A DNA stretch of 64,000 nt from Clostridia bacterium (GTDB lineage: Bacteria > Bacillota > Clostridia > Oscillospirales > CAG-382). The stretch lies in assembly GCA_017625615.1 (NCBI GenBank), contig JAGAKP010000015.1, positions 15,146 through 79,145 of the forward strand, read 5' to 3'. The position numbers and the translations under genes are program-made. The notes under the pieces were generated by a model, which was not told where the DNA came from, made no database searches, and was given only the letters and a program-made list of their open reading frames with translations. Shown piece by piece: positions 1 through 64,000 of this stretch. The number at the start of each line of letters is the position of its first letter. Within the stretch, counting starts at the first letter, position 1.

Positions 1-46
1 GATGCCCCAACGCGGCTGTATGTAAGCAAAGCACGGAGGTGGCGGA

Positions 47-637
47 ATGATTAAAAATCTTATCGTTATCCTTATGGCGTCGGTGCTTGTCAACAACTAC
101 GTTTTGTCCAAGTTCCTCGGCGTGTGCCCCTTCCTCGGCGTTTCAAAAAAGGTAGGTCAGGCAACGGGAATGGGTATTGCGGTAATATTCGTAATGCTCG
201 TTGCCACTGCGGCTACGTGGCCCATATACACCTATCTGCTTTCGCCCAAATACGAATATATGCAGACCATAGTGTTTATTCTCGTAATAGCCGCTCTGGT
301 TCAGTTCGTTGAGATAGTTCTTAAAAAATATATTCCCTCTCTGCACAAGTCATTGGGAATATACCTTCCCCTCATAACCACCAACTGCGCGGTATTGGGC
401 GTTACACTTAACAACATTACCGACGGATACGGATTTATAGAGGCGATGGTATCCTCTCTGGGCGCAGGTCTGGGATTCCTGCTTGCGATGGTGCTTTTTG
501 CAGGCGTGAGAGGGAAAATGGAGGCGGCGGATATTCCCAAAGCATTTAAGGGAATACCCATAACTCTTATTGCCGCATCCATTGTGTCCATGTCCTTTTA
601 CGGATTTGCGGGCGTTATTGAAAATATGTTTGCTTAA
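47..637 (+). CDS. rnfA: Rnf electron-transport complex subunit A
   Basis: 196-aa polytopic membrane ORF. Motifs NNYVLSKFLGVCPFLGVS and LPLITTNCAVLG are typical of the RnfA/NqrE family. rnfB follows 15 nt later. Confidence 0.9.
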   Translation: MIKNLIVILMASVLVNNYVLSKFLGVCPFLGVSKKVGQATGMGIAVIFVMLVATAATWPIYTYLLSPKYEYMQTIVFILVIAALVQFVEIVLKKYIPSLHKSLGIYLPLITTNCAVLGVTLNNITDGYGFIEAMVSSLGAGLGFLLAMVLFAGVRGKMEAADIPKAFKGIPITLIAASIVSMSFYGFAGVIENMFA

Positions 638-652
638 AGGGAGGGGAAAAGC

Positions 653-1444
653 ATGACTGAAATTCTTATCCCTGCCGCTTTGGTGGGAGTTATAGGACTT
701 ATTGCGGCGGCTGTCCTTACCCTTTCCGCCCGATTTATGGGAATAAAGGCAAACGAAAAGGAGAAGGATATACTCGATACCCTTCCCGGTGCCAACTGCG
801 GTGCCTGCGGATACCCCGGATGTGAGGCATACGCAAAAGCGCTTGCGGGCGGCGAGACCGACGCGACGAGCCTTTGCGTGCCCGGCGCGGAAGCGGCGGC
901 AAGGCGTATTGCGGAAATTATGGGCACCGAGTTTGAGGGCGTGACCAAAAAAACAGCCTTTATACGTTGCCGCGGAGATTGTACCCACAACAAGGAAAAA
1001 GCGTTTTACAACGGCATATCCTCCTGCGCGGCGGCGGTGGGATACTTTGGCGGAAAGGGTGCCTGCACCCAAGGCTGTATCGGCTTCGGCGACTGCGCGG
1101 CGGTATGTCCCGAGGATGCTATCTGTATCGAAAAGGGCATTGCCCACGTAGACCCGAGAAAATGTATCGGCTGCGGGCTGTGCGTAAAGACCTGCCCCAA
1201 CAGAATAATAAGCCTCGTTACGGGGGAGGAAAAGGTTTACGTCACCTGCTCCAACACCGAAAAGGGTGCTGTCACCCGCAAAAAGTGTGACGTAGGCTGT
1301 ATCGGCTGTATGAAATGCCAGCGTGTGTGCCCCACCGAGGCGATAAAGGTGGAAAACAACCTTTCGCAGATAGATTACGATAAGTGTATCGCCTGCGGAA
1401 AGTGCGCCGAGGTATGCCCCGTACAGTGTATAAGCGCGAAATGA
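653..1444 (+). CDS. rnfB: Rnf complex subunit B (polyferredoxin)
   Basis: N-terminal TM helix, a CGACGYPGC motif, then several CxxCxxCxxxCP 4Fe-4S ferredoxin motifs. Confidence 0.9.
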   Translation: MTEILIPAALVGVIGLIAAAVLTLSARFMGIKANEKEKDILDTLPGANCGACGYPGCEAYAKALAGGETDATSLCVPGAEAAARRIAEIMGTEFEGVTKKTAFIRCRGDCTHNKEKAFYNGISSCAAAVGYFGGKGACTQGCIGFGDCAAVCPEDAICIEKGIAHVDPRKCIGCGLCVKTCPNRIISLVTGEEKVYVTCSNTEKGAVTRKKCDVGCIGCMKCQRVCPTEAIKVENNLSQIDYDKCIACGKCAEVCPVQCISAK

Positions 1445-1809
1445 AGAAAAAGATACGAAACGATATTATTCTGATACTCGTTCCCTTGCTTTTGTGTATA
1501 GGATACGCGGTCTGGGTGATGTATTCACATCACGCAGGCGGATACGTATATATCGAGCAGGCGGGAGAGAAGGTGGGAATCTACCCCTTGAACGAGGACA
1601 GAGAAATACTTATCGGAGACAAGGACGGGTATTACAACGTGCTCGTAATAAAGGACGGCAGAGTGGATATGACCGAAGCCTCCTGCCCCGATAAGATATG
1701 CGTCAACCACCGAAAAATAGCCTATGAAGGAGAGAGGATAGTATGTCTGCCAAACCGACTGATAGTGCGTGTGGAAAAGGACGGGAAGCAAGCAGATATC
1801 GCGCCCTGA
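1441..1809 (+). CDS. NusG domain II-containing membrane-anchored protein
   Basis: The ATG at 1441 overlaps the rnfB stop (ATGA). An N-terminal TM helix precedes a beta-rich domain (GYYNVLVIKDGRVDMTEASCPDKICV). The ORF-track start at 1384 lies inside rnfB. Confidence 0.65.
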   Translation: MKKKIRNDIILILVPLLLCIGYAVWVMYSHHAGGYVYIEQAGEKVGIYPLNEDREILIGDKDGYYNVLVIKDGRVDMTEASCPDKICVNHRKIAYEGERIVCLPNRLIVRVEKDGKQADIAP

Positions 1810-2297
1810 AGGCTTCTGCCGGAGGAGTTGCTCTTTCCGTTGCGCTGATACTCTCTTACGTGGAGGCGGTGCTTCCTTTAAATATCGGTGTACCCGGCAT
1901 AAAGCTCGGGCTTGCCAATATAGCCGTGCTGTTTATTCTGTATAAATACGGCTTTGGGTACAGCCTGCTTATATCGGTACTGCGGGTGGTGCTTGCATCG
2001 TTGCTGTTCGGAAATATGGCTTCCTTTATATACAGTATTTCGGGAGCGCTGATAAGCATCGGAGTGATGGCACTGCTTAAAAAAACGGATGCCTTCTCCC
2101 CCGTGGGCGTCAGCGTTGCGGGCGGGATATGCCATAATCTCGGTCAGGTCTGTGCCGCGGCTGTACTGCTTGATACGTCGGCAGTGGCGCATTATATCCC
2201 CGTGCTGGTGGTAAGCGGAGTTTTGTGCGGCGCGGTCACAGGGCTTTTAGGCGGAATACTGATAAAAAAATTAAGATTTCAAGAAAAAGGCGTGTAA
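1743..2297 (+). CDS. Gx transporter family protein (heptaprenyl diphosphate synthase component I-like)
   Basis: Polytopic membrane protein with LSYVEAVLPL...GIKLGLANI motif. GGAGAG Shine-Dalgarno lies 8 nt upstream. It is commonly paired with NusG-II proteins. Confidence 0.65.
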   Translation: MSAKPTDSACGKGREASRYRALKASAGGVALSVALILSYVEAVLPLNIGVPGIKLGLANIAVLFILYKYGFGYSLLISVLRVVLASLLFGNMASFIYSISGALISIGVMALLKKTDAFSPVGVSVAGGICHNLGQVCAAAVLLDTSAVAHYIPVLVVSGVLCGAVTGLLGGILIKKLRFQEKGV

Positions 2298-2375
2298 AGC
2301 GTCTTTTTTTGTATTGTGTTTTGATTTTTTATGGAGTATAATGTAAGCAACACATTTACTTTTACGGAGGAAAAT

Positions 2376-3884
2376 ATGAAAAAGCTGATATCACTGTTAC
2401 TTATCCTCGTTATGCTGCTTCCCGCAGTGGTCGCCTGCGGCGGGAACGAAACCGTAAGCGAGCCCGAAACGAGCAAGCAGGAGCAAAGCGCTCAAAGCGA
2501 GCCCGACGAGGAAAGCCTTGTTCCCGACGAGAGTACTCCCGACGAGAGCACTCCCGAAGAAAGCACTCCCGATGAAAGCGTTCCCGAGGAAAGCAAACCT
2601 GAGGAAAGCAAACCCGAGGAAAGCGTTCCCGAAGAAAGCAAGCCTGAAGAAAGTGTTCCGGAGGACGACCCTGTGAAAGAAAAAATAAACGCGGCTTTAA
2701 ATAAGCCTTATACCAGATCCGAGCTGTATCCCGGAAATTCCAACGCAACCTACCCCGACGAGGGCAACAAATCTATGACCGACGGCGAGATCGCGCCCGA
2801 GGGAGCAAAGTACAGCCACAAGGCGTTTATGGGCTTTAACAAAAACAGCTCCGATTACACCTCCAGAGGATACGCATACGTAAGCATTGACCTTGGCGGG
2901 CTGTATTCTCTTGATAAATTCGTGGTTCAGGTAGCGTCCGCGTATTACGAAAGCGTTGGTATAACCGCGCCTCAGTACGTGGATATAATGGTTTCTCACG
3001 ATAACCAGAATTGGTACCACGCAGGCAGGACCTCTCACACCGATACCGACGAAACAAACGTTATCCCCTCTACCCTTCAGCTCGATAAGGCGCTTACCGC
3101 CCGTTACGTTCAGTTCAGAGTGGTAGGTCAGAACAGTTGGATGTTCCTTTGCGAGGTTGAAGCGTACGGATACGAAACCGACAAGGAGGTTGCATACCCC
3201 GAGTCAGCCCCCGCGCAGTCCTTCCTCTTTATCGGTAACAGCAGTACCTATTATTTTGACGTACCCACCAAGTTTATGTTTATTGCGGAAAGCGTCGGCA
3301 TTGACGTGGACGTTACCTACTGCTGCGTAGGAAGCGCATTCTTAAGCTATTTTGCAGATGCAAACGATGCAAAGCACGGTAAGGTTTTGAGACAGCATCT
3401 TGCTTCCCAAAAGTTTGACCATATAGTTTTGCAGGATAACTCCAATGCGGACTACGAGGATTCCAAGCCCGCTATGGATATTCTGGTGCCCATGCTTCGC
3501 GAGACCGGCGCAACCCTTCATCTCTACAAGCGTTATTCCTCCAATTCCGATCCCTCCAAGCGTCTTGACAGCGCCTACAGGCACGAGGTAAACTACACCA
3601 AGCTGTCCCAGACCTTTGATATTCCTCTGGTTGCCCCCGGCGCAGACGCGTTCCTTATCTGCTCCGAAAAATATCCCGAGCTTGTTATTTATCACACCGA
3701 TAACTCTCACCATTCCGACCTCGGCGCATATCTCCTTGCCTGCGTTATGGCGATAACTTATCTTGATATCGACCTTGACGACGTCACCTATACCGCCGGC
3801 TACGATGCAACCACCGTTGCAAAAATAAAGGAATGTGCCCGCATCGCCTGCGAACAGGGCTACGATTATCCTCAGGATAAATAA
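2376..3884 (+). CDS. Lipoprotein with acidic pentapeptide linker, discoidin-like module and DUF4886/SGNH-like hydrolase domain
   Basis: GGAGG Shine-Dalgarno before ATG 2376. Lipobox VVAC. (D/E)ES(T/V/K)P repeats. An F5/8-type-C-like module ends in FLCEVEAYG. A GNSSTYY motif is followed by an SGNH-like domain. Confidence 0.7.
   Translation: MKKLISLLLILVMLLPAVVACGGNETVSEPETSKQEQSAQSEPDEESLVPDESTPDESTPEESTPDESVPEESKPEESKPEESVPEESKPEESVPEDDPVKEKINAALNKPYTRSELYPGNSNATYPDEGNKSMTDGEIAPEGAKYSHKAFMGFNKNSSDYTSRGYAYVSIDLGGLYSLDKFVVQVASAYYESVGITAPQYVDIMVSHDNQNWYHAGRTSHTDTDETNVIPSTLQLDKALTARYVQFRVVGQNSWMFLCEVEAYGYETDKEVAYPESAPAQSFLFIGNSSTYYFDVPTKFMFIAESVGIDVDVTYCCVGSAFLSYFADANDAKHGKVLRQHLASQKFDHIVLQDNSNADYEDSKPAMDILVPMLRETGATLHLYKRYSSNSDPSKRLDSAYRHEVNYTKLSQTFDIPLVAPGADAFLICSEKYPELVIYHTDNSHHSDLGAYLLACVMAITYLDIDLDDVTYTAGYDATTVAKIKECARIACEQGYDYPQDK
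2523..2666 (+). repeat. 15-bp tandem repeat encoding about 10 (D/E)ES(T/V/K)P pentapeptides
   Basis: PDESTPDESTPEESTPDESVPEESKPEESKPEESVPEESKPEESVPED is read directly from the ORF. Confidence 0.85.
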
Positions 3885-3887
3885 AAT

Positions 3888-3984
3888 ATCACCCCACAAA
3901 AGGTTTTTTGATAAGTAGGGGCGATTCACGAATCGCCCGCAACAGACGTTACGTATCACGAAAAAACGCTTTTGCGGGGACCCC
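3888..3984 (+). repeat. Intergenic mosaic module X, copy 1
   Basis: ATCACCCCACAAAAGGTTTTTTGATA, then hairpin GGGCGATTC-ac-GAATCGCCC, then GACGTTACGTATCACGAAAAAACGCTTTTGCGGGGACCCC. Near-identical flanks recur at 55853-55948. Confidence 0.8.
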
Positions 3985-4016
3985 GAAAAAAATCACCCCT
4001 AAAATTACCGAAAAAA

Positions 4017-4115
4017 CCTTTCACTTGCCCGCAGGGCAAACTTCACTTCGTCGACATCGACGAAACTTCACTGCGGTACGCAACTTCACTTGGGCGTAAA
4101 ACGCCCAAACTTCAC
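4017..4115 (+). repeat. AACTTCACT 9-mer / mini-hairpin array (5 units)
   Basis: 9-mers start at about 4017 (degenerate), 4039, 4064, 4082 and 4108. They are separated by the hairpins tgcccgcagggca, tcgtcgacatcgacga, gcggtacgc and tgggcgtaaaacgccca. Confidence 0.85.
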
Positions 4116-4152
4116 CAAAACATTCAATTATAAGTAAAGAAGGGAGCACAAT

Positions 4153-4593
4153 ATGCCGAAAAAGAAAATTATAGTATTATCTATATTCGCCGCAGTTATC
4201 CTTTGTGTCGCAACATTATGCGTATCGGTTTTAATCTATAAAAACAGCTTCCCGAAAATATCACCGGACAAAGTGGAAAAAGTGGTTATTTGGGTTGATG
4301 GACCGACAAAAGATAAAGAGCTGAATCCCCAAGAAACGGAAGCGCTTATAAAAATGTATAATGATTCCAAATACGCAGGCAACGGCAGAGGCGACGGTGG
4401 TACGCCGCAAGTTCAAGCGATAGTGTATTTTACCGATGGTTCTGTTTTACGTATCAGTGAATTTCGATTAATCGATAGAGATATTGAAGTATCTTTAAGC
4501 AACAAAAACGGCATTAAAAAAAGGTGGTTCTATATAAACAACCGAGAACTACTCGATTATCTGACAAGCTTTCGTGCTCCCAACGAAGAATAA
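4153..4593 (+). CDS. Hypothetical membrane-anchored protein (AT-rich ORF)
   Basis: 146 aa with an N-terminal TM helix. GGGAG Shine-Dalgarno upstream. No recognisable domain. Bracketed by inverted AACTTCACT arrays. Confidence 0.55.
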   Translation: MPKKKIIVLSIFAAVILCVATLCVSVLIYKNSFPKISPDKVEKVVIWVDGPTKDKELNPQETEALIKMYNDSKYAGNGRGDGGTPQVQAIVYFTDGSVLRISEFRLIDRDIEVSLSNKNGIKKRWFYINNRELLDYLTSFRAPNEE

Positions 4594-4618
4594 AACCATT
4601 CACCAAAAAAACAAGAAA

Positions 4619-4643
4619 GGACGAGGAAAACCCTCGTCCTTTT
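4619..4643 (+). terminator. Rho-independent terminator
   Basis: GGACGAGG-aaaac-CCTCGTCC followed by TTTT. Confidence 0.7.
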
Positions 4644-4651
4644 GTGTTTTG

Positions 4652-4752
4652 GTGAAGTTTTTGCCTTGCGGGCAAAAGTGAAGTTGCGTACCGCAGTGAA
4701 GTTCGCGCCCAAGGGCGCGAGTGAAGTTGGTTTTGCCGCCAATGCGGCAAAA
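4652..4752 (-). repeat. AACTTCACT 9-mer / mini-hairpin array, inverted copy (4 units)
   Basis: (A)GTGAAGTT at 4652, 4677, 4695 and 4720. Spacers include gcgtaccgc (reverse complement of the left-array gcggtacgc) and tttgccttgcgggcaaa. The array ends in hairpin TTTTGCCGC-caat-GCGGCAAAA, which abuts the stop of the 4753 gene. Confidence 0.85.
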
Positions 4753-5256
4753 TCAGTTTTCTTTTACCATATATGCTTCTATTATGCCGGTGTACATAGT
4801 ATGGTAATCCTTGCTTGCATACCATTTTTCGTTTACCGCATCCGACATAGTTTCCGCGGGCATGCGGACAGCTCCTTGCTTGCGGCAGATAATTACCGTT
4901 TCCGCCTCTGCGTAATAGGGAGTATCCCCCTCGTAAGCGACGGTAAGATTGCAACGGGCGGTCTTATCCTCATCCCTGCCCGAAACGGTGCCCATATAGC
5001 GGTACGTGTCCTCGTATCCATCGCCGAAAAAGCAGAGGGAAAAGGTTTCCGCGCCGTCCAGAAATTCCTTGGTATAGCGGCTGTCGCGAACGAAGGCGTA
5101 CGCCGCTGGCGCGCCCCATATAACGCCCAATGCGCCCCAGGATGCGGTCATACCGTTTACCTTGGTGCCGTCACCCGCAACGATAAGCATTTTCTGCTTG
5201 CCGATCATATCAAAGGCGTTGCCCTGCGCTTCATAGGGGTTTATTTTTTTGAACAT
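4753..5256 (-). CDS. Flavin reductase-like (FMN-binding split-barrel) family protein
   Basis: MLIVAGDGTKVNGMTASWGALGVIWGAPAAYAFVRDSRYTKEFL matches the flavin reductase domain pattern. It lies 12 nt downstream of queT. Confidence 0.8.
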   Translation of the reverse strand: MFKKINPYEAQGNAFDMIGKQKMLIVAGDGTKVNGMTASWGALGVIWGAPAAYAFVRDSRYTKEFLDGAETFSLCFFGDGYEDTYRYMGTVSGRDEDKTARCNLTVAYEGDTPYYAEAETVIICRKQGAVRMPAETMSDAVNEKWYASKDYHTMYTGIIEAYMVKEN

Positions 5257-5268
5257 TTGAAATTCACC

Positions 5269-5745
5269 TCATTTATTTATATGAGAAAAACGCTTTTTTA
5301 TAACGCGGTAGAGGATATATCCAAGACCGCCGCAGGAAACGACCTCCCCTGCGAAAACAGAAAGGTATATTACCCACCAAGCCTCGGTAAAATCGTAAAA
5401 ATAAATAAGCACGGGAGGAATTACCAGCACGTTTGCCGCTATGGGGAACAGCACGCCCAAAAGGATATGCTTTTTTCCGAAGCACATCGTGAGGTATGCG
5501 GCAACGAGGGTGGCGAGAGAGCCGAAGACTATATCCCATATGACCGCGCCCGAAATAAGGTTTGCCAGCACACAGCCGATAAACAGCCCCGGCACGGCGG
5601 CGGGCATAAACACGGGAAGGATGGTAAGGGCTTCCGAAAACCGCACCTGAAACACGCCGATAGGGTTGGGGGAAATGACGGTGAGTGCCACGTACAGCGC
5701 GGCGATTATTGCCGCCTGACTGACGTAAAGAGTTTTGCTTTTCAT
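5269..5745 (-). CDS. queT: Queuosine-precursor transporter QueT
   Basis: 158-aa membrane protein with a QVRFSEALTILP motif. Preceded by a preQ1-I riboswitch. Confidence 0.8.
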   Translation of the reverse strand: MKSKTLYVSQAAIIAALYVALTVISPNPIGVFQVRFSEALTILPVFMPAAVPGLFIGCVLANLISGAVIWDIVFGSLATLVAAYLTMCFGKKHILLGVLFPIAANVLVIPPVLIYFYDFTEAWWVIYLSVFAGEVVSCGGLGYILYRVIKKRFSHINK

Positions 5746-5751
5746 TAAATT

Positions 5752-5798
5752 TGCTCCTTAGTTTTGATTTAAGTGAGGATGGTCACGAACTCACTGGA
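5752..5798 (-). promoter_or_regulatory. preQ1-I riboswitch
   Basis: The minus strand reads GUGAG-UUCGUGACCAUC-CUCAC-UUAAAUCAAAACUAAGGAG. This is a 5-bp P1, a 12-nt loop starting UUC, and an A-rich tail ending ACUAAGG that overlaps the Shine-Dalgarno. It parallels the Bacillus aptamer AGAGG-UUCUAGCUACAC-CCUCU-AUAAAAAACUAAGG. Confidence 0.75.
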
Positions 5799-5803
5799 TG
5801 TCT

Positions 5804-5832
5804 ATATTAGCATAAAATTTCGGTTTGGTCAA
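5804..5832 (-). promoter_or_regulatory. Sigma-A promoter of the riboswitch-queT operon
   Basis: TTGACC-17 nt-TAATAT on the minus strand. The predicted start site lies at the 5' edge of the aptamer. Confidence 0.55.
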
Positions 5833-5837
5833 GAAAT

Positions 5838-5872
5838 AAACGAGAAACGAGGAACGAGAAACGAGAAACTTC
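5838..5872 (+). repeat. Heptamer run (AAACGAG/GAACGAG) x5
   Basis: aaacgag aaacgag gaacgag aaacgag aaacttc. The same CGMGRAA unit recurs inverted at 18957-19005. Confidence 0.8.
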
Positions 5873-5878
5873 GGTAAA

Positions 5879-5896
5879 AATCCGCCAAAAGGCGGA
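5879..5896 (-). terminator. Rho-independent terminator of the PHP gene
   Basis: ATCCGCC-aaaa-GGCGGAT. On the minus strand it is followed by TTTTT. Confidence 0.7.
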
Positions 5897-5901
5897 TTTA
5901 A

Positions 5902-6786
5902 TTAATCGTTTCTTATGTTTTCAAGTACCGAATACGGTATCGCCATATTGCCCTGACCGATGCCGATCTCTATATGGGGCTTCATTTTGGCGTGGAAATC
6001 CGTTCCGCCGGATATCTTTAAGCCAAGCTCCTTTGCCATGGACTGAAACTTTTCTTGCATTTCGGGAGTGTATTCGTTATAGTATCCCTCGATACCGTCA
6101 AGTCCGAAGCTCTTAAGCTCCGTAAGAAACGCCTTCAGCTCCTCGTCGGAAATACGTATAAGGTGCGGATGTGCGACGTAGGCGTAGCCGCCGATATCCT
6201 TTATAAGCCTTACCGCCTCCGATGCTGTCAGTGCCTGCGTGCCGTCGTAAGCGGGCTTGCCCACGCCGAGCCATTTATCAAAGCCCTCCTTTACCGAGGA
6301 GATATACCCCTTTTCCATCATAATACGGGCAAAATGTGCTCTGCCGATAATGCCTGCGGGTGCGATGGCGTATGCTTCCTCCATAGACACCTCAAAGCCC
6401 AGTTCGTTCAGCTTTTTGCTTGTATTGACAGTGCGCTTATAACGGGTGTCCATAATGCTTTCAAGCGCTTTTTTGAGCAGAGGATGGTCTATATCTATAT
6501 AATAACCGAGAATGTGGGTTTCCGTTTTGGACTGAACCGAAAGCTCGATGGCGGGAACCACCTCCACGCCCACTCTTTTTCCCTCATCCATTGCGTCCTT
6601 TACGCCCGCAACCGAATCGTGGTCGGACAAAGCGATTGCCGCAAGTCCCTTTGATGCGGCGTGGCGGACAAGCTCACGGGGGGACATACTTCCGTCGGAG
6701 CAGGTGGAGTGAGTATGAAGATCTATAAGCTTTTTACACACGTTAAACACTTCCTTTTTCTTTCTGCCTCCCATTTTACCACACAA
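5902..6786 (-). CDS. PHP-domain phosphoesterase
   Basis: LIDLHTHSTCSDG motif, later SDHDS and a HPH motif. The start may be the internal ATG at 6774. Confidence 0.8.
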   Translation of the reverse strand: MCGKMGGRKKKEVFNVCKKLIDLHTHSTCSDGSMSPRELVRHAASKGLAAIALSDHDSVAGVKDAMDEGKRVGVEVVPAIELSVQSKTETHILGYYIDIDHPLLKKALESIMDTRYKRTVNTSKKLNELGFEVSMEEAYAIAPAGIIGRAHFARIMMEKGYISSVKEGFDKWLGVGKPAYDGTQALTASEAVRLIKDIGGYAYVAHPHLIRISDEELKAFLTELKSFGLDGIEGYYNEYTPEMQEKFQSMAKELGLKISGGTDFHAKMKPHIEIGIGQGNMAIPYSVLENIRND

Positions 6787-6876
6787 AAGAGAGAAAATAA
6801 ATATATTTTTTAACGGAAACTCTTTTTTAAATTTTTCTTTTGTGGTAAAATGTATATATTAAAGGAGTGTTTAATT

Positions 6877-7545
6877 ATGAAGTATCTTTTTGAAACACAC
6901 TGCCACACCTCCGAATCCAGCGGATGTGCATCGGAAACGGCGGAAAGTGCCGTAAAATATTACAAGGAAATGGGTTACGCCGGGCTGGTAATAACCGACC
7001 ATCTGGGTATCGGCGGTAAAAAGGACCATTGGGTAACACACTGCAAAAATCAGCAAGCGGGCTATCTTAACGGCAAGGCGGTTTCCGCAAAATACGGAAT
7101 GACCGTGCTTTACGCCGCAGAAATAACCGTGGGACCCCATTGGGGCAACGATTTTTTGGTGTTCGGACTTGAGCCTCAGTGGTATTGGGAGCATCCCGAA
7201 TTGGACGATATGTCACTTAACGACGTGCTTAAGACAGTACGTGAGGCGGGCGCATTCGTTTCCCACGCACACCCCTTCAGAGAGGCAAACTACATACGCA
7301 GTATAGTGCTTCTCCCCCGCTTGGTGGACGGAGTTGAGCTTAACGCAAACAGAGACGATTTTGTAAACGAGCGTGCCGAGGAATATGCGCGTGCCTACGG
7401 ACTTCCCCTTACTGCGGGAAGCGATAACCACGTGGCGCACAGACAGTCGCGGCTGTTCGGCGTGTACTTTGATGAACTTCCCACCGACGAACAACAGCTT
7501 GCCAAGCTGTTGTTCGATCAAAAATATACCCTTAAGACGGAGTAA
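6877..7545 (+). CDS. PHP-domain protein
   Basis: AAAGGAG lies 10 nt upstream of ATG 6877. ETHCHTSESSGCA and ITDH motifs. Confidence 0.75.
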   Translation: MKYLFETHCHTSESSGCASETAESAVKYYKEMGYAGLVITDHLGIGGKKDHWVTHCKNQQAGYLNGKAVSAKYGMTVLYAAEITVGPHWGNDFLVFGLEPQWYWEHPELDDMSLNDVLKTVREAGAFVSHAHPFREANYIRSIVLLPRLVDGVELNANRDDFVNERAEEYARAYGLPLTAGSDNHVAHRQSRLFGVYFDELPTDEQQLAKLLFDQKYTLKTE

Positions 7546-7548
7546 AAG

Positions 7549-9267
7549 ATGTTAAAAAAATTCGCAAGCTACTACAAGCCCCATAAAAAGCTGTTTTTGC
7601 TTGATATGGCGGCGGCGTTTCTGGTTTCGCTGTGTGACCTCGTGTACCCGATGATAACCCGAAACATAATTAATATCTACGTGCCACAAAAGATGCTTAA
7701 GCATCTGCTTATATGGGCGGCGGTCATACTTGGATTATACCTTGCAAAGTGCGGGCTGAACTACTTTATACAGTACAAGGGACACGTGCTTGGCGTGCGT
7801 ATTCAGGGCGATATGCGCCGCGATATGTTCCATCACCTGCAAAGGTTGCCCTTTTCATTCTTTGATGAAAACAAGACGGGCGTGATTATGTCCCGTCTGA
7901 TGAACGACCTTTTCGATATTTCGGAGCTTGCTCACCACGGTCCCGAGAACCTGTTTATATCCACAATTTCACTTATCGGCGCGTTCGTAATGCTGTCCAC
8001 CATAAATATATGGCTTGCTCTTATCCTGTTTTTACTTATACCGCCCGTGGTATTCTTTGCGGTAAAGACGAGGAAAATGATGCAAGACGCCTTCAAGGAA
8101 TCCCGCACCCACGTGGCGGAGGTAAACGCAAACGTGGAGACCTCCGTTTCCGGCATACGGGTTTCCCGCGCATACACGGCGGAAACCCACGAAAACGCCC
8201 GCTTTGACGAAGCAAACGAGGGCTTCAAGCGTGTCCGCGGAAAGGCGTACCGCGCAATGGGCGTGTTCCATTCGGGTATGACCCTGCTTACCGATATAAT
8301 GTACCTTGCGGTGCTTCTGGCGGGCGGATTGTTCTTTTACTTCGGAAAGATCGACGCAGGCGATTTCGCCGCCTTTATACTGTACACCACCTCCTTTATA
8401 CGTCCCGTAAATAATCTTGTAATGATATTCGAGCAGATACAAAACGGTATGACGGGCTTTACCCGCTTTGACGAGATTATGCGTATTCCCCCCGAGGAGG
8501 AAACAGGCGAGCACGCTCCCGAAACGGTAAAGGGCAATATTGAGTTTAAAAACGTATCCTTCCACTACGGCGAGGAGGAGACGGGCAAGAATATTATTGA
8601 AAATATGAGTCTTCGCATCGCCGCAGGCAGAACCGTTGCGTTGGTTGGTCCCTCCGGCGGAGGAAAGACCACTATGTGCCATCTTATCCCCCGTTTTTAT
8701 GAAACGGTGGAGGGAAGCATAACCGTTGACGGCAAGGATATAAAGGAATATTCAAGATACGCGCTCCGTAAAAATATCGGTATGGTAGCGCAGGACGTGT
8801 TCCTTTTCGGCGGTACGGTAAAGGAAAATATCGCATACGGCAATCTTGACGCCACCGACGACGAGATCATCGAGGCGGCAAAGCGCGCCAACATACACGA
8901 TTTTATTATGACCCTTGAAAAGGGCTACGATACGGAAGTAGGCGAGCGGGGCGTTAAGCTTTCGGGCGGACAAAAGCAGAGAATATCCATTGCCCGCGTA
9001 TTTCTTAAGAACCCGCCCATACTTATACTTGATGAAGCTACAAGTGCACTTGATAACGCCACGGAAATGCTGATACAGCAATCCCTTGAGCAGCTTTCCA
9101 AGGGCAGAACCACTCTCGTGGTGGCGCACAGACTTTCAACCATAAAGAACGCAGACGAGATAATCGTCCTCACTGCAGACGGTATTGCCGAGCGCGGCAA
9201 CCACGAGCAGCTTCTGGCAAAGGACGGCATCTATGCGGGGCTTTATAAATATCAGTTCAAGCAATGA
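7549..9267 (+). CDS. ABC exporter, fused permease/ATPase (MsbA-like)
   Basis: Six-TM domain followed by GPSGGGKTT Walker A, LSGGQKQR signature and ILILDEATSALD Walker B. Confidence 0.9.
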   Translation: MLKKFASYYKPHKKLFLLDMAAAFLVSLCDLVYPMITRNIINIYVPQKMLKHLLIWAAVILGLYLAKCGLNYFIQYKGHVLGVRIQGDMRRDMFHHLQRLPFSFFDENKTGVIMSRLMNDLFDISELAHHGPENLFISTISLIGAFVMLSTINIWLALILFLLIPPVVFFAVKTRKMMQDAFKESRTHVAEVNANVETSVSGIRVSRAYTAETHENARFDEANEGFKRVRGKAYRAMGVFHSGMTLLTDIMYLAVLLAGGLFFYFGKIDAGDFAAFILYTTSFIRPVNNLVMIFEQIQNGMTGFTRFDEIMRIPPEEETGEHAPETVKGNIEFKNVSFHYGEEETGKNIIENMSLRIAAGRTVALVGPSGGGKTTMCHLIPRFYETVEGSITVDGKDIKEYSRYALRKNIGMVAQDVFLFGGTVKENIAYGNLDATDDEIIEAAKRANIHDFIMTLEKGYDTEVGERGVKLSGGQKQRISIARVFLKNPPILILDEATSALDNATEMLIQQSLEQLSKGRTTLVVAHRLSTIKNADEIIVLTADGIAERGNHEQLLAKDGIYAGLYKYQFKQ

Positions 9268-10136
9268 TAACGGTTAACGAGTATTATAAAAAGCTCTTTG
9301 GTGAAAAGGTGTATAAAATTTCCCTTGCGGGGGGTAACACCTGCCCCAACCGTGACGGAACAAAGGGAGTGGGCGGATGTATTTTCTGCTCTGAACGCGG
9401 AAGCGGAGATTTCGTGCCCGACCCGTGTCTGCCAATGGAAACCCAGATAGAGCAGGCGATACAAAAGATAAAAGCCAAGGGCGCGAAAAAGTTCATTGCG
9501 TACTTTCAAAGCTTTACCGCAACCTATCTGCCTGCGGACAAGCTTGAAGAAAAGCTGTTTTCCGCCGCAAAACGCGAGGATATAGTGGGAATATCCGTTG
9601 CCACCCGTCCCGATTGCCTGCCAAAGGCAGTTTTGGATATACTTGAAAAATATTCGAAAATAAAGCCTTTATGGGTGGAGTTGGGCTTGCAGACGGCAAA
9701 GGATAAAACGGCAGTATACGTAAACCGCTGTTACCCCACCTCGGTTTATACCGAGGCGGCGAAAAAACTGACCGAAAGAAATATCCCCTTCGTTACCCAT
9801 ATTATTCTCGGGCTTCCCGGCGAAACCGAGGAGGATATGGTAAACACCGTAAAGACGGCGGTGGAATGTAAAACGCAGGGAATAAAGCTTCAGCTTTTGC
9901 AGATCCTTAAGGATTCTCCCCTTTACGGCGAATATCTTGAAGGAAAGGTAAAACCTATGGCGGAGGACGAATATTACGGTCTGCTTAAAAAACTCCTTTC
10001 ACTTTTACCGCCCGAAACGGTGGTGCACCGCCTTACGGGTGACGGAAGTAAAAAAACACTTGCCGCCCCACTCTGGTGCGGAGATAAAAAAAGAGCGATC
10101 AATAAAATAAACGCTCTTTTAAAAGAATTCAGTTAA
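9264..10136 (+). CDS. TIGR01212-family radical SAM protein
   Basis: GGNTCPNRDGTKGVGGCIFC cluster motif. The start overlaps the ABC gene stop (ATGA). Confidence 0.85.
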   Translation: MITVNEYYKKLFGEKVYKISLAGGNTCPNRDGTKGVGGCIFCSERGSGDFVPDPCLPMETQIEQAIQKIKAKGAKKFIAYFQSFTATYLPADKLEEKLFSAAKREDIVGISVATRPDCLPKAVLDILEKYSKIKPLWVELGLQTAKDKTAVYVNRCYPTSVYTEAAKKLTERNIPFVTHIILGLPGETEEDMVNTVKTAVECKTQGIKLQLLQILKDSPLYGEYLEGKVKPMAEDEYYGLLKKLLSLLPPETVVHRLTGDGSKKTLAAPLWCGDKKRAINKINALLKEFS

Positions 10137-10144
10137 ACTGAAAA

Positions 10145-10171
10145 GGACGCGAAAAACGCGTCCTTTTTTTT
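10145..10171. terminator. Bidirectional terminator
   Basis: AAAA-GGACGCG-aaaaa-CGCGTCC-TTTTTTTT between convergent genes. Confidence 0.75.
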
Positions 10172-12260
10172 ATTTCTTATATTCTTCAAATACCGTGTAA
10201 TCTTCTACAAGCTGGAATTCGTCGAGGACGAATTTTTTACCGCTTTCCGTATCCGAAGAATAATTCCAGAACATATACACGCCTGCGATCTCGTTAAGAG
10301 GATATGCTTCGCCCATGGTGCCGCTTTGGCTTCCCGTGCCGTAACGGTAGGTAAAGTCCTTTACGGGGAACGCCATCCAGCCCTTGAAGCCCTTTACGGA
10401 GGTTTCCTGCTCAACGCCGAAGCATCCGTCACCGCCGTGTACGAAGGTCTGCCATTCCGTACCGCCCTCGGGCAGGTAATAGTAATACAATTCGGGAACG
10501 TAATCGCTTTCGTCTGTGGTATAAAGATCGCCGGTGGGAGAGATAAGACCGAAATTTGCCTTGCGGAACTCAACGTCGGTAAGATCCACCCACACGCGGA
10601 GATACTTGGCAGAGGGGAACGCGGTGGTGTTTCCGTTTGCATCGGTGGCAAAGAGATACAGTCCCTGGTTATCTCTGCCGTCGCTCCAGAGCGAAAGTGC
10701 CTTTGAGCTTTTGTAACCGTTTTCGGTAAGGGCGTATCCGCTCTTAACGTCGGTGGAGGCGGAGTTCCACGCGCCTACGAAAAGGTCGCCGCCGATATCG
10801 GTGCCGTATACGGGGTTGCCCTGCGAAAAGGTGAAAGCGGAAAGGGAATCGAAATTAGTAAAGGTGCCGACAAAGCTTACGTCGTTTTTGCTGACGTAAT
10901 CCACCTTAATGCCCGCCTCGGTCTTGACGGTGGCAGTTATACCTTCTCCCTTTTTGCCGAATACGTCAATGGGATATACCTCAAGGGTATACTCGGTGTC
11001 CTCGGATAGACCCGAAAGATTGAAGGTGAGGGTTTCGGGCATAGGCTCGAAATAATATTCGGAGAAGTAGTTGAACTCCTTCTTTTCCCCGTCGGCGGTA
11101 AGAACAATGTTATAGCTGTAAACGCAATGGTCGTCCGTTGCCTGCGGGAAGGTTATTTCCGCAGAGGAGGAGGTGACCTTGCCCACCGTAACGGCGGCGG
11201 TATCGCCAAAGACGGGTGCTTTGCTTGCCTCTGCGCGGGCGGAGGTGTATAGCCAAGTGGATTTATCGAACAGATCGTCTATTTCATAAACAAGCTGTTT
11301 ACTTCCGTCTGCGGTCTTAAAGAAATCATCGGTAAGCAGGTTATAGGGAAGGACGCGGACACGGTTGTCCTCGGATATCTCAACTATATAAAACTGCCCT
11401 GCCTGATCCGCATGGGGAGAAACGGTGCCGTAGGTCATACCCGTGGTCATTTCGAAATAAGCAAGAGTGCCCGTGCCGAAAAGGGTGTAATCCTTCTGAT
11501 AGCAGGAGGTAGGATTGTTTATGGGTCCGTGGGAATGTCCCGAAAAATTGAGCACCTGACTGTACTCGGAATAAATTGCGTCAAGCTGTGACCACTGATT
11601 TGCATACCATTCCGCGCTGACGTAAACGGTATCCTTTATATGGTGATGCTGGAAGGTGATAATGGGCTTTTCTCCGTCGGCAGCAGCGGCGGAGGCAAGC
11701 TCGGTCTTTAACCAATCAAGGTCGGCGGTGTAGTCACCCTCGCCGTAGGGAGAAATGCCGATAAAATGGTAGCCCTTTATGACCACGTGCTTGTTGAGCT
11801 CCCCATCCATATTTTCGGCGTACAGCTTTTCGCCCTTATCAAGGTCGTTAAGGTCGCCGTAAAACTCGTGGTTGCCCATTACGGTGATGACGGTGGTTTC
11901 TTCCTTTACGTTTTTATCTACGATACTCTTCCAAGCGGTGTATTCGTAGGGCTGACCGTAGTTTGTGATATCACCGACGGCAACGAATGCGTCGATCTTA
12001 TCGTATTCCTGCTTTTCCGCGTAGGCATAGGAGGATTTAAAAAGCTGATCCAGACGCTTTGCGGAAAGATCGGTAACTGCGGAAACGTGGTTATCCGAGG
12101 TGACGATAAAGCGGAAAGCGGTTTTAAATTCGCCCTTTTCCTCGGGCGCGCTTTGCTCCTCGGAGTGTTCGGGAACATCTGAAGCGTTACTGCCTCCGCC
12201 GCAAGCGGAAAGTATAAGTGAAAGCGCCAAAACAAACATAATTATCACTTTTCTTTTCAT
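10170..12260 (-). CDS. Metallophosphoesterase lipoprotein with Fn3-like and C-terminal beta domains
   Basis: Lipobox LSAC. Calcineurin-like motifs SDNH, GDITNYG, GNHEF, FQHHH and GHSHG. Confidence 0.8.
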   Translation of the reverse strand: MKRKVIIMFVLALSLILSACGGGSNASDVPEHSEEQSAPEEKGEFKTAFRFIVTSDNHVSAVTDLSAKRLDQLFKSSYAYAEKQEYDKIDAFVAVGDITNYGQPYEYTAWKSIVDKNVKEETTVITVMGNHEFYGDLNDLDKGEKLYAENMDGELNKHVVIKGYHFIGISPYGEGDYTADLDWLKTELASAAAADGEKPIITFQHHHIKDTVYVSAEWYANQWSQLDAIYSEYSQVLNFSGHSHGPINNPTSCYQKDYTLFGTGTLAYFEMTTGMTYGTVSPHADQAGQFYIVEISEDNRVRVLPYNLLTDDFFKTADGSKQLVYEIDDLFDKSTWLYTSARAEASKAPVFGDTAAVTVGKVTSSSAEITFPQATDDHCVYSYNIVLTADGEKKEFNYFSEYYFEPMPETLTFNLSGLSEDTEYTLEVYPIDVFGKKGEGITATVKTEAGIKVDYVSKNDVSFVGTFTNFDSLSAFTFSQGNPVYGTDIGGDLFVGAWNSASTDVKSGYALTENGYKSSKALSLWSDGRDNQGLYLFATDANGNTTAFPSAKYLRVWVDLTDVEFRKANFGLISPTGDLYTTDESDYVPELYYYYLPEGGTEWQTFVHGGDGCFGVEQETSVKGFKGWMAFPVKDFTYRYGTGSQSGTMGEAYPLNEIAGVYMFWNYSSDTESGKKFVLDEFQLVEDYTVFEEYKK

Positions 12261-12263
12261 TTT

Positions 12264-13013
12264 TTAACCTCTTTTATTCACAAAATAATACGGGTCCCGT
12301 TCAAACGCCTTTAACGCCGCTTGCTGTAAAGCGGATGCGGATATAAGGGTGCAGTCCGCTTTGCAGATACGCCCCTTTTTAATATCGGGAAAGGCAAGTA
12401 TATTCTCAAAACGGCTGTACTTCTGGTCGGCTATATCCTTAAAATCGTGGCCGTAAAGGTGGACCTCGCGGCGATTTCCGTCGTAATCCTCAAGGACGTA
12501 CCGAGTGGTATGCTTATTAAGGCAATAGGGTGCGCCCGCTATCTCCTCCATACCGTGCATAAAGGTGCAGTGGTCGTTTATATCCCCTACCATAAGTATT
12601 TTTCCGCCCACCTCCGCAAGGATACGGAAAGGGGAGTTTTCGCCCACGGGGGTTTTATCAAGATAATGTCTTTCCGTCATTTCCTTTGCTCTGTACCCGT
12701 ATGCGGCGCAGGAATGAGTAGGGTGCATACTGCGGATAACGCCCTCCATCCTGACGAAAACGCGGGGCAAAAGTCCTATGCAGGGGACGGTCTCCCTTAC
12801 GGAAAAAAGGGGCTGATTTTCTCCTACGTTTGAATAGGTAAGTGCGGGCAAAAGAAGGGTGCCCTTTTCGCCGAGATAATCACAAAGGCTTTTTAAAAAA
12901 TACTCGGGGGTTTCATCGGTACCCAGTGCCTTCATCGAGGAATGCATAAGCACCGTATCGCCGGGAAGTATGCCGAGGGAAGAAAAATCTTTACTGAAAT
13001 CGTACATTTTCAC
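12264..13013 (-). CDS. AAC(3)-family aminoglycoside N-acetyltransferase-like protein
   Basis: GILPGDTVLMHSSMKALG ... GTLLLPALTYS pattern of the AAC(3) family. Confidence 0.7.
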   Translation of the reverse strand: MKMYDFSKDFSSLGILPGDTVLMHSSMKALGTDETPEYFLKSLCDYLGEKGTLLLPALTYSNVGENQPLFSVRETVPCIGLLPRVFVRMEGVIRSMHPTHSCAAYGYRAKEMTERHYLDKTPVGENSPFRILAEVGGKILMVGDINDHCTFMHGMEEIAGAPYCLNKHTTRYVLEDYDGNRREVHLYGHDFKDIADQKYSRFENILAFPDIKKGRICKADCTLISASALQQAALKAFERDPYYFVNKRG

Positions 13014-13030
13014 ATCTGCCTCCTTAGTTT

Positions 13031-13059
13031 ATTATACTATAACCCAAGTCCGGTGTCAA
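13031..13059 (-). promoter_or_regulatory. Candidate sigma-A promoter
   Basis: TTGACA-17 nt-TATAAT on the minus strand. The implied leader is very short, so the transcript would start at the Shine-Dalgarno. Confidence 0.4.
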
Positions 13060-13064
13060 GAATG

Positions 13065-13093
13065 TTGACAACGGGCTTTTCAAAGTGTATAAT
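13065..13093 (+). promoter_or_regulatory. Consensus sigma-A promoter
   Basis: TTGACA-17 nt-TATAAT, about 30 nt upstream of ATG 13124. Confidence 0.65.
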
Positions 13094-13123
13094 TCTGTAT
13101 ATACAGTATAAAAGGTGATATAT

Positions 13124-14485
13124 ATGAAAATATTGGCGTTTATTCTTGCGCTTTTACTTTGCTTGCCCTTGACGGTAAGCGCGCAGACGGAGGCAGAATT
13201 GAAATACTCGAAAGCATTTTACGAAAAGGTTTTGGATCTTGAGCATAAGTACGTACAAAGCCTTGCATTGCCCAACGGTGCTATCGGCTACGATATACCC
13301 AAGGTGAACCCCAATTTTGATATTTCACGGCTTCCCACGGTGGACGGAGTGAAGCCCGAGGAATACGTGAATTGGCCTCACACCCGTATCGTGCCATATT
13401 TTTCCGCCTTTGCGGTGCTGGGCGTTATCGCCGCAGACAGAGAAAACGCAAGGGATATTGCGCTCAACTACATAAACTGGTATATTGCCCACATGAACAC
13501 GGCGGAAAGCGACGTTAACGGCGTTGCGGGCACGGTGTACGATTATTATTTGTTCCTATCGCCCGATAACAAAAAGGTTATTGAAGTAACCAATATGGAC
13601 GTTTTGGGTGACAAAAGCAAAAATTACGACAGCACCGATTCCTACGCATCCACATTTTTACAGATACTTTGCGCATACACCAATAAGTACGATAAAAATT
13701 TCCTTGATGATAAAAAGGACCTTATAAATACACTTAAAGACGTAATATATTCCACCTACTGCGAAAAGGTTTCCCTTACCGGTGCAAAGCCCGATTATAT
13801 GGTGTGTTATCTTATGGATAACTGCGAGGTATACAACGGCTTCCGTGACCTTGCATCCCTTTTCCCCGAGTACGAGGAGGATGCAAAGCGGTTTAAGGAC
13901 GGTATACAGAACAGCCTTTACGCCACGGGATATTATCACCCTGCGGTGTTCGAAAACGGCAAGGCGGCTTATGAAATTGAGGACGTGGCGGAAATGGAAT
14001 ATTATCCCCACGCCACCAGCCAGCTTTTCCCCATAACCTTTAAAATTGTGGAAAAGGGCACGGAAAGAGCGGTACGGCAGTACGAGCTGTTTAATTCACT
14101 TTACGGAAAAAACGGCAAAGCGGGCTACGATTGGGTAAACGTTAACTGCGGAAGCGAATATCCCTGGGCGCTTAATCTGCGCGCCGCCGTGCGGATGGAG
14201 GACTATACCCGCGCGGAAAAGTATATGCAAACGGTGTACACCCGCTTTATCGCCACGGGACACCCCTCCCCCTATTACTGCGCGGAGGCGGGACATATTC
14301 TACTTGCAATAACGGAAATGCTTGATAATGCTTGTGCGGGCGGCAGCGTTTCCGACGATATATCCCTGCCCGACACCCAAAAGAAAAGCACTTCCTTTAA
14401 GGAGATACTCCCCTTTATCGCCCTCGGCGCGGCAATAGTTATCGGCACGGGCGTAATAATTTACACGGTAAAAAAGAAAAAATAA
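13124..14485 (+). CDS. Secreted protein with C-terminal TM anchor, function unknown
   Basis: Signal peptide ...PLTVSAQ. C-terminal hydrophobic helix followed by KKKK. No domain recognised. Confidence 0.6.
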   Translation: MKILAFILALLLCLPLTVSAQTEAELKYSKAFYEKVLDLEHKYVQSLALPNGAIGYDIPKVNPNFDISRLPTVDGVKPEEYVNWPHTRIVPYFSAFAVLGVIAADRENARDIALNYINWYIAHMNTAESDVNGVAGTVYDYYLFLSPDNKKVIEVTNMDVLGDKSKNYDSTDSYASTFLQILCAYTNKYDKNFLDDKKDLINTLKDVIYSTYCEKVSLTGAKPDYMVCYLMDNCEVYNGFRDLASLFPEYEEDAKRFKDGIQNSLYATGYYHPAVFENGKAAYEIEDVAEMEYYPHATSQLFPITFKIVEKGTERAVRQYELFNSLYGKNGKAGYDWVNVNCGSEYPWALNLRAAVRMEDYTRAEKYMQTVYTRFIATGHPSPYYCAEAGHILLAITEMLDNACAGGSVSDDISLPDTQKKSTSFKEILPFIALGAAIVIGTGVIIYTVKKKK

Positions 14486-14548
14486 CCTCTTTAAGGTTGG
14501 ATTAACCAAAATTTATTATAATCTGCTACGGTGAAAGGAGGCGGCGGG

Positions 14549-15250
14549 TTGCAGGATATTTGCATATTCAAGCGGGTGGAAAAGAAATACCCCATAGACG
14601 AAAGCAAAAAGGATATGCTGCTTTCACTGATAAAGGACAGGCTGGTTGCCGATTCCCACGGCAAAAGCACTATATGCTCGCTGTATCTCGACACGCCTGA
14701 CAGACAGCTTATCCGCGCTTCCATAGACGCACGCACCTATAAGGAGAAATTGCGTATACGAAGCTACGGTGTGCCCAAAAAGGACACGATGGTGTTTTTG
14801 GAAATAAAAAAGAAGTACAAGGGTGTCGTATACAAGCGGAGAGTGAAAATGCCCCTTTCCACGGCAGAGGAATATATAAGCAGCGGAACGCCCCCCTTTG
14901 ACAGCCAGATAATGCGGGAAATTGACTACGCAATGAAATTTTACCGCCACCCCAAGCCCTCTATGCTCATAGCATACGAGCGGGAAGCCTTCTTCAGCAA
15001 GGAGGACGAGGGACTGCGTATCACCTTCGATAAGAATATTCGGTTCAGGGATAATGAAAAGGATATGACAGTCGGAGCGGATGGCACGAGGATCATCGAG
15101 GACGGCAGATATATTCTTGAAATAAAAACGAACGGCGGTATGCCCTTGTGGCTTTCCGAGGCTTTGGATAAATGCAAAATTTATCCGTCAAGCTTTTCAA
15201 AATACGGTATTTCCCATTTAATGACGTTACAAAAACCTATTCCCCGTTAA
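14549..15250 (+). CDS. VTC-domain (polyphosphate polymerase-like, CYTH fold) protein
   Basis: FKRVEKKY ... SLYLDTPD ... LRIRSYG ... FLEIKKKYKGVVYKRR pattern. A TTG start at 14549 after AAAGGAGG is preferred over GTG 14531. Confidence 0.75.
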   Translation: MQDICIFKRVEKKYPIDESKKDMLLSLIKDRLVADSHGKSTICSLYLDTPDRQLIRASIDARTYKEKLRIRSYGVPKKDTMVFLEIKKKYKGVVYKRRVKMPLSTAEEYISSGTPPFDSQIMREIDYAMKFYRHPKPSMLIAYEREAFFSKEDEGLRITFDKNIRFRDNEKDMTVGADGTRIIEDGRYILEIKTNGGMPLWLSEALDKCKIYPSSFSKYGISHLMTLQKPIPR

Positions 15251-15269
15251 AAAGAGAGGAGAAAATACA

Positions 15270-15935
15270 ATGGATTCTATATTCAGCTCGGTTATCGGCA
15301 CGGAGGTGACCGTGACCACCTATATTATATGTCTTGCCTGCTCTATGGTCTGCGGTGTTATTGCGGCATTCGCCGCCGCGTTCCGCTCCAGAGTGAGCAA
15401 AAGCTTTTTGGTCGCTTTAGTGCTTCTGCCTATGATCGTTCACACCGTAATAACTATGGTAAACGGAAACATCGGCACGGGCGTTGCGGTAATGGGCGCC
15501 TTTTCGCTGGTGCGCTTCCGCTCCGTACCCGGCAAGGCAAAGGATATAGTTGCAATTTTCCTTGCCATGACGGCGGGCTTGGCGTGCGCCAGCGGATTTG
15601 TGGGAATAGCAATAATGTTTTCGCTTATCGTCTGCGCCGCGGCGGTGGTGCTCTCCTTCGTAAGGCTGGGCGAGGACAGACTGCTTCTCCTTAACGTAAC
15701 CGTTCCCGAATCTCTTAATATCGCCCACGGGTTTGACGATATTTTTACACAGTACACCAAAAAGCACCGCCTCGTTTCCACAAAGACCACCAATATGGGA
15801 AGCCTTTACAAGCTCACCTACAAGGTGGAAATGAAGGACAAGGACAAGGCGCAGGAGTTTATCGACGCTATCCGCTGCAGAAACGGTAACCTTGAAATAC
15901 TGCTCACCGAAGCGCCCGACACGGAAGAATTATAG
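15270..15935 (+). CDS. DUF4956-domain membrane protein
   Basis: Four TM helices followed by a soluble C-terminal domain. This is the usual partner of VTC-domain genes. Confidence 0.7.
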   Translation: MDSIFSSVIGTEVTVTTYIICLACSMVCGVIAAFAAAFRSRVSKSFLVALVLLPMIVHTVITMVNGNIGTGVAVMGAFSLVRFRSVPGKAKDIVAIFLAMTAGLACASGFVGIAIMFSLIVCAAAVVLSFVRLGEDRLLLLNVTVPESLNIAHGFDDIFTQYTKKHRLVSTKTTNMGSLYKLTYKVEMKDKDKAQEFIDAIRCRNGNLEILLTEAPDTEEL

Positions 15936-15958
15936 AAATCACCCCAATAAAAGCAAAA

Positions 15959-15981
15959 GCCGCGTTTATTCGCGGCTTTTT
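15959..15981 (+). terminator. Rho-independent terminator
   Basis: GCCGCG-tttatt-CGCGGC followed by TTTTT. Confidence 0.7.
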
Positions 15982-16011
15982 GTTGTTGTATTCGATTTTT
16001 TCGAACGTTTC

Positions 16012-17133
16012 TTAATACAAATAATACTCTTTAATCTCTTTTTCGTGAAGTTGAAGGGCGGGGCAAAGGGTTTTTAAGTATTCCTCGGCGTTGAAGGTAT
16101 CCGAGCGGATAACGTCCGTGCCGAAAAGCAGGTCGATAAAGGGAGTAAAGGCAAGCTCGGCGTGGGTGCGGCGGATGATATCCAGCATATACAATGCCGA
16201 TTCAAAGGGGCGGTATGCGCGCTTATCGGTTATATGGAAAAATACTCCCCCGCAAGGAACGCCCGCGTGCTTTGAAAAAACGGGGGTGAACCAACAGCCC
16301 CGCGCCTTTACGCCAGAAAGTCCCATTTGGTTAAACCGCTCCGCTACCTTTTCCCCGTCAAGCCAAGGAGCGCCGATACACTCAAAGGGGCGGGTGGTTC
16401 CCCTTCCCTCCGAAAGGTTGGTGCCCTCGAAAAGACAGTTGCCGATATAGCAAAGGGCGGTGTCCGCCGTGGGAATATTGGGTGACGGCGGTATCCACAA
16501 AAGGTCGGTATCATCGTAATGATCACTGCGCGACCACCCCGAAAGAGGTATTATTTCAAGGTCACAGCCGATATTCTGAGTTTGGTTTATATAAAGTGCG
16601 TATTCGCCGATAGTCAGATTATGCCGCGCCGCAAGGGGGTATCTGCCCACGAAGGAGGAAAAGGCGGTATCCAGAATATTGCCCTGCGGGCTTTCACCGC
16701 CTACGGGGTTTACGCGGTCAAATACGACGATAGTCTTTTCGGCGGCGGCGCAATCCTCCATAGCGTAGGAAAGGGTATACATATACGTATAATACCGCGC
16801 GCCGATATCCTGAATATCAAAGGCGACTATATCTATGCGGTCCATTGCCTCCTTGGGGATATGGGGCTTATCTCCGTAAAGGCTGTACACGGGAATACCC
16901 GTTTTTTCGTCGGTATAGCTTTCTATATGCTTACCCGCCTGCGCGTTGCCGCGAACGCCGTGCTCGGGAGAAAACATACATACGAGCACGCCCATATCAA
17001 AAAGGATATCCGCCGTGGGAACAAGATTTTTGTTGACGCCCGTGGGGTTGGTTATAAGTCCCACACGCTTCCCCTCAAAGAGATGACGGTATTGGTCTAT
17101 ACGGTCGACGCCGTTTAAAACGGTTTTTTTCAT
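16012..17133 (-). CDS. namZ: DUF1343 / exo-beta-N-acetylmuramidase NamZ family
   Basis: RVGLITNPTGV and FSPEHGVRG motifs of DUF1343. Confidence 0.8.
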   Translation of the reverse strand: MKKTVLNGVDRIDQYRHLFEGKRVGLITNPTGVNKNLVPTADILFDMGVLVCMFSPEHGVRGNAQAGKHIESYTDEKTGIPVYSLYGDKPHIPKEAMDRIDIVAFDIQDIGARYYTYMYTLSYAMEDCAAAEKTIVVFDRVNPVGGESPQGNILDTAFSSFVGRYPLAARHNLTIGEYALYINQTQNIGCDLEIIPLSGWSRSDHYDDTDLLWIPPSPNIPTADTALCYIGNCLFEGTNLSEGRGTTRPFECIGAPWLDGEKVAERFNQMGLSGVKARGCWFTPVFSKHAGVPCGGVFFHITDKRAYRPFESALYMLDIIRRTHAELAFTPFIDLLFGTDVIRSDTFNAEEYLKTLCPALQLHEKEIKEYYLY

Positions 17134-18174
17134 TTATTCCTCCGAAAAGAGCGTGTTGTAAAAATCTCTGCGGAAAATGGAAAGCATATTGTTTTCCCGC
17201 GTGGGGTGGACGCGGTTGGTGAGCAATACGCCGTACACACCCGTGGAGTTATCCACGTAAAGTGACGTACCCGTGAATCCCGTGTGGCCGTAGGAGCCGT
17301 AGTGCATTTTGTTGCCTGCGGGGAATGGCTTGCCCGTATAAAGCTGAAATCCCAGCCCGCGGCTTTCGGAAAGGGAGGGCGTGTGGTCGGTAACCGCATA
17401 TTCAAAAAGGGAGGCGGAAAGATATCCCTTTCCCCGAAGGGAAAGCATACGTGCAAATCGGGTTGCGTCCGCAAGGGTGCAGAACGTTCCCGCATTGCCC
17501 GCAACACCGCCTAAAAATCGGGCGTTTTCATCGTGGACCACGCCGTTTATTATCTCCCCCGTGAAAATATCCTTTTCCGTGGAAGCGCAAGGAATACCCT
17601 TGGGCGGGTTGTAAAAGCTGTGGTTCATTTCAAGGGGAATAAATACCTTTTCCTTTACGATCTCGTCAAGGGGCTTTTTTTCGATACTTTCGAGTATTTT
17701 TCCAAGCAGTATATAGCCCATACAGCTATACACCGTTTTGCTTCCCGTTTCGTAAAACAGGTCGGGCGAGAGAATATACTCCGTTACTCTCGTCGGGTCG
17801 GGCTCTTTGTACAAGGGCAGATGCGCGGGAAGTCCCGAGGTGTGTGTCATAAGGCGGAAAATGGTTATATGATCTTTTCCGTAGCAGTTTTCGATATATT
17901 TGCCGATATTATCCTCTATATTTATCTTACCCTCCTCCACCATACGCAGGCACGCCATAGTGGTGCCTATAAGCTTGGAAAGGGACGCCATATCGAAGAG
18001 GGTATCCTCGGTAAGGTATTTTTCATTGGGATAAATGGAACGGTGACCGTAATGCTCGAAATACTCGACGTCTTCCCCTGCGCCCGCAGAGGCGGCAAAG
18101 CAAGGGTATGCGCCAAGGGACACGCCTTTTCTGAGCAGTGCGGACAATACCGGAGCAGTCTCCCGAAAATTCAT
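17134..18174 (-). CDS. Beta-lactamase-fold serine hydrolase (AmiE-like candidate)
   Basis: SxxK motif in FDMASLSKLIG. Its stop abuts the start of namZ. Confidence 0.8.
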   Translation of the reverse strand: MNFRETAPVLSALLRKGVSLGAYPCFAASAGAGEDVEYFEHYGHRSIYPNEKYLTEDTLFDMASLSKLIGTTMACLRMVEEGKINIEDNIGKYIENCYGKDHITIFRLMTHTSGLPAHLPLYKEPDPTRVTEYILSPDLFYETGSKTVYSCMGYILLGKILESIEKKPLDEIVKEKVFIPLEMNHSFYNPPKGIPCASTEKDIFTGEIINGVVHDENARFLGGVAGNAGTFCTLADATRFARMLSLRGKGYLSASLFEYAVTDHTPSLSESRGLGFQLYTGKPFPAGNKMHYGSYGHTGFTGTSLYVDNSTGVYGVLLTNRVHPTRENNMLSIFRRDFYNTLFSEE

Positions 18175-18210
18175 AAAAACACCCCCGAAAAACGGTTATT
18201 TGATAAGTGA

Positions 18211-18240
18211 ATTATACACCCGCAACGCACCCGTTGTCAA
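18211..18240 (-). promoter_or_regulatory. Sigma-A promoter of the hydrolase-namZ operon
   Basis: TTGACA-18 nt-TATAAT on the minus strand. Confidence 0.55.
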
Positions 18241-18257
18241 TGTTTACAATTAAAGGG

Positions 18258-18286
18258 TTGACTTACAGTAATTTACACGGTACAAT
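18258..18286 (+). promoter_or_regulatory. Sigma-A promoter
   Basis: TTGACT-17 nt-TACAAT upstream of ATG 18313. Confidence 0.55.
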
Positions 18287-18312
18287 AAATACACTGAAAA
18301 GGAGGTTAGTAT

Positions 18313-18915
18313 ATGAAAACAAAAAAATACCCTTGTTTGTGGGTATCCGTGCTGTATTTCCTGTGCGCCCTTTTGTACGTGGCGAAAATGCTGCTTGCCT
18401 ACGGTGTGGCTTTCGGTGAAAAGCTTGATATCGATTCAATAGCAAGCATCGTATATGCTTTCGTGTTCCTCACCTTCGGGCTTTTGCTTTTTACAAAGGA
18501 ATATCCCCTTGCAATTCCCGTGTGGCACGCCCTTAACGGAATGGCAAATTTTATTCACTGCGCGGTTGAGCTTATGGGTACTGCGATGATAGCCGTAGTA
18601 TTTGGCATTCTTTCGTCCTTGGGTGACGAAACCAACAATTCCGTTTCTCTCCCTCCCGTTTTTGCTTTTGTACATATAGCGGCGTTTTTGGCGGGAATGA
18701 CGGCTTGTGTGGTATTTATTATAATATACAAAAAGAAATTGCTTGGGTTTACTCCCATATTCTATATACCCGCGGCGGTTTCGGTTTTATGGGTGGCTTC
18801 TACGGTGGCAGTGCTTTGCATAACGGGTGAAAGCCGATACGCCTTTGACGCCGTTATCTCACTGCTGTACACGGTATCCCTCGTGCTGACGGGAAAAATA
18901 TTAAAAAATAATTAA
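18313..18915 (+). CDS. Polytopic membrane protein, function unknown
   Basis: 200 aa with about 6 TM helices. AGGAGG Shine-Dalgarno upstream. Confidence 0.6.
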   Translation: MKTKKYPCLWVSVLYFLCALLYVAKMLLAYGVAFGEKLDIDSIASIVYAFVFLTFGLLLFTKEYPLAIPVWHALNGMANFIHCAVELMGTAMIAVVFGILSSLGDETNNSVSLPPVFAFVHIAAFLAGMTACVVFIIIYKKKLLGFTPIFYIPAAVSVLWVASTVAVLCITGESRYAFDAVISLLYTVSLVLTGKILKNN

Positions 18916-18916
18916 A

Positions 18917-18937
18917 GGACGGAGTTTTTCTCCGTCC
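18917..18937. terminator. Terminator hairpin of the GGACGGAG family
   Basis: GGACGGAG-ttttt-CTCCGTCC followed by TTTGTTTTT. Confidence 0.7.
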
Positions 18938-18956
18938 TTTGTTTTTGTGGGGTGGT

Positions 18957-19005
18957 TTTCTCGTTCCTCGTTCCTCGTTCCGCGTTTCTCGTTCCGCGTT
19001 CCGGG
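18957..19005 (-). repeat. Heptamer run (CGMGRAA) x7
   Basis: The plus strand reads tttctcg ttcctcg ttcctcg ttccgcg tttctcg ttccgcg ttccggg. It is followed by GGGGTCCCC and hairpin GAGAAACC-aaa-GGTTTCT. Confidence 0.85.
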
Positions 19006-19041
19006 GTCCCCGAGAAACCAAAGGTTTCTTGGGGTGGCTTT

Positions 19042-19692
19042 TTACGCTTTGGAAGCAATCTTATTGATATCCGCCTCGCGGCCCACGGCGATGATATGGT
19101 CGCCTGCAAGGAAAATGAAATCTGCGCTGAAGAGAGGACGGATCTCGTCCCCGCGCTTGACGGCAACTATGTTTATGCGGTGCTTTCTCAGTATTTGCAA
19201 TTCCGCCACCGTTTTGTTTTCCCAAGAGCGTGCAATGGGGATCTCGTAAATAGAATATTCGCCGGCAAGGGGAACGTAATCGAAGACGTTGCGTGCGTTA
19301 TAGCGGTACGCCATACGGTATCCTATTTCCTTTTCGGGATACACAACCTCGTCTGCGCCGATTTTGTACAGAAACTCTTCCTGAATGGTGCGGTTTGCCT
19401 TGGTGCAAACGTATTTTGCGCCGTGCTTTTTGAGCAGAGAGGTGATAACGAGGGAGGATTCAAAGTTTTCGCCGATGGTTACAAAGCAAAGGTCGAAATC
19501 CTTTACGCCCAGGGATGCGATAACACCCTCGTTGGTGCAATCTCCGATGCTTGAATCGGTATAGATTTCGGGCAGGTCCTCGATAAGCTTGGCGTTAACG
19601 TCCACCACCATTACCTGATTGCCCAATTCCAGCATTTTTTCCGAAAGATGACGGCCGAACCGTCCCAAGCCGATTACCAAAACAGATTTCAT
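19042..19692 (-). CDS. trkA: TrkA/KtrA-type potassium uptake NAD-binding subunit
   Basis: VLVIGLGRFG Rossmann motif followed by an RCK C-terminal domain. Confidence 0.9.
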   Translation of the reverse strand: MKSVLVIGLGRFGRHLSEKMLELGNQVMVVDVNAKLIEDLPEIYTDSSIGDCTNEGVIASLGVKDFDLCFVTIGENFESSLVITSLLKKHGAKYVCTKANRTIQEEFLYKIGADEVVYPEKEIGYRMAYRYNARNVFDYVPLAGEYSIYEIPIARSWENKTVAELQILRKHRINIVAVKRGDEIRPLFSADFIFLAGDHIIAVGREADINKIASKA

Positions 19693-19711
19693 TTTTTATT
19701 TCTCCTTTATA

Positions 19712-21067
19712 TTATCCTATAAGCACCTTGCCCGAAGGACGCTCCACGGGAGGGTGAGAGCGTCTTTCCGCAAGGGAGAGTATGAACGTAAGTCCGCCAA
19801 GTCTGCCTGCGAACATCAACAGCATCAGCACTATTCTTGCGGGTATGGAAAGAGCAGGCGTTACGCCCATGGAAAGTCCCACGGTGCCCACTGCGGAAAT
19901 AACCTCGAAAAGCGCCTCTTTGAGGGATATATCCTCGATAGCACACAGCACTAAGGTGGCAAACGCCGCCGCAACGACGTAGATAAGTGCGATAGCGCTG
20001 GCTTGGCGGACGGTCTCATCGTCGATTTTGCGCTTGAAGGCGTTTACGCTTTTGTTTTTGCGGGCGCACGCCACCGTTGCCAGCACCAGCACCGCAAGGG
20101 TGGTGGTCTTCATACCGCCTGCCGTGGAGCCCGAGCATCCGCCGATAAGCATAAGGACGTCTGTGAGCAGTATGCCCGATTCCGACATTCCCTCAAAGGG
20201 GATGGCGTTAAAGCCTGCGGTACGGGGAGTGACGGCGGCAAAAAAGGAATGATATATCTTTTCCCAAAGGGTAAAGCCCTCGAAGGCGGGAGAGGAATAT
20301 TCAAACACGAGCATAAGCAGCCAGCCGCCGAAGAGAAGAACGGCAGATGCGGAAAGTGCTATTTTCGTATGGACGGAATAACGGGAAAAGCGGAATTTGT
20401 TTTTGAAAATATCGTCCCACACCAGAAATCCCGTGCCGCCCACCAGAATAAGCACGCCGATGGTTATGATTATAACGGGGTCGGAGGCTACGGTGGTCAG
20501 TGACGAAAAGGGCTCGTTTTTTCCGAAAAGGTCAAAGCCCGCGTTGCAAAAGGCGGAAACCGAATGGAACACCGAATACCATATACCGTCCCTCCAGCCA
20601 AAGGCGGGCACAAGGCGGAATGCCAGTATCACTGCCGCGAAAAGCTCGAAGCCCACCGTGCCCAAAACTATATAGCGGACGAAGGTGCCCAGCTTATTGT
20701 TCATGCTTTCCTTGCCGGTGGATTGCATCATCAGCTTGCGGTCGTTAAGGGTGAGCCGTTTTCCCGCAAAGAGAAACACCATAGACAGCACCGTCATAAG
20801 TCCCAGACCGCCGATCTGTATCATACACAAGATCACGGCTTGTCCGAACACGGACCAATAGGTATAGGTATCCTGCACGACAAGTCCCGTTACGCAGGTG
20901 GCGCTTACGGAGGTGAACAGCGCATCCCCGAAGGAAGCGCCTCCCTCCCCCTTGGTGGAGACGGGCAGGCACAAAAGGGTGGTGCCTACCAATATAACGA
21001 GCACGAAGCTTAAGGCTATAAGCTGTGTGACGGTAAGGTTAAAGCCGTTCTTTTTTTCAGCTCCCAT
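19712..21067 (-). CDS. trkH: TrkH/KtrB-type potassium transporter membrane subunit
   Basis: 451-aa polytopic protein with repeated MPM motifs (TGL, GGLG, TAGF, GLS). Confidence 0.9.
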   Translation of the reverse strand: MGAEKKNGFNLTVTQLIALSFVLVILVGTTLLCLPVSTKGEGGASFGDALFTSVSATCVTGLVVQDTYTYWSVFGQAVILCMIQIGGLGLMTVLSMVFLFAGKRLTLNDRKLMMQSTGKESMNNKLGTFVRYIVLGTVGFELFAAVILAFRLVPAFGWRDGIWYSVFHSVSAFCNAGFDLFGKNEPFSSLTTVASDPVIIITIGVLILVGGTGFLVWDDIFKNKFRFSRYSVHTKIALSASAVLLFGGWLLMLVFEYSSPAFEGFTLWEKIYHSFFAAVTPRTAGFNAIPFEGMSESGILLTDVLMLIGGCSGSTAGGMKTTTLAVLVLATVACARKNKSVNAFKRKIDDETVRQASAIALIYVVAAAFATLVLCAIEDISLKEALFEVISAVGTVGLSMGVTPALSIPARIVLMLLMFAGRLGGLTFILSLAERRSHPPVERPSGKVLIG

Positions 21068-21107
21068 TAAAAAATCCCCCGAAATACAAGAGTTTTCATA
21101 TATACAG

Positions 21108-21137
21108 ATTATACACCCTGACCACGCGTCTTGTCAA
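21108..21137 (-). promoter_or_regulatory. Sigma-A promoter of trkH-trkA
   Basis: TTGACA-18 nt-TATAAT on the minus strand. Confidence 0.55.
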
Positions 21138-21357
21138 TGCTTACGGCGGATTGGGGGCGTTTTTTGTAACCTGCACAAAAACGGCAGTATATTTTCTACA
21201 CGGCGCACTATTGCATAGCGGGAATATATATGGTAATATATATGTGGAAATGGAAATATTTACCAAATAATGTAAGGAAAGGCGGCGATACCAATGGTTT
21301 CATTTTTATCACAGAATACAAACGAGATTTATGAAATAAAATACGGAGGACTTTACA

Positions 21358-23145
21358 ATGAAGAAAAAAATCATTTCCCTCGCCGTGGTTGTTTTGCTCG
21401 CCGTTTCCTATTTAACCGTTCTTGCCGTTGCTGATACGGGCATTGAAGCGGAAAACGGAGTTATTACGGCAGAACTTCAAAGCGTAATGGATTCTGCAAC
21501 GGCTACAGCGAAAATCCCCGTAAGTATATGGACTACGGAAATTGACACGGCTGTTGTAGAAGAAATAGCGCTGGCAAAATCCGGCTACAACAAGGATAGT
21601 ATACGCGCTTTGGTAGACCAAGGCAAAATTGATACCGTTACCTTGGAAGACGTAGATAAATACATCGCCGCAGAGCGCAGAATATACGCGCAAATGCAAA
21701 CACAAGCACACCAAGCTTTTGTTAATGACTATGCATTTCTTAAAAAAGCAAGCACGGCAGAAGGCGCATATATATGCTCCTACGCACCTATGATGATAGT
21801 CGAGCTTACTACGTCGCAGATAGAAACACTTGCAAAAGATTCCGATGTTAATACGATGTATTATGCTCCAGAATCAGAATCATGCGCAGCAATAAATGTT
21901 GGAGCGGCTGTCACGAAAGCTGATTATGTCCGAGATACCGGCGGTTTATCTGGTAATAATATTAAAATAGGTATGATTGAAAAAGGCACCATTCCCGAAT
22001 CAACCGCGGTCTTACCTTCCGGACACGTAACCATCCAGACAGGACTTAATGTACCAGATGATCATTCAACGATGGTAGCGGAAATAATACTTTCGAACGG
22101 TTCATATAAAGGGATTGTGCCCGACGCAAATTTATATTGTACTGCATTTTCATATTTTACCAATATGTGTTCAAGAACTGAATGGCTACTATCTCAAAAT
22201 GTACACATAATTAATATGAGTTTCGGGTATACCAACGACTTTGGTGTGTATAATTTCATTGATAAATGGGTAGACCATATCGCGAATAGCCATAGCGTGC
22301 ATGTCGTTGTTGCCGCAGGAAACGTAGAAAATTTATCGCACCCTTATCATTATGTTATGCATCCGGCTATCGCCTACAATGTTGTAACTGTCGGAAACCT
22401 TGATGATAAAAACACTGCTATGTGGAACGATGATGAAATAAACCCATCTTCTTGTTATCAAGAAGTATATGTTAATGATGTTGCCACAACTGCAAATAAA
22501 CCCGACTTAGTAGCACCCGGTACTGATATCACGACTTCATCAGGATATACTAACACGGGCACAAGTTTCGCAGCGCCGCATGTCGCAGGAATTATGGCAC
22601 AATTAATACAACAAATGCCGGCACTTGCAACGCTTCAAGATTTAATGAAGGCTATACTAACTGCATCTATCAGCCATTCTGAACACCAATATGATTCAAA
22701 TGACGCGAATTTTGATATTTATGGAGCAGGAGTTGTTAATGCGCAAGACTGCACGTACACCAACTATAGAGGAACATTCGCCAGTTCTTCTTTTTCTTCA
22801 TCGGAATATGACACTTATAAAGAGTATACTTTCACCGCAACAAATACCGATACACAAATAAGAGTGTCTTTGGCATGGATTAAAAACGTCTTGTTTTCAA
22901 GTTCTAACGCTGGACATGTTTCGCTTCCTGATGTAGAAAGAGAGTTAGCGGATTTGGATTTAGTGATTATTGCTCCTAACGGCGCACAAATAACTCTGTC
23001 TGCTGATGCCAAAGCTAATCGTAACTCAAATCTTGAAATACTTCAATTTAATCCGGCAACATACGGTTACGGAACATATAAGGTCCGCGTATATATTAAT
23101 GAATCTACTGGGGCAAGAACTTATTTTGGTCTTGCGTGGTGGTAA
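21358..23145 (+). CDS. Secreted S8 (subtilisin-like) peptidase, atypical Asp motif
   Basis: Signal peptide. His motif DDHSTMVAE, Asn motif VVAAGN, Ser motif GTSFAAPHVAG. The canonical V-I-D-[ST]-G position reads GMIEKG. Confidence 0.85.
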   Translation: MKKKIISLAVVVLLAVSYLTVLAVADTGIEAENGVITAELQSVMDSATATAKIPVSIWTTEIDTAVVEEIALAKSGYNKDSIRALVDQGKIDTVTLEDVDKYIAAERRIYAQMQTQAHQAFVNDYAFLKKASTAEGAYICSYAPMMIVELTTSQIETLAKDSDVNTMYYAPESESCAAINVGAAVTKADYVRDTGGLSGNNIKIGMIEKGTIPESTAVLPSGHVTIQTGLNVPDDHSTMVAEIILSNGSYKGIVPDANLYCTAFSYFTNMCSRTEWLLSQNVHIINMSFGYTNDFGVYNFIDKWVDHIANSHSVHVVVAAGNVENLSHPYHYVMHPAIAYNVVTVGNLDDKNTAMWNDDEINPSSCYQEVYVNDVATTANKPDLVAPGTDITTSSGYTNTGTSFAAPHVAGIMAQLIQQMPALATLQDLMKAILTASISHSEHQYDSNDANFDIYGAGVVNAQDCTYTNYRGTFASSSFSSSEYDTYKEYTFTATNTDTQIRVSLAWIKNVLFSSSNAGHVSLPDVERELADLDLVIIAPNGAQITLSADAKANRNSNLEILQFNPATYGYGTYKVRVYINESTGARTYFGLAWW

Positions 23146-23172
23146 TGTAATTATCGAGAGGCGACTATATAA

Positions 23173-24036
23173 ATGAAAAGAATACTACTTATACCAGCTT
23201 TAATTGCTTTAATTTCAATTTGCACAATCGCTTGCAACACTATAGAGACAAGCGAAGCAAATATTGACATGGTTACTTCGAACGATATGTCCCAATCCAT
23301 AGAGGAAAGTGAGATCGACGAATCCTATAGTGACAAAGCGGAAGAAAGCGCGCCCGAAGCAAGTGCGCCTGACGAAAGCGAACCTGACGAGAGCGTGCCC
23401 GAAGTAAGCCTTCCGAACGAAGAAAATATTCCCGAAGAAAGCGACGCTGTAGCGGAGAATACCGAGCCTAAAGAAAACGACGGCTGGGATTTTCTTAAAG
23501 GGCTTCAAGTGTTTGGCGGTTGTATGTCCGATTCCTCGGATGCGGCTGTGCACCCCTTTGTGGACGGATTTTTGGAGGCCACCACACGATATTACCAATA
23601 TGAGGAAAACCTTGATCTGCTGTATCCCGTAAAAATTATTGTTTTTCGTTATACCGACATAAATTCTGCTTATGATCTGCCTCGCAGTTCAAAGCTGCTG
23701 AATGAAGTCGAATTTAAGCAGTTTGAAGATTGGCTCGGCGCAACAGACTTGAAATACCGCGCAAAAACAGAAAACACGCACGTATATCCCGAAGATAAAA
23801 ACACGGAAGAATATATCGTGGAATATACCTTCATACACACCGAATTGTCTGCAGACGATATGAACGAGCTCGTGGAATTGGGCAAAGAAAAGGGATATCG
23901 TTTAAATATACTCTTTTGCGCTGATGATGAATGTCTTGAGGGCAAGGACGTTTATTATCCCGACGGATGTGTGTGGCACGACTGCTACGAGGATTTCGGT
24001 AAAGAAATTCCCGAGGATTGCTTTAATAAAAAATAA
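23173..24036 (+). CDS. Lipoprotein with acidic linker and Cys-rich C-terminal domain
   Basis: Lipobox TIAC. An E/P/S-rich linker. The C-terminal domain resembles that of the 42603 lipoprotein. Confidence 0.6.
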   Translation: MKRILLIPALIALISICTIACNTIETSEANIDMVTSNDMSQSIEESEIDESYSDKAEESAPEASAPDESEPDESVPEVSLPNEENIPEESDAVAENTEPKENDGWDFLKGLQVFGGCMSDSSDAAVHPFVDGFLEATTRYYQYEENLDLLYPVKIIVFRYTDINSAYDLPRSSKLLNEVEFKQFEDWLGATDLKYRAKTENTHVYPEDKNTEEYIVEYTFIHTELSADDMNELVELGKEKGYRLNILFCADDECLEGKDVYYPDGCVWHDCYEDFGKEIPEDCFNKK

Positions 24037-24050
24037 ATGATACGCAAAAA

Positions 24051-24075
24051 GGACGGAGAACAAATTTCTCCGTCC
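24051..24075 (+). terminator. Terminator hairpin of the GGACGGAG family
   Basis: GGACGGAGAA-caaat-TTCTCCGTCC followed by TTT. Confidence 0.65.
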
Positions 24076-24150
24076 TTTGATATTGAGAAAAGCTTTTGTA
24101 GCACCGTGTCGAAAGCCGTAATATATTGATATTACGGAGGTTGATATTTT

Positions 24151-24882
24151 TTGGCTGATATAATTAACGGGATGCTGATACCCTTTATGGGCACCACCCT
24201 GGGTTCGGCGTGCGTATTCTTTTTAAAGGGGAAAATGCACCCGAGGGTGGAAAAGGCTTTTACGGGCTTTGCCGCGGGAGTTATGGTGGCGGCGTCCTTC
24301 TGGAGCCTGCTTCTGCCCGCCATTGAGGAAAGCGCGCACCTTGGAATATACAGATTTTTGCCATCGTTAACGGGAATGTGGCTTGGATTTATACTGATGC
24401 TCGCTCTTGACAGATATATTCCCACCAAAAAGGACGGAGATATATCCAAAATGCTGTTTTTGGCGGTGACTCTGCACAATATACCCGAGGGTATGGCGGT
24501 GGGAGTAATACTTGCGGGGCTTACACAAAACAGCGGCACCATAACCGCCGCGGCGGCTTTTTCGCTGTCGCTGGGAATAGCAATACAAAACTTCCCCGAG
24601 GGGGCAATAATATCGCTGCCCTTAAAGGCAAAGGGGGTAAGCAAGGGAAAAGCCTTTTTGCTTGGCGCCCTGTCCGGCGCGGCGGAGCCTGTGGCGGCGG
24701 TAATAACCTTTTTGCTGGCGGGTTCCGTTATTCCTCTTATACCCTATTTTCTTGCCTTTGCGGCAGGGGCGATGTTTTACGTGGTAGCGGAGGAATTGTT
24801 AAAGGAATCCTCCCACGTGGGCACGGTTTTCTTCGGCTTGGGACTTACGCTGATGATGATTATAGACTGTATTACGGGGTAG
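24151..24882 (+). CDS. ZIP-family divalent metal transporter (ZupT-like)
   Basis: LAVTLHNIPEGMAVG and IAIQNFPEG motifs. A TTG start follows GGAGG; ATG 24172 is an alternative. Confidence 0.85.
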   Translation: MADIINGMLIPFMGTTLGSACVFFLKGKMHPRVEKAFTGFAAGVMVAASFWSLLLPAIEESAHLGIYRFLPSLTGMWLGFILMLALDRYIPTKKDGDISKMLFLAVTLHNIPEGMAVGVILAGLTQNSGTITAAAAFSLSLGIAIQNFPEGAIISLPLKAKGVSKGKAFLLGALSGAAEPVAAVITFLLAGSVIPLIPYFLAFAAGAMFYVVAEELLKESSHVGTVFFGLGLTLMMIIDCITG

Positions 24883-24933
24883 TTGAAATTTTATTAAAAA
24901 GGTTGTATAATACAGGTAAGGACGTGATGAAAG

Positions 24934-25896
24934 ATGATTTTTGCAAAGCAGATAGAAAAAGTGTTCCGCTCCACCCTTTACGGCAGATGCGACGGGGACG
25001 GAAGCACCTTTTATTTTTCCCACCGCGATTTTGAAGGTCTTACGGCAACCCCCTATAACTTTACTTCCTCTGCGGGAAACACCCTTAAGGGATATTTTTA
25101 TTGCTACGAAAACCCCGACGAGAGCAGACTGATAGTATTTGACCACGGTTACGGCGGCGGGCACAGAGCCTATATGAAGGAGATCGAGATGCTGTGCAGT
25201 GGGGGCTACCGCGTTTTCGCATACGATCACACCGGCTGTATGGAGTCCGAGGGAGAAAGCACCAACGGGTTCGGGCAGTCACTTTGCGACCTTAACGATT
25301 GCCTGAACGCCTTGAAGGCGGACGAAAATATAAACACTGCGGATATTTCCGTAATGGGACACAGCTGGGGCGGATTTTCCACGCTGAACATCTGCGCACT
25401 TCATCCCGATATAACCCACGTGGTGGTGTTAAGCGGATTTGCTTCCGTGAAAAAAATGGTGGACCAGAACTTTGCAGGTCTGCTGAAAATGTACCGCAAG
25501 CATATTTACGAGGTGGAGCGTGCCTCCAACCCCGATTTCGTAGGCTACGACGGGGTGGAAAGCCTTTCAAAAACAGATGCGCGCGTTTTGCTTATTTATT
25601 CCGATGACGATAAATTGGTAAACAAGGAAATCCACTTCGATTACCTTAAAAAGGGACTTGAGGGCAAGGAAAATATTTCCTTTTTGCTTGTTGAGGGAAA
25701 GGGACACAATCCCAATTACACCAAGGAAGCACTCGTTAAGCTGAACGAATTCGTTGCCGCAAAAAAGACTGCGTACAAGAAAAAGGCGCTTTTAACCGAG
25801 GAGGAAAAGAAAGCCTTTATCGCATCCTTTGATTGGGATAAAATGACCGAGCAGGACGAAAAGGTCTGGGCGGAAATATATAAAGCGCTTGAATAG
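24934..25896 (+). CDS. Alpha/beta hydrolase
   Basis: GHSWGG nucleophile elbow with an S9/dienelactone-hydrolase-like layout. Confidence 0.75.
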   Translation: MIFAKQIEKVFRSTLYGRCDGDGSTFYFSHRDFEGLTATPYNFTSSAGNTLKGYFYCYENPDESRLIVFDHGYGGGHRAYMKEIEMLCSGGYRVFAYDHTGCMESEGESTNGFGQSLCDLNDCLNALKADENINTADISVMGHSWGGFSTLNICALHPDITHVVVLSGFASVKKMVDQNFAGLLKMYRKHIYEVERASNPDFVGYDGVESLSKTDARVLLIYSDDDKLVNKEIHFDYLKKGLEGKENISFLLVEGKGHNPNYTKEALVKLNEFVAAKKTAYKKKALLTEEEKKAFIASFDWDKMTEQDEKVWAEIYKALE

Positions 25897-25910
25897 AATA
25901 ACCTGAAAAA

Positions 25911-25936
25911 GGCTCTGCACGAAGCAGAGCCTTTTT
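25911..25936. terminator. Bidirectional terminator, GGCTCTGC family
   Basis: AAAAA-GGCTCTGC-acgaa-GCAGAGCC-TTTTT. The same stem recurs at 30055. Confidence 0.75.
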
Positions 25937-25942
25937 ATATAC

Positions 25943-26263
25943 TTATTTTTTATTCATCACTTTTACAAGTTCAAATATTGCGTTGAGCTGTGTATCATCC
26001 AAAAATTTCAGTTGTTTCACAATCGAATCAAGCCTTGAGGGGTTGACAGAGTTTAAATCAAAAAATTCATTCTCGGAAACATCAAGATATTCGCATATAT
26101 AGAAGAAACCCGTAAGCGACGGCAATGATTTCCCCGATTCAATATTATTGATGTATCCGGCATTTTGACCTATTGCAAGACTCATTTCCCGCGCAGAAAC
26201 GCCCTTGTTTTCTCTTAACTGTGCTAATCGTAAAGCAAACTGCTTTTCGTCCAATATATTCAC
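25943..26263 (-). CDS. XRE-family helix-turn-helix regulator
   Basis: LRLAQLRENKGVSAREMSLAIGQNAGYINNIESGK HTH. The start is uncertain: I favour GTG 26263, and the ORF-track extension to 26383 looks non-coding. Confidence 0.7.
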   Translation of the reverse strand: MNILDEKQFALRLAQLRENKGVSAREMSLAIGQNAGYINNIESGKSLPSLTGFFYICEYLDVSENEFFDLNSVNPSRLDSIVKQLKFLDDTQLNAIFELVKVMNKK

Positions 26264-26328
26264 CGCCTTCGTATAATATAATACCCCATATACACACGAA
26301 AAACATCGCTTTATTTCCGTTAAAGTTG

Positions 26329-26357
26329 TTGACTTATGGGTTTTAATATGATACAAT
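26329..26357 (+). promoter_or_regulatory. Sigma-A promoter
   Basis: TTGACT-17 nt-TACAAT with TGn extension, upstream of ATG 26405. Confidence 0.55.
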
Positions 26358-26404
26358 GTCAAAAAGGGCGGAAATGCGCCCACATTTTGAAAAGGAGCAT
26401 TGTT

Positions 26405-27049
26405 ATGTCAGCATACTATTCTACTTTAATCTACGGCAACGAAAGCTTTGGCGGTTATATATCAGTAGACGGTGGCAGAGCAACGACTGTTGGGCACGAT
26501 TTAACTTATAAGCTCGATCCCGGTCCTCACAGATTTGAAATTTACTCGACTTCCAACGTCGAACGCGCTGCCGGAAAGTTTCAAGCATCTGTGTACAACA
26601 ACACGTCTTCCTCCGGAGCGTTATGGGATACGCTTGAACGAAACCAAGCCGTTAAAAACTTAGGTGATAAATGGATTATCGAAGCATTCGTGGAAGAAGG
26701 ACAGAGCATTGTAATAAGCATCCGTACAAGCGGCAGAAAAATAGTGGCAACACCTGCTTACGAAATCGTCGACTTTACCGAAGAGCAAATCGAAACACTC
26801 GAAACATATTACAAAGAAGAAGAGGAAAAAAGAATTGCCCAGTTAAACGCCCCCAGAAGAAGCAAGCCTAAAATTATTGTTGGTTGCATACTTACTGCAG
26901 CTTTTGGCATGCCTTTCTTATCTACATTGATGATGTTGGCAACCTCCGCTGAAAGTGCATCCGTAATTCCCGTGGCGGTGACCGGCATCGGTGCTCTTAT
27001 AGGAATCTTCTTGTTTATTTCCGGCATGAAAAAGAAAGTACGCAAATAA
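26405..27049 (+). CDS. Hypothetical tail-anchored membrane protein
   Basis: AAGGAG Shine-Dalgarno before ATG 26405. Beta-rich N-terminal domain, EEEEK linker, two C-terminal TM helices. Confidence 0.55.
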   Translation: MSAYYSTLIYGNESFGGYISVDGGRATTVGHDLTYKLDPGPHRFEIYSTSNVERAAGKFQASVYNNTSSSGALWDTLERNQAVKNLGDKWIIEAFVEEGQSIVISIRTSGRKIVATPAYEIVDFTEEQIETLETYYKEEEEKRIAQLNAPRRSKPKIIVGCILTAAFGMPFLSTLMMLATSAESASVIPVAVTGIGALIGIFLFISGMKKKVRK

Positions 27050-27186
27050 CAAAAGCAATTTAACACAAATTTGCGAGCAGCAAAAGCCTCACGCATATCT
27101 GCGCGAGGCTTTTTAGTATAGTCATAATGTTCGCGACGCCTTCGCGCACAAACAAAATTCGTCTTTAAAGAGGTTTGAAGAATGAT

Positions 27187-28890
27187 ATGAAAGAAAAGAA
27201 TATAATGCACATATTTCTTACGGTTTTTTTGACAATCGCTGTGGTTATTTTGGCTTCCGCTTTGTTTTTGCGTGGGTGCAAAAACAAAAGCAACACAAGC
27301 GACGATAACGTTTCTGTTAACACCGAAGCTTCAAGGGAAATAAGCCATACGGAAGCCTCAATGGGCGAAATCTCTAAGGTCACCGCGGATGACGTTTCAG
27401 CGGACATTTCAGAAGAAATATCCGATGATATTTTCGAGGACGTTTCCGAAACGGAAACCGGTGACCCCGTCGAGCACACCCACAATTATTCCGACGCTTG
27501 GTCTTTCAACGAAACCGACCACTGGAAAAAGTGTACTTGCGGGAACAAATCAGATACTGCGAACCACAGTTACGGAAATTGGATTACCACCAAAGAAGCC
27601 ACGGAAGAATCAGAAGGAAGCAAACATCGTACATGTACGGTTTGCGGATACAAAGAAACTGTCGCAATTCCCGTTCTTTCCCATTCCCACAAGTATTCGA
27701 ATGATTGGGCAGCGAACGCAACCTCTCATTGGAAAGAATGTAGCTGCGGCAACGAGTCCGATATGTCCGCACATACCTACGGTGAATGGGAAGTCGTTAC
27801 AAAAGCTACTTGTATAGCTTCGGGTGCTAAAAAGCATACGTGTTCCGCGTGCGGTTACAACGAAACTGAAACTATTCCCGAGACGCGACATAAGTACATT
27901 TCCATCGTAACGCCTCCTACCGATGTCGATGACGGATATACGACTCACACTTGTGAAAACTGCGGTAAAAGCTACACAGATTCATACGTCAAAGCCACAG
28001 GAGATTTTTCGGAAGGTTTATCGTATAGCGTGAATTCCGACGGTGTTACTTGCACCATTACCGGCATAGGCACATGTGAAGATACCAATTTAAAAATTCC
28101 GCCTAAAATTGACGGTTATAAAGTCACGGAAATAAAACAGCGTGCGTTCTTAGATTGCGAACAGATTGTTAGCGTGATTATTCCTAATAGCGTAATTACA
28201 ATTGATCGATACGCATTCGATAATTGCATCAATCTTTCTGCTGTAACTATTCCCAATAGTGTGCTTGCTATCAAATCTTATGCGTTCTACGGATGCACAA
28301 GTCTTGCGAAATTGAGTATTGGCAACGGTGTAAAAGAGATAGGAGCTAGCGCCTTTTACGAATGTACTAGCCTTACTACCATAATAATTCCGGACAGCGT
28401 GATTTCCATTGGCGGCAGCGCATTTGCCGAGTGTTCTCGTCTAGTAAACATAACCATAGGGGAAAACGTTACGAGCATAGGAACATTGGCGTTTTATAGA
28501 TGTACCTCTCTTGTCACTGTATCCATTCCCGACAGCGTAACCTATCTTGGAGATTGGGCATTTGGGAACTGTAATGGCCTCACAAGCGTTACTATAGGCA
28601 AAGGTGTAACCGATATACGCAATCAAATGTTTGAAAATTGTACAAATCTCACTTCTATAATCATTCCGGATGCAGTTACGTGCATTGGCGAAGAAGCGTT
28701 CCGTGGCTGCGAAAAACTCACCGAAATAACTATCGGCAAGGGTGTAACGAAAATCGGCATGAAAGCATTTACCGACTGCACCGACTTAACGAATGTATAC
28801 TATAGAGGTTCTGAAGCAGAATGGAAAAATATTTATATAGATTGGTATAACTCGTGTTTGACAAAAGCAACAATTCACTACAATAGTTGA
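27187..28890 (+). CDS. BspA-type leucine-rich-repeat surface protein with duplicated His/Cys-rich module
   Basis: N-terminal signal anchor. Two copies of H-x-Y-x3-W-x6-HWK-x-C-x-CG ... C-x2-CGY-x-ET. About 10 LRRs of the type IPxSVxxIGxxAFxxCxxL. Confidence 0.8.
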   Translation: MKEKNIMHIFLTVFLTIAVVILASALFLRGCKNKSNTSDDNVSVNTEASREISHTEASMGEISKVTADDVSADISEEISDDIFEDVSETETGDPVEHTHNYSDAWSFNETDHWKKCTCGNKSDTANHSYGNWITTKEATEESEGSKHRTCTVCGYKETVAIPVLSHSHKYSNDWAANATSHWKECSCGNESDMSAHTYGEWEVVTKATCIASGAKKHTCSACGYNETETIPETRHKYISIVTPPTDVDDGYTTHTCENCGKSYTDSYVKATGDFSEGLSYSVNSDGVTCTITGIGTCEDTNLKIPPKIDGYKVTEIKQRAFLDCEQIVSVIIPNSVITIDRYAFDNCINLSAVTIPNSVLAIKSYAFYGCTSLAKLSIGNGVKEIGASAFYECTSLTTIIIPDSVISIGGSAFAECSRLVNITIGENVTSIGTLAFYRCTSLVTVSIPDSVTYLGDWAFGNCNGLTSVTIGKGVTDIRNQMFENCTNLTSIIIPDAVTCIGEEAFRGCEKLTEITIGKGVTKIGMKAFTDCTDLTNVYYRGSEAEWKNIYIDWYNSCLTKATIHYNS

Positions 28891-28942
28891 GTTGTATAAC
28901 TCATTTACGCAAAACAAATTTAAACATATTTAGGAGAGCATC

Positions 28943-30025
28943 GTGAAAAGCAACAAGCTACATATCATTCTTACGGTTTTCTTGGCAGCAGCTGTAATAG
29001 TTTTGGCTTCCATTTTGTTTCTGCGTGGACGCGAAAATGAAACAGACGTAAGCCGCGGCGATGCTTCGGTTAATACCGAAGTTTCGAAAGAAAAGAGCAA
29101 TGCGGGGACATCAACAGGCGAAATATCTAAGGAGGTTTTTGAAGAGGTGTCCGTGCCGGAAACGAGCATTCCCGCAGAAGAAAGCGAATACTCAAACGAT
29201 AATACCGGAAACGACAGCAATCCGGAAACCGAAAACTCCTCGCAGGACAAGCCTGCGCCCGAGGAATCGGCAACGCCGGATAACACGCAAGAAGACGGTG
29301 GATTTACTTCAGAGGAAAGGTCGGCAGGAAACGCATTAGCAATGAGCTTTATAAACTCATATTTTTCTGAACATAAAACAAAAGCGCCGGAAGGCGGAAC
29401 TGTTTCCTTTAGCGGTAACGACATTCTTGATTTTTACAACGAAGCGTATTTGTTGGCGTACGACATATATCACGATCAATGCGTCTCGTATATAGCAGAA
29501 ATAATCGGACTCGATGGCATTGTAAAATACAAAGATATAGGTTCAGGGACCATACTTGTGGAAGCCGAATCTTATCATAGATTAAAAGGTGACGGAGAAG
29601 ATGTGTTACGCGCTATATGTGACTACTATCTTGCTCATTATACACACTCAATAGCATATGAGTTAATACCAAAAGATTGGGTTTTGCACAACGGAAAACT
29701 TTATGATTACTCTTTTCCCGCTATGGGTTTTGGACGAAGCAGATATGAAGAGCATTATACCGTAACAGAATCCGAAAACGGGTATATTATACAGGTAGAG
29801 TTCACTATTCCTGAAGGGCACTATTTCTACGGTGACTCTATGTGCTGTGAATATCCATATAACGGAACCAAAAACTTAGAACTATCTCCGGGACATCACA
29901 CATTTACGTATTCATTAGTAAAAGAAAATGGAATATGGGTGTTTGATGACTATATAGCACACGTTATGGAGAACCACGAAGACCCAAACTATTGGGAATT
30001 CACATATCAAAGCACTGATTATTAA
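28943..30025 (+). CDS. Hypothetical signal-anchored protein, N-terminus paralogous to the 27187 protein
   Basis: GTG start after AGGAG. HIILTVFLAAAVIVLASILFLRGR compares with HIFLTVFLTIAVVILASALFLRGC. Confidence 0.6.
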   Translation: MKSNKLHIILTVFLAAAVIVLASILFLRGRENETDVSRGDASVNTEVSKEKSNAGTSTGEISKEVFEEVSVPETSIPAEESEYSNDNTGNDSNPETENSSQDKPAPEESATPDNTQEDGGFTSEERSAGNALAMSFINSYFSEHKTKAPEGGTVSFSGNDILDFYNEAYLLAYDIYHDQCVSYIAEIIGLDGIVKYKDIGSGTILVEAESYHRLKGDGEDVLRAICDYYLAHYTHSIAYELIPKDWVLHNGKLYDYSFPAMGFGRSRYEEHYTVTESENGYIIQVEFTIPEGHYFYGDSMCCEYPYNGTKNLELSPGHHTFTYSLVKENGIWVFDDYIAHVMENHEDPNYWEFTYQSTDY

Positions 30026-30054
30026 TTGATGAAACTTAATATATAATTTTTAAA

Positions 30055-30074
30055 GGCTCTGCGTGTGCAGAGCC
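30055..30074. terminator. Terminator hairpin, GGCTCTGC family
   Basis: AAA-GGCTCTGC-gtgt-GCAGAGCC-TTT between convergent genes. Confidence 0.7.
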
Positions 30075-30095
30075 TTTATTATTTCGGGATGTTTT

Positions 30096-32708
30096 TTATT
30101 TATGACGCTTGAATGCACCCAAAGCCTTTGCAATTTCCATAACCACGAAGGGTACGAGAATGAGTCCGAGGGCGATGAGATACAGATCCCAAGTGAGATA
30201 AGTGAGACCGAATACCACGGAAACGGGGGTGAACAGCACTATTGCCATAAGAACGGTAGCGATAGCTGCCGCCTGATTAAGGGTCTTGTTGGTGAATATA
30301 CCGATCTTGAACAGCGAGTGTTCGGAGCGCATATTGTACGCCTGAACGATCTGGGAGAAGGCAAGAACCATAAACGCCATTGTCTGACCTGCGGTTTCGC
30401 CGCCTGCGTTAAGACCGATAGCGTACGCCGCAAGAGCAAGTCCGCCGAACATTATACCCTGAAGGACGATACGCACGCCGTAGCCGTGGGCAAACAGACC
30501 TTCGGTTTTGGGTCTGGGGGGAACGTCCATAATATCCTTTTCCGTAGGCTCCATACCCAAAGCGATGGCGGGAAGTCCGTCGGTAATAAGGTTTATCCAG
30601 AGAAGCTGCATAGACATAAAGGGAGATCTATGCCATATAAGCATTGCCGTAAAGACGGAGACCACCTCGCCGAAGTTGGTGCCCAAAAGGAAGCCCACGA
30701 CCTTTTTGATATTGGTGTATATGCCTCTGCCTTCCTTTACCGCATCGACGATGGTGGCAAAGTTATCGTCGGAAAGGGTCATATCCGATGCGCCCTTGGC
30801 AACGTCGGTGCCCGTAATGCCCATAGCACAGCCGATATCTGCGGCTTTGAGCGCGGGAGCGTCGTTTACGCCGTCGCCGGTCATGGAAACAACGTGTCCC
30901 TTCTTTTGCCAAGCCTTTACAATGCGTATTTTGTTTTCGGGAGAAACGCGTGCGTATACGGAAATATCCTCAACGCAGGAGTCCAATTCTGCTTCGGACA
31001 TAGCGTCCAATTCCGTTCCCGTGATAGCGCGCTGTCCGGGACGGAGTATGCCAAGCTCGCGGGCGATGGCGGAGGCGGTGATAATATGGTCGCCCGTGAT
31101 CATAACGGGACGTATGCCTGCGCGGAGGCAGGTCGCCACAGCCGCCTTTGCTTCGGGACGGGGCGGGTCGATCATACCGAGAATACCCATAAAGGTAAGT
31201 CCGTTTTCAAGGGCTTCGGAGGTGATCTCCTCGGGGAGAACATCTATAACCTTATAGCCCACCGCAAGAACGCGGAGAGCGTCCTCACTGAGAGCTTCGG
31301 TAAAGCGTTTTGCCTCGTCAAGGTTGCCTGCAACACAGCGGGAAGCCATAACGTCAAAGGCGCCCTTTACGATAACCGTTAATTTTCCGTCGATATTATT
31401 TACGGAGGTCATCAGCTTTCGGTCGGAATCGAAGGGAATGGTAGCCACGCGGGGGTAAGCGGTGTTAAGCTCGCCCTTGGACATACCGTTGTTGTGCGCC
31501 GCAAGAACTATAGAGGTCTCCGTAGGGTCGCCGATATGGGTGACCTTTTCAGCCTCGATAAGGACGGAGCCGTCGGAGCAAAGGGTTGCGTAGGCGAGAA
31601 GCTTTTTCATCTGCTCCGAATTATCGCTCGTGATATCCTCGCTGTCTTTTTCGCCCTCAACCCAGCCCTTTACGAGAGTCATACGGTTTTGGGTGAGAGT
31701 ACCCGTTTTATCCGAGCAGATGATGGAGGCACCGCCGAGGGTTTCTACTGCGGGAAGACGGCGGATAACCGCGTTTTTCTTTGCAAGACGCTGTACGCCG
31801 ATGGAAAGAACGATGGTAACTATAGCGGGCAGACCCTCGGGTATGGCAGATACCGCAAGGGAGACTGCTGTCATAAATATTTCAAGTGCGTTAAGGTCGT
31901 TCAAAAGACCTACCACGAATATAACGGCGCAGATACCCAAAGCGAGAACGCCCAGATATTTGCCTAATTTTGCCAGCTTTTTCTGCAAGGGCGTCTGTCC
32001 GTCCTCTTCGCCTGTGAGAAGAGCGGCGATCTTGCCCATTTCGGTGCTCATACCGATATCCGTAACCACCGCGGTGGCGGTACCGTAGGTAATGCTGCAG
32101 CCCGAATATACCATATTGCTGCGGTCGCCGATAGGTGCGTCCTCGTCAACTACGGCAAGGGCGTCCTTTTCGGAGGGGACGGATTCACCGGTCAGCGCGC
32201 TTTCCTCGCTTTTGAGAGATGCGCTGTATATAAGGCGCGCGTCTGCGGGAACGAAATCTCCTGCCTCCAGCTTGATGATATCGCCGGGAACCAGCGCAGA
32301 AGCCATAACTATATGCTCCTCACCGTCGCGGATGACGCGGGAATGGGGGGCGGACATACTCTTTAAGGCTTCAAGGGCTTTTTCCGCCTTGCTCTCCTGA
32401 ATAACGCCCATTATGGCGTTTACAACTACGATTATGAGTATAAGGGCAGGCTCAAAAAATCCCTTTGCCTCACCCTCAAGTATTGCAACGACGAAGGAAA
32501 CTGCCGCCGCGGCAAGGAGAATGAGTATCATAACGTCCTTGAACTGGTCAAGAAATTTTAAAAACATACCCTTTTTCTTTTTGCCCTTAAGCATATTTGC
32601 GCCGTATCTGGCTTGACGGGAAGCCACCTCTGCGGTGGTAAGTCCCGCACTCGCGTCGGTCTGTAAGGTTTCTATGACCGAATTTACGTCTTTATTATAG
32701 TATTCCAT
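30096..32708 (-). CDS. Calcium-translocating P-type ATPase (PMCA/SERCA type)
   Basis: TGES, ICSDKTGTLT and MTGDGVNDAPALK motifs with 10 predicted TM helices. Confidence 0.9.
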   Translation of the reverse strand: MEYYNKDVNSVIETLQTDASAGLTTAEVASRQARYGANMLKGKKKKGMFLKFLDQFKDVMILILLAAAAVSFVVAILEGEAKGFFEPALILIIVVVNAIMGVIQESKAEKALEALKSMSAPHSRVIRDGEEHIVMASALVPGDIIKLEAGDFVPADARLIYSASLKSEESALTGESVPSEKDALAVVDEDAPIGDRSNMVYSGCSITYGTATAVVTDIGMSTEMGKIAALLTGEEDGQTPLQKKLAKLGKYLGVLALGICAVIFVVGLLNDLNALEIFMTAVSLAVSAIPEGLPAIVTIVLSIGVQRLAKKNAVIRRLPAVETLGGASIICSDKTGTLTQNRMTLVKGWVEGEKDSEDITSDNSEQMKKLLAYATLCSDGSVLIEAEKVTHIGDPTETSIVLAAHNNGMSKGELNTAYPRVATIPFDSDRKLMTSVNNIDGKLTVIVKGAFDVMASRCVAGNLDEAKRFTEALSEDALRVLAVGYKVIDVLPEEITSEALENGLTFMGILGMIDPPRPEAKAAVATCLRAGIRPVMITGDHIITASAIARELGILRPGQRAITGTELDAMSEAELDSCVEDISVYARVSPENKIRIVKAWQKKGHVVSMTGDGVNDAPALKAADIGCAMGITGTDVAKGASDMTLSDDNFATIVDAVKEGRGIYTNIKKVVGFLLGTNFGEVVSVFTAMLIWHRSPFMSMQLLWINLITDGLPAIALGMEPTEKDIMDVPPRPKTEGLFAHGYGVRIVLQGIMFGGLALAAYAIGLNAGGETAGQTMAFMVLAFSQIVQAYNMRSEHSLFKIGIFTNKTLNQAAAIATVLMAIVLFTPVSVVFGLTYLTWDLYLIALGLILVPFVVMEIAKALGAFKRHK

Positions 32709-32746
32709 TTTTCCTCCTTAAGTAAAAAAGCCGATCGTACTCTATA

Positions 32747-33793
32747 TTATTGCTTGATATTGGGGAAAATTACCTCGAACCGACATCCGCCGAGGGAAAG
32801 ATTTTCCGCCGTGACGGTGCCGCCCGCAAGGTCGGTTATACGCTTTACCAAGGCAAGTCCCAAGCCGTTGCCCTCTCCCTTGTGGGAGGTCTCGCTTTGG
32901 TAAAATTTATCGAATATATGCTTTTTGGCGTTTTCGTCTATACCCGCGCCTTGGTCGGACACGGAAAAGACCACGTTTCCGTCCTTTTCGTAAAGGCGCA
33001 CGCGCACCTCGCCGCCCTCGGGGCTGAATTTAATGGCATTATCCAGAAGATTGGTCCATATATGGAGCATAAGGCTTTCGTTGCCGTAGTAATCCACCGT
33101 ATCAAGCTCAACGTCAAAAAGAATGTTTTTCTTTTCCCACTTGGGCTCAAGGTACAGTATGGCGCGGCGTATCTGCTCGTCAAGGCTGTAGGTTGCGCGG
33201 CTTGAGGGAATTGCCTGATTATCCACCTTGGAAAGAAGCAGTATGTTTCCCACAAGGTCGGAAAGGCGCTTGGTGTTAAGCAGTATTTTTTCTACGTATT
33301 CCCTTTCCTCTTCCTCGGAAAGCGTCTCGTCCTGCAAAAGAGTGGCGTAGCCCTCGATGGCGTTAATGGGAGTTTTAAATTCGTGGGAAACGTTGGAAAC
33401 GAAATCCGTCTGCAGTATTTCGGTGGCGGAAAGCTCCTCCGTCATAATATTGAAGCTTTCGTACATTTCCTGTATTTCGCGTATACGGCTGGTGGTGGTG
33501 ACCTTCTTTTTAAGGTTGCCCGAAGCAACCTCGCGCATATTTTTGCTTAATTCGGGTATCTGTGAAAGGAGCCAGCGGTTTAAAAGAAAGGCGCACACGC
33601 TTCCGATACCGCCCGAAAGGACCAATACCCACAAAAGAGGCGAAATATCAAGGTTTATATGGTAGTTTTCAAGCAGAAAGGACACCAGCACCGCCAAGGC
33701 GACGGTGGTGATTATTTCGATAATAACTACCAGCGACAGGTAAAACTGTAAGCCGAAATAGGATCTCAGCCTCTCGCCGTCTATTTTCTTCAT
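32747..33793 (-). CDS. Sensor histidine kinase
   Basis: Two TM helices, a HAMP region, H-box SHEFKTPINAIEGY, then N/G1/G2 boxes (DQGAGI, GLGLAL). Confidence 0.9.
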   Translation of the reverse strand: MKKIDGERLRSYFGLQFYLSLVVIIEIITTVALAVLVSFLLENYHINLDISPLLWVLVLSGGIGSVCAFLLNRWLLSQIPELSKNMREVASGNLKKKVTTTSRIREIQEMYESFNIMTEELSATEILQTDFVSNVSHEFKTPINAIEGYATLLQDETLSEEEEREYVEKILLNTKRLSDLVGNILLLSKVDNQAIPSSRATYSLDEQIRRAILYLEPKWEKKNILFDVELDTVDYYGNESLMLHIWTNLLDNAIKFSPEGGEVRVRLYEKDGNVVFSVSDQGAGIDENAKKHIFDKFYQSETSHKGEGNGLGLALVKRITDLAGGTVTAENLSLGGCRFEVIFPNIKQ

Positions 33794-34461
33794 TCTCTTA
33801 CCACCTTATACCCTACTCCGCGCATGGTTACGATACGGAAATCCTTGTTTTCACGGAAGCGGTCGCGAAGTCTGCCGATATGGACGTCCACCGTGTGGGA
33901 ATCCGAATCAGATTCGTAGCCCCATATATCGTCCATAAGCTGTTGGCGGGTAAATATTCTGCCGGGGAAGGACGCCATTTTGTACAGCAGCATAAACTCC
34001 TTCTGAGGAAGCACCTGCGCTCCCTCCTCTGTGGTGACGGTGAGGGAATCGCACTCCAGCACCGTATCGCCGATAACCAGACGGCGGTCGTTTATCATTT
34101 GCGCGCGGCGGAGAAGTGCGCCTACGCGAAGTACCATTTCGTTTACGTTGACGGGCTTGATCATATAATCGTCACTGCCCGAAAGGAAGCCGAGGCGCAT
34201 ATCGTCAAAGGCGTCCTTTGCGGTTATCATCATTACGGGGGTGGTATAGCCCGCGTCGCGAAGGGAGCGGACGAGCTCGTATCCGTCCACGTTGGGCATC
34301 ATAATATCGGATATGATAAGGTCAAAATACTCTTTTTCCATAGCGTCAAGGGCTTCTTTTCCGTCGGCAACGCCCTTTACGGCATATCCGTTTTTTATGA
34401 GCACGTGTGAAAAAAGTCGGTTAAGCTCTCTGTCGTCCTCTGCAATGAGAATTTTTAACAT
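33790..34461 (-). CDS. OmpR-family response regulator
   Basis: MLKILIAEDD ... ISDIMMPNVDGYEL receiver followed by a winged helix (RGVGYKV). AGGAG precedes ATG 34461. The ORF-track extension to 34614 is rejected. Confidence 0.9.
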   Translation of the reverse strand: MLKILIAEDDRELNRLFSHVLIKNGYAVKGVADGKEALDAMEKEYFDLIISDIMMPNVDGYELVRSLRDAGYTTPVMMITAKDAFDDMRLGFLSGSDDYMIKPVNVNEMVLRVGALLRRAQMINDRRLVIGDTVLECDSLTVTTEEGAQVLPQKEFMLLYKMASFPGRIFTRQQLMDDIWGYESDSDSHTVDVHIGRLRDRFRENKDFRIVTMRGVGYKVVRE

Positions 34462-34560
34462 ACGGGTTCTCCTATTTTTATACGGGTTACAATGATATAT
34501 GCTACCGCAGGAAAATAAAGTAAAATTCAACCGAAAATCAACTATAATTGAACAGTTAGT

Positions 34561-34589
34561 ATTATAACCGCCATATAACAAAATGTCAA
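34561..34589 (-). promoter_or_regulatory. Sigma-A promoter of the response regulator / kinase / ATPase operon
   Basis: TTGACA-17 nt-TATAAT on the minus strand, giving a leader of about 90 nt. Confidence 0.6.
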
Positions 34590-34658
34590 TAGGGAGGCAA
34601 AAACACAAAAACAAATAAAAATCCGCGTATTTTCTCTTTTTTATTATGTATTTTGCCG

Positions 34659-34687
34659 TTGAAAAACCGAGCGCGAAGGAGTATAAT
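34659..34687 (+). promoter_or_regulatory. Sigma-A promoter of the antiporter gene
   Basis: TTGAAA-17 nt-TATAAT. Confidence 0.55.
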
Positions 34688-34723
34688 TATTTGGTTTGAA
34701 AATATATGAAAAGAGTGTAAAAA

Positions 34724-36016
34724 ATGATAGTTTTATTTGAAATAGCTGTGGCTCTTTTTGCAGGACTTTTAATGTCCCGTCCCGCAAAGAAGCTCGGTCT
34801 TCCCGCTGTAACGGGATATCTTATAGCAGGTCTGCTTATCGGTCCCTTCGTGCTTGGTCAGCTGGGCATTGAGGGCTTGGGCTTTACTACGAGCGAGCAC
34901 GTTGAGGCACTCGGCGTTATATCCGACGTGGCTCTCGGCTTTATCGCCTTTGCAATCGGTAACGAATTCCGTGTTTCCCAGCTTAAGAAGATAGGCAAGC
35001 AGGCTACGGTCATTGCGATTTTTCAGGCAATAGTTGCCACTATTTTCGTTGACGCGGCTCTTATCGGTCTTCACTTCCTTATGCCCGATAAGCTCTCCAT
35101 CTCAACGGCAATAACCCTCGGCGCAATCGCAACCGCTACCGCTCCCGCCGCAACACTGATGGTTGTTAACCAGTACAAGGCAAAGGGTAAGCTTACCGAC
35201 ATACTGCTCCCCATAGTTGCGTTGGACGACGCTGTGGGACTTATAGTTTTCGCAGTATCCTTCGGTATCGCAAAGGCGCTCAGCTCCGGTGCGTCCCTTT
35301 CCATCTTTACCGTTGCCGTTAATCCCCTTATCGAGATAATCGGTTCTCTGCTTCTCGGCTCCTTGATCGGCGTTATATTCAACTTCTCCGAAAAGTTCTT
35401 CTTCTCCCGTTCAAAGCGTATGTGTATTTCCATCACCTACGTTTTCCTTGCGGTTGCAATATCCAAGCTTCATTTTGCCATCCCCGGCACCGAGCTTGAA
35501 ATAGGCTTCTCTCCCCTTCTTGTATGTATGATGCTGGGCACCATATTCTGCAATCTGTGCGAATTTTCCGAGGAGCTTATGGCTAAGGTTGACAGATGGA
35601 CCGCTCCCCTCTTCGTGCTGTTCTTCGTAATCTCCGGCGCAGAGCTTGATCTGAGCGTGTTCACCGATTGGGCAGTCATCGTCATCGGCGTGGTATACAT
35701 CATCTTCAGAAGCGCGGGCAAAATATCCGGCGCAAATATAAGCTCCAAATTTATGAAGTGCGATCCTTCCATTCAGAAGTATCTGGGCATAACCCTTCTC
35801 CCTCAGGCGGGCGTTGCTTTGGGAATGTCCGTTACCGTTGCCGCTGAATTGGGCGCAGACGGTGCGATCATAAGAAATATAGTTCTCTTTGCGGTTCTCG
35901 TGTACGAGCTCCTCGGTCCTCTTATGACGAAGATAGCTCTTACCAAGGCAGGCGATATAAAGCCCAAAGAATTGCAGCCTGTAAAACACGACAAAAACGA
36001 AAAACCGGTCTGGTGA
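34724..36016 (+). CDS. Cation:proton antiporter (CPA2 / Na-H exchanger family)
   Basis: 430 aa with 12-13 TM helices and an N-terminal LGLPAVTGYLIAGLLIGP motif. Confidence 0.85.
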   Translation: MIVLFEIAVALFAGLLMSRPAKKLGLPAVTGYLIAGLLIGPFVLGQLGIEGLGFTTSEHVEALGVISDVALGFIAFAIGNEFRVSQLKKIGKQATVIAIFQAIVATIFVDAALIGLHFLMPDKLSISTAITLGAIATATAPAATLMVVNQYKAKGKLTDILLPIVALDDAVGLIVFAVSFGIAKALSSGASLSIFTVAVNPLIEIIGSLLLGSLIGVIFNFSEKFFFSRSKRMCISITYVFLAVAISKLHFAIPGTELEIGFSPLLVCMMLGTIFCNLCEFSEELMAKVDRWTAPLFVLFFVISGAELDLSVFTDWAVIVIGVVYIIFRSAGKISGANISSKFMKCDPSIQKYLGITLLPQAGVALGMSVTVAAELGADGAIIRNIVLFAVLVYELLGPLMTKIALTKAGDIKPKELQPVKHDKNEKPVW

Positions 36017-36033
36017 TGGGAACTGTCTAAACT

Positions 36034-36593
36034 GCGCAGACCGAAACGCAAAAAAGACAAATAAAAGTAAGACGAGAGATTTAGTTTATCTCTCGTCTTT
36101 TGTTTTGTTCGGTTTTAGGTAGGAATTTGTAAAAACAAATTCCTTTTTAATTTTTTTGCGTTTCTATAAATTTTCAGTCGGGGGGCAGTACCTTTGTACA
36201 GCACCCCGCGCCTGAAAATTCATTCTGCTTTGTTTATACAGCTCCCTGCTTCAATCAGACTTTTAGTTATTACAGACATTAGTTTCGTGAGAGCGGTCGC
36301 GGCAGGAGCAAGCCCCTGCCCTACGAACACGCCGAAAGTTTTGCGAAAATAACGGCTACAATAACTCAAAGTCTGATTGAACGGCGCGATGGTAAAACGC
36401 TGTAGAAAATGTTTTTTACGAGTGGGGAGCTGTAGTATTCTACTGCCCCCCGAGTAAAAACATTTAGAAACGCAAAATAAAAAGAAACCCGTTTGCGGGT
36501 TTCTACCTTATAAACAAACAAAAATGCGAGAGATTATCTGAAACCTCTCTCATTTGTTATTACGTTTCACACGTCTTTGCGTTTCGATCTACA
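36034..36593. repeat. ~560-bp non-coding imperfect palindrome made of two inverted multi-hairpin units plus a central long hairpin
   Basis: The left unit (36034-36207) and the right unit (36423-36593, inverted) each contain a closing stem GAAACGCAAAA/TTTTGCGTTTC, hairpins A and B followed by T-runs, and hairpin C. A central stem pairs 36250-36271 with 36360-36381. No ORF of 60 aa or more lies within 36061-36553. Confidence 0.85.
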
Positions 36594-36609
36594 GTGCTTT
36601 TACCGAGCG

Positions 36610-37524
36610 CTACAGGAGCCACTGGAGGGCTGCGCCGAATAGCCCGCAGTCGCCTTTGAGTGGTGATATTACTACCTCTGCTTCGGGCAGGAGATGGGGG
36701 CGGAGGCGGGAGAGGAATCCCTCGCCCTCGTTGGTGATGCCGCCCGCGATGATGACCAGCTCGGGCATAAATATCTTCACTATGCTGTCAAGTGCAAGAG
36801 CGAAGTTTTCGAAATATTTATCAAGCAGAAGCTGTGCTATATTACAGCCCCTTTCAGCCGCAATAAAGGCGGTCCGTCCGTCTACGCCGCCGCGCTCCTC
36901 TGCCACAGCCGCAAGAATGGATGCGGGATGGAAGACCACTGCCTCTGCGGTGTTGGCGGTAAGCGCCTTTGCGGAGCAATACTGCTCAAAGCAGCCGTGA
37001 AGTCCGCAGGGACAAGGCTTGGGATCGTAAATATTGATAACGAAATGTCCCAATTCACCCGCTCTGCCGTTTTTACCCGTGAGCAGCTTTCCGTTGCATA
37101 TGATACCGCCGCCGATGCCGGTGCCTACGGTGATCATTACAACGTCCTTCTTGCCTCTTGCCACGCCCGCAAGATATTCGCCGATAACGGCGCAGTTTCC
37201 GTCGTTATCCAGCATTGCGGGGACACCCAAGGCATCGGAAATGCGCTGTGCCAAGGGCAGGTCGCGGAAAGGCAGATTGCCTGCGGTGATAACGATACCC
37301 TTTTCACGGTCGATCCTGCCCGCAGAGCCGATGCCCACGCGCTCGACAGGATAAAGCTCCATGATCTTTTTTGCGGCGGCAATAATATCCTCCACGATAG
37401 CGTCCTGACCTGCGGTCACGCGGGTGCGCACCGAGGTATCGTACACGATCTTTCTTTGTTCGCTGTCAACAACACCGAGCTTAACGCCCGTGCCGCCGAT
37501 ATCTATTCCCAAATAGTATGCCAT
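36610..37524 (-). CDS. ROK-family sugar kinase
   Basis: YLGIDIGGTGVK ATP motif and ROK zinc motif CPCGLHGCFEQY. Confidence 0.85.
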   Translation of the reverse strand: MAYYLGIDIGGTGVKLGVVDSEQRKIVYDTSVRTRVTAGQDAIVEDIIAAAKKIMELYPVERVGIGSAGRIDREKGIVITAGNLPFRDLPLAQRISDALGVPAMLDNDGNCAVIGEYLAGVARGKKDVVMITVGTGIGGGIICNGKLLTGKNGRAGELGHFVINIYDPKPCPCGLHGCFEQYCSAKALTANTAEAVVFHPASILAAVAEERGGVDGRTAFIAAERGCNIAQLLLDKYFENFALALDSIVKIFMPELVIIAGGITNEGEGFLSRLRPHLLPEAEVVISPLKGDCGLFGAALQWLL

Positions 37525-37529
37525 TTTTT

Positions 37530-38630
37530 CTAAACGATCCTTTCGCCGCCAAGGAAAACTGCGGCTATATCAAAGTTTTTATCCATTACCACTATATCTG
37601 CGCGCTTGCTCGTATCCAGTGAGCCGCGGGTGGTATCCCCGCAAGCCTTTGCAGGGTTGACGGATGCCATTACAGCCACCTCTGCAGGAGTGTATCCCAG
37701 AGAAAGCATATTTTTTACGCCGTCGTACAGAGTTTTGGTGCTTCCCGCAATGGTCTTGTTATCATCGGCAAGGCACAGACCGTCACGGACGTAACGCTTT
37801 CTGCCGTCAACGATATATTCGCCGTCGCCAAGTCCCGCAAACACGCCGCTGTCGCTTATCATAGTGATATTATCAATTCCCTTGCACCGAAGGGCAACCC
37901 TTATGGCGGCGGGAGAAACGTGGTAAAGATCACATATAAGCTCACAGCCCACGCCGTCCTCCGTCAAGGCAAAGCCGAGGACGCCCGGATCGCGGTGAGC
38001 AAAGGGGCGCATACCGTTATAGGTATGTGTAAGCCTCGTTGAGCCGAGGAAAAACGCCTTTTGCGCCTGTTCGTAGGTAGCGTCCGTATGCGCCATAGAA
38101 ACGGTTATGCCATTTTCGGCGCAGTATTTTACGGTTTCGTACCCGCCTTCAAGCTCCGGCGCCATAGACACTATCTTCACCATTCCCCCGCTTTCTCTTT
38201 GCATAGCGTCAATAAGAGAAATGTCGGGATTTTTTAGCTTGTGTCTGTTCATCGCACCGATGCGCGCGGGGTTTACGAAGGGTCCCTCCATGTGGATACC
38301 GAGGATCCTTTCGTCCTTTTGCCGCCCGATATTTCTTGCGGCGGCGCAAAGCTCATCGTATTCAAGGGTCCTCGTGGTGGCAAGCACCGCGGTAACGCCC
38401 AGCCTGCACAGCTTATCAAGCCCTGCGGAAAGGTCCTCATCGGGCGAGGAAAACTCCGTGCCGAAGCAGCCGTGGTTGTGGGTATCTATAAATCCGGGGA
38501 GAACGTAGCACCCCGTTGCGTCAAAGGTGTCCCCTTCCGAAAAATCAGTGATAACGCCGTTCTCGAAGCAGAGGTCCTTTGTTTTTAAGGTTTTATCCGA
38601 GCAGAACACTGCTCCGCCGATTATTTTCAT
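37530..38630 (-). CDS. nagA: N-acetylglucosamine-6-phosphate deacetylase
   Basis: LPGFIDTHNHG, HMEGPF and AHTDAT motifs of the NagA amidohydrolases. Confidence 0.85.
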   Translation of the reverse strand: MKIIGGAVFCSDKTLKTKDLCFENGVITDFSEGDTFDATGCYVLPGFIDTHNHGCFGTEFSSPDEDLSAGLDKLCRLGVTAVLATTRTLEYDELCAAARNIGRQKDERILGIHMEGPFVNPARIGAMNRHKLKNPDISLIDAMQRESGGMVKIVSMAPELEGGYETVKYCAENGITVSMAHTDATYEQAQKAFFLGSTRLTHTYNGMRPFAHRDPGVLGFALTEDGVGCELICDLYHVSPAAIRVALRCKGIDNITMISDSGVFAGLGDGEYIVDGRKRYVRDGLCLADDNKTIAGSTKTLYDGVKNMLSLGYTPAEVAVMASVNPAKACGDTTRGSLDTSKRADIVVMDKNFDIAAVFLGGERIV

Positions 38631-39481
38631 TTTCCCAGTTCCTTGAGCATAGCGACGAGATTATCGTGGCTTGCCTGAATTGCGGGAAGAGTATCCTCTA
38701 TTCCCTCAAACTCGATGGAATAGTATCCGTCATATCCCGTGGAAGCAATTACGTTAAGGCATTGGAAGGTAGGGTTATCGCCCTGACCGAAGATGGTGGC
38801 ACGGCGATAGTTTCCGCCACGGGTAAGTCCCCAGAAGGCGCCGGGGTTACGTGCCATACCGTCTCTGAAAAGGCTGTCCTTACAGTGAACGTGGCAAACA
38901 AGGTCGGAAAGTGCGGCGGTTGCGGTGGCGCAGTTTTCGTCAACGCCGCCGAAATTGCCGATATCGCAAAGGAAGCGGTAGTTTTTATGGTTTACAGCGC
39001 GGTATACCTTACGGATACGGTCGCTGTCCTGAAAAAGTCTGCCGTGGTTTTCACTGCAGGTGATAACGCCCTTGCTTTCGCCGTAGGAAGCAACCTCGCG
39101 GATAGCGGGAGCCATTATTTCGATAGCGGCTTCGATAGTCTTTTCACCCTCGTAGCCCTCGTAAAAGCCCCAAGCAACGTCGTGGCGCATCATAGTAACG
39201 CCGTTTGCCGCCGCTACGTCGATATGCTTCTTCACACGCTCGACCTCTTTTTCCGTGTCGGGAACGAGGAAGTTGGCTCCGGTGGTGTATATAGGTGCTT
39301 CAAGTCCCTTTTCGCGGATGTATTTGAAGATATGAGCGGCAAAATCGGGATCGAGATCGTTAAGCACGCACTCAAATCCGCTTGCGCCGATAGACGCCGC
39401 GTGGTCAACTGCGCCTTCCCAGGAAAGCGCGCCCGTATCAAGTAATCTGTGATAGCTCCAAGAGCTTACTGCTGTTTTCAT
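38627..39481 (-). CDS. Sugar phosphate isomerase/epimerase (xylose isomerase-like TIM barrel)
   Basis: AP-endonuclease-2/TIM-barrel pattern. The gene overlaps its neighbours by 4 nt at each end. Confidence 0.8.
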   Translation of the reverse strand: MKTAVSSWSYHRLLDTGALSWEGAVDHAASIGASGFECVLNDLDPDFAAHIFKYIREKGLEAPIYTTGANFLVPDTEKEVERVKKHIDVAAANGVTMMRHDVAWGFYEGYEGEKTIEAAIEIMAPAIREVASYGESKGVITCSENHGRLFQDSDRIRKVYRAVNHKNYRFLCDIGNFGGVDENCATATAALSDLVCHVHCKDSLFRDGMARNPGAFWGLTRGGNYRRATIFGQGDNPTFQCLNVIASTGYDGYYSIEFEGIEDTLPAIQASHDNLVAMLKELGK

Positions 39482-41334
39482 ATAATAACCTCTCTGCCTT
39501 CCTTACCGGAAAGATATATTGCATCCAGCATTTCCTGCATCTGGATAGCCTGCTCGATAGGATATCTTACCTCGCCGCCGTTAAGCATTTTGTCTGCAAA
39601 ATGGGAGATCTCGTCGGCGAAACGGTCGTTATCCAAAACCTTTATGCTGTCGGTGGACAGATAGCCCTCTCTCTCGCCGTAGATGGTGAGGGGACTGAGG
39701 GTCGCGCCTGCCTTGCTTCCGCATACCATAGTGTTGCTTCCGTCGGGAGCGTTTATTGCCCAGGTAGCCTCAAAGGCGAGCATTGCGCCGTTTTCAAAGT
39801 GGATGACGCCCATACCCGAATCCTCTACGTTAAACTGATTATCGGGACAAGGAGTGCCCTGCCACTTGGTAACGCCCTTGGTCTGGTAATCGCCTATCTT
39901 GGTGTTAACTATTGCGCTTACGCGGGTGGGCTTGGGAGTGCCCATAAGATACCAAGCCGCATCTATACCGTGGATACCGATATCGTAAACGGGGCCGCCG
40001 CCTGCGTGCTCAAGGTCGGTAAACCAGCCGGTGGGAGTGCCTCTGCGGCGGACGTATGCGGTCTTGCCGTAGTAAACGTCGCCTAATTCTCCTTTTTCGT
40101 AAAGTCCGCGTATGTACTGGTTAGCGTTGCCGAATCTGCCGGGAACAGCAAGCATAAAGCCGACGCCCGCTTCCTTTACAGCCTTTTCCATCTCTCTTGC
40201 CTCTGCGGCGCTTCTTGTCATAGGCTTTTCGCAAAGGATATGCTTGCCTGCCTTTGCGGCGGCGATACATACGGGTGCGTGGCCGTTGTTCCAGGTGCAG
40301 ATGTCAACAGCGTCGATCTCCGCTTCCTCGCACATTGCTTCTACGGAGGTGAAATAGGGTACGCCCAGCTTTTCTGCGGCGATACGTGCTCTTTCCTCGT
40401 TGATATCAGCAACCGCAACTACGCGCGCGTTGGTTATCTTGGAATATCCGATAGCGTGGCCGTTGGTGTAAATATTACCTGCGCCCACTACGCCCATACG
40501 GAGAACTGTCTGGGGATTGAGGGTGTTGAGGTACTCGATGCTCTGCTTTGCACATTCAAGACGGGAAAGTCCCATAGAGGGCTCGTCCTGCTCTACCACT
40601 ACCCACTTAACGCCGCTGTGTCTTGCGGCGCAGAGGAGCGCGTCCACGTCCTGCATACCCTTGCCGAGAGGACGGAATTCAAAGGCGCTTTCTTCTTCGG
40701 GTGCAGCATTGTCGTCAATACCGATGAGGTTGTACATTTTGCCTGCGTTGCCGGATTTATAGTAATCCTTAAGGTGGAGTACGGGAGTTCTGCCCTTGTA
40801 GGAGCGGAGGTATTTACCTACGTTTACCCCTGCAACAGCCGCCCAGCAGGTATCAAGCTCCAAGCCCAGTTCGGGAGCGGAGGAAAGGAATATATCAAGT
40901 CCGTACTCGCCGTCAACGGTCTTGAATTCGAAATCGTGATTATGATACTGAAGGGGCAGACCTGCATCTGCGCATATCCTTGCAAGGCGCTTTACGTCCT
41001 CAACGCACTGTGCAAATCCCTCGTTACCGGGACGGCGGTATTCCTCAAGATAAGGAACCACAACGTACTGTACGCCTACGGTTTTATAATCGTTAATAGT
41101 CTTTTCGGTGTCCGCAAGGAAATCTGCCAGAGGAACGTGGGCGGAAATGGGAACGAGTCCGACCTCGTCCAGATACGCCTTCATCTGTGCGGGCTCGATA
41201 CCGTAAAATCCTGCCAATTCTACACCGTCATAGCCCATTTCCTTTATGGCTTTGAGGGTGGAAGGAACGTCCTTCTCCATATCCGTTCTTACGGAATACA
41301 ACTGAAGTGCTACGGGAACTCTCATAATACTCAT
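39478..41334 (-). CDS. Fusion protein: TIM-barrel sugar phosphate isomerase/epimerase (N) plus Gfo/Idh/MocA oxidoreductase (C)
   Basis: The N-terminal ~270 aa carry VALQLYSVR...GYDGVELAG. The C-terminal ~340 aa carry the LRMGVVGAGNI Rossmann motif and an EKP motif (CEKPM). Confidence 0.8.
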   Translation of the reverse strand: MSIMRVPVALQLYSVRTDMEKDVPSTLKAIKEMGYDGVELAGFYGIEPAQMKAYLDEVGLVPISAHVPLADFLADTEKTINDYKTVGVQYVVVPYLEEYRRPGNEGFAQCVEDVKRLARICADAGLPLQYHNHDFEFKTVDGEYGLDIFLSSAPELGLELDTCWAAVAGVNVGKYLRSYKGRTPVLHLKDYYKSGNAGKMYNLIGIDDNAAPEEESAFEFRPLGKGMQDVDALLCAARHSGVKWVVVEQDEPSMGLSRLECAKQSIEYLNTLNPQTVLRMGVVGAGNIYTNGHAIGYSKITNARVVAVADINEERARIAAEKLGVPYFTSVEAMCEEAEIDAVDICTWNNGHAPVCIAAAKAGKHILCEKPMTRSAAEAREMEKAVKEAGVGFMLAVPGRFGNANQYIRGLYEKGELGDVYYGKTAYVRRRGTPTGWFTDLEHAGGGPVYDIGIHGIDAAWYLMGTPKPTRVSAIVNTKIGDYQTKGVTKWQGTPCPDNQFNVEDSGMGVIHFENGAMLAFEATWAINAPDGSNTMVCGSKAGATLSPLTIYGEREGYLSTDSIKVLDNDRFADEISHFADKMLNGGEVRYPIEQAIQMQEMLDAIYLSGKEGREVII

Positions 41335-41454
41335 TCTCCTTATATATTTGGTAAAAGTTGTTTGTATTTTTCAAGCAGAGTTTAACACAAAAGATATAAA
41401 AATACAATGGTTTTACGGTTTTTTATGTATTTTTATTTAGTGCAATATTAAGGC

Positions 41455-41483
41455 TTGCATACAGACGAAATTTATGGTAAAAT
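41455..41483 (+). promoter_or_regulatory. Candidate sigma-A promoter
   Basis: TTGCAT-17 nt-TAAAAT with TGn extension. Confidence 0.45.
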
Positions 41484-41515
41484 ACTACGTACCATAGGAA
41501 AAGGAGGCGGTAGTA

Positions 41516-42424
41516 TTGGGCAGAAAATATCCCGTTCTGAAGGCGATGCAAAAGGAGACCAAGCTTTTTAAGCTAATACTCAGCGGCGTTTTGCTGCTGC
41601 TTGCCGTTGCCGCCTTTGTTTTTGAGGGATGGCAGATAATCCCCCTTAAAAGGCCTGCAGTGGATATATATTCCGCTTCCCCTGCGGAATTGCGCGGACA
41701 AAAGGTGTCCGGCAAGGTAACACGCGTTGAGGGAGCTTATCTGGTGTATACCGACGCATACGGCAGATACGACTGTATGGAGTTTATAGTTGACCTTGGG
41801 GACGGAACCTATTGCGCCGTCCGCGCCGCAGACCTTAAGCTGATGAGACTTCACAGATCTATGGTCACGGGCAAGGAGGCAAAGCCCGAGGTGGTAATTG
41901 AGGGCGTTATGGAGAGGATGGACGAAACCTCGCAGACCTATTACCGCAGATTTGTAAAGCGGCAGTTGGGTGTTGAAAAACTGCCCGAGGAATATAATAT
42001 ATACATCGTTTTGGACGAGACCACCATCGATACGGACGTGGCTAAAATATACCGTTACCTTTGGGCATCCGCAGTGCTGACGGTGGCGGCGATCGCCGTT
42101 TTCGTGCTGGCAAACAATTATTCATCTGTAAGGGACGGCAAGAAAATAATACGCGCGGCGGCGGATAAAGAAAAAACGGCGGAGGCGCTGGCGGATTGCT
42201 GGCACACTGCCGAGGAGTTCTATTCCGTAAAGATAGACAGCCTTTTTGTCTGCTGGGTAAGAGGCGGCAGAGTCCGCGTGGTTGACAGAAGCGTGTTCAC
42301 CGATTTTTATATGCACCCGAGCAAAAGGAAGATAATATTCGTTTCGGAAAGCAAAAAGCGCAGTATGCCCGTAAAACCCTTCGCGGCGGATATAATCCTT
42401 AACGCGCTGAAGGAAAAAATGTAA
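41516..42424 (+). CDS. Hypothetical membrane protein
   Basis: TTG start after AAGGAGG. Two TM helices. No domain recognised. Confidence 0.55.
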   Translation: MGRKYPVLKAMQKETKLFKLILSGVLLLLAVAAFVFEGWQIIPLKRPAVDIYSASPAELRGQKVSGKVTRVEGAYLVYTDAYGRYDCMEFIVDLGDGTYCAVRAADLKLMRLHRSMVTGKEAKPEVVIEGVMERMDETSQTYYRRFVKRQLGVEKLPEEYNIYIVLDETTIDTDVAKIYRYLWASAVLTVAAIAVFVLANNYSSVRDGKKIIRAAADKEKTAEALADCWHTAEEFYSVKIDSLFVCWVRGGRVRVVDRSVFTDFYMHPSKRKIIFVSESKKRSMPVKPFAADIILNALKEKM

Positions 42425-42436
42425 AAAAACAAGCAA

Positions 42437-42466
42437 GGACGGAGAAAAATTTTCTCCGTCCTTTTT
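42437..42466 (+). terminator. Terminator hairpin of the GGACGGAG family
   Basis: GGACGGAGAAA-aat-TTTCTCCGTCC followed by TTTTT. Confidence 0.75.
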
Positions 42467-42602
42467 GTAACCTTTTGGGTATCTGCACGGTATTTTATAG
42501 GTAAGCAGCAGACTGCACAAAAAAGAAAGTTGATTTTCTATATAATACACGGTTTAAAAAAACGGAAAAATATGTTATAATTATATTAAGGAGGTAAGAA
42601 TT

Positions 42603-43523
42603 ATGAAAAAGTGTTTTTTACTTATGCTCTGTGCCGTTTTGGTTATTTCCGCATTTGCGGGCTGTGAAGAAGCGGAAGAAAGCAAAGCGGATATAAGCAC
42701 AAACGAAAGCCAAGCGGATATAAGCAAAAACGAAAGCCAAGCCGTATCTGCAGACGCTTCCGAGGAAATGAGTGAAACGTCGAAAGACGTATCAAAAGAG
42801 CCGGACTATGTTATCGTAGATTACCGCAATACACGGCAAATGTGGAACGATGCAATAGATACGTTTTATCGTGATGACACTTACGAATACTATTTCGGCG
42901 CATCACCGATGGTAAACTACGTAATTGTGGAGTATGCCGACGGGACTTCTCAAAATATAAGGGAAGCGTTGAAGGACGGCAAAATAACCATTGCAGACCT
43001 TGATAAATTCGGCATAGGCTACCTCAAAGAAGTTCACGAGGATGCAAAATGGGATTTTATGAAGCACCGTAACGTATACGTAGGCGGGCACGAGTTTGAA
43101 ACAGGTGATAAGACCTTCGAGCATTATGACCCTCAGGTGCCCTTTATGTTTGAACACTTCCCGCCCGACGAAATAAAAATACTGTTTCATTTGGAAATAT
43201 CAGTATTTGACGGAAAAAGCACAGGCACGGATGCAGATAAATTTATACCTCTGACAAACGAGCAAAAGGCCGAGTTTGAAGAATGGTATATAGCGCAAGG
43301 ATTCCCCTTCGTGAGTGCGACGCCGAAAGCAGATTCCCCCCGCGCAAAGGACACGGCGGTCTACCACGGCAATTTTTCGGATAAAGACCTTAAAGAGATT
43401 ATAAAAATGGCAGACGAAGCAGGTTTTCATATATACGTATGGTCTTACGGTAAGGATAAATGTAATTCCTACGTGTGCGAAACGGACTTGTATTTTAACG
43501 AGTGCGAATTTTGCAAAAAATAA
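42603..43523 (+). CDS. Lipoprotein with acidic repeat linker and Cys-rich C-terminal domain
   Basis: Lipobox FAGC. A 27-bp duplication encodes ADIS(T/K)NESQ. The C-terminus is paralogous to the 23173 protein. Confidence 0.6.
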   Translation: MKKCFLLMLCAVLVISAFAGCEEAEESKADISTNESQADISKNESQAVSADASEEMSETSKDVSKEPDYVIVDYRNTRQMWNDAIDTFYRDDTYEYYFGASPMVNYVIVEYADGTSQNIREALKDGKITIADLDKFGIGYLKEVHEDAKWDFMKHRNVYVGGHEFETGDKTFEHYDPQVPFMFEHFPPDEIKILFHLEISVFDGKSTGTDADKFIPLTNEQKAEFEEWYIAQGFPFVSATPKADSPRAKDTAVYHGNFSDKDLKEIIKMADEAGFHIYVWSYGKDKCNSYVCETDLYFNECEFCKK

Positions 43524-43534
43524 TAAAATTTTAA

Positions 43535-43562
43535 GGACGGAGAGTTTTCTCCGTCCTTTTTT
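43535..43562 (+). terminator. Terminator hairpin of the GGACGGAG family
   Basis: GGACGGAGA-gttt-TCTCCGTCC followed by TTTTTT. Confidence 0.75.
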
Positions 43563-43642
43563 GTCGGGGTCCCCGCGAAGCCGCAAGGCTTCGTGGGGTG
43601 ATTCTTCGGGGGCCCCAAAAATGCGGAGCATTTTAGGGGTGT
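43563..43642 (-). repeat. Intergenic mosaic module (CACCCC / GGGGACCCC boxes with two clamped hairpins)
   Basis: The minus strand reads ACACCCCTAAAATGC-tccg-GCATTTTTGGGG, then CCCCACGAAGCC-ttgc-GGCTTCGCGGGGACCCC. It starts directly after the ABC gene stop. Confidence 0.8.
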
Positions 43643-45649
43643 TTATTCCAGTTCAAATGCGCCGGTATAGAGGCGGTAATAGGTGCCCTTTTCGGCGATA
43701 AGCTTTTCGTGGTTGCCGCGCTCGATTATCCTTCCCTTTTCAAGTACCATAATAACGTCGGAGTTTCTTACGGTGGAAAGGCGGTGAGCGATGACGAATA
43801 CCGTTCTGCCGTGCATAAGTGCATCCATACCCCGCTGAACGATCTCCTCGGTACGGGTATCTATAGAGGAGGTAGCCTCGTCAAGTATCATAACGGGCGG
43901 ATCTGCCACGGCGGCGCGTGCTATGGAAATAAGCTGGCGCTGTCCCTGAGAAAGACCGCTTCCGTCTCCTGAAAGCACCGTATCGTAGCCGTTGGGAAGC
44001 ATACGGATAAATCCGTCTGCGTTGGCAAGGCGGGCGGCGGCGATACACTCCTCGTCGGTGGCGTCGGGTCTGCCGTAGCGGATGTTATCCATAACGGTGC
44101 CCGTAAACAGATTTACGTCCTGAAGCACCACACCCAAAGAACGGCGGAGGTCGTTTTTGCGTATCTTGTTGATATTTATGCCGTCGTAGCGTATTTTGCC
44201 GTCGTCGATATCGTAAAATCGGTTGATAAGGTTGGTTATAGTAGTCTTTCCCGCGCCCGTTGCGCCGACGAAGGCGACCTTCTGACCCGGCTCGGCGTAA
44301 AGGGAGATGTTGTGGAGAACGAGCTTTTCGTCGGTATAGCCGAAATCCACGTCCTCAAGCACCACGTTGCCCTTCAGCTCGGTATAAGTAACCGTTCCCT
44401 CTGCCTGATGAGGATGCTTCCACGCCCACAGACCCGTTTTTTCCTCCGTTTCGGTGAGGACGCCGTCAACGTATTTTGCGTTTACGAGGGTGACGTAGCC
44501 GTCGTCGGGCTCGGGAGCTTCATCAAGTAAAGCGAACACCCGCTTTGCGCCTGCCATTGCCATTGCGATGGAATTTACCTGATTGGAAAGCTGTGAAATG
44601 GGGCGCATAAAGGATTTGGTAAGGGTGAGGAAGGACACGATCATACCAAGTGACAGCGCGTTTAAAAGGGTGGGGTTTTCTCCCCCGATAAACTGAAAAA
44701 CGCTTTCTATGGAAAGGTTTATATTAAGTCCCCTTCCCGCGCTGTAAATGGCGATAGCACCGCCTGCAATGGCGATAACCACGTACAGCAGATGGGAAAA
44801 TGCGTTCATAAGAGGGCCCATCATATTACCGAATTTATTTGCTTCGGTGGATACGCGGCACAATTCGTCGTTTATTTTATCGAACTGCTCCTTTGCTATC
44901 TCCTCGCGGTTAAAGACCTTGACCACCTTCTGACCGTTGATCATTTCCTCGATAAAGCCGTTTTCTTTACCGAGGGCTTCCTGCTGCTTGACGAAGTATT
45001 TGCTTGCGCCCTTGCCGATCTTGCCGATAATGCCCGTAGACAGCATAAGCACCGCCACGGAAAGGAGGGTGAGCCAGACGGAGGTATACAGCATGGAGAA
45101 CACCACGGAAAGTATCATAAACAATGATGATATAGTCTGGGGAATAGTCTGTGAAACAAGCTGACGGATGGTATCCGTATCGTTGGTGTAGCGGCTCATT
45201 ATCTCGCCGAAGGAATGGGTATCGAAATACTTTACGGGCAGGGACTGCATATGGTTGAACATATCGGTACGGATGGTCTTGAGTATGCCTTGGGATACCT
45301 TTGCCATCATAAGGTTATAAAATAGTCCCGCAAGAATGCCGATAAGATATATTACCACCATTCCGCCGATAGCCACCAGAAGGGCTGCAAACAATTCCTC
45401 TGCGGGGTTCTTTGCAAGCGGGCCGATATAATCGTCGATAAGCGTCTTCTGGAACAGAGCGGAGGCAACGGATGCCACCGAGGACAGAATGATAAACAAA
45501 ATTACGAAGAATATGCGCAAACGGTAAGGCTTGAAGTACTTAAGCAGCCGTTTTGCCGTTACCTTATCGAGGGGCACCTTTTTGCCGCGCATACCGGGGC
45601 CTCTGCCGTGGGGGCCGTGAACGGGACGGGAGTTTTCCTGCTTGCTCAT
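43643..45649 (-). CDS. ABC exporter, fused permease/ATPase (heterodimer partner B)
   Basis: GATGAGKTT Walker A, LSQGQRQL signature and MILDEATSSID Walker B. Confidence 0.9.
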   Translation of the reverse strand: MSKQENSRPVHGPHGRGPGMRGKKVPLDKVTAKRLLKYFKPYRLRIFFVILFIILSSVASVASALFQKTLIDDYIGPLAKNPAEELFAALLVAIGGMVVIYLIGILAGLFYNLMMAKVSQGILKTIRTDMFNHMQSLPVKYFDTHSFGEIMSRYTNDTDTIRQLVSQTIPQTISSLFMILSVVFSMLYTSVWLTLLSVAVLMLSTGIIGKIGKGASKYFVKQQEALGKENGFIEEMINGQKVVKVFNREEIAKEQFDKINDELCRVSTEANKFGNMMGPLMNAFSHLLYVVIAIAGGAIAIYSAGRGLNINLSIESVFQFIGGENPTLLNALSLGMIVSFLTLTKSFMRPISQLSNQVNSIAMAMAGAKRVFALLDEAPEPDDGYVTLVNAKYVDGVLTETEEKTGLWAWKHPHQAEGTVTYTELKGNVVLEDVDFGYTDEKLVLHNISLYAEPGQKVAFVGATGAGKTTITNLINRFYDIDDGKIRYDGININKIRKNDLRRSLGVVLQDVNLFTGTVMDNIRYGRPDATDEECIAAARLANADGFIRMLPNGYDTVLSGDGSGLSQGQRQLISIARAAVADPPVMILDEATSSIDTRTEEIVQRGMDALMHGRTVFVIAHRLSTVRNSDVIMVLEKGRIIERGNHEKLIAEKGTYYRLYTGAFELE

Positions 45650-47400
45650 TTGTCTTCTCCTCCCTTCACCTGAGAATCGTATACCTCGCGGTAGATATCG
45701 CTGTTTTCAAGCAGATATTGGTGAGTTCCGCAGGCGGAGATCCTTCCGTCATCAAGAACGATAATTTTATCCGCATCCTGCACCGAGCTTATACGCTGTG
45801 CGATAATAAGCTTGGTGGTATTGGGTATCTCCTCGCGGAAGGCTTTGCGGATAAGCGCATCCGTACGGGTATCCACCGCCGAAGTGGAATCGTCGAGAAT
45901 AAGAATTTTGGGCTTTTTAAGCAGTGCGCGGGCAATACAAAGGCGCTGCTTTTGTCCGCCCGAAACGTTTGCGCCGCCTTGGTCGATAAGGGTATCGTAC
46001 TTATCGGGGAAGGTCTGTATAAATTCGTCGGCGCAGGCGAGACGGCACACGTGCTCTATCTCCTCGTCGGTTGCCTGCGGGTTGCCCCAGCGGATGTTTT
46101 CCTTTATAGTGCCCGAAAACAGCTCGTTTTTCTGAAGCACCATTGCCACGTTATCGCGGAGAGTTTTTATATCGTACTCCCGCACGTCTTTTCCGCCCAC
46201 GGACACACTGCCCGAAATAACGTCGTAAAGACGGGGAATAAGAGAAACGAAGGTAGACTTGGAGGAGCCCGTACCGCCGATGATGCCTACGGTTTCGCCC
46301 GAATTGATGGTTACGTTTACCTTATCAAGACACTTTTTGCCCGCATCGCGGGAATAGGAAAAATCAACGTCGGTAAAGGTTATCGAACCGTCAGCAACCT
46401 CGTATACGGGATTTTCCGGGTTGACGATATCGCTTTTTTCATCCAAGATCTCAACCACGCGCTCTGCGGAGGCTTTGGACATAACGATCATAACGAACGC
46501 CATGGAGACCATCATAAGGCTGGTAAGTATCTGGGATGCATAGGTGATAAGGGAGGTAAGCTGACCGACGGAAAGTCCCCCCGCAACCTCACCGTTGCCG
46601 CCGCAAGCGGCTATAACCTTTGCGCCGAACCAAGCGATAATAAGGACGGTGGCGTACATACAGCCCTGCATTACGGGGTTATTGAAGGCAAGTATCTTTT
46701 CCGCCTTTACGAAATCCTTGTAAATGCTATCCGAAATGACGCCGAATTTTTTCTTTTCGGTCTCCTCCTGCGTAAAGGATTTTACCACGCGGATACCGCG
46801 GAGGTTTTCTTCTACCACCTCGTTGAGCTTATCGTAGGTTTTGAATACGCGCTTGAACAGAGGGTGCGCTTTCACCATAATAAAAGCAAGGGCGAGCGCC
46901 AGAACGGGGATCATTATAACGAACACCAGCGACAGCTTTAAGCTGATACGGGCGGCGAAGATAAAGGACCATATAAGCATCATAGGACTGCGGACAGCCA
47001 TACGGATTATCATCTGATACGCCATGGTGACGTTGTTTACGTCGGTGGTGAGGCGGGTAACTATACCGCCGGTGGAATACTTATCAATATTGGTAAAGGA
47101 ATAATTCTGAATATTATGATACATATCGTGGCGCAGATTACGTGCAAGTCCCGCAGAAGCGGTTGCGGCGTACTTTGCGGCAAGAAATCCGAAGAGCATT
47201 ACCAAAAACGCGGAAATGACAAGTATTATTCCGTACTGGACTATAACGGGCAGGTTACCCTTTTCTATACCCTTGTCGATAAGGGATGCGGTTATGTAAG
47301 GGATAAGCACCTCCATAACCACCTCCAGCGACACGGTGACGGAGGTCAGCACTGAGGGCTTTTTGTATTCCCTTATGCAGGAAGCAAGTCTTTTAAGCAT
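45646..47400 (-). CDS. ABC exporter, fused permease/ATPase (heterodimer partner A)
   Basis: GGTGSSKST Walker A, VSGGQKQR signature and LILDDSTSAVD Walker B. 4-nt overlap with the partner gene. Confidence 0.9.
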   Translation of the reverse strand: MLKRLASCIREYKKPSVLTSVTVSLEVVMEVLIPYITASLIDKGIEKGNLPVIVQYGIILVISAFLVMLFGFLAAKYAATASAGLARNLRHDMYHNIQNYSFTNIDKYSTGGIVTRLTTDVNNVTMAYQMIIRMAVRSPMMLIWSFIFAARISLKLSLVFVIMIPVLALALAFIMVKAHPLFKRVFKTYDKLNEVVEENLRGIRVVKSFTQEETEKKKFGVISDSIYKDFVKAEKILAFNNPVMQGCMYATVLIIAWFGAKVIAACGGNGEVAGGLSVGQLTSLITYASQILTSLMMVSMAFVMIVMSKASAERVVEILDEKSDIVNPENPVYEVADGSITFTDVDFSYSRDAGKKCLDKVNVTINSGETVGIIGGTGSSKSTFVSLIPRLYDVISGSVSVGGKDVREYDIKTLRDNVAMVLQKNELFSGTIKENIRWGNPQATDEEIEHVCRLACADEFIQTFPDKYDTLIDQGGANVSGGQKQRLCIARALLKKPKILILDDSTSAVDTRTDALIRKAFREEIPNTTKLIIAQRISSVQDADKIIVLDDGRISACGTHQYLLENSDIYREVYDSQVKGGEDK

Positions 47401-47409
47401 AGTTTACCT

Positions 47410-47829
47410 CTATATCTTGGTCTCGAATGATTTTCTGCATTTCGGACAGGACACGGTATGCTTTCCCTTTTGCTTGGGAAGGCGTAAGGTCACCTTGCAA
47501 TGGGGGCACTTTTTGTAAACGTGAGTTTTTCTGTCCCTGAATTGAGCCTTTTTGCGCTTGAAAAATGATTTCATTCTATTCTTGAAGGCAACGTATTTAT
47601 CGTTTTCCCGTCTGCGCTTGTACACGTTTTTGGAAAGCAGACGGAAAATCGAATATGCAAGCAAGCCGTAATAAATGGCGGAAAGGAATATACCCAGCCA
47701 CAGGTTTCTTACAAAAACCGAAATAAGCGCAACCGCCACTGCCGACCAGCTGCAAAGACGGAACAGATCGTCGGGACCGTTTCTGCCCATCATAAAAACG
47801 TAAAACTTTTGTGCTAATTTGCGAAACAT
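47410..47829 (-). CDS. Zinc-ribbon membrane protein
   Basis: Two TM helices followed by CPHC...(14)...CPKC. Confidence 0.65.
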   Translation of the reverse strand: MFRKLAQKFYVFMMGRNGPDDLFRLCSWSAVAVALISVFVRNLWLGIFLSAIYYGLLAYSIFRLLSKNVYKRRRENDKYVAFKNRMKSFFKRKKAQFRDRKTHVYKKCPHCKVTLRLPKQKGKHTVSCPKCRKSFETKI

Positions 47830-47830
47830 T

Positions 47831-48364
47831 TTATTTGTTCAATTCTCCTTGTATATTCTGCTTCATTCGCTCTATATAGGCGCAAAACTGAAGTATCTCC
47901 TCGTCGGTAAAGTCCTTTACCAAGGTCTTTTCCACTATTTCTTTATCCTCTGCCATAAGAGCAATTATCATATCGCCCTTTTCGGTAAGGGTGAGCTTCT
48001 TAAGGCGTGCGTCCCCCTCCACTCCCTCGCGGCGGATAAACCCTTTTTTCTCCATAAGAATTACCACCTTTGAGGCGGTGGAGCGGGTTATGCAAAACTC
48101 CTTTTCAAGATCCCTTTGGAAAACGTCCTTCCCCTCGTGGTGCTTTATGTACTGGAGTATCCACGCGTTTGAGCCGGTGGCGGTCTCTACGTAATTCTTA
48201 TTAAGCTTTGCGGAAATAAACCGCATTATAAGATTGGAAAGGGAGCGTACCTCCTTGCCCGCCCTGTGTGCACTTTGGTCGCAGGCGGAATGAGTGCATT
48301 TTCGTAATTCGGGCTTCAAAAAACAAAACCTCCTTTTGTCGGAAATCGGATTGTCGCATATCAA
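47831..48364 (-). CDS. MarR-family transcriptional regulator
   Basis: Winged HTH RDLEKEFCITRSTASKVVILMEKKGFIRRE. The start is uncertain. Confidence 0.8.
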   Translation of the reverse strand: MICDNPISDKRRFCFLKPELRKCTHSACDQSAHRAGKEVRSLSNLIMRFISAKLNKNYVETATGSNAWILQYIKHHEGKDVFQRDLEKEFCITRSTASKVVILMEKKGFIRREGVEGDARLKKLTLTEKGDMIIALMAEDKEIVEKTLVKDFTDEEILQFCAYIERMKQNIQGELNK

Positions 48365-48382
48365 ACATTTTTTCCAAAGCGG

Positions 48383-48411
48383 ATTATACTACTATTTTTA
48401 TATTTCGTCAA
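48383..48411 (-). promoter_or_regulatory. Sigma-A promoter of the MarR-ABC operon
   Basis: TTGACG-17 nt-TATAAT on the minus strand. Confidence 0.55.
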
Positions 48412-48547
48412 GGCTATTCACATATTGTTTACAACAAAAAGAAAAAATATGGGTATGTTTTCAGTTTATTAATATTATTACCATATCGCGCTAAAAAAAT
48501 ACTGTTACAATTTCTGCGTAAAACCAATTACAAGGAGGAATTTTTAA

Positions 48548-49405
48548 ATGAAAAGATTATTACTGCCGTTGTTTGCAATTTTACTTATCTTTTCCGCCTG
48601 CAGCGGCGATCTTCCCCTTCCCGAGGAAAGCGTTCCTCAGAACAACTCTTCCCGTCCCGACGTTAACACCGATAATTCAAAGGATCAAAGCACGGACACT
48701 TCCGCAACACCCGAAGAGACCCTTATAGACCCCGTGGTATCTCCCGACGGAAAGTATACCTTTACCGTTACGAAGGACGAAATATACGTAACCGACGAAG
48801 AAAACAACAAAACGGTACTTGAAAAAGACCTTATTCCCGAAAACGCCACCGTTACCGCGGCGGTATGGAGACAGGGAAAGGTGTACATAACCTTCACCTC
48901 CGATAAGGACACCCTTGTTTGCTGGGACATGGAAAGCGCGCCCGTTAAAATAAAGGAGGGTATTAAAAACACCTATTCTCCCCTTTCCGTTACGGATTAC
49001 GACGTGCTGGAAGCAGGCGACTTTCTTATAATCCCCTTCCACGACGGAAGCATGGACAGTCTCGTTTCAAGAAAGGATCTCGTCCTCGGTTACGTGGTTT
49101 ACTACGATAAAATGAGTGAAACCGACCACGTCCTTACCCTTGACGAGGGCAGAGAGACCATTTCCGTTACCGCGCTTGCCGACTGCAAGGTTACGCTCCT
49201 TGACTGCGATACGGAAAAAGCACTTTCCGACAAGGTAACCCTTAAGGCGGGGGAAAGACTTTTTATAACCTGCGCCATTCCCGAGGGATTCCCCGCATAT
49301 AAGATCCGCCTTGATCTCGGCGAGGAGACAAGCACCTTTACCGTCGCATACGACGGCAGAGGCGAGACCAACGTATGGTTCCTCACCGCCGACACTTACA
49401 AATAA
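48548..49405 (+). CDS. Lipoprotein, function unknown
   Basis: AGGAGG Shine-Dalgarno upstream. Lipobox FSAC. Beta-rich body. Confidence 0.6.
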   Translation: MKRLLLPLFAILLIFSACSGDLPLPEESVPQNNSSRPDVNTDNSKDQSTDTSATPEETLIDPVVSPDGKYTFTVTKDEIYVTDEENNKTVLEKDLIPENATVTAAVWRQGKVYITFTSDKDTLVCWDMESAPVKIKEGIKNTYSPLSVTDYDVLEAGDFLIIPFHDGSMDSLVSRKDLVLGYVVYYDKMSETDHVLTLDEGRETISVTALADCKVTLLDCDTEKALSDKVTLKAGERLFITCAIPEGFPAYKIRLDLGEETSTFTVAYDGRGETNVWFLTADTYK

Positions 49406-49423
49406 TACTTGTAAAACAGCAAA

Positions 49424-49448
49424 ACGCCCTGCTTAAAAAGCAGGGCGT
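49424..49448. terminator. Bidirectional terminator
   Basis: ACGCCCTGC-ttaaaaa-GCAGGGCGT between convergent genes. Confidence 0.65.
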
Positions 49449-49454
49449 ACATTT

Positions 49455-50063
49455 TTACTTTTTGTTAAATCTAAGTGCCGACCACATTATTATGATGATC
49501 TGACCGGGTATGCCTACGAGGAACAGCTGCCACATAGGCAAGCCGCAGAGACGCAGGTTTACGTACAGCGCGCCGATAACCGACCACATCAGCAAGGAAA
49601 CGATGGGATAATTCCACTTTGAGGGGAACCACACGCAGTTGAAGATGAGCCACACCACCGCAGAGCAGGGCACGGCGTATACGAAGGCGAGCCAATGGAG
49701 AGTGGTTATTGCGGGCACTGCCTGGAGAATAACGAAAAGTGCCGTCGCGATAAGCCAGACCAGAAAAATGCTCATACCCATTACGGCAAAGCGGTTGCGC
49801 AGTATCCGCTTTTTCTTCGCCTCCTCGTCCTCAACGTTGACAGGTGCGGAGGTATGCTCCTCGGTAACCAGCCAATCCAAGGTAACGCCGAAAAGGTCTG
49901 CCATTTCTTTAAGCACGGTAATGTCCGGCATAGACTCGCCGCGCTCCCATTTGGACACGGCTTTATCCGAATAATTCATTTTTTCGGCTAAGTCGAGCTG
50001 TGTCATTCCCGCAGATTGACGGAGCTGTATTATGTTTTTGGCGATAACGCTTTTAAGTTCCAT
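49455..50063 (-). CDS. XRE-family HTH protein with four C-terminal TM helices
   Basis: NIIQLRQSAGMTQLDLAEKMNYSDKAVSKWERGES HTH followed by a hydrophobic C-terminal half. Start taken at MELK. Confidence 0.75.
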   Translation of the reverse strand: MELKSVIAKNIIQLRQSAGMTQLDLAEKMNYSDKAVSKWERGESMPDITVLKEMADLFGVTLDWLVTEEHTSAPVNVEDEEAKKKRILRNRFAVMGMSIFLVWLIATALFVILQAVPAITTLHWLAFVYAVPCSAVVWLIFNCVWFPSKWNYPIVSLLMWSVIGALYVNLRLCGLPMWQLFLVGIPGQIIIIMWSALRFNKK

Positions 50064-50245
50064 ATAAAAAATCACCGTCGTAATATGTTTACACTACAGT
50101 ATATCATATCACGACGGGATTATCAAGTTTTTTTGCGTTTTTTACTATACGGTTTTCATTAAAAATGTTCGCCATATACGATGCTGCGCTTTAAAAAAAC
50201 AAATCACCACAAAACGACTTTGCAAAATACTCTACATGAATATTG

Positions 50246-50548
50246 TTAAATTATGCCCTCTTCAGCAAGCATAGCAGTATATTCTTCAAACACAGCATCA
50301 ACGATATCGTCGTCTTCAACAATTTCCAAAACATCTTCTCCATCATCTTCTATAATAGCAAAGACTAATGCTTCGTCGTCTTCAACGCCTTCCATCATTT
50401 CGATTGGTTTAAGAATCACGTACATTTCTCCATCTAACGGAATCAGTGCAACCTGCTCAAAGGTAACCGCTTCATCTTCTTCGGTATATAACACTATAGG
50501 ATCAGTGTCGTTGGGATCAAGGATTTGCTCAATTGGAGTTTTTGCCAT
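50246..50548 (-). CDS. DUF1292-like hyper-acidic small protein
   Basis: 100 aa. By my count, 32 Asp/Glu against 2 Lys and 0 Arg. DUF1292-like pattern: VLYTEEDEAVTFEQVALIPLDGEMYVILKP...DDEALVF. It lies 19 nt downstream of the TIR-TPR gene. Confidence 0.7.
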   Translation of the reverse strand: MAKTPIEQILDPNDTDPIVLYTEEDEAVTFEQVALIPLDGEMYVILKPIEMMEGVEDDEALVFAIIEDDGEDVLEIVEDDDIVDAVFEEYTAMLAEEGII

Positions 50549-50567
50549 TGTAATGCTTCATTTCTTT

Positions 50568-53048
50568 TTATGATTTTAAAATCGTTATAGCCTCTTTTTT
50601 CTTTTTTTTGTAAGTTTTGTCATCAGGATACTTTTCTGAAAGCTCAGTCCATATCTCTAAAGCGCTCTCCATTAAGTCGCGTTCTAAAGTTACCATAGCG
50701 AGTTTATAGCAAGAAGCGGCAACTCGAGCATAGCTCGTGTCCGATTGCATTTCTTCACACAATTCAACACACAGATCCAAGTGCTCTTGATAATAGCAGG
50801 CAGCTTCTTCTTTTTTTCCTAACACCTTACTAATCCGTCCAATTGCATCGAGAATTTCGATTTTTACTTTTTTATCTAAATAAGGAGCTTCTTTTTCATC
50901 TACTTTATTATACAATTGGAGAGCAGAAGAATAATAAGAATGCGCAACTTTCAAATCGCGTTTTTCTTTTGCAGTCATAATATATCCGCCGTAAAGTGCA
51001 TCGTCAGGGTCACCGTTTTCGGTTGAATCATAGCACGATGCGAGCGTTGCGTATTGCTCGATCAAATCGTAATACGTCTGTGCGCTCGGATATTCCGAAG
51101 CAATATTCCGAAAAATTTCAAGTGACAGCTCTTGGTACCTTTTGGATTTTCCAGTCAACCACAAACTCTCAAAAAGCGTTCCCATCATCGAGTACATACA
51201 GCCCAACAGTTTTTGTGAATGTATGTTTTTCTCTTTTTTCAATTTGACGGTAACCGAATTAATTGCCTTCCGCATTTGCTTGATGGCTTTTATGGTTTTT
51301 CCTCGACTAAAAAAGTAGTGAGAAAGCATAAGATAATTATCATCATCTTTAGCGTGGGCGAAATTCTTTTCTTTGAATATTTTATCTGCTCGTTTTATAT
51401 ACAGACGTGCTTTTTTTGAATCGCCAAGAACTTTAAAATATCTTCCTATTGTGTCGCACAAATCTATCATTTTTAATGCAGGACCGTCATTGTTTTGCGC
51501 CTTCATTATAATTTCAAGGAAGTCAATAGCTTTGATCAGCGAATAAGCCGCCTCGTTATAATTCTCTGTTTGTTCAAGGCTTTCAGATAGTTCGCAATAT
51601 AAAGTGACGAGATGCCACCTTGTTTTCATCGATCTTTCCTCGTCATAAAGAAGAGATCCGAATTCCACAGCCTTTCTTCTGTATTGTACCGCTTCGGCAA
51701 GTTTATTAAGTTCTGAATAAACTCTGCCAACGTTTCTATAACTATCCGAAAGTAACTCTTTAGAACAGTCAAACTGATCGCACAGCTTATGCGAAATAGG
51801 TATCATTTGCTGATAATAATCCAACGCAGAAATATTATCTGAATTTTCTTCACAAATCATTCCCGCAAGAAGCAGCGCCGTGTAATGGTTAAAATAGCTA
51901 TCCTCATCGTGGTTTGCTTCCAAAGATTCCTTGGTAATATTTATGCTTCGTCTTGCCCATTTTTGGGATTCTTCGTAATCTTTAGATACTTGGTCGCCGC
52001 GGTTATAAATCTTCGACAATTCTTCCGCCGCTTCCGCCACGTTTTCGTTTGCCGCAATTTCAAGCAAAGCTACGGCTTTGGTGGGATTTTTTTCTACGTC
52101 GATTCCCCTCAAATACGCAATCCCCATGAGATATCGATGATGTGATGTGTCTTCTCTTTCCAAACGCGCACTTAACAGATTCAAAAGCGCACCCGAGCGT
52201 GCTCTCTCATCATACGCATCGATGGGGTCTGAAATACCCGGATAATATTTTTTTAAATCGGTTATATCTGTTGGCACTAACTCTGCGGGAACAATGGGTA
52301 TAACATTGTTGGCAGCAGGGTATTCTTCGTCCATAACATAATTTGGTTTTTCCAATACATTGGGTGTTACTGCCAACAAAAACAGGTCGCTTTCGCTCAA
52401 TATGTTACGAATGTTTTTTTCAAAATCATCGCCCGGAACAAGAAACTCGTCATACCAGATGGCGACATTTTCCAACATTTTGTGTTCGTGTATAAGCGAC
52501 ATAATAGCTTGAGCATATTCTCGGTCTTTTTTTCTGTAACTCAAGAAAATCTTTGCATAAAACGCTTTTCGAACTTCATCGACAAGCGAATCATTTGCTA
52601 ATATGGATTTAAGAAAATTCCCCAGTTTTTCCATATAAGGAAGGGCTGTGTGATCATTATCACTCTCTTTTAAAAACTGAATGTTGCCAAACTTCTGTTT
52701 GTATCCTGTTTCTATGTTGTTTTCTTGTACCAACGGCAAAATGGGTATATTATGCTCAATAGCAAACGCAAGATCAAAATTTATGGTTCTATTCTGTGTG
52801 CAAAGAAGCTCTGTCGTGACGGGAATAACAAAAAGATCCATCTGTTTCAGATTAAACCTATACTCATCGTCAGTTGCAACATCACTTTTCGGAGGATAAT
52901 AGTATATCGCACAATCACAAATATCAAAAATTTGGTCAAATATCTTATCGGAAAATTTTTCAAAAGCAGAGTCACAACAAGAAAAATAAACCTTGGCTTT
53001 ACCTCTTGGAGAATCTCCCTTTTTTCTCGTACGCCAACAAATATTCAC
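50568..53048 (-). CDS. Tandem TIR-domain protein with Sel1/TPR repeat C-terminal region
   Basis: GTG start 7 nt after AGGAG. TIR-like module 1 covers aa ~17-110. Module 2 covers aa ~165-260 (KIFLSYRKKD, WYDEFLVPGDDF, SDLFLLAVTPNVL, YVMDEEY). aa ~300-826 are helical Sel1/TPR-like repeats. No P-loop seen. Confidence 0.75.
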   Translation of the reverse strand: MNICWRTRKKGDSPRGKAKVYFSCCDSAFEKFSDKIFDQIFDICDCAIYYYPPKSDVATDDEYRFNLKQMDLFVIPVTTELLCTQNRTINFDLAFAIEHNIPILPLVQENNIETGYKQKFGNIQFLKESDNDHTALPYMEKLGNFLKSILANDSLVDEVRKAFYAKIFLSYRKKDREYAQAIMSLIHEHKMLENVAIWYDEFLVPGDDFEKNIRNILSESDLFLLAVTPNVLEKPNYVMDEEYPAANNVIPIVPAELVPTDITDLKKYYPGISDPIDAYDERARSGALLNLLSARLEREDTSHHRYLMGIAYLRGIDVEKNPTKAVALLEIAANENVAEAAEELSKIYNRGDQVSKDYEESQKWARRSINITKESLEANHDEDSYFNHYTALLLAGMICEENSDNISALDYYQQMIPISHKLCDQFDCSKELLSDSYRNVGRVYSELNKLAEAVQYRRKAVEFGSLLYDEERSMKTRWHLVTLYCELSESLEQTENYNEAAYSLIKAIDFLEIIMKAQNNDGPALKMIDLCDTIGRYFKVLGDSKKARLYIKRADKIFKEKNFAHAKDDDNYLMLSHYFFSRGKTIKAIKQMRKAINSVTVKLKKEKNIHSQKLLGCMYSMMGTLFESLWLTGKSKRYQELSLEIFRNIASEYPSAQTYYDLIEQYATLASCYDSTENGDPDDALYGGYIMTAKEKRDLKVAHSYYSSALQLYNKVDEKEAPYLDKKVKIEILDAIGRISKVLGKKEEAACYYQEHLDLCVELCEEMQSDTSYARVAASCYKLAMVTLERDLMESALEIWTELSEKYPDDKTYKKKKKEAITILKS

Positions 53049-53143
53049 GCTTCGGCTCCTTTAATTAAAATAACGTTTTATAATCAATTTTCAAGAAAAG
53101 CATGTATGTCATAAGCCGGTAGTGATTAATTTTCCGGTATACC

Positions 53144-53692
53144 TTATTTGCTTGACGTTGCTCTTTTATACAAAAACAATAGGGGCGGTGTGTTGTTGCG
53201 AAGTATGAACACGGGGAGCATACTTAAGACAAAATTAACTATCGCCACGGGCATCCACACCCAAAATCCGCCGCAGAAGGGCAGAAATCCGATAACGAAC
53301 CCGCCAAGGGCGTTTACGATATGTATTGCCACGCCGTAATTGGATTCAAGCAAGAAACGGCGGAGGTATTCGGTATCGTCGGTGCTTTGAAGCTTGTCCT
53401 TATGGAAGCCGGTAAATCCGCCGAGCTCGGGCACGAGGACAGTTATTTTTTTAAGCTTTATTTTTGAATAAAACTTTTTTTCTTTTCGGGACACGTCAAA
53501 GGCTTTCTTCCCTGCCGCAAACCATTTTTCGGGCAGACGGCGGATGAGAAACGCCGTTATTCCGTCGTATGCGATGACGGACACGGTGCCGAGGACGGAA
53601 AACAGCAAGATTTTCCAAAAATCGCCGTATGCGATGGCGTTTGCGGTGACGATTATTGCGTTTGCTAACAGGATGACTGCTGTGTAGAACAT
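53144..53692 (-). CDS. Membrane protein, function unknown (possibly CrtO-like acyltransferase fold)
   Basis: Four TM helices with a central basic loop. It overlaps the upstream acyltransferase gene by 28 nt. The family assignment is tentative. Confidence 0.5.
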   Translation of the reverse strand: MFYTAVILLANAIIVTANAIAYGDFWKILLFSVLGTVSVIAYDGITAFLIRRLPEKWFAAGKKAFDVSRKEKKFYSKIKLKKITVLVPELGGFTGFHKDKLQSTDDTEYLRRFLLESNYGVAIHIVNALGGFVIGFLPFCGGFWVWMPVAIVNFVLSMLPVFILRNNTPPLLFLYKRATSSK

Positions 53693-54537
53693 TTCTCCTC
53701 CGATTTTTCGGTGGTATAGGTCAAGGGAACGCCGTAGGTCTGCTCGTAAACTTCCTTCCAGAGAGCGTAATTTTTGCTCATCATTTCCAGAGCGTTTTGC
53801 TTTGTGTTTTTGCTTTCATCGGGGAAGATGGCGGGAAGAATATGAACGGTATACGCCTGAAGAGGGAAGCCGTCTGCGCCGTAGGTTTCCGTGTCCTCCA
53901 TGGTTATGAAGAAGGGCACTACCGGCGCCTTTGCGCGGGCGGCAAAGCGGAAGGCACCCTCCTTAAGAGGACGGGGCTTGCGGTAATTCCACCACATACC
54001 CTGCTCGGGGTAAATGAGTATCTTTTCGCCGCGGGTAAGAAGTGTGTTTACCGCCACCATCAGCTCACGCAAGACGGCAAGGTCGCTGCCAAGAGGAAGT
54101 GTGTTGCAATGGCGGAAGAAATAACCGTACAAGCCGGGGAAGGAGGTATAATTGCCCTCGCGGATGACCTTGTAAAGGCGCTTTCTGCCGAGGGATTTTT
54201 CTATAGCCTTAAAGACCGCGTAATTATCGAAGGCGTTGAAGTGGTTGCAGGTGATCATCGCGCCGCGGTCAGCCACAGCGAGGTAGTTTTCAAGTCCGCG
54301 GACCTCTTTGATAATAAGCTGTCCCTGCTTGATAAGCTTATCAAAATGATTTTTGGCAACGCGGTTTGCTATCTCCGAGGAGATCCTGGAGGAAAGCTTT
54401 TTAAGGGTATAATCCACCTGACCGGGCTTTAAGGGAGTGGTGGGAGGGTCGTTTTCCACGTCGCGGTCAAACCAGCCGTTTTTTTCGTATTCTTTTATGC
54501 GCTCAAGGACTAAAAGCCGTTCAAGTGATTGTTCCAT
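53665..54537 (-). CDS. PlsC-type lysophospholipid acyltransferase family protein
   Basis: H(x)4D motif NHFNAFD and a later PEQG-type motif (YPEQGMW). Confidence 0.8.
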   Translation of the reverse strand: MEQSLERLLVLERIKEYEKNGWFDRDVENDPPTTPLKPGQVDYTLKKLSSRISSEIANRVAKNHFDKLIKQGQLIIKEVRGLENYLAVADRGAMITCNHFNAFDNYAVFKAIEKSLGRKRLYKVIREGNYTSFPGLYGYFFRHCNTLPLGSDLAVLRELMVAVNTLLTRGEKILIYPEQGMWWNYRKPRPLKEGAFRFAARAKAPVVPFFITMEDTETYGADGFPLQAYTVHILPAIFPDESKNTKQNALEMMSKNYALWKEVYEQTYGVPLTYTTEKSEEKCSTQQSSC

Positions 54538-54540
54538 TTT

Positions 54541-55518
54541 TTACACCTCTGCGGGTATTTTTATAACGTGATGGAGGGGGAGCACGTAATTGGGAGAGGA
54601 AGCGCGGGCGGTATCCCTGCGGGCGGTCTCGGCAAGAACGGCGAACTGCTCGTTATCTCTTGCCACGTCAGTTTCGGAATAGTTATCGCGGATGGCGCGG
54701 ATATCCTCGTAGTATTCAGTCATTTTTGCGTAGTGCCAGAAATCCTTTTCGTAGCCGACGCCGTCGTAATGCCAAGGCTTCCAATTTATTTTGAAGTGTA
54801 CGATCTTGGCGGGGTCGCCGTAGGTTTCGCAGGCGGGAAAGGAATTTTTGTTCCAATACTGGGGAAGCAAAAGCACGTTGCCGCAGCACAGCACGTTGAG
54901 GTAATCCTCGTCCTGAGTAACGGTGAAGGTGTACTCACCTATTATGTCCAAAAGGCGGGCTTGCATATCCAGCTTGCGGAAAAGATCGAGATTGAGAACG
55001 AGAACGCCTGCGTTGAAATATGTGTTTCTGCTTATGCCCAGCACCTTTTCCACGTAGGTGCCGTAAACGTCGTAGTTGGTCATAACCTCTTCGTTCATTG
55101 CGGCAACGAGGTTGTCGCCAAGGTCGCAGTTATAAAGTTCGGACACGTCACCGCGGACGATGATATCGCAATCCAGATACAGACCGCGGTGGTAGCCGGG
55201 GAACATATCTGCAATAAGGAAGCGGTAATAGGTCGCCTTGGTATAGTAATCGCGGACGTGGAGGCGGTCGCTCATAATGCGTATCTCCTCCTTCACGTCG
55301 TTGATGATAACTTCAACGTTGGTGGATGAATATTTGGTAAGGCGGGAAACGTTTTGTTCGTTCAGACCCTCGGTGAGTATATGGATACGGTAATAGTAAT
55401 TTTCGGATGCGTTTTGTGTCAGGGACTCAAGTGCCACGCCGAGAAAGGGTGCGTAGTTATCGTCAACAGCGAAAAAGATGGGGATTACGGGAAGTGCCAT
55501 TTTGAAATTGTCCTCCAA
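54541..55518 (-). CDS. Glycosyltransferase family 8
   Basis: IFFAVDDNYAPFLGVALESL N-terminus and a DxD motif (YLDCDIIV). Confidence 0.85.
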   Translation of the reverse strand: MEDNFKMALPVIPIFFAVDDNYAPFLGVALESLTQNASENYYYRIHILTEGLNEQNVSRLTKYSSTNVEVIINDVKEEIRIMSDRLHVRDYYTKATYYRFLIADMFPGYHRGLYLDCDIIVRGDVSELYNCDLGDNLVAAMNEEVMTNYDVYGTYVEKVLGISRNTYFNAGVLVLNLDLFRKLDMQARLLDIIGEYTFTVTQDEDYLNVLCCGNVLLLPQYWNKNSFPACETYGDPAKIVHFKINWKPWHYDGVGYEKDFWHYAKMTEYYEDIRAIRDNYSETDVARDNEQFAVLAETARRDTARASSPNYVLPLHHVIKIPAEV

Positions 55519-55663
55519 ACGATTTTAGTATGGGTTTATTTTACAATATTAATGTAAAAAAAGCAACCTACTGTGGGAAAAAAGCAGTAGAATTTGCAAA
55601 AAACGCCTCTACCCGCAGGAGAAAACGCCGATGAAATCTATGGAACTAAAAGTAGAATGAAAA

Positions 55664-55697
55664 ATACCCCTAAAATGCTTGCGCATTTTTGGGGACC
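55664..55697 (+). repeat. 34-nt hairpin box, direct-repeat copy 1
   Basis: ATACCCCTAAAATGCTTGCGCATTTTTGGGGACC is identical to 56126-56159. The stem CCCCTAAAATGC/GCATTTTTGGGG contains one conserved T-T mismatch. Confidence 0.85.
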
Positions 55698-55749
55698 CCG
55701 AGAAAGAAACACCCCACAGAAAACTGTTTTTGTCCGCGAGGACAAAAAC

Positions 55750-55830
55750 AACTTCACTTTGCGAGCAAACGAGCAAAACTTCACTGCCGTAAGGCAACTT
55801 CACTTTTGCCCGCAGGGCAAAAACTTCACT
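55750..55830 (+). repeat. AACTTCACT 9-mer / mini-hairpin array (4 units)
   Basis: 9-mers at 55750, 55777, 55796 and 55822. The spacers include gccgtaaggc and tttgcccgcagggcaaa. Confidence 0.85.
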
Positions 55831-55852
55831 AAAAAAGTCACCCCGCGAAAGG

Positions 55853-55948
55853 AACACCCCACAAAAGGTTTTTTGATATCTGCGGGTATTTCACGAAATA
55901 CCCCTGCGGACGTTACGTATCACGAAAAAACGCTTTTGCGGGGACCCC
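55853..55948 (+). repeat. Intergenic mosaic module X, copy 2
   Basis: Same flanks as 3888-3984. The central hairpin is GGGTATTTC-ac-GAAATACCC. Confidence 0.8.
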
Positions 55949-56120
55949 ATAAAAGAAACACCCCACAAAACAACGTCAGGTGGGGTTGCGAACAGACAGA
56001 GCGTTTACCGTGATGATATTTTGCGGGGACCCCGAAAAAGAAACACCCCACAAAACAACGTCAGGTAAGGTTGCGAACAGACAGAGCATTTACCGTGACG
56101 ATATTTTGCGGGGACCACGA
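55934..56120 (+). repeat. 85-bp tandem repeat, about 2.2 copies
   Basis: TTTTGCGGGGACCCC starts at 55934 and 56019, with a variant (GGGGACCAC) at 56104. The unit contains AAACACCCCACAAAACAACGTCAGGT(G/A)GGGTTGCGAACAGACAGAGC(G/A)TTTACCGTGA. Confidence 0.85.
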
Positions 56121-56125
56121 GAAAA

Positions 56126-56159
56126 ATACCCCTAAAATGCTTGCGCATTTTTGGGGACC
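56126..56159 (+). repeat. 34-nt hairpin box, direct-repeat copy 2
   Basis: Identical to 55664-55697, 462 bp away. Confidence 0.85.
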
Positions 56160-56166
56160 ACAACAA

Positions 56167-56200
56167 TGAAAGGGCTCCGATCCGTATCGGAGCCCTTTCA
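56167..56200 (-). terminator. Long stem-loop downstream of the dockerin-protein gene
   Basis: Perfect 15-bp stem TGAAAGGGCTCCGAT-ccgt-ATCGGAGCCCTTTCA. The T-run on the minus strand is weak. Confidence 0.6.
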
Positions 56201-56239
56201 TGCTTAAGGGGAGATTATAAATAATTCAGAAAGGAACGA

Positions 56240-59200
56240 TTATTCAACGTCTTCCCATGCGGGGATGGTGTAAGTGCCGAGAACGTGACGCTTAACAAGG
56301 ATGTAGTCGTTAGCATCGATCTTGCCGTTGCCGTTAACGTCTGCCAGCTCGAGAGTCTTAGCATCTACGTCTTCTTCGGAAAGAGCACCAACAACGAGCT
56401 TTCTGATGGTAGCATAGTCGTTAGCGTCGATCTTGCCGTTCATGTTGGCGTCACCTTCGAGGTATTCAACCTTCTTGTAGGTAAGAGCGGTGGTACCGGT
56501 CTTTTCGGGATCGGTGGTGTAGAAGCCGCCGTTAGCGTCAACGCCGTCAACGAGCTTATCGGTGGTAGCAACACCTGCATCCCAGATGTAAACGATATCG
56601 CCAACCTGGAGAGCGGTGATAGATGCGTATGCAGCAGCGTTATCAACGTGAGCTGCGAGAGCGATCTGAGTTTCGGTAAGAGTGCCGTCCTTAGCGTCTG
56701 CGCCGCTGAGGAGAACCTTAACTACTTCCCAAGCGTTTTCTTCAGCGTTCCATTCGAGAACGGTAACGCCCCACCAAGAATTGTTGGAGAAATCCTTATT
56801 CCAGATGTTGTGTGCGTTAGCTGCGAATACGTTAGTCTGGTTGAGCTCTCCGCCTTCGGAGAATTCGCCGGTAACGTAGGTCTTAGCTGCTTCGAATGCT
56901 ACGTTGAACTTGATCTCGCCTGCGGGAGTAGCCCAAGGATCATCGGGATTGTAAGGAGCAACGCTGATCTGAACTTCGTCGCCTTCCTTAACTTCAACGG
57001 TCCAGGTCTTGAGAACGGGATCGCTGTCGGACCACTGAGTATCGCCGTAGATACCTGCGGTGAGGTTGTTTACAGTGTAGGTCCAGTTGGTTTCGGTAAG
57101 CATAGTGAATACTATCTTGCCGTCTGCGGTAGCGGTGTAGGTGTAGAACGCTGCGCCGCCGTCCATAGCGATAGCATCGGTAACGTTAGCGGTGATATCA
57201 CCAAGTACGTCGATGATGAAGGGGTTGGACATAGTGCCCTTGATTACGGGAACGCATCTGGGATATGCAACGTATTCCTCTGCGGATGCATTGATAAGGG
57301 TAACAACGTCGCCCTTAACGAGGTTTGCTTCGCCATCGATAGCCTCGCCGTTTACGAGAACCGTAACGTTTTCATCGTAAAGTGCGAAGAATGCGCCGTC
57401 TTCAAATGCTACGTTGTAGCTGAGAGCGGTGTTAGCGGGGATAACTACGTTCTGACCAAGCATGGGGTTGAATGCGGGAAGATCGCCGCCGTCAACTTCG
57501 TCGAGTGCGGGAGCTGCTGCCTTTACGGTAAAGCCTGCGTTGGTGAGTGCGCCGGGTGCAGCGGTGAGGTCTACGTTGTAGAGAGTTACGATATCGCCAA
57601 CGTTTACGGTGTCTGCGATTTCGTGTCTGCCAACGTTTGCTTCGTTTGCGCTGAGAGCGAGAACGTACTGACCTGCAGTAACAGCGATGTTAGTCTTAAC
57701 GCTTGCGGGGTTGGTGTTTCTGTCAAGTTCGAGGTAAGTAGCGGCTACGGTGCCGTCTGCGTTAACTACGATAACCTTGAAGTAGTTGAGGTCCTTAGAG
57801 GAGCCATAGTACTTAGCGGTGAGTTCGCCGAGAGTCATATCAGTGTCAACGTACATTACGTAGTTGAGGAAGGTATGAGTGTAACCGTAAACGTCAAGTC
57901 CGGTTGCATCTTCGGGAAGCTCTGCAGAGGGTTCAACATAGGAAACTTCTGCTTCGGTGAATGCGATGAATTCATAAACGGGCTTATAATCTGCCTCGGG
58001 ATCATTGAAGGGGCTGTCAGTGTAGGTAAATACTACCTTAACGTACTGAGCAGTGGAGGTTGCAAATTCGATGTTTGCAACGTAAGTGCCGAGAGAGTTT
58101 TCGGCGTTGCCGTGCTGTACGAATACGCTTTCGGGGATATCGGTGGTGGATTCAACGGGAGTCCATTCGATACCGTCGGTAGAAACGTACACCTTAGCAT
58201 CCTTGGAAGGATAGCCGATCATGGAGTTGGTTTCAACGTAAAGACCAACCTTGATATTGTTAACGTCGATAGCGGTACCGGCGTTGTAAACGAGGGTAAG
58301 CTCGGGATAGAGTTCGGGGTTCTTGCAAACGAGGTTCTGAACGAGGAGAACGCCTGTAGTGCCGAAGGAGGTTGCGCCTTCTGCCCAAACGTTGTCAGTG
58401 AGAGCTGCTACGAATGCATCGTTGCCGGAAGAGATCTTGATCTGGGTATCGTCGTATTCAACGTTCCAGCCGGTGTTGTATTCGGGAGCTGCGGGAACTT
58501 CGTTAACTGCAACTTCTGCGAGAGAAGCGAATTCCCAGAATACCTTGCCGTCTGCGGGAGAATCGCCGAGAACGCCGGTGGAAGCGCCAACTACGAAGGT
58601 TGCTCTTACGTATGCAGCGTCAACTGCGTCAAATGCGAGGGTGGAGGATACGGTGCCGTCTGCTGCGGTGGAAAGGGTTGCAGCTTCGAGGTCGTATTCG
58701 CCGAGTGCTACGTATTCTACGCCGTCAACAGAGTACTCTACAAGTACCTTGCCTTCGGGATAGCCGATCATAACTGCTGCGCAGTGATAGAAATCAAGTA
58801 CGAGTGCGTCGATAGTCTTGGTTTCGCCAAGTGCATAGTTTACAACAACCTTCATGGGGTTGGTGGTGCACTTGTCGTTTTGGATAAGAGCTACCTTGCC
58901 GGTGCCTACTGCGCCCCAACCGCCGTTGAAGCCGGTAAGACCATCAGTGAGGACTGCGTTTGTATTTACGTCTACAACTACTTCGTTGTATTCAACTTCG
59001 GGTTCTTCGCCGAAGATCTCATAGAACGCGGTGGTAGACCAAGGAACGAGACTGTTGTCAAACGCATCCCAAGTGATGCTGTGGAGAGTGTTGTAGCCTG
59101 CCTGGCCAAGCTGGAGGTTAAGACCATACTGGCCGGTAATGCCGAGAGTTGCCTTATCAAGTACAACTGTGAAGTAGTAATCGTTGCCGATTACGTAATA

Positions 59201-60946
59201 TTCAAAGGAGGTGTAGCCGCCTGCGATGGAGGAGGAATGCATACCATCGTATCCCTTGCCGTCTGCATCTACCTTGAAATCGTAAAGAGTGGTACGAGCG
59301 GTGTCGGAAGGATCTGCATCGATCCAGATACGGAACATAGTATCGTCTGCAAGAGCCTTCTTATTGTCTACTGCAACCTTGATGGTAACGGTAGATTCGC
59401 CGTCTTCAACGAGATACCAGAAATCTACTACGGGGATAGATTCCCAACCGTCTGCACGGGACTGAGCGGTACCGTTGGTAACGCCGTCAACGTAAGTGTA
59501 GGTATCCTTGAAGGAGTCGTCGTCTTCTTCAACTACAGCTTCGGTGCCCCAAACTTCAAGTTCGTTGATGAAGACGAAGTTAGTGCCCTCAACCTTGTGG
59601 AATACGAACTTAACGTATCTGCCTGCAACTGCAGCTGCGGGAGTTGCATAGTAATCGAGGTCGTAGCAAGGAGACCAGGATTCGCCAACGTACGCGTTGC
59701 CGGAAACAGTTCTGACAGAAACGGGAGTGAAGGTTACGTTATCATCGGAAACGAGAATTTCAACGGTTTCGGGATGCAAAATACCGTCAGCGCCGCCGGT
59801 GAGAACGTAAGCAAAGCCGCTGATGTCGTATACTGCCTCGAGGTCGATAACGATATCAACAAAGCGAGGAGTTGCGCCGCCCCAGCCGGAGGTTTCGCCC
59901 TTGCCGTAGTAACCTGCAACTCTGACACCGTCGGTAAGAGCGGTTGCAACGTTATCGGTGCAAGTCCACTCGTCGCTCCAGTGATAGTAGAGGTTTTCGG
60001 TAGGATAAGTATAGCCCTTGTTGAGAGCTACGTTTTCTGCAACAACGGGAGGAATAAACTTTTCAGCATAAGCGTCTGCAGTAGTGGTGCAGTTTGCTAT
60101 ATCAAGACCATAGAAAGTAACCTTGTCACCATCTACAAGTCTGGAAATGAAATCAAATGCATATTTACCAGCGGAATCAGCTGCCGCGCCGGACCAACCT
60201 ACCCAAACAAAGCCGCCTTCGGGAATTGTGAGAGAAGATTCCTTTGCTGCAGCAGAACCGTTAAGAGCAACTTCGGTAACTTCATACATGCCTTCGGTTT
60301 CTGTGGGAGCGAAAGCTGCGTGGTTCCACCACTCCATAGACGTTTCGGCATAAACTGTTGCGTCGGTGTAGATATATGCACCGTTTTCTGCGTTAACGCC
60401 GGTGTTCCAGTCTGCGTGGTTCCAGTTATCAACTACCTGAGAGGTAACGGGAGCTTCTTCTTCGATTGCATAGTAGACAGTCATAGCATTAGCGCGTGCC
60501 TGGTTGTCTGTCAATGTAATTGTGAAAGAATCAACAGCTTCTGCAAATACGATGGTAACAACTGAATCTTCTCTGGTAGCAGTTGCGTTAGCATCATTGC
60601 AGGAGTTTACCCAAGCGTTAATGTTCTTATCTGCAATGCCGGCACAATCGATTTCAATTTTCGTCATGCCTGCGTAATCTATCTTTACGATAGAATTCTT
60701 GTAGAAGCGAACAGGAGCTACATAATCAGCAACGTCGGAAGATGTAGCGGTCTTAGTGTTGGTAACAGTGATACCGTTCTGTTCCCATACCTGTTCAGAC
60801 GTGCTGAAAGCGGTACGATTCGCGGTATTCGCGAAAGAAATGGTAGCACTGCCTTCTTCTGCTGCAACGGGGAATACGAAGGTTGCGAACAGAGAGAATA
60901 CCATGCACAGTGTGAGTACTAATGAGATACTCTTTTTGAGATTCAT
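56240..60946 (-). CDS. Giant secreted dockerin-bearing protein with three discoidin-like modules
   Basis: Signal peptide ...FPVAAEE. A C-terminal type-I dockerin duplicates GDANMNGKIDANDY / DVNGNGKIDANDY. F5/8-type-C-like modules include one ending FINELEVWG. Confidence 0.85.
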   Translation of the reverse strand: MNLKKSISLVLTLCMVFSLFATFVFPVAAEEGSATISFANTANRTAFSTSEQVWEQNGITVTNTKTATSSDVADYVAPVRFYKNSIVKIDYAGMTKIEIDCAGIADKNINAWVNSCNDANATATREDSVVTIVFAEAVDSFTITLTDNQARANAMTVYYAIEEEAPVTSQVVDNWNHADWNTGVNAENGAYIYTDATVYAETSMEWWNHAAFAPTETEGMYEVTEVALNGSAAAKESSLTIPEGGFVWVGWSGAAADSAGKYAFDFISRLVDGDKVTFYGLDIANCTTTADAYAEKFIPPVVAENVALNKGYTYPTENLYYHWSDEWTCTDNVATALTDGVRVAGYYGKGETSGWGGATPRFVDIVIDLEAVYDISGFAYVLTGGADGILHPETVEILVSDDNVTFTPVSVRTVSGNAYVGESWSPCYDLDYYATPAAAVAGRYVKFVFHKVEGTNFVFINELEVWGTEAVVEEDDDSFKDTYTYVDGVTNGTAQSRADGWESIPVVDFWYLVEDGESTVTIKVAVDNKKALADDTMFRIWIDADPSDTARTTLYDFKVDADGKGYDGMHSSSIAGGYTSFEYYVIGNDYYFTVVLDKATLGITGQYGLNLQLGQAGYNTLHSITWDAFDNSLVPWSTTAFYEIFGEEPEVEYNEVVVDVNTNAVLTDGLTGFNGGWGAVGTGKVALIQNDKCTTNPMKVVVNYALGETKTIDALVLDFYHCAAVMIGYPEGKVLVEYSVDGVEYVALGEYDLEAATLSTAADGTVSSTLAFDAVDAAYVRATFVVGASTGVLGDSPADGKVFWEFASLAEVAVNEVPAAPEYNTGWNVEYDDTQIKISSGNDAFVAALTDNVWAEGATSFGTTGVLLVQNLVCKNPELYPELTLVYNAGTAIDVNNIKVGLYVETNSMIGYPSKDAKVYVSTDGIEWTPVESTTDIPESVFVQHGNAENSLGTYVANIEFATSTAQYVKVVFTYTDSPFNDPEADYKPVYEFIAFTEAEVSYVEPSAELPEDATGLDVYGYTHTFLNYVMYVDTDMTLGELTAKYYGSSKDLNYFKVIVVNADGTVAATYLELDRNTNPASVKTNIAVTAGQYVLALSANEANVGRHEIADTVNVGDIVTLYNVDLTAAPGALTNAGFTVKAAAPALDEVDGGDLPAFNPMLGQNVVIPANTALSYNVAFEDGAFFALYDENVTVLVNGEAIDGEANLVKGDVVTLINASAEEYVAYPRCVPVIKGTMSNPFIIDVLGDITANVTDAIAMDGGAAFYTYTATADGKIVFTMLTETNWTYTVNNLTAGIYGDTQWSDSDPVLKTWTVEVKEGDEVQISVAPYNPDDPWATPAGEIKFNVAFEAAKTYVTGEFSEGGELNQTNVFAANAHNIWNKDFSNNSWWGVTVLEWNAEENAWEVVKVLLSGADAKDGTLTETQIALAAHVDNAAAYASITALQVGDIVYIWDAGVATTDKLVDGVDANGGFYTTDPEKTGTTALTYKKVEYLEGDANMNGKIDANDYATIRKLVVGALSEEDVDAKTLELADVNGNGKIDANDYILVKRHVLGTYTIPAWEDVE

Positions 60947-61096
60947 AGTGACATCCTTTCTGAATTTGGATTTGATTTACGGATACAACGCCGAAACGCC
61001 CCGCGAACAACATTTTGAACAAAAACTCGGCATTGAATTTGTTGAAAATGTACATACGTTAGGGGTTTTGTTTGTTCCGTTTAGTTCCTAATTACC

Positions 61097-61124
61097 ATTA
61101 TACAAATTTTGAACAAATTGTCAA
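61097..61124 (-). promoter_or_regulatory. Candidate sigma-A promoter of the dockerin-protein gene
   Basis: TTGACA-16 nt-TATAAT on the minus strand, giving a leader of about 145 nt. Confidence 0.5.
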
Positions 61125-61162
61125 TAGTTTATGTAAAAAATATACAAGGCGCAAAGTGGGGG

Positions 61163-61191
61163 TTGAAAAAGTTAAAAAAATATGATACAAT
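61163..61191 (+). promoter_or_regulatory. Sigma-A promoter of argS
   Basis: TTGAAA-17 nt-TACAAT with TGn extension. Confidence 0.55.
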
Positions 61192-61226
61192 GTGACGTTA
61201 TTAAAGATAATAAAGGAAGCAAAGCT

Positions 61227-62918
61227 ATGAATGATATCAAGTCAATGGCTCTGGAGGCGGTTTTGGGCGCTTTGCACAAAGCAGGCATGACCGCGCCCGA
61301 GGAGCTTGAGAGCTACTTTGAAACTCCCGCAGACAGTAAAAACGGCGATATTTCCCTGCCCTGCTTCAGGCTGGCAAAGACCTTGCGCGCGGCACCGCCC
61401 CTTATTGCGGCGAAGATCAAAGAAAATATTTCACTTCCCGCAGGGATCGAAAAAGTCGAAGCGGTTGGCGGTTACCTGAATTTTTATGCAGGAAAAGCCA
61501 TTTACCTTTCCATGCTTGAGGGGATCGACGAAGATTTCGGCAAAACGGGAATGGGCAACGGAAAAACGCTGGTTATAGATTTTTCCTCACCCAACATTGC
61601 AAAGAGATTTCACCTCGGACACCTTGGCACCACAGTTATCGGTAACGCGGTGCGCAATATATACAAATTCTGCGGCTACAACACCGTGGCGATAAATTAT
61701 CTCGGCGACTGGGGCACCCAGAACGGCAAGCAGATCGTGGCTTACAAAAAGTGGTCAAGCCGCGAAAGACTGGAAGCGGACGGAATAAAGGAGCTTGAGC
61801 GTATTTACGTTATGTTCGGCAAGGAAGCGGAAAAGGATCCGAGCCTGAACGACCAAGCGAGAGCCGCCTTCCGCGAGCTTGAAAACGGAAACAAGGAATA
61901 TCTTGAAATATGGCAGCTGTTCAAGGACATTTCTCTGCGTGAATATTCCGAAACCTACAAGAGATTGGGTATTGAGTTTGACGTATGGGCGGGAGAAAGT
62001 ATGTACACCGCTAAAATGCCCGAAATCGTACAGGAACTGAGAGATAAAAACCTGCTGAAGCTGGACGACGGTGCATCCATCGTAGACCTGTCCGAGTGGA
62101 ATATGCCTCCCGCTCTTATTCTTAAGAGCGACGGCACAACGCTGTATCCTTCCCGCGATATGGCAGCCGCAAAGGATAGATACAATACCTATAATTTTGA
62201 CGTATGCGCATACGTTACCAGCGCGGGACAGTCGCTCCACTTTGCGCAGTGGTTCAAGGTAACCGAGCTTATGGGCAAGGAATGGGCGAAAAACCTCGTT
62301 CACATTCCCTACGGCACTATGAGCTTCGGCGGTGAAAAGCTGGCAAGCCGTACGGGCAACATTATTCTGCTTAACGACGTGTTCGACGAGGCGGTTGCAA
62401 AGGCAAAGGCGATAATCGAAGAAAAGAACGCCGATCTTAACGATAAGGACGGAGTTTCCGAGGCGGTTGGTATCGGTGCCGTAATATTCGGCGCACTTTC
62501 AAACAGCCGTATCAAGGATACGGACTTCACCTGGGAGGGAGCGCTCTCCTTCGAGGGCAACACCGGTCCTTACGTACAGTACACCTACGCGAGAGCGGCG
62601 TCCGTTCTCCGCAAGACCGAGGGTGACGACGGCTGTGAGGGAGAATACACCCCCAACGAGGACGAAATAAACCTTATAAAACAGCTTTACACCTTCCCCG
62701 ACAGAATGAGAGCCGCCTGCGAGGACAACGAGCCTTCCTATATCGCGCGGTTTATGCTGGACACCTGCTCGGCGTTCAACAAGTTCTACCACAACTGCAC
62801 TATACTGCGTGAAAGCGGTGCGACACGCAGATTCAGAATAAAGCTTACCGCCGCAACAAAACAGATTTTGGGCGTTTCCCTTGATATACTGGGAATGCGC
62901 CGCACAGAGGAGATTTAG
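61227..62918 (+). CDS. argS: Arginine--tRNA ligase
   Basis: SPNIAKRFHLGHL (HIGH-type) motif and a class-I ArgS layout with a C-terminal DALR anticodon-binding domain. ATG 61227 follows AAGGAAG. Confidence 0.9.
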   Translation: MNDIKSMALEAVLGALHKAGMTAPEELESYFETPADSKNGDISLPCFRLAKTLRAAPPLIAAKIKENISLPAGIEKVEAVGGYLNFYAGKAIYLSMLEGIDEDFGKTGMGNGKTLVIDFSSPNIAKRFHLGHLGTTVIGNAVRNIYKFCGYNTVAINYLGDWGTQNGKQIVAYKKWSSRERLEADGIKELERIYVMFGKEAEKDPSLNDQARAAFRELENGNKEYLEIWQLFKDISLREYSETYKRLGIEFDVWAGESMYTAKMPEIVQELRDKNLLKLDDGASIVDLSEWNMPPALILKSDGTTLYPSRDMAAAKDRYNTYNFDVCAYVTSAGQSLHFAQWFKVTELMGKEWAKNLVHIPYGTMSFGGEKLASRTGNIILLNDVFDEAVAKAKAIIEEKNADLNDKDGVSEAVGIGAVIFGALSNSRIKDTDFTWEGALSFEGNTGPYVQYTYARAASVLRKTEGDDGCEGEYTPNEDEINLIKQLYTFPDRMRAACEDNEPSYIARFMLDTCSAFNKFYHNCTILRESGATRRFRIKLTAATKQILGVSLDILGMRRTEEI

Positions 62919-62920
62919 TT

Positions 62921-63637
62921 ATGTCAGGACATTCCAAATGGAAAAATATAATGCACAAAAAGGAAAAGACCGATTCCGCGCGCGCAAAGGTCTTTACCAA
63001 GATCGGTAAGGAAATGACCATCGCGGTACGTGAGGGCGGTGCCGATCCTACGTCAAACAGCAAGCTGAGAGATCTTATCCAGAAGGCGAAATCTCTCAAC
63101 GTGCCCAACGATAATATTGACAGAGTTATTAAAAAGGCTTCCGGCGCAGACGCGGTGGAATACGAGGAGATCGTGTACGAGGGCTACGGTCCCGGCGGAG
63201 TTGCCGTTATAGTTGAGGCGGCTACCGATTCCCGTAACCGCACCGCCGCTGACGTAAGACATTATTTCGATAAGTTCGGCGGAAACCTCGGTACTACGGG
63301 CTGCGTATCCTTTATGTTCTCCTCCAAGGGTGTTATTTACATTCCCTCCGAGGGTCTGGACGAGGACAAGGCTATGGAGGACGCACTTGAATGCGGCGCA
63401 GAGGATTTCGTTCCCGAGGAGGATATGTTCGAGGTTTATACCGATCCCGCCGACCTCCGCTCCGTTGCGGACGCGCTGACCGAAAAGGGATACAAGTATG
63501 AATCCGCCGAGGTGGAGAAGATCCCCGCAAACTACGTCACCCTCACCGACGAGGATCATCTGGTAAAAATGCAAAAGCTCCTTGATGCGCTCGACGACAA
63601 CGATGATGTGACTCAAGTATACCACAACTGGGAGTAA
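62921..63637 (+). CDS. yebC: YebC/PmpR-family transcriptional regulator
   Basis: MSGHSKWKNIMHKK N-terminus and the conserved YEGYGPGGVA motif. Confidence 0.9.
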   Translation: MSGHSKWKNIMHKKEKTDSARAKVFTKIGKEMTIAVREGGADPTSNSKLRDLIQKAKSLNVPNDNIDRVIKKASGADAVEYEEIVYEGYGPGGVAVIVEAATDSRNRTAADVRHYFDKFGGNLGTTGCVSFMFSSKGVIYIPSEGLDEDKAMEDALECGAEDFVPEEDMFEVYTDPADLRSVADALTEKGYKYESAEVEKIPANYVTLTDEDHLVKMQKLLDALDDNDDVTQVYHNWE

Positions 63638-63659
63638 ATTGATGCGCATTTAGCATTCG

Positions 63660-64000
63660 GCGCAGATCGAAACGCAAAAAATTATTAATCCGTAATAAAT
63701 AATGCGAGAGATTATAGTTTATCTCTCGCATTGTTGTTTATTTATAAGGTAGAAATCCGTAAAAGTACGGATTTCTTTTTATTTTGCGTTTCTAAACGCT
63801 TTCGGTCGGTGGGCAGTAGATGTCTACAGCTCCACACGCCCGAAAGACGTTTTCTGCATCCAAATGCTTCAATGCGCTCTTCGCTGACGGGGGTTGGGTG
63901 CGAACAGTTCGCGGGCGCATCGTGATGCGCCCCTACGGTTATCGAATACCCGCGGCGTGTATGTAGGGCGGGGGTTTACTCCCGCCGAACACCAATATTA
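63660..64000 (+). repeat. Third copy of the multi-hairpin unit seen at 36034-36593 (truncated by the window end)
   Basis: GCGCAGATCGAAACGCAAAAAA; hairpin A TGCGAGAGAT/ATCTCTCGCA; hairpin B AGAAATCCGTA/TACGGATTTCT; TTTTGCGTTTC; hairpin C GTGGGCAGTAG-atgt-CTACAGCTCCAC; then TGCTTCAAT... as in the central part of the palindrome. Confidence 0.8.

Follow-up and report, generated by a model that had tools for sequence, protein, structure and literature searches.

A palindromic gap between convergent genes of a Clostridia bacterium consists of two facing copies of a structured repeat

Results

Two repeat units face each other between convergent genes

The palindrome of about 560 bp between two convergent genes of a Clostridia bacterium consists of two facing copies of a five-helix repeat of about 230 nt, and is not a single giant hairpin. 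This repeat is previously undescribed and is found in a small group of uncultured gut Clostridia. We favor the reading in which a modular, lineage-specific repeat, comparable to BIME, ERIC or BOX elements, occurs in the gap as two convergent copies that act as terminator cassettes at the 3' ends of genes (probability about 0.6). The region was analyzed within a stretch of 64,000 nt from contig JAGAKP010000015.1, referred to here as the window.

The gap (36017-36609) separates a Na+/H+ exchanger (antiporter) gene on the + strand (34724-36016; Pfam PF00999, E = 4.9e-33) from a ROK-family gene on the - strand (36610-37524; Pfam PF00480, E = 2.4e-55), both taken from the ORF list. No ORF of 60 aa or more lies wholly inside it, as a sequence-only reading of this DNA had already stated. 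A contig assembled independently from a different sample has the identical gap sequence at every base, and the gap therefore is no assembly artefact; no strain-level variation across the gap was seen among independent assemblies.

We named the repeat unit M1. It spans about 230-260 nt, with two junctions and five helices. The outermost helix, P1, surrounds a second stem (P2) followed by hairpin C, and P2 in turn encloses hairpins A and B. Unit 1, which is alpha-type, occupies 36018-36246 on the + strand (nhmmer E = 1.7e-63; covariance model 234 bits), with P1 beginning 1-2 nt after the antiporter TGA stop (36014-36016). Its P1 pairs 36018-36040 with 36224-36246 and its P2 pairs 36043-36055 with 36152-36164. 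Hairpin A (36069-36099) and hairpin B (36121-36144; stems 36121-36130 and 36135-36144) are each followed by a T-run, and hairpin C covers about 36166-36223 (stems 36166-36185 and 36204-36223). Unit 2 has a beta-type P1 and occupies 36385-36609 on the - strand (nhmmer E = 8e-71; covariance model 240 bits), directly adjoining the ROK TAG stop (36612-36610). Here P1 is formed by 36609-36588 and 36406-36385, P2 by 36585-36576 and 36477-36467, and the hairpins lie at 36549-36528 (A), 36504-36483 (B) and about 36465-36407 (C).

Much of this anatomy had been recognized from the sequence alone. The closing stem, our P2 of unit 1, had been called perfect and is complementary at 13 of 13 positions; hairpins A, B and C are all present where they had been placed; and the right arm is indeed an inverted counterpart with different stem sequences, the two arms being different sub-variants. 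The description of each arm as four elements holds insofar as every listed stem exists, but it missed the outer stem P1 of about 22 bp, which encloses both the closing stem and hairpin C.

Between the units, each P1 is followed by a 3' extension, module M4. The extension of unit 1 (TTCAATCAGACTTTTAGTT..TACAGAC, an inverted repeat; 36248-36287, + strand) forms the left arm of a central stem, and that of unit 2 (36344-36381, - strand) forms the right arm. The M4 segment comes after P1 in most copies, at unrelated loci. A central stem of 22 nt enclosing GGCAGG..CCTGCC had been proposed; the stem and the enclosed hairpin are present, but the stem is really 38 nt long (36250-36287 with 36344-36381) with 84% complementarity. 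The enclosed "apical hairpin" belongs to a small REP-like module on the - strand (36296-36330), in which CGTAGGG is followed by the GC hairpin GGCAGG..CCTGCC and then by GCGAC. The supposed separate conserved core of about 200 nt thus dissolves into the P1 3' strands of the units, their head-to-head 3' extensions and this small GTAG-hairpin.

A third copy in the window was found with both nhmmer and the covariance model at 63644-63877 (+ strand). It follows a YebC/TACO1 gene (62921-63637) whose TAA stop lies 6-7 nt ahead of the unit, and on its 3' side further modules run off the window: TCTTCGCTGACGGGGGTTGGGTG, then GTAGGG-hairpins at 63936 (- strand) and 63963 (+ strand).

The units fold locally

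The gap folds with a free energy of -233.4 kcal/mol, compared with -140.7 +/- 6.9 for dinucleotide shuffles (z = -13.5). The arms had been proposed to fold together into a rod. However, three local domains (-233.4) are more stable than arm-to-arm pairing (-217.9) with RNA parameters, and the same is true with DNA parameters (-141.1 versus -114.2). Convergent pairs occur in the window and at sampled loci L012, L019, L034 and L009; elsewhere the units are single or in tandem. At L009, which is syntenic with the window, a 350-aa gene separates the two units. By eye, the N-terminus of its product resembles small Mor/CD3324-type DNA-binding proteins and not a transposase; the protein has no Pfam match. 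Spacers measure about 30-95 nt in the other convergent pairs and range from about 30 nt to 1.25 kb when L009 is included.

These data bear on the idea that the whole palindrome of about 560 bp is the functional entity, whether as a long hairpin RNA, a DNA cruciform or an insulator between convergent operons. The arms are 75% complementary over 75 nt, the central stem reaches 38 nt, a rod-only fold attains -218 kcal/mol and the paired arrangement recurs in L012, L019 and L034. Against this stand the advantage of local folding under both parameter sets, the existence of single and tandem units, the gene between the arms in L009, the difference between the arms in sub-variant and stem sequences, and the variable spacer. 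We consider a role for the palindrome as a whole very unlikely. The arms are separate units that each belong to the gene they follow; two convergent genes with one cassette each produce an apparent palindrome, and the rod is a by-product.

M1 is a lineage-restricted family with strong covariation

The covariance model gave about 40 matches of 45-277 bits in eight related metagenome-assembled genomes (MAGs) of gut Clostridia/Eubacteriales, and nhmmer counted three copies in the 64-kb window; copy density outside the window is a biased measure, since the sampled loci were retrieved with a pattern that itself lies in the unit. The model found no copies in the sister lineage. A search of the window and eight loci carrying other sub-variants against the 4227 models of Rfam 15 yielded no match at gathering thresholds, and the best sub-threshold score on the gap at E <= 10 (28 bits against a gathering score of 60) is noise. 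The check for known large RNAs recommended in the sequence-only reading therefore excludes them. Blastn against plasmids and phages gave no match, a pattern scan of viral contigs gave two chance matches that nhmmer did not uphold, and pattern matches that a genome scan gave in other phyla (Streptomyces, Chloroflexota and others) were likewise dismissed as chance because nhmmer upheld none of them. We found no described equivalent of M1 in the literature. Scanning metagenomes with the ROK protein for orthologous sites lacking a unit recovered a single close relative, whose 1.1-kb contig breaks off within the unit, the remaining hits being distant paralogues with at most 36% identity. Assemblies of close relatives are interrupted within units, as one would expect of repeats.

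Every copy examined folds into the same architecture. In a MAFFT alignment of 22 copies, 36 pairs show double changes, amounting to 165 double-change cells; shuffles gave 52 +/- 6 and slid controls 8-34. A model-based alignment of 34 copies shows compensatory double changes at 53 of 77 base pairs, with 318 double-change cells against 91 +/- 12 in shuffles and 20-62 in slid controls; on all five measures, 0 of 500 shuffles matched the observed value. P1 covaries at 11 of 12 pairs. Conserved bases lie mostly in stems, and loops and junctions are little conserved. Further copies and covariation, both of which the sequence-only reading had asked for, are clearly present. Compensatory change across homologues is the hallmark of a structured RNA family, and M1 has it; covariation, however, fits folded RNA and folded DNA alike, and alone does not tell which.

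Units start at stop codons and carry predicted terminators

In 24 of 31 copies, P1 overlaps the stop codon of a co-oriented ORF or lies at most 8 nt from it, and two further copies are displaced from the stop only by a nested 44-nt insert. The abutting copies cover about 13-14 independent genes, which share no common functional theme. Orphan copies that no ORF abuts also occur, in L016 and at L012:3922.

A terminator scan of the window units passed hairpins A and B of both (5 sites versus 1.4 expected), and hairpin A of unit 1 also fits the terminator pattern on the antisense strand. Across the family, at least one sense-strand hairpin with a T-run was detected in 27 of 30 units, and two such hairpins in 16. 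The three units that the scan missed are of the gamma type, and in them a GC stem is plainly visible ahead of TTATTTTTTG. Hairpins A and B, which had been proposed as tandem intrinsic terminators for both convergent genes, match that pattern, each being a GC-containing hairpin with a T-run on the transcribed strand 3' of a gene, and they are predicted to act as terminators here and throughout the family. A terminator needs one hairpin. P1, P2 and C are additional, accounting for about 150 nt and about 50 bp, and covariation shows that they are kept, in agreement with the earlier view that the element exceeds what a terminator needs. Both predicted terminators precede the P2 and P1 3' strands and the whole of hairpin C. 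At the YebC site, the sister lineage has a plain terminator instead of a unit.

The same placement weighs on the suggestion that M1 encodes a small RNA of its own or regulates a downstream gene in the manner of a riboswitch. The strong conservation of its structure favors this idea. Yet a unit that starts 0-8 nt after a stop leaves no space for a promoter, and a consensus scan found no convincing promoter. Moreover, the two units of the gap point towards each other, which leaves both with no downstream gene, and neither an Rfam match nor much conserved loop or junction sequence speaks for an RNA of this kind. We regard this explanation as extremely improbable.

Based on the favored reading of M1 as a terminator cassette, each copy would be the 3'-end cassette of the preceding gene, starting at its stop codon and co-transcribed with it. 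Hairpins A and/or B, each with its T-run, would terminate transcription, as their pattern suggests, some of them bidirectionally. P1, P2 and C would provide a folded scaffold by which the unit is copied, replaced or recognized. By analogy with REP/BIME-RAYT systems, IS200/IS605 ends and attC sites, this scaffold would most likely be folded single-stranded DNA or a protein-bound set of hairpins. In transcripts that read through, P1, P2 and C may also serve as a 3' UTR that is structured throughout.

Pairing patterns give mixed signals on RNA and DNA

We examined the non-Watson-Crick pairs in each helix. In P2, hairpin B and lower hairpin C, nearly all pairs are Watson-Crick, with 6 G.U and 10 A.C in about 690 cells. 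Hairpin A has 38 G.U versus 15 A.C and P1 has 5 G.U versus 15 A.C, so that the overall count (63 G.U versus 41 A.C) combines helices that disagree. Hairpin C contains one conserved G.U. The sense and antisense strands fold about equally well by minimum free energy. The G.U bias of hairpin A and the conserved G.U of hairpin C lean towards sense-strand RNA, and at least part of the unit may have an RNA-level role. The near-absence of wobble in P2, B and lower C, together with equal folding of the strands, is a hint of the DNA level.

These patterns enter into a rival explanation, in which the unit is a cis-acting 3'-UTR RNA domain that starts at the stop codon and is under RNA-level selection, its spread being secondary. 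Such a domain may protect mRNA from 3' exonucleases and from endonucleases, sense the terminating ribosome (which must melt P1) or tune read-through. The strict agreement in orientation with the upstream gene, the start next to its stop codon, terminator-like hairpins on the sense strand, sense-biased G.U in hairpin A and the conserved G.U in hairpin C, strong covariation, and conservation of units above that of third codon positions (see below) all favor it. In E. coli, REPs located no more than about 15 nt from a stop codon reportedly stall ribosomes and lower expression, which we also count in its favor. The tendency of GTAG-REPs to adjoin or provide stop codons (PMC3733652) points the same way. 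However, the P2 and P1 3' strands and hairpin C, lying past both terminators, would be present only in read-through RNA, and P1 has more A.C than G.U (15 versus 5). RNA families do not usually have so few wobble pairs as P2, B and lower C, the antisense strand is just as stable when folded, the upstream genes lack a common theme, and the orphan copies in L016 and at L012:3922 abut no ORF. We therefore view this alternative as possible, though doubtful.

Units turn over at orthologous sites and are maintained

Orthologous antiporter, ROK, YebC and TIM sites carry different sub-variants. In three genomes, three stop codons and three unit subtypes are seen at the antiporter gene. Alpha or beta units follow the ROK gene, and two hairpin-C types occur at the YebC site at 97% protein identity. 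In every orthologous-site replacement, the 5' boundary stays at the stop codon. Ordinary gene conversion would have no flanking homology to use at this boundary, and whole-unit replacement there is a hint of a further reading, in one of two forms. M1 could be a novel type of orientation-specific terminator cassette that is set or exchanged precisely 3' of stop codons by a structure-recognizing enzyme, with P1, P2 and C as a folded single-stranded scaffold for recognition; or it could represent a novel class of large translation-coupled 3'-UTR RNA domain with P1 opened by the terminating ribosome. We hold this reading to be tentative and rather unlikely. A purely selfish DNA model leaves the strict stop-codon placement unexplained.

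Segment alleles occur in four-gamete combinations, and the L026 copy is chimeric. P1 has at least four unrelated sequence types (alpha, beta, gamma and YebC-type) with covarying 5' and 3' strands; it is the least conserved part of the unit, and the interior is conserved. Orthologous ROK-site units are more similar to each other than codon third positions are (0.84 versus 0.76, and 0.988 versus 0.907), which indicates that units are maintained and not decaying. Other repeat modules surround the units, the gap is a mosaic of several repeated modules, and a separate small hairpin element is nested in three units. The GTAGGG/GC-hairpin module has relatives at window positions 3915, 63936 and 63963 and in L009, L014, L026, L038 and L069, and sometimes stands in place of hairpin A. 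The window holds 5 GTAG-hairpins versus 2.9 in shuffles, a count that is not significant on its own.

Within the favored reading, units would move as cassettes. None of the 53 ORFs of the 64-kb window encodes a transposase (Y1_Tnp included), integrase or reverse transcriptase. No direct repeat was found between the 5' flanks (stop plus 0-8 nt) and the 3' flanks, where conserved extensions after P1 make the true 3' end ambiguous. We found no filled/empty orthologous pair with sharp boundaries, the sole empty sites being too diverged.

An old MITE had been among the options first considered. In its classical form, P1 would be the terminal inverted repeats, the units would be moved in trans by the DDE transposase of a resident IS, and the terminators would be incidental. 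M1 is shorter than 600 bp, multi-copy and intergenic, with ends that pair through P1, is present in some lineages and absent from others, and has the small hairpin element nested in three units. But a MITE has conserved terminal inverted repeats that match a parent IS, whereas the paired P1 ends of M1 vary most and its interior is conserved, the opposite of the MITE pattern, and the window contains no IS. In addition, neither flank shows a target-site duplication, many copies have a conserved extension as their 3' flank, orientation relative to genes is not random, no transposase occurs in the window and no plasmid or phage similarity was detected. With copies that are maintained rather than decaying, an origin as a MITE is improbable.

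Discussion

Of the three options raised from the sequence alone, a BIME-like element comes closest, given that the gap is a mosaic of repeated modules from a multi-copy family. Like the REP/BIME elements of Enterobacteria and Pseudomonads, with their REPIN doublets and RAYT (TnpA-REP) enzyme, M1 is multi-copy (three in 64 kb, about 40 in sampled loci of eight genomes), extragenic and palindromic, often occurs as inverted pairs in transcribed 3' regions and forms mosaics with short motifs. A small GTAGGG-plus-GC-hairpin module with the REP signature even lies in the core of the gap. GTAG-REPs often abut or supply stop codons, according to a survey whose text does not mention Clostridia, the hosts of M1 (PMC3733652). 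REP/REPIN-RAYT systems are described as vertically persistent and lineage-specific (bioRxiv 10.1101/2022.05.22.493013) and as recognized in the form of folded DNA (PMC3479197, PMC8266576). However, a REP is a single imperfect palindrome of 20-40 nt with a terminal GTAG or CGTC tag, a definition that fits only the small module, for example 36296-36330 (- strand), whereas M1 has about 230-260 nt, five helices and two junctions. Unlike REP/BIME, M1 carries canonical terminators, as judged by pattern, and lies strictly 3' of stop codons in sense orientation. REP systems have a single-copy RAYT gene of the Y1/HUH type, typically with repeats on either side, and none was found within the 64-kb window.

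ERIC/IRU, the Correia elements of Neisseria (NEMIS), pneumococcal BOX and RUP are genus- or family-restricted intergenic repeats of 100-200 nt that form long stem-loops when co-transcribed and have reported effects on mRNA stability, processing and termination. BOX is modular (boxA-boxB(n)-boxC), with A pairing with C. Conserved terminal inverted repeats and target-site duplications characterize Correia and RUP and are absent from M1. M1 has no sequence similarity to any of these repeats and, to our knowledge, none of them has been reported to abut stop codons systematically or to have five helices with such depth of covariation.

The attC sites of integrons are imperfect palindromes with conserved mismatches that are recognized as folded single-stranded DNA and undergo cassette-like replacement. 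Like M1, they keep structure while sequence varies, and they start at or overlap the preceding stop in co-orientation. In contrast, M1 accompanies housekeeping genes in conserved synteny (ArgS-YebC, NagA-ROK, TIM) and not gene cassettes; these genes can be convergent, no integrase lies nearby, and inspection of the P1 ends revealed neither the R''/R' consensus of attC core sites nor a RYYYAAC/GTTRRRY pair. ROOL, GOLLD, OLE, raiA and HEARO RNAs resemble M1 in size range, multi-helix structure, strong covariation and occurrence in Firmicutes or gut metagenomes. M1 differs from the large noncoding RNAs of Rfam in matching none of the 4227 models, in being multi-copy and in having its conserved bases in stems and not in junctions or loops. 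Integron attC sites, group II intron fragments, retron msr/msd, single-strand origins of rolling-circle plasmids and Obelisk- or viroid-like rods were all rejected on inspection, given the housekeeping synteny, the multi-copy chromosomal location and the lack of associated genes and Rfam matches.

M1 adds a new, well-supported family to the few structured intergenic repeats (REP/BIME, ERIC, BOX and Correia); it is much larger and more intricate than these, and its covariation support is deeper than that of most candidate structured RNAs. M1 units break metagenomic assemblies, several contigs ending inside them, and can pass for novel large RNAs or giant palindromes; with the covariance model, annotators could mask or label them. 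Its start at the stop codon, built-in terminators and cassette-like replacement make M1 a tractable case for asking how repeats spread with no obvious transposase, and whether they are selfish or have been domesticated as the 3' ends of genes.

The gap between the antiporter and ROK genes holds two units

The gap at 36017-36609, the largest intergenic space in the window, separates a Na+/H+ exchanger gene (34724-36016, +) from a ROK-family gene (36610-37524, -) and, as had been claimed, contains no ORF of 60 aa or more. All of the stems listed in the sequence-only reading were found, including hairpins A, B and C, the inverted right arm, and the closing stem P2, which pairs at 13 of 13 positions (36043-36055 with 36152-36164). 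The central stem around the GGCAGG..CCTGCC hairpin also exists, but is longer than described, spanning 38 nt with 84% complementarity (36250-36287 with 36344-36381). The original observation is therefore confirmed. Folded as RNA, the gap reaches -233.4 kcal/mol, versus -140.7 ± 6.9 in dinucleotide shuffles (z = -13.5). Its 593 nt are identical in a contig assembled independently from another sample, and thus the structure is no assembly artefact; a third contig agrees up to its break inside unit 2.

The gap is not predicted to fold preferentially as a single rod. Its minimum free energy structure consists of three local domains, and imposing arm-to-arm pairing is costly under both RNA (~15 kcal/mol) and DNA (~27 kcal/mol) parameters. 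On contig L009 from a syntenic relative (~84-86% nucleotide identity over the flanking genes), the antiporter and ROK genes are 1.5 kb apart, with a 350-aa gene between the two units. Elsewhere, units occur singly, in tandem (L027, L038, L069) or convergently with ~30-95-nt spacers (L019, L012, L034). The apparent palindrome is two independent units, here 36018-36246 (+) and 36385-36609 (-). The supposed ~200-nt conserved core is composed of the 3' strands of the outer stem (P1), 3' extensions and a small CGTAGGG-plus-GC-hairpin module. The 3' extension, GCTTCAATCAGACTTTnAGTT..TACAGAC, is conserved and, at unrelated loci, lies 3' of P1 in most copies; two such extensions meet head-to-head in the window gap.

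Two neighboring features were also recorded. The 350-aa gene (L009 2857-3909) has no Pfam match, and by eye its N-terminus is like small Mor/CD3324-type DNA-binding proteins. The syntenic RGIG321 contig L034 lacks the two-component system formed by a histidine kinase (32747-33793) and a response regulator (33790-34614).

The units share a covarying fold

A search for further copies, as had been proposed, recovered the closing-stem motif at 63669/63782, within a third full unit (63644-63877, +) directly 3' of the YebC/TACO1 gene. We scanned one genome per species for the pattern and checked candidates by nhmmer. True copies were confined to MAGs of Clostridia/Eubacteriales/Oscillospiraceae from the guts of ruminants and other animals. 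Pattern matches in other phyla gained no nhmmer confirmation, and annotated plasmids and phages showed no similarity to the units.

The arm elements are present as described, but conservation across 25 aligned copies runs past the boundaries first drawn. P1 forms between a 5' segment, which begins at the stop codon, and a second segment 3' of hairpin C, and unrelated 5' variants are each accompanied by the matching 3' variant: alpha (GGAACTGTCTAAACTTCGCAGA), beta (CGCTCGGTAAAACACTGTAGA), gamma (GAGCGGCTCATTCGGCGCAGAA) and a fourth, YebC type. Every copy has the same fold, in which P1 encloses first P2, itself enclosing hairpins A and B, and then hairpin C.

Covariation, which had also been proposed as a check, was found with each alignment. 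RNAalifold on 22 copies gave double changes at 27 of 45 predicted pairs. With MAFFT and a 77-pair consensus (90.5% of cells paired), 36 pairs carried 165 double-change cells, compared with 52 ± 6 in shuffles (0/500 equal) and 8-34 in slid controls. A covariance-model alignment of 34 copies raised this to 53 of 77 pairs and 318 cells (shuffles, 91 ± 12; 0/500 equal on all five measures), with covariation at 11 of 12 P1 pairs. The architecture is supported as well as are good Rfam families, yet none of the sub-variants is matched by an Rfam model, which rules out a known large RNA.

Units follow stop codons and carry predicted terminators

Counting ORFs of at least 90 aa, the co-oriented stop codon lies no more than 8 nt before the first paired base of P1, or overlaps it, in 24 of 31 copies; in two more, a 44-nt hairpin element inside P1 is all that shifts the distance, to 46 nt. 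Once orthologues and paralogues are collapsed, ~13-14 independent genes stand behind this placement. The upstream genes (antiporter, ROK, YebC, triose-phosphate isomerase, surface proteins and others) have no common functional theme, and no copy among those examined meets a gene by its 3' side.

Hairpins A and B had been read as tandem terminators, and their sequences fit this prediction. At least one sense-strand hairpin with a T-run occurs in 27 of 30 units and two occur in 16; the three exceptions are gamma copies with a clear GC stem plus TTATTTTTTG. The pattern also fits the antisense strand in 14 units. In a sister lineage (83-84% protein identity), the YebC gene is followed instead by a plain GC-rich terminator, and the ~20 kb examined there contain no unit; a 73% relative has none either. 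The ordinary terminator in the sister lineage indicates that units take the place of plain terminators in a narrow clade.

Gamma units also lie 3' of several paralogous large surface-protein genes sharing a C-terminal '...ALIGTAIVIKKRA*' anchor (L027 2604-2849 and 5134-5379; L026; L038 5511-5760), duplicated along with the gene's 3' end.

Base-pair types differ among helices

Over all helices, G.U pairs number 63 versus 41 for A.C. Hairpin A leans toward the sense strand (38 versus 15), as does one conserved G.U in hairpin C, and P1 has the opposite lean (5 versus 15). Pairing is nearly pure Watson-Crick in P2, in hairpin B and in the lower part of hairpin C, and the antisense strand folds about as well as the sense strand. 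Hairpin C in full, together with the 3' strands of P2 and P1, is located past both terminators. From these patterns we infer that hairpins A and B would terminate transcription as RNA, and that constraint on the scaffold of P1, P2 and hairpin C would apply to both strands or to DNA.

Orthologous sites carry different sub-variants

Orthologous units at the ROK site are somewhat more alike than codon third positions (0.84 versus 0.76; 0.988 versus 0.907) and hence are being maintained or homogenised, not decaying. This site carries beta in the window and alpha in three relatives (L009, L032, L035). The antiporter site has three subtypes with three stop codons (TGA, TAA, TAG) in three genomes, and at the YebC site hairpin B, hairpin C and P1 all differ despite 97% protein identity. 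All four combinations of segment alleles were seen, and the L026 copy joins a gamma 5' strand to an alpha 3' strand, breaking P1; together these indicate recombination among copies. Simple gene conversion is awkward because the exchanged P1 5' strand adjoins unique coding sequence, and on that basis we speculate that units are exchanged as cassettes.

L075 (3255-4636) and L069 (1140-2800), from two genomes whose YebC proteins are 97% identical, lose synteny immediately past the YebC unit and the TCTTCGCTGACGG segment that goes with it. Beyond the break lie an AI-2E transporter in one genome and, in the other, DUF6809 and HTH_3 genes with a phage- or mobile-like look. Units may be markers of recombination or integration hotspots.

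Other repeats and genes of the window

By gene content (transporters, sugar metabolism, dockerin and F5/8-type-C surface proteins, ArgS-YebC), the window is ordinary chromosome, and no transposase, integrase or reverse transcriptase was found in its 64 kb. Small hairpin modules likewise make up mosaics in its other intergenic regions, and therefore it is characteristic of this genome to have dense modular repeats between genes.

A ~90-nt module has four ACTTCAC(T/C) 8-mers at fixed spacing (~25, 18 and 26 nt), with variable, perfectly palindromic mini-hairpins between them (4040-4116, +; 4651-4727, -; 55751-55830, +); the motif has 13 matches versus 2.4 expected. The first two modules flank, in inverted orientation, a 146-aa ORF without a Pfam match (4153-4593), and the design recurs, with CATATCACG, downstream of units in L038 and L026.

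A small hairpin element of ~40-45 nt, (A/T)CACCCC..stem-loop..GGGGACCCCGA(T), occurs at 3889-3978, ~3992, 18995-19040, 55660-55720 and 55934-56160, one copy having a GTAGGG-hairpin nested in its loop. It is also nested in units (L013 ~2575-2620, L030 ~3215-3260, L038 ~5385-5430), twice in P1 and once between hairpins A and B; these three different positions demonstrate that it is mobile or insertional. An 85-nt tandem repeat (55934-56125) includes it. The surrounding ~740 nt (55501-56239) are probably non-coding: their sole annotation is a 118-aa ORF without a Pfam match, in a dense mosaic of the small element, a ACTTCACT array and the tandem repeat.

A REP-like module, (C/T)GTAGGG, a GC-rich hairpin and then CGC(G/A)AC, occurs in either orientation and at times as inverted pairs (3915, +; 36324, -; 63936, -; 63963, +; L009 ~3918-3965; L069 1191-1217 and 1430-1456). 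Its count alone is not significant (5 versus 2.9), and it stands in place of hairpin A in some units (L009:2495, L030:3198, L024, L012:4240). Heptamer micro-repeats, (AAACGAG)n / (CTCGTTC)n and (TCATTCC)n, adjoin terminators of convergent genes (5838-5869, 18960-19002) and lie downstream of units in L030, L005, L016, L035, L038 and L069, often 3' of ACAATTACACGGTTTTTTGCTCCGCAAAAAAC, a conserved hairpin prolonging the 3' extension of the unit.

A low-GC island (50000-53200; 35-39% versus ~50%) encodes an 826-aa TIR_2 and TPR/Sel1 protein (50568-53048, -), which may be a defence-type accessory gene, beside an HTH_3 regulator (49455-50063).

Relationship to known repeats

In its workings the unit most resembles REP/BIME, ERIC or BOX-type repeats doubling as 3'-end elements, yet it belongs to none of these families. 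REPs often adjoin or supply stop codons, according to a GTAG-REP survey (PMC3733652), and REPINs are inverted doublets (PMC3337134); the unit is ~ten times larger than a REP. Its termini vary instead of being conserved, no target-site duplication was found at the copies examined, and no RAYT gene was found in the 64-kb window. Literature searches turned up no published description. From the earlier interpretation, the predicted terminators and the 'BIME-like' label survive, but the rod gives way to local domains and the core to a composite of modules. The element adds to a known kind of repeat a new variant that is unusually large and well structured, in a genome where dense modular intergenic repeats are a trait as BIMEs are of E. 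coli. It would be of higher interest if units proved to behave as cassettes specific to stop codons or to function at the RNA level.

Follow-up and report, generated by a model that had tools for sequence, protein, structure and literature searches.

A two-gene operon for a tandem-TIR/TPR protein and a DUF1292 partner, acquired horizontally by a gut Clostridia genome

Locus and base composition

Within the 64-kb window analyzed here (the whole stretch of DNA under study, 64,000 nucleotides), two closely spaced genes lie among genes of ordinary function (CrtO-like, PlsC, GT8, XRE, MarR, and ABC); a sequence-only reading had proposed them as a candidate undescribed TIR system. The first gene, an 826-aa ORF with a GTG start (50568..53048 including the stop codon, minus strand; ORF list and Pfam), encodes a tandem-TIR/Sel1/TPR protein, and is followed 3′, across a 19-nt spacer, by a 100-aa ORF on the same strand (50246..50548) for an acidic protein of the DUF1292 (YrzB/UPF0473) type. 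The ORF list and direct reading returned this layout, the spacing, and the composition of the small protein (32 D/E, 2 K, and 0 R) exactly as originally claimed. The 95-nt upstream intergenic region (53049..53143, minus strand) contains a promoter-like TTGAAA-16-TATTTT detected by consensus scan (53094..53067, minus strand) and a Shine-Dalgarno AAAGGAG read from the sequence 7 to 8 nt 5′ of the GTG, both being consensus matches only, and Rfam returned no element in this region. Downstream, the AT-rich islet ends in a 170-nt spacer (50076..50245, minus strand) that carries the XRE-type gene's own promoter (50126..50098, scoring 10/12 with an extended −10 TG); no convincing terminator was found in this spacer, and its predicted RNA fold was not more stable than shuffled sequences (z = +1.2). 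Among the ten neighboring genes, no mobile, defense, SIR2, SAVED, STING, or cyclase gene was found, consistent with the earlier statement that Thoeris- or CBASS-type partners are absent.

In 400-nt windows, GC content was 0.34 to 0.44 across positions 50000 to 53200, as compared to approximately 0.47 to 0.55 in the flanks, so that the contrast with neighboring genes noted previously holds while the spot figure then given, 28 to 38%, was slightly too low. The 826-aa and DUF1292 ORFs have GC contents of 0.38 and 0.39 (0.44–0.51 in the ten neighbors) and GC3 values of 0.36 and 0.32 (0.53–0.64 in the same neighbors), and no other 3-kb stretch of the window is as poor in GC as the unit. Relative to its flanks, GC of the 826-aa gene is lower by 0.10, as compared to a family median difference of −0.007, placing this copy in the lowest ∼3% of its family. 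Antisense ORFs are indeed shorter within the unit (at most 129 aa, versus 462 and 1426 aa opposite neighboring genes), but this feature, previously counted as an argument for transfer, is a simple consequence of AT-rich composition. The operon has been acquired horizontally by this gut Clostridia genome, as had been argued; since foreign GC3 is common to both genes, they were co-transferred, and since the cassette is compositionally foreign in this genome, it is accessory rather than core.

The tandem-TIR head

Module 2 of the head (approximately aa 163–300; 52149..52562, minus strand) is a canonical TIR_2 domain as judged by Pfam, invariant motifs, and Foldseek. Over aa 167 to 255, it clears the curated 28-bit cutoff of the Pfam TIR_2 model (PF13676) with a score of 40.2 bits (E = 5.4e-10), and the motifs FLSYRKKD, AIWYDEFLxPG, and NY[VI]MxxE242YP are invariant among 121 homologues, with Box1, Box2 (BB-loop), and E242 all intact. 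The catalytic glutamate had been placed within an acidic triplet, D240-E241-E242; a conserved glutamate is present, in that E242 (codon 52323..52325, minus strand) is retained in 121/121 homologues, but positions 240 and 241 vary. Searched against PDB sequences, the module 2 profile best matched AbTir (E = 0.002) and TIR-1/SARM1, both of which hydrolyze NAD+, and E242 aligned with the glutamate of “WVHKE” in Caenorhabditis elegans TIR-1/SARM1. The catalytic glutamate of AbTir falls four residues before E242 in the sequence alignment, and E242 is therefore a likely, not proven, catalytic glutamate candidate. Judged by sequence, module 2 is a probable NADase and the 826-aa protein a putative NAD-cleaving enzyme.

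Module 1 (approximately aa 17–160; 52569..53000, minus strand) is a divergent TIR-like domain lacking Box1 and Box2 motifs. It has no Pfam TIR match in the 826-aa protein (one of 20 homologues touches TIR_2, E = 0.04), and a PDB sequence-profile search with this module returned no TIR among its matches. Profile–profile alignment by hhalign nevertheless joined the two modules with 97.7% probability (E = 2e-12, 101 columns), and an AlphaFold model of the head (pLDDT 91.7) displays an identical order of secondary structure elements in both. Foldseek single-domain matches to the head model, in an output that leaves the aligned module unnamed, were all TIR domains, which have a flavodoxin-like beta-alpha fold (probability 1.0, TMt 0.5–0.62), including SPARTA, SARM1, RUN1, TLR1/2, AbTir, and BtpA. 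The two modules are thus paralogous TIR-type modules, as first suggested. The accompanying view that module 1 is degenerate at the glutamate site needs amending, as it is not simply so: D92 aligns with E242 by hhalign, and its column is acidic in 113/121 homologues (E in 83, D in 30). Module 1 is a divergent, probably regulatory pseudo-TIR.

The Sel1/TPR tail

Pfam matches to Sel1, TPR_12, TPR_10, and TPR_2 bear out the earlier assignment of the ∼520-aa remainder (aa ∼300–826; 50571..52148, minus strand) as a Sel1 repeat (aa ∼306–336) followed by a TPR solenoid. A gap of approximately 50 aa separates the end of TIR_2 (aa 255) from the start of Sel1 (aa 306). The 826-aa protein contains no Walker A motif ([AG]xxxxGK[ST]) and no Pfam NTPase match, in agreement with the initial statement that it has no P-loop and is not of Avs/STAND layout. 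Across the family, heads share a median identity of 51.5%, as compared to ∼26% for tails, and among tandem paralogues at a single locus (L016), heads are 86 to 92% identical and tails 46 to 58%. In the clade whose members adjoin a DUF1292 gene, tail length is constant (517–536 aa), and tail identity at matched head divergence is 34.4%, versus 28.1% otherwise. The tail is presumed to be a sensor and partner-binding region. Hypervariable tails in multicopy tandem arrays are the usual mark of diversifying receptors and would be atypical for a housekeeping regulator.

The DUF1292 partner

The small ORF matches Pfam DUF1292 (PF06949) over the full profile (positions 1–75 of 75) and, at 39.6 bits (E = 1e-9), clears the curated 24-bit cutoff, substantiating its original designation as DUF1292-like; it matches NCBIfam models of the PRK13678 type weakly. 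Its AlphaFold model (pLDDT 86) matched no PDB or viral fold. The hyperacidity earlier singled out as a special trait is common to the whole DUF1292 family, RuvX-linked housekeeping copies included. Nor is the partner a dedicated accessory protein: the small ORF is 46 to 60% identical to RuvX-adjacent DUF1292 copies (relatives P0133, P0147, and P0149 are RuvX-linked), reaching 60% with one housekeeping copy, and TIR-linked copies form no clade of their own. Since they are indistinguishable from RuvX-linked copies, the small gene could be this genome's ordinary yrzB. Its position is not the canonical DUF1292 context 3′ of ruvX (yrrK); it follows the TIR-TPR gene instead. Elsewhere, DUF1292 genes of the same subclade are found beside RuvX, after an ADP-ribosylglycohydrolase gene, or alone. 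The partner is a DUF1292 protein close to the housekeeping YrzB type associated with RuvX.

A conserved linkage of the two genes, which had been put forward as a check, holds for part of the family. In the closest clade, all five of five members examined have an adjoining DUF1292 gene at a gap of 19 to 40 nt, 3′ of the TIR-TPR gene (L080/81, L082-84, L166/167, L168/169, and L175/176), in at least four different flanking contexts, and the pairing persists while the TIR-TPR proteins have diverged to 41 to 47% identity and the DUF1292 partners to 49 to 68%. In one further relative (P0119), the C terminus of the tail continues in frame into a DUF1292 domain of a distant lineage (20–27% identity; Pfam 32.1 bits versus the 24-bit cutoff), with the junction present in at least three sequence variants. 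In contrast, no DUF1292 neighbor was found at ∼160 loci of the wider tandem-TIR family. The two-gene arrangement is therefore an addition made within one clade of a much larger stand-alone family, in which DUF1292 is not generally needed for regulation. DUF1292 linkage is clade specific and is reinforced by an independent natural fusion.

The wider family

More than 1,490 homologues of the 826-aa protein were found, and the tandem-TIR head is matched at E ≤ 1e-30 by at least 1,503 representatives of clusters built at 50% identity, mostly from gut and rumen Clostridia. Several metagenome-assembled genomes hold multiple copies, with tandem arrays at some loci. Among 134 nearest neighbors from ∼75 species, few are of defense type (CARF/Card1 twice, AbiEii, mad2/3, and DolB) and none recurs; no recurrent partner gene and no defense-island enrichment was observed in this set. 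Searches of mobile collections returned no plasmid matches, no phage matches, and two viral-contig matches. One family copy sits at a prophage edge. Enrichment near defense or mobile genes, the absence of which was one part of what the sequence-only reading had named beforehand as telling against its proposal, was found neither at the locus nor family-wide. PADLOC gave weak generic TIR matches only, fitting the 826-aa protein to no system model, and the searchable literature contained no matching description, so that the label “undescribed” stands: as far as checked in these two sources, this is a very large, unnamed, and undescribed family. The 826-aa protein seems to represent a novel type of alarm or defense protein that acts on its own in bacteria.

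Discussion

Our preferred reading, a tentative one, is that this horizontally acquired operon encodes an NTPase-less TIR sensor-effector that cleaves NAD, has a tail that binds DUF1292, and serves in conflict or immunity; the NADase activity, the TPR–DUF1292 contact, the trigger, and the role in conflict or immunity are what we infer, and the domain architecture, the pattern of conservation, the linkage within the clade, the fusion, and the horizontal acquisition are what the analysis showed. The 826-aa protein would be a cytoplasmic sensor-effector in which the TPR tail binds a ligand and keeps the TIR head inactive, the ligand in this clade being the DUF1292 protein, which one relative carries as a fusion to its tail. 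The head would be released when DUF1292 changes, for example when it is lost, sequestered, modified, or bound by a protein of an invader, whereupon module 2 may cleave NAD+, leading to depletion or to an ADP-ribose-derived signal, and thereby to growth stop and an abortive infection–like outcome. The TIR–TIR contact that NTPase- or SAM-driven oligomerization provides in other TIR enzymes may here come from the second TIR built into the same chain.

A bolder and rather doubtful form of this proposal is a “guard and decoy” receptor, likewise without an NTPase, in which DUF1292 would be a duplicated YrzB serving as bait and watched by the TPR tail. A phage factor that targets YrzB would bind, modify, or remove the bait, and the pre-paired head, once freed, would cleave NAD+. 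If this were true, the P0119 fusion would correspond, in a prokaryote, to the integrated decoys known from plant NLRs, and the ∼1,500-cluster family would constitute a large, unrecognized set of TIR immune receptors that gut Clostridia operate without an NTPase. As a variant, the TIR head might ADP-ribosylate DUF1292, a modification that ADP-ribosylglycohydrolase would erase elsewhere.

Several other explanations were weighed against the sensor-effector reading. Unlikely, although best placed among them, is a housekeeping or regulatory role outside immunity, in which the TIR-TPR protein controls, or is controlled by, a YrzB/DUF1292 pathway that we take to be the function associated with RuvX in the processing of rRNA or DNA. 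Such regulation might proceed through an NAD-derived signal or through ADP-ribosylation of the Asp/Glu-rich protein, a mark that ADP-ribosylglycohydrolases would remove in other genomes. The close RuvX-adjacent DUF1292 copies are consistent with this role, as are the housekeeping neighborhoods of a family that shows no defense enrichment and is rarely found on mobile elements, and also a DUF1292 copy of 55% identity that, in two contigs, lies 14 nt downstream of an ADP-ribosylglycohydrolase gene. That glycohydrolase linkage is, however, the single case seen, and protein ADP-ribosylation by a TIR domain is, to our knowledge, not established. The foreign composition of the cassette, which marks it as accessory, and the tandem arrays with hypervariable tails, which fit receptor diversification, argue against a housekeeping role.

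A toxin–antitoxin-like pair, rather unlikely in our estimation, would consist of a constitutively dangerous TIR NADase and a labile DUF1292 protein as stoichiometric inhibitor, the loss of which frees the toxin. The tight operon with its small acidic partner, and co-inheritance of the pair across different contexts with foreign GC3 in both genes, are features expected of such a pair, but more than 1,500 family clusters and the ∼160 examined loci do without a DUF1292 neighbor, and covalent fusion of DUF1292 in one lineage is ill suited to a labile antitoxin. Moreover, antitoxins are usually fast evolving and dedicated, whereas this partner is better conserved than the putative toxin (49–68% versus 41–47%) and is 60% identical to a RuvX-linked housekeeping copy. 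By the type II definition, in which the antitoxin always co-occurs with the toxin, the pair was rejected, as DUF1292 is absent at those loci and also occurs elsewhere.

It is quite unlikely that the two genes have no functional link, the TIR-TPR protein acting as a stand-alone sensor-effector and the DUF1292 gene traveling in this clade as an unrelated passenger. This would accord with the many family loci lacking DUF1292, with same-subclade DUF1292 genes found alone or in other contexts, and with tail charge, by which the linked clade (−1.5 per 100 aa) does not stand out clearly as more basic when set beside other tails (−3.1 ± 1.9). Persistence of the 19- to 40-nt adjacency despite 41 to 47% protein identity and changed flanks is difficult to reconcile with a passenger, and an independent DUF1292 fusion in another family member makes for a recurrence hard to ascribe to chance.

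Adaptor TIRs, such as those of animal TLRs and MyD88, mediate protein–protein contacts and carry the Box2 “PG” BB-loop motif, and bacterial TIRs assayed so far are mostly enzymes. Work on enzymatic bacterial TIRs is summarized, for example, in PMC8494770 and PMC11350192. A nonenzymatic scaffold, with the TIR modules as adaptors in a TPR/Sel1 assembly platform that does not cleave NAD+, is very improbable: Foldseek matches TLR1, TLR2, and MAL at scores like those of enzymatic TIRs and the “PG” motif is shared with adaptors, but glutamate occupies the catalytic position in 121/121 homologues and, among PDB sequences, it is NAD+ hydrolases that match best.

Comparison with known systems

The NTPase-less sensor-effector proposed here shares elements with several known systems. 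The small ORF has the length, acidity, and predicted fold elements of YrzB/UPF0473 proteins of the yrzL-yrrK(ruvX)-yrzB type, but it follows the TIR-TPR gene rather than ruvX and has foreign codon usage. TIR-STAND, Avs, bacterial TIR-NLR, and plant TNL proteins likewise combine a TIR effector with a repeat sensor (TPR or LRR) and exhibit conserved heads, hypervariable sensor repeats, and tandem paralogues, and the DUF1292 fusion of P0119 has its parallel in the plant NLRs with integrated decoys. These proteins differ in having a central NTPase (NACHT, NB-ARC, or STAND); membership of the 826-aa protein in the STAND/Avs/TIR-NLR group was ruled out, as neither a Pfam NTPase match nor a Walker A motif is present. 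Operons of BcTir/BcTpr and Thoeris type, with a TIR protein and a TPR effector, have reported antiphage activity (bioRxiv 10.1101/2023.05.26.542521; 10.64898/2025.12.03.692087). They too join TIR and TPR (the Burroughs-Aravind “TPR core”) in a small Bacillota operon, but they encode the TIR on its own and join the TPR, in another protein, to an N-terminal glycosidase or nucleotide-processing effector that senses a TIR-made signal; in the present cassette, the TIRs and TPR share one chain and DUF1292 is the second gene. Thoeris itself was rejected, since PADLOC matched ThsB weakly (E = 6e-5 and 4.5e-3) and found nothing resembling ThsA, as was CBASS/Pycsar, where the SAVED_TIR match is limited to the TIR part (E = 1.3e-5, positions 13–90 of 404) and no cyclase is nearby.

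TIR proteins of the AbTir, BtpA, and TcpC type share the TIR fold (TMt 0.56–0.62), and AbTir also shares “WYDEF” with module 2 in the sequence alignment. They differ in having a single TIR with a coiled coil or short N-terminal region, and no tandem TIR, TPR tail, or DUF1292 partner. The layout proposed for the 826-aa protein is reminiscent of DSR2, which has an N-terminal NADase, a C-terminal helical-repeat sensor, and no NTPase, and whose activity is reported to be switched by a small protein binding its solenoid (PMC11850899). In contrast, the DSR2 effector is SIR2 rather than TIR, its sequence is unrelated, and its ligands, both activating and inhibiting, are phage proteins, whereas the candidate ligand here is host encoded in the same operon. 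SARM1/TIR-1 resembles the 826-aa protein in holding TIR and alpha-helical repeats in one chain with no NTPase, at marginal sequence similarity (E approximately 0.04–1.7). The order is reversed in the 826-aa protein, which has an N-terminal TIR head, no SAM oligomerization domain, a second, divergent TIR module, and TPR/Sel1 repeats in place of ARM repeats. In SARM1/TIR-1, the repeat domain autoinhibits the TIR NADase and senses ligand.

Gene pair and composition

The 826-aa tandem-TIR/Sel1/TPR ORF occupies 50568..53048 on the minus strand, and a 100-aa DUF1292 ORF lies 19 nt downstream on the same strand (50246..50548); the ORF list thus confirmed the two ORFs, with the lengths and gap given for them by a sequence-only reading. 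The larger ORF begins with GTG, preceded by AAAGGAG, and the 95-nt spacer upstream of it holds a sigma-70-like site detected by consensus scan. A terminator after the DUF1292 ORF was not found by signal scan and RNA fold check, nor was any Rfam element at the cassette. Downstream of the DUF1292 ORF is a gene for a 206-aa XRE-type HTH protein (49455-50075, minus strand; PF01381 at the N terminus, E = 3.5e-17), in which hydrophobic segments after the HTH resemble membrane spans by eye. Because this gene has its own strong promoter-like site, the unit is taken to comprise two genes, and because it also has native GC, it is placed outside the AT-rich islet. An HTH_3 gene is also found near the related cassette of L082-84, on the opposite strand.

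The cassette is the lowest-GC 3-kb stretch of the 64-kb window, with GC of 0.34-0.44 over 50000-53200 by sliding window as compared to ∼0.47-0.55 in the flanks, and with GC3 of 0.36 and 0.32 for the 826-aa and DUF1292 genes, respectively, as compared to 0.53-0.64 in ten neighbors. Among 150 homologous genes, the median difference between gene and flank GC was -0.007, which rules out AT-richness as an intrinsic trait of the family; the window copy, at -0.10, falls within the lowest ∼3%. Since the GC and GC3 anomaly extends to both genes and is not a habit of the family, the two probably arrived together by horizontal transfer, and the proposal of a horizontally acquired, AT-rich islet is supported. 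No convincing direct or inverted repeats were found flanking the cassette. The sole candidate scar, a 25-nt direct repeat (50178-50202 and 53155-53179; 72% identity), brackets the islet almost exactly, but its match is within chance and it is probably fortuitous. There is no tRNA in the 64-kb window and no integrase among the genes near the cassette. No empty site was found among the contigs that encode the identical CrtO-like protein in the flank, every one of which has the cassette.

Elsewhere in the window, the second-lowest GC stretch (21358-24036, plus strand) encodes a secreted subtilisin-like protease of 595 aa followed by a very acidic lipoprotein-like ORF of 287 aa. A 1,568-aa protein with F5/8 type C domains (56240-60946, minus strand) carries a C-terminal type I dockerin, which points to a cellulosome-bearing, Ruminococcus/Oscillospiraceae-like host; the uninterrupted 1,426-aa ORF antisense to it is a composition artifact.

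Architecture of the tandem-TIR protein

Pfam searches of the 826-aa protein identified TIR_2 at residues 167-255 (E = 5e-10) and Sel1 at 306-336, followed by TPR repeats. A motif search found no Walker A motif, and the gap between TIR and Sel1 is too short for an NTPase. In an alignment of 121 homologs, conservation is very high over the first ∼300 residues, and the second TIR module (module 2) contains invariant or near-invariant F-L-S-Y-R-K-K-D, corresponding to Box 1 of TIR domains, A-I-W-Y-D-E-F-L-x-P-G, corresponding to the Box 2/BB-loop “PG” motif, and N-Y-[VI]-M-x-x-E242-Y-P. Of the acidic triplet D240-E241-E242 originally highlighted as the catalytic position, E242 is conserved across these homologs while D240 and E241 are not. 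Searched against PDB sequences, the module 2 profile best matched two NAD+ hydrolases, AbTir (E = 0.002) and TIR-1/SARM1; the TIR-1 alignment pairs E242 with the Glu of “WVHKE”, and the alignment to AbTir shows the Glu shifted by one helical turn. E242 is the candidate catalytic residue of module 2 and likely fills this role.

Module 1 escaped recognition as a TIR domain by sequence, Pfam and PDB sequence profiles alike being blind to it. Profile-profile comparison nevertheless aligned it to module 2 over 101 columns (97.7% probability, E = 2e-12). In an AlphaFold model of residues 1-300 (pLDDT 91.7, pTM 0.71) one and the same order of strands and helices occurs twice, and the single-domain Foldseek matches of this model are exclusively TIR domains (probability 1.0). 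D92 of module 1 lies opposite E242 in the profile alignment, in a column that is Glu in 83/121 and Asp in 30/121 homologs. Neither Box 1 nor Box 2 is present in module 1, and the loop that follows its strand B varies. Homology to module 2, the retained acidic column and the missing boxes together indicate a diverged pseudo-TIR, probably regulatory, in which the acidic residue is kept; the earlier description of module 1 as degenerate at this position does not hold.

A large family of tandem-TIR/TPR proteins

A word-based search returned >1,490 family matches, and in an exhaustive search 1,503 cluster representatives (50% identity) matched the 300-aa head at E ≤ 1e-30. The head is at the extreme N terminus in almost all of these representatives, which range from 523 to 1,903 aa. 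P0159 (1903 aa) has two tandem-TIR heads within one protein, and in P0227 (1129 aa) an N-terminal extension precedes a head beginning at residue 436. More than 529 family loci were found in species-dereplicated genomes, nearly all from gut or rumen Clostridia, with hosts among Lachnospiraceae, Oscillospiraceae, Ruminococcus, Faecousia and Acutalibacteraceae.

Multiple copies occur in several metagenome-assembled genomes (MAGs), and at some loci two or three paralogs stand in tandem (L016, L021 and L041, also L040, L042, L026 and L059). Family-wide, median head identity is 51.5% as compared to ∼26% for tails; within the L016 array, heads are 86-92% and tails 46-58% identical, a contrast suggestive of duplication in place with diverging tails, or of gene conversion among heads. 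Conserved heads joined to divergent tails are the pattern of receptor families, the tail being a putatively diversifying sensor.

Typical hallmarks of defense genes are weak in this family. PADLOC has no model for it and gave only faint TIR matches, consistent with the suggestion that the system is undescribed. Enrichment in defense islands, proposed earlier as a check, was not observed; the 134 nearest neighbors (∼75 species, 159 Pfam families) include only a handful of defense genes; no recurrent partner gene was found among them. Searches of 72,556 plasmids and 50,697 phage genomes found no relatives, and those of 2.9 million viral contigs found just 2, so that there was essentially no phage or plasmid carriage in these collections. 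In one of these two viral contigs, IMG/VR UViG_3300021256_004087 (L185:6048-10472), an 834-aa member directly follows a prophage excisionase-integrase pair at the prophage edge, with endolysin and tail genes upstream and DnaD/DnaC/ParA/ParB-like genes downstream. Single-sequence patterns retrieved no close relatives from JGI metagenomes, and the clade alignment retrieved wider-family loci only.

Association with DUF1292

The closest clade shares 41-47% identity over full length with the large protein of the window, and its members with readable contigs are the window with L175/L176, P0007 (L080/81), P0008 (L082-84) and the partners of P0128 (L166/167) and P0129 (L168/169). A DUF1292 gene lies 19-40 nt downstream in all five of these members, whose flanks represent no fewer than four distinct contexts. 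When ∼160 wider-family loci were searched with an HMM iterated from confirmed cases, DUF1292 was detected at one (L046), at a distance of 4 kb and on the opposite strand, besides the fusion protein P0119. Linkage of the TIR-TPR gene to an acidic ORF, raised as a question by the sequence-only reading, thus holds in all five examined members of the closest clade but is missing from the wider-family loci apart from these cases, and DUF1292 is ruled out as a general partner.

P0119, from another branch, carries an in-frame C-terminal DUF1292 (Pfam, 32.1 bits versus a cutoff of 24), and the same junction occurs in P0154, P0155 and P0157. Since the fused domain and the DUF1292 of the window are only distantly related (20-27% identity), the association has apparently originated two or more times. 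Genes for a T4SS coupling protein (TraG/VirD4 type), a ClpP-like protease and an HTH protein lie close to the P0119 fusion (L085:5819-8357), and this region is possibly an integrative or conjugative element. P0158 (122 aa) joins a zinc ribbon (PF13240/PF13248) to a DUF1292 of the same lineage. Tails of the linked clade are 517-536 aa long, versus 364-896 aa family-wide, and are somewhat better conserved at matched head divergence (34.4% versus 28.1%). Comparison of tail charge with the acidic partner for electrostatic complementarity in this clade gave no clear result either way.

The 100-aa ORF is a clear DUF1292 by Pfam. YrzB/UPF0473 (DUF1292) is a widespread protein of Bacillota whose normal place is beside RuvX. 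The window copy is 60, 46 and 40% identical to P0133, P0147 and P0149, respectively, each encoded directly after ruvX; TIR-linked copies share 49-68% mutual identity without making up a clade of their own. Hyperacidity, initially regarded as a special feature of the partner, proved common to the family, with 25-35 Asp/Glu per ∼100 aa in RuvX-linked, solitary and TIR-linked copies alike. The predicted fold (pLDDT 86) consists of a short helix, a 4-5-strand β-sheet and a long C-terminal helix; comparison with the PDB and with viral proteins gave nothing significant (best E = 0.56 and 0.03, respectively), and the sequence likewise matched no PDB or PHROG entry. P0139, a DUF1292 protein 55-56% identical to that of the window, is encoded 14 nt after an ADP-ribosylglycohydrolase gene (PF03747) on two contigs (L184:3198-4300 and L183:3-1066; E = 5e-34 and 7e-31), a second, independent link of DUF1292 to NAD/ADP-ribose chemistry. 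In an Erysipelotrichales MAG (L170:4309-5300), a DUF1292 gene whose product is 63-64% identical to that of the window follows 140- and 83-aa ORFs with no significant Pfam match, RuvX and TIR being absent; a diadenylate cyclase gene adjoins on the other strand.

Proposed mechanism and relation to known systems

The observation made in the sequence-only reading is confirmed, and its interpretation is supported in part. The best-supported reading is that the large protein would act as a stand-alone sensor-effector. In such a protein, module 2 would probably be an NAD+-cleaving TIR paired in cis with the pseudo-TIR module 1, the TPR tail would control the tandem-TIR head, and the ligand of the tail in this clade would be the DUF1292 protein. 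Beyond architecture and linkage, we infer the whole of this mechanism, including activity, binding and phenotype. Recurrent adjacency and fusion, cotransfer, and a tail of fixed length and better conservation argue for a physical link between tail and DUF1292. As DUF1292 is near-identical to housekeeping copies and absent from most of the family, a role as bait, guardee or regulated target would be favored over that of a dedicated antitoxin.

Several other explanations may be considered. The pair may have a housekeeping-regulatory role, for which the RuvX-linked relatives of the partner and the few defense neighbors might speak; the joint horizontal arrival and the receptor-like divergence of tails speak against it. 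DUF1292 may be a simple inhibitor of the TIR-TPR protein, which would suit the close gene spacing and less so the many family members that lack it. Finally, the association may be chance, as its rarity in the wider family might suggest, a reading that sits poorly with its recurrence across flanking contexts and as a fusion.

As immune effectors, TIR NADases are of central importance in bacteria, plants and animals alike. To our knowledge, the bacterial ones known so far require another component, be it a partner effector, a STAND NTPase, an Argonaute or a cyclase. A tandem TIR combined with a variable TPR tail and no NTPase, as in the at least 1,500 clusters of this family, would be a further and distinct TIR switch, in which the duplicated TIR might stand in for oligomerization. 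The family is centered on abundant gut and rumen Clostridia, whose phage defense is poorly charted. No functional study of DUF1292/YrzB was found in the literature, and the link described here is a first functional handle on YrzB/UPF0473. Should the bait reading be true, bacteria would share with plant NLRs both guard-decoy logic and integrated decoys; should the TIR have no activity or the pairing be coincidental, the protein would be merely one more annotated “TIR/TPR domain protein.” The main points of interest are the size of this unnamed family, its NTPase-less tandem-TIR head and the unexpected, twice-evolved tie to DUF1292/YrzB, tempered by the lack of a defense-island signal.

With respect to known systems, the 826-aa protein differs from STAND, Avs and TIR-NLR proteins in having no NTPase, from Thoeris in having no separate effector, and from CBASS in having no cyclase or SAVED, and its architecture is unlike that of the published BcTir/BcTpr system. 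We file the cassette among putative TIR NADase sensors. In its proposed working it would most resemble SARM1 and DSR2, which couple an NADase to a helical-repeat sensor with no NTPase, and it would also resemble NLR-type receptors in combining a conserved effector with variable repeats, tandem paralogs and an integrated bait.
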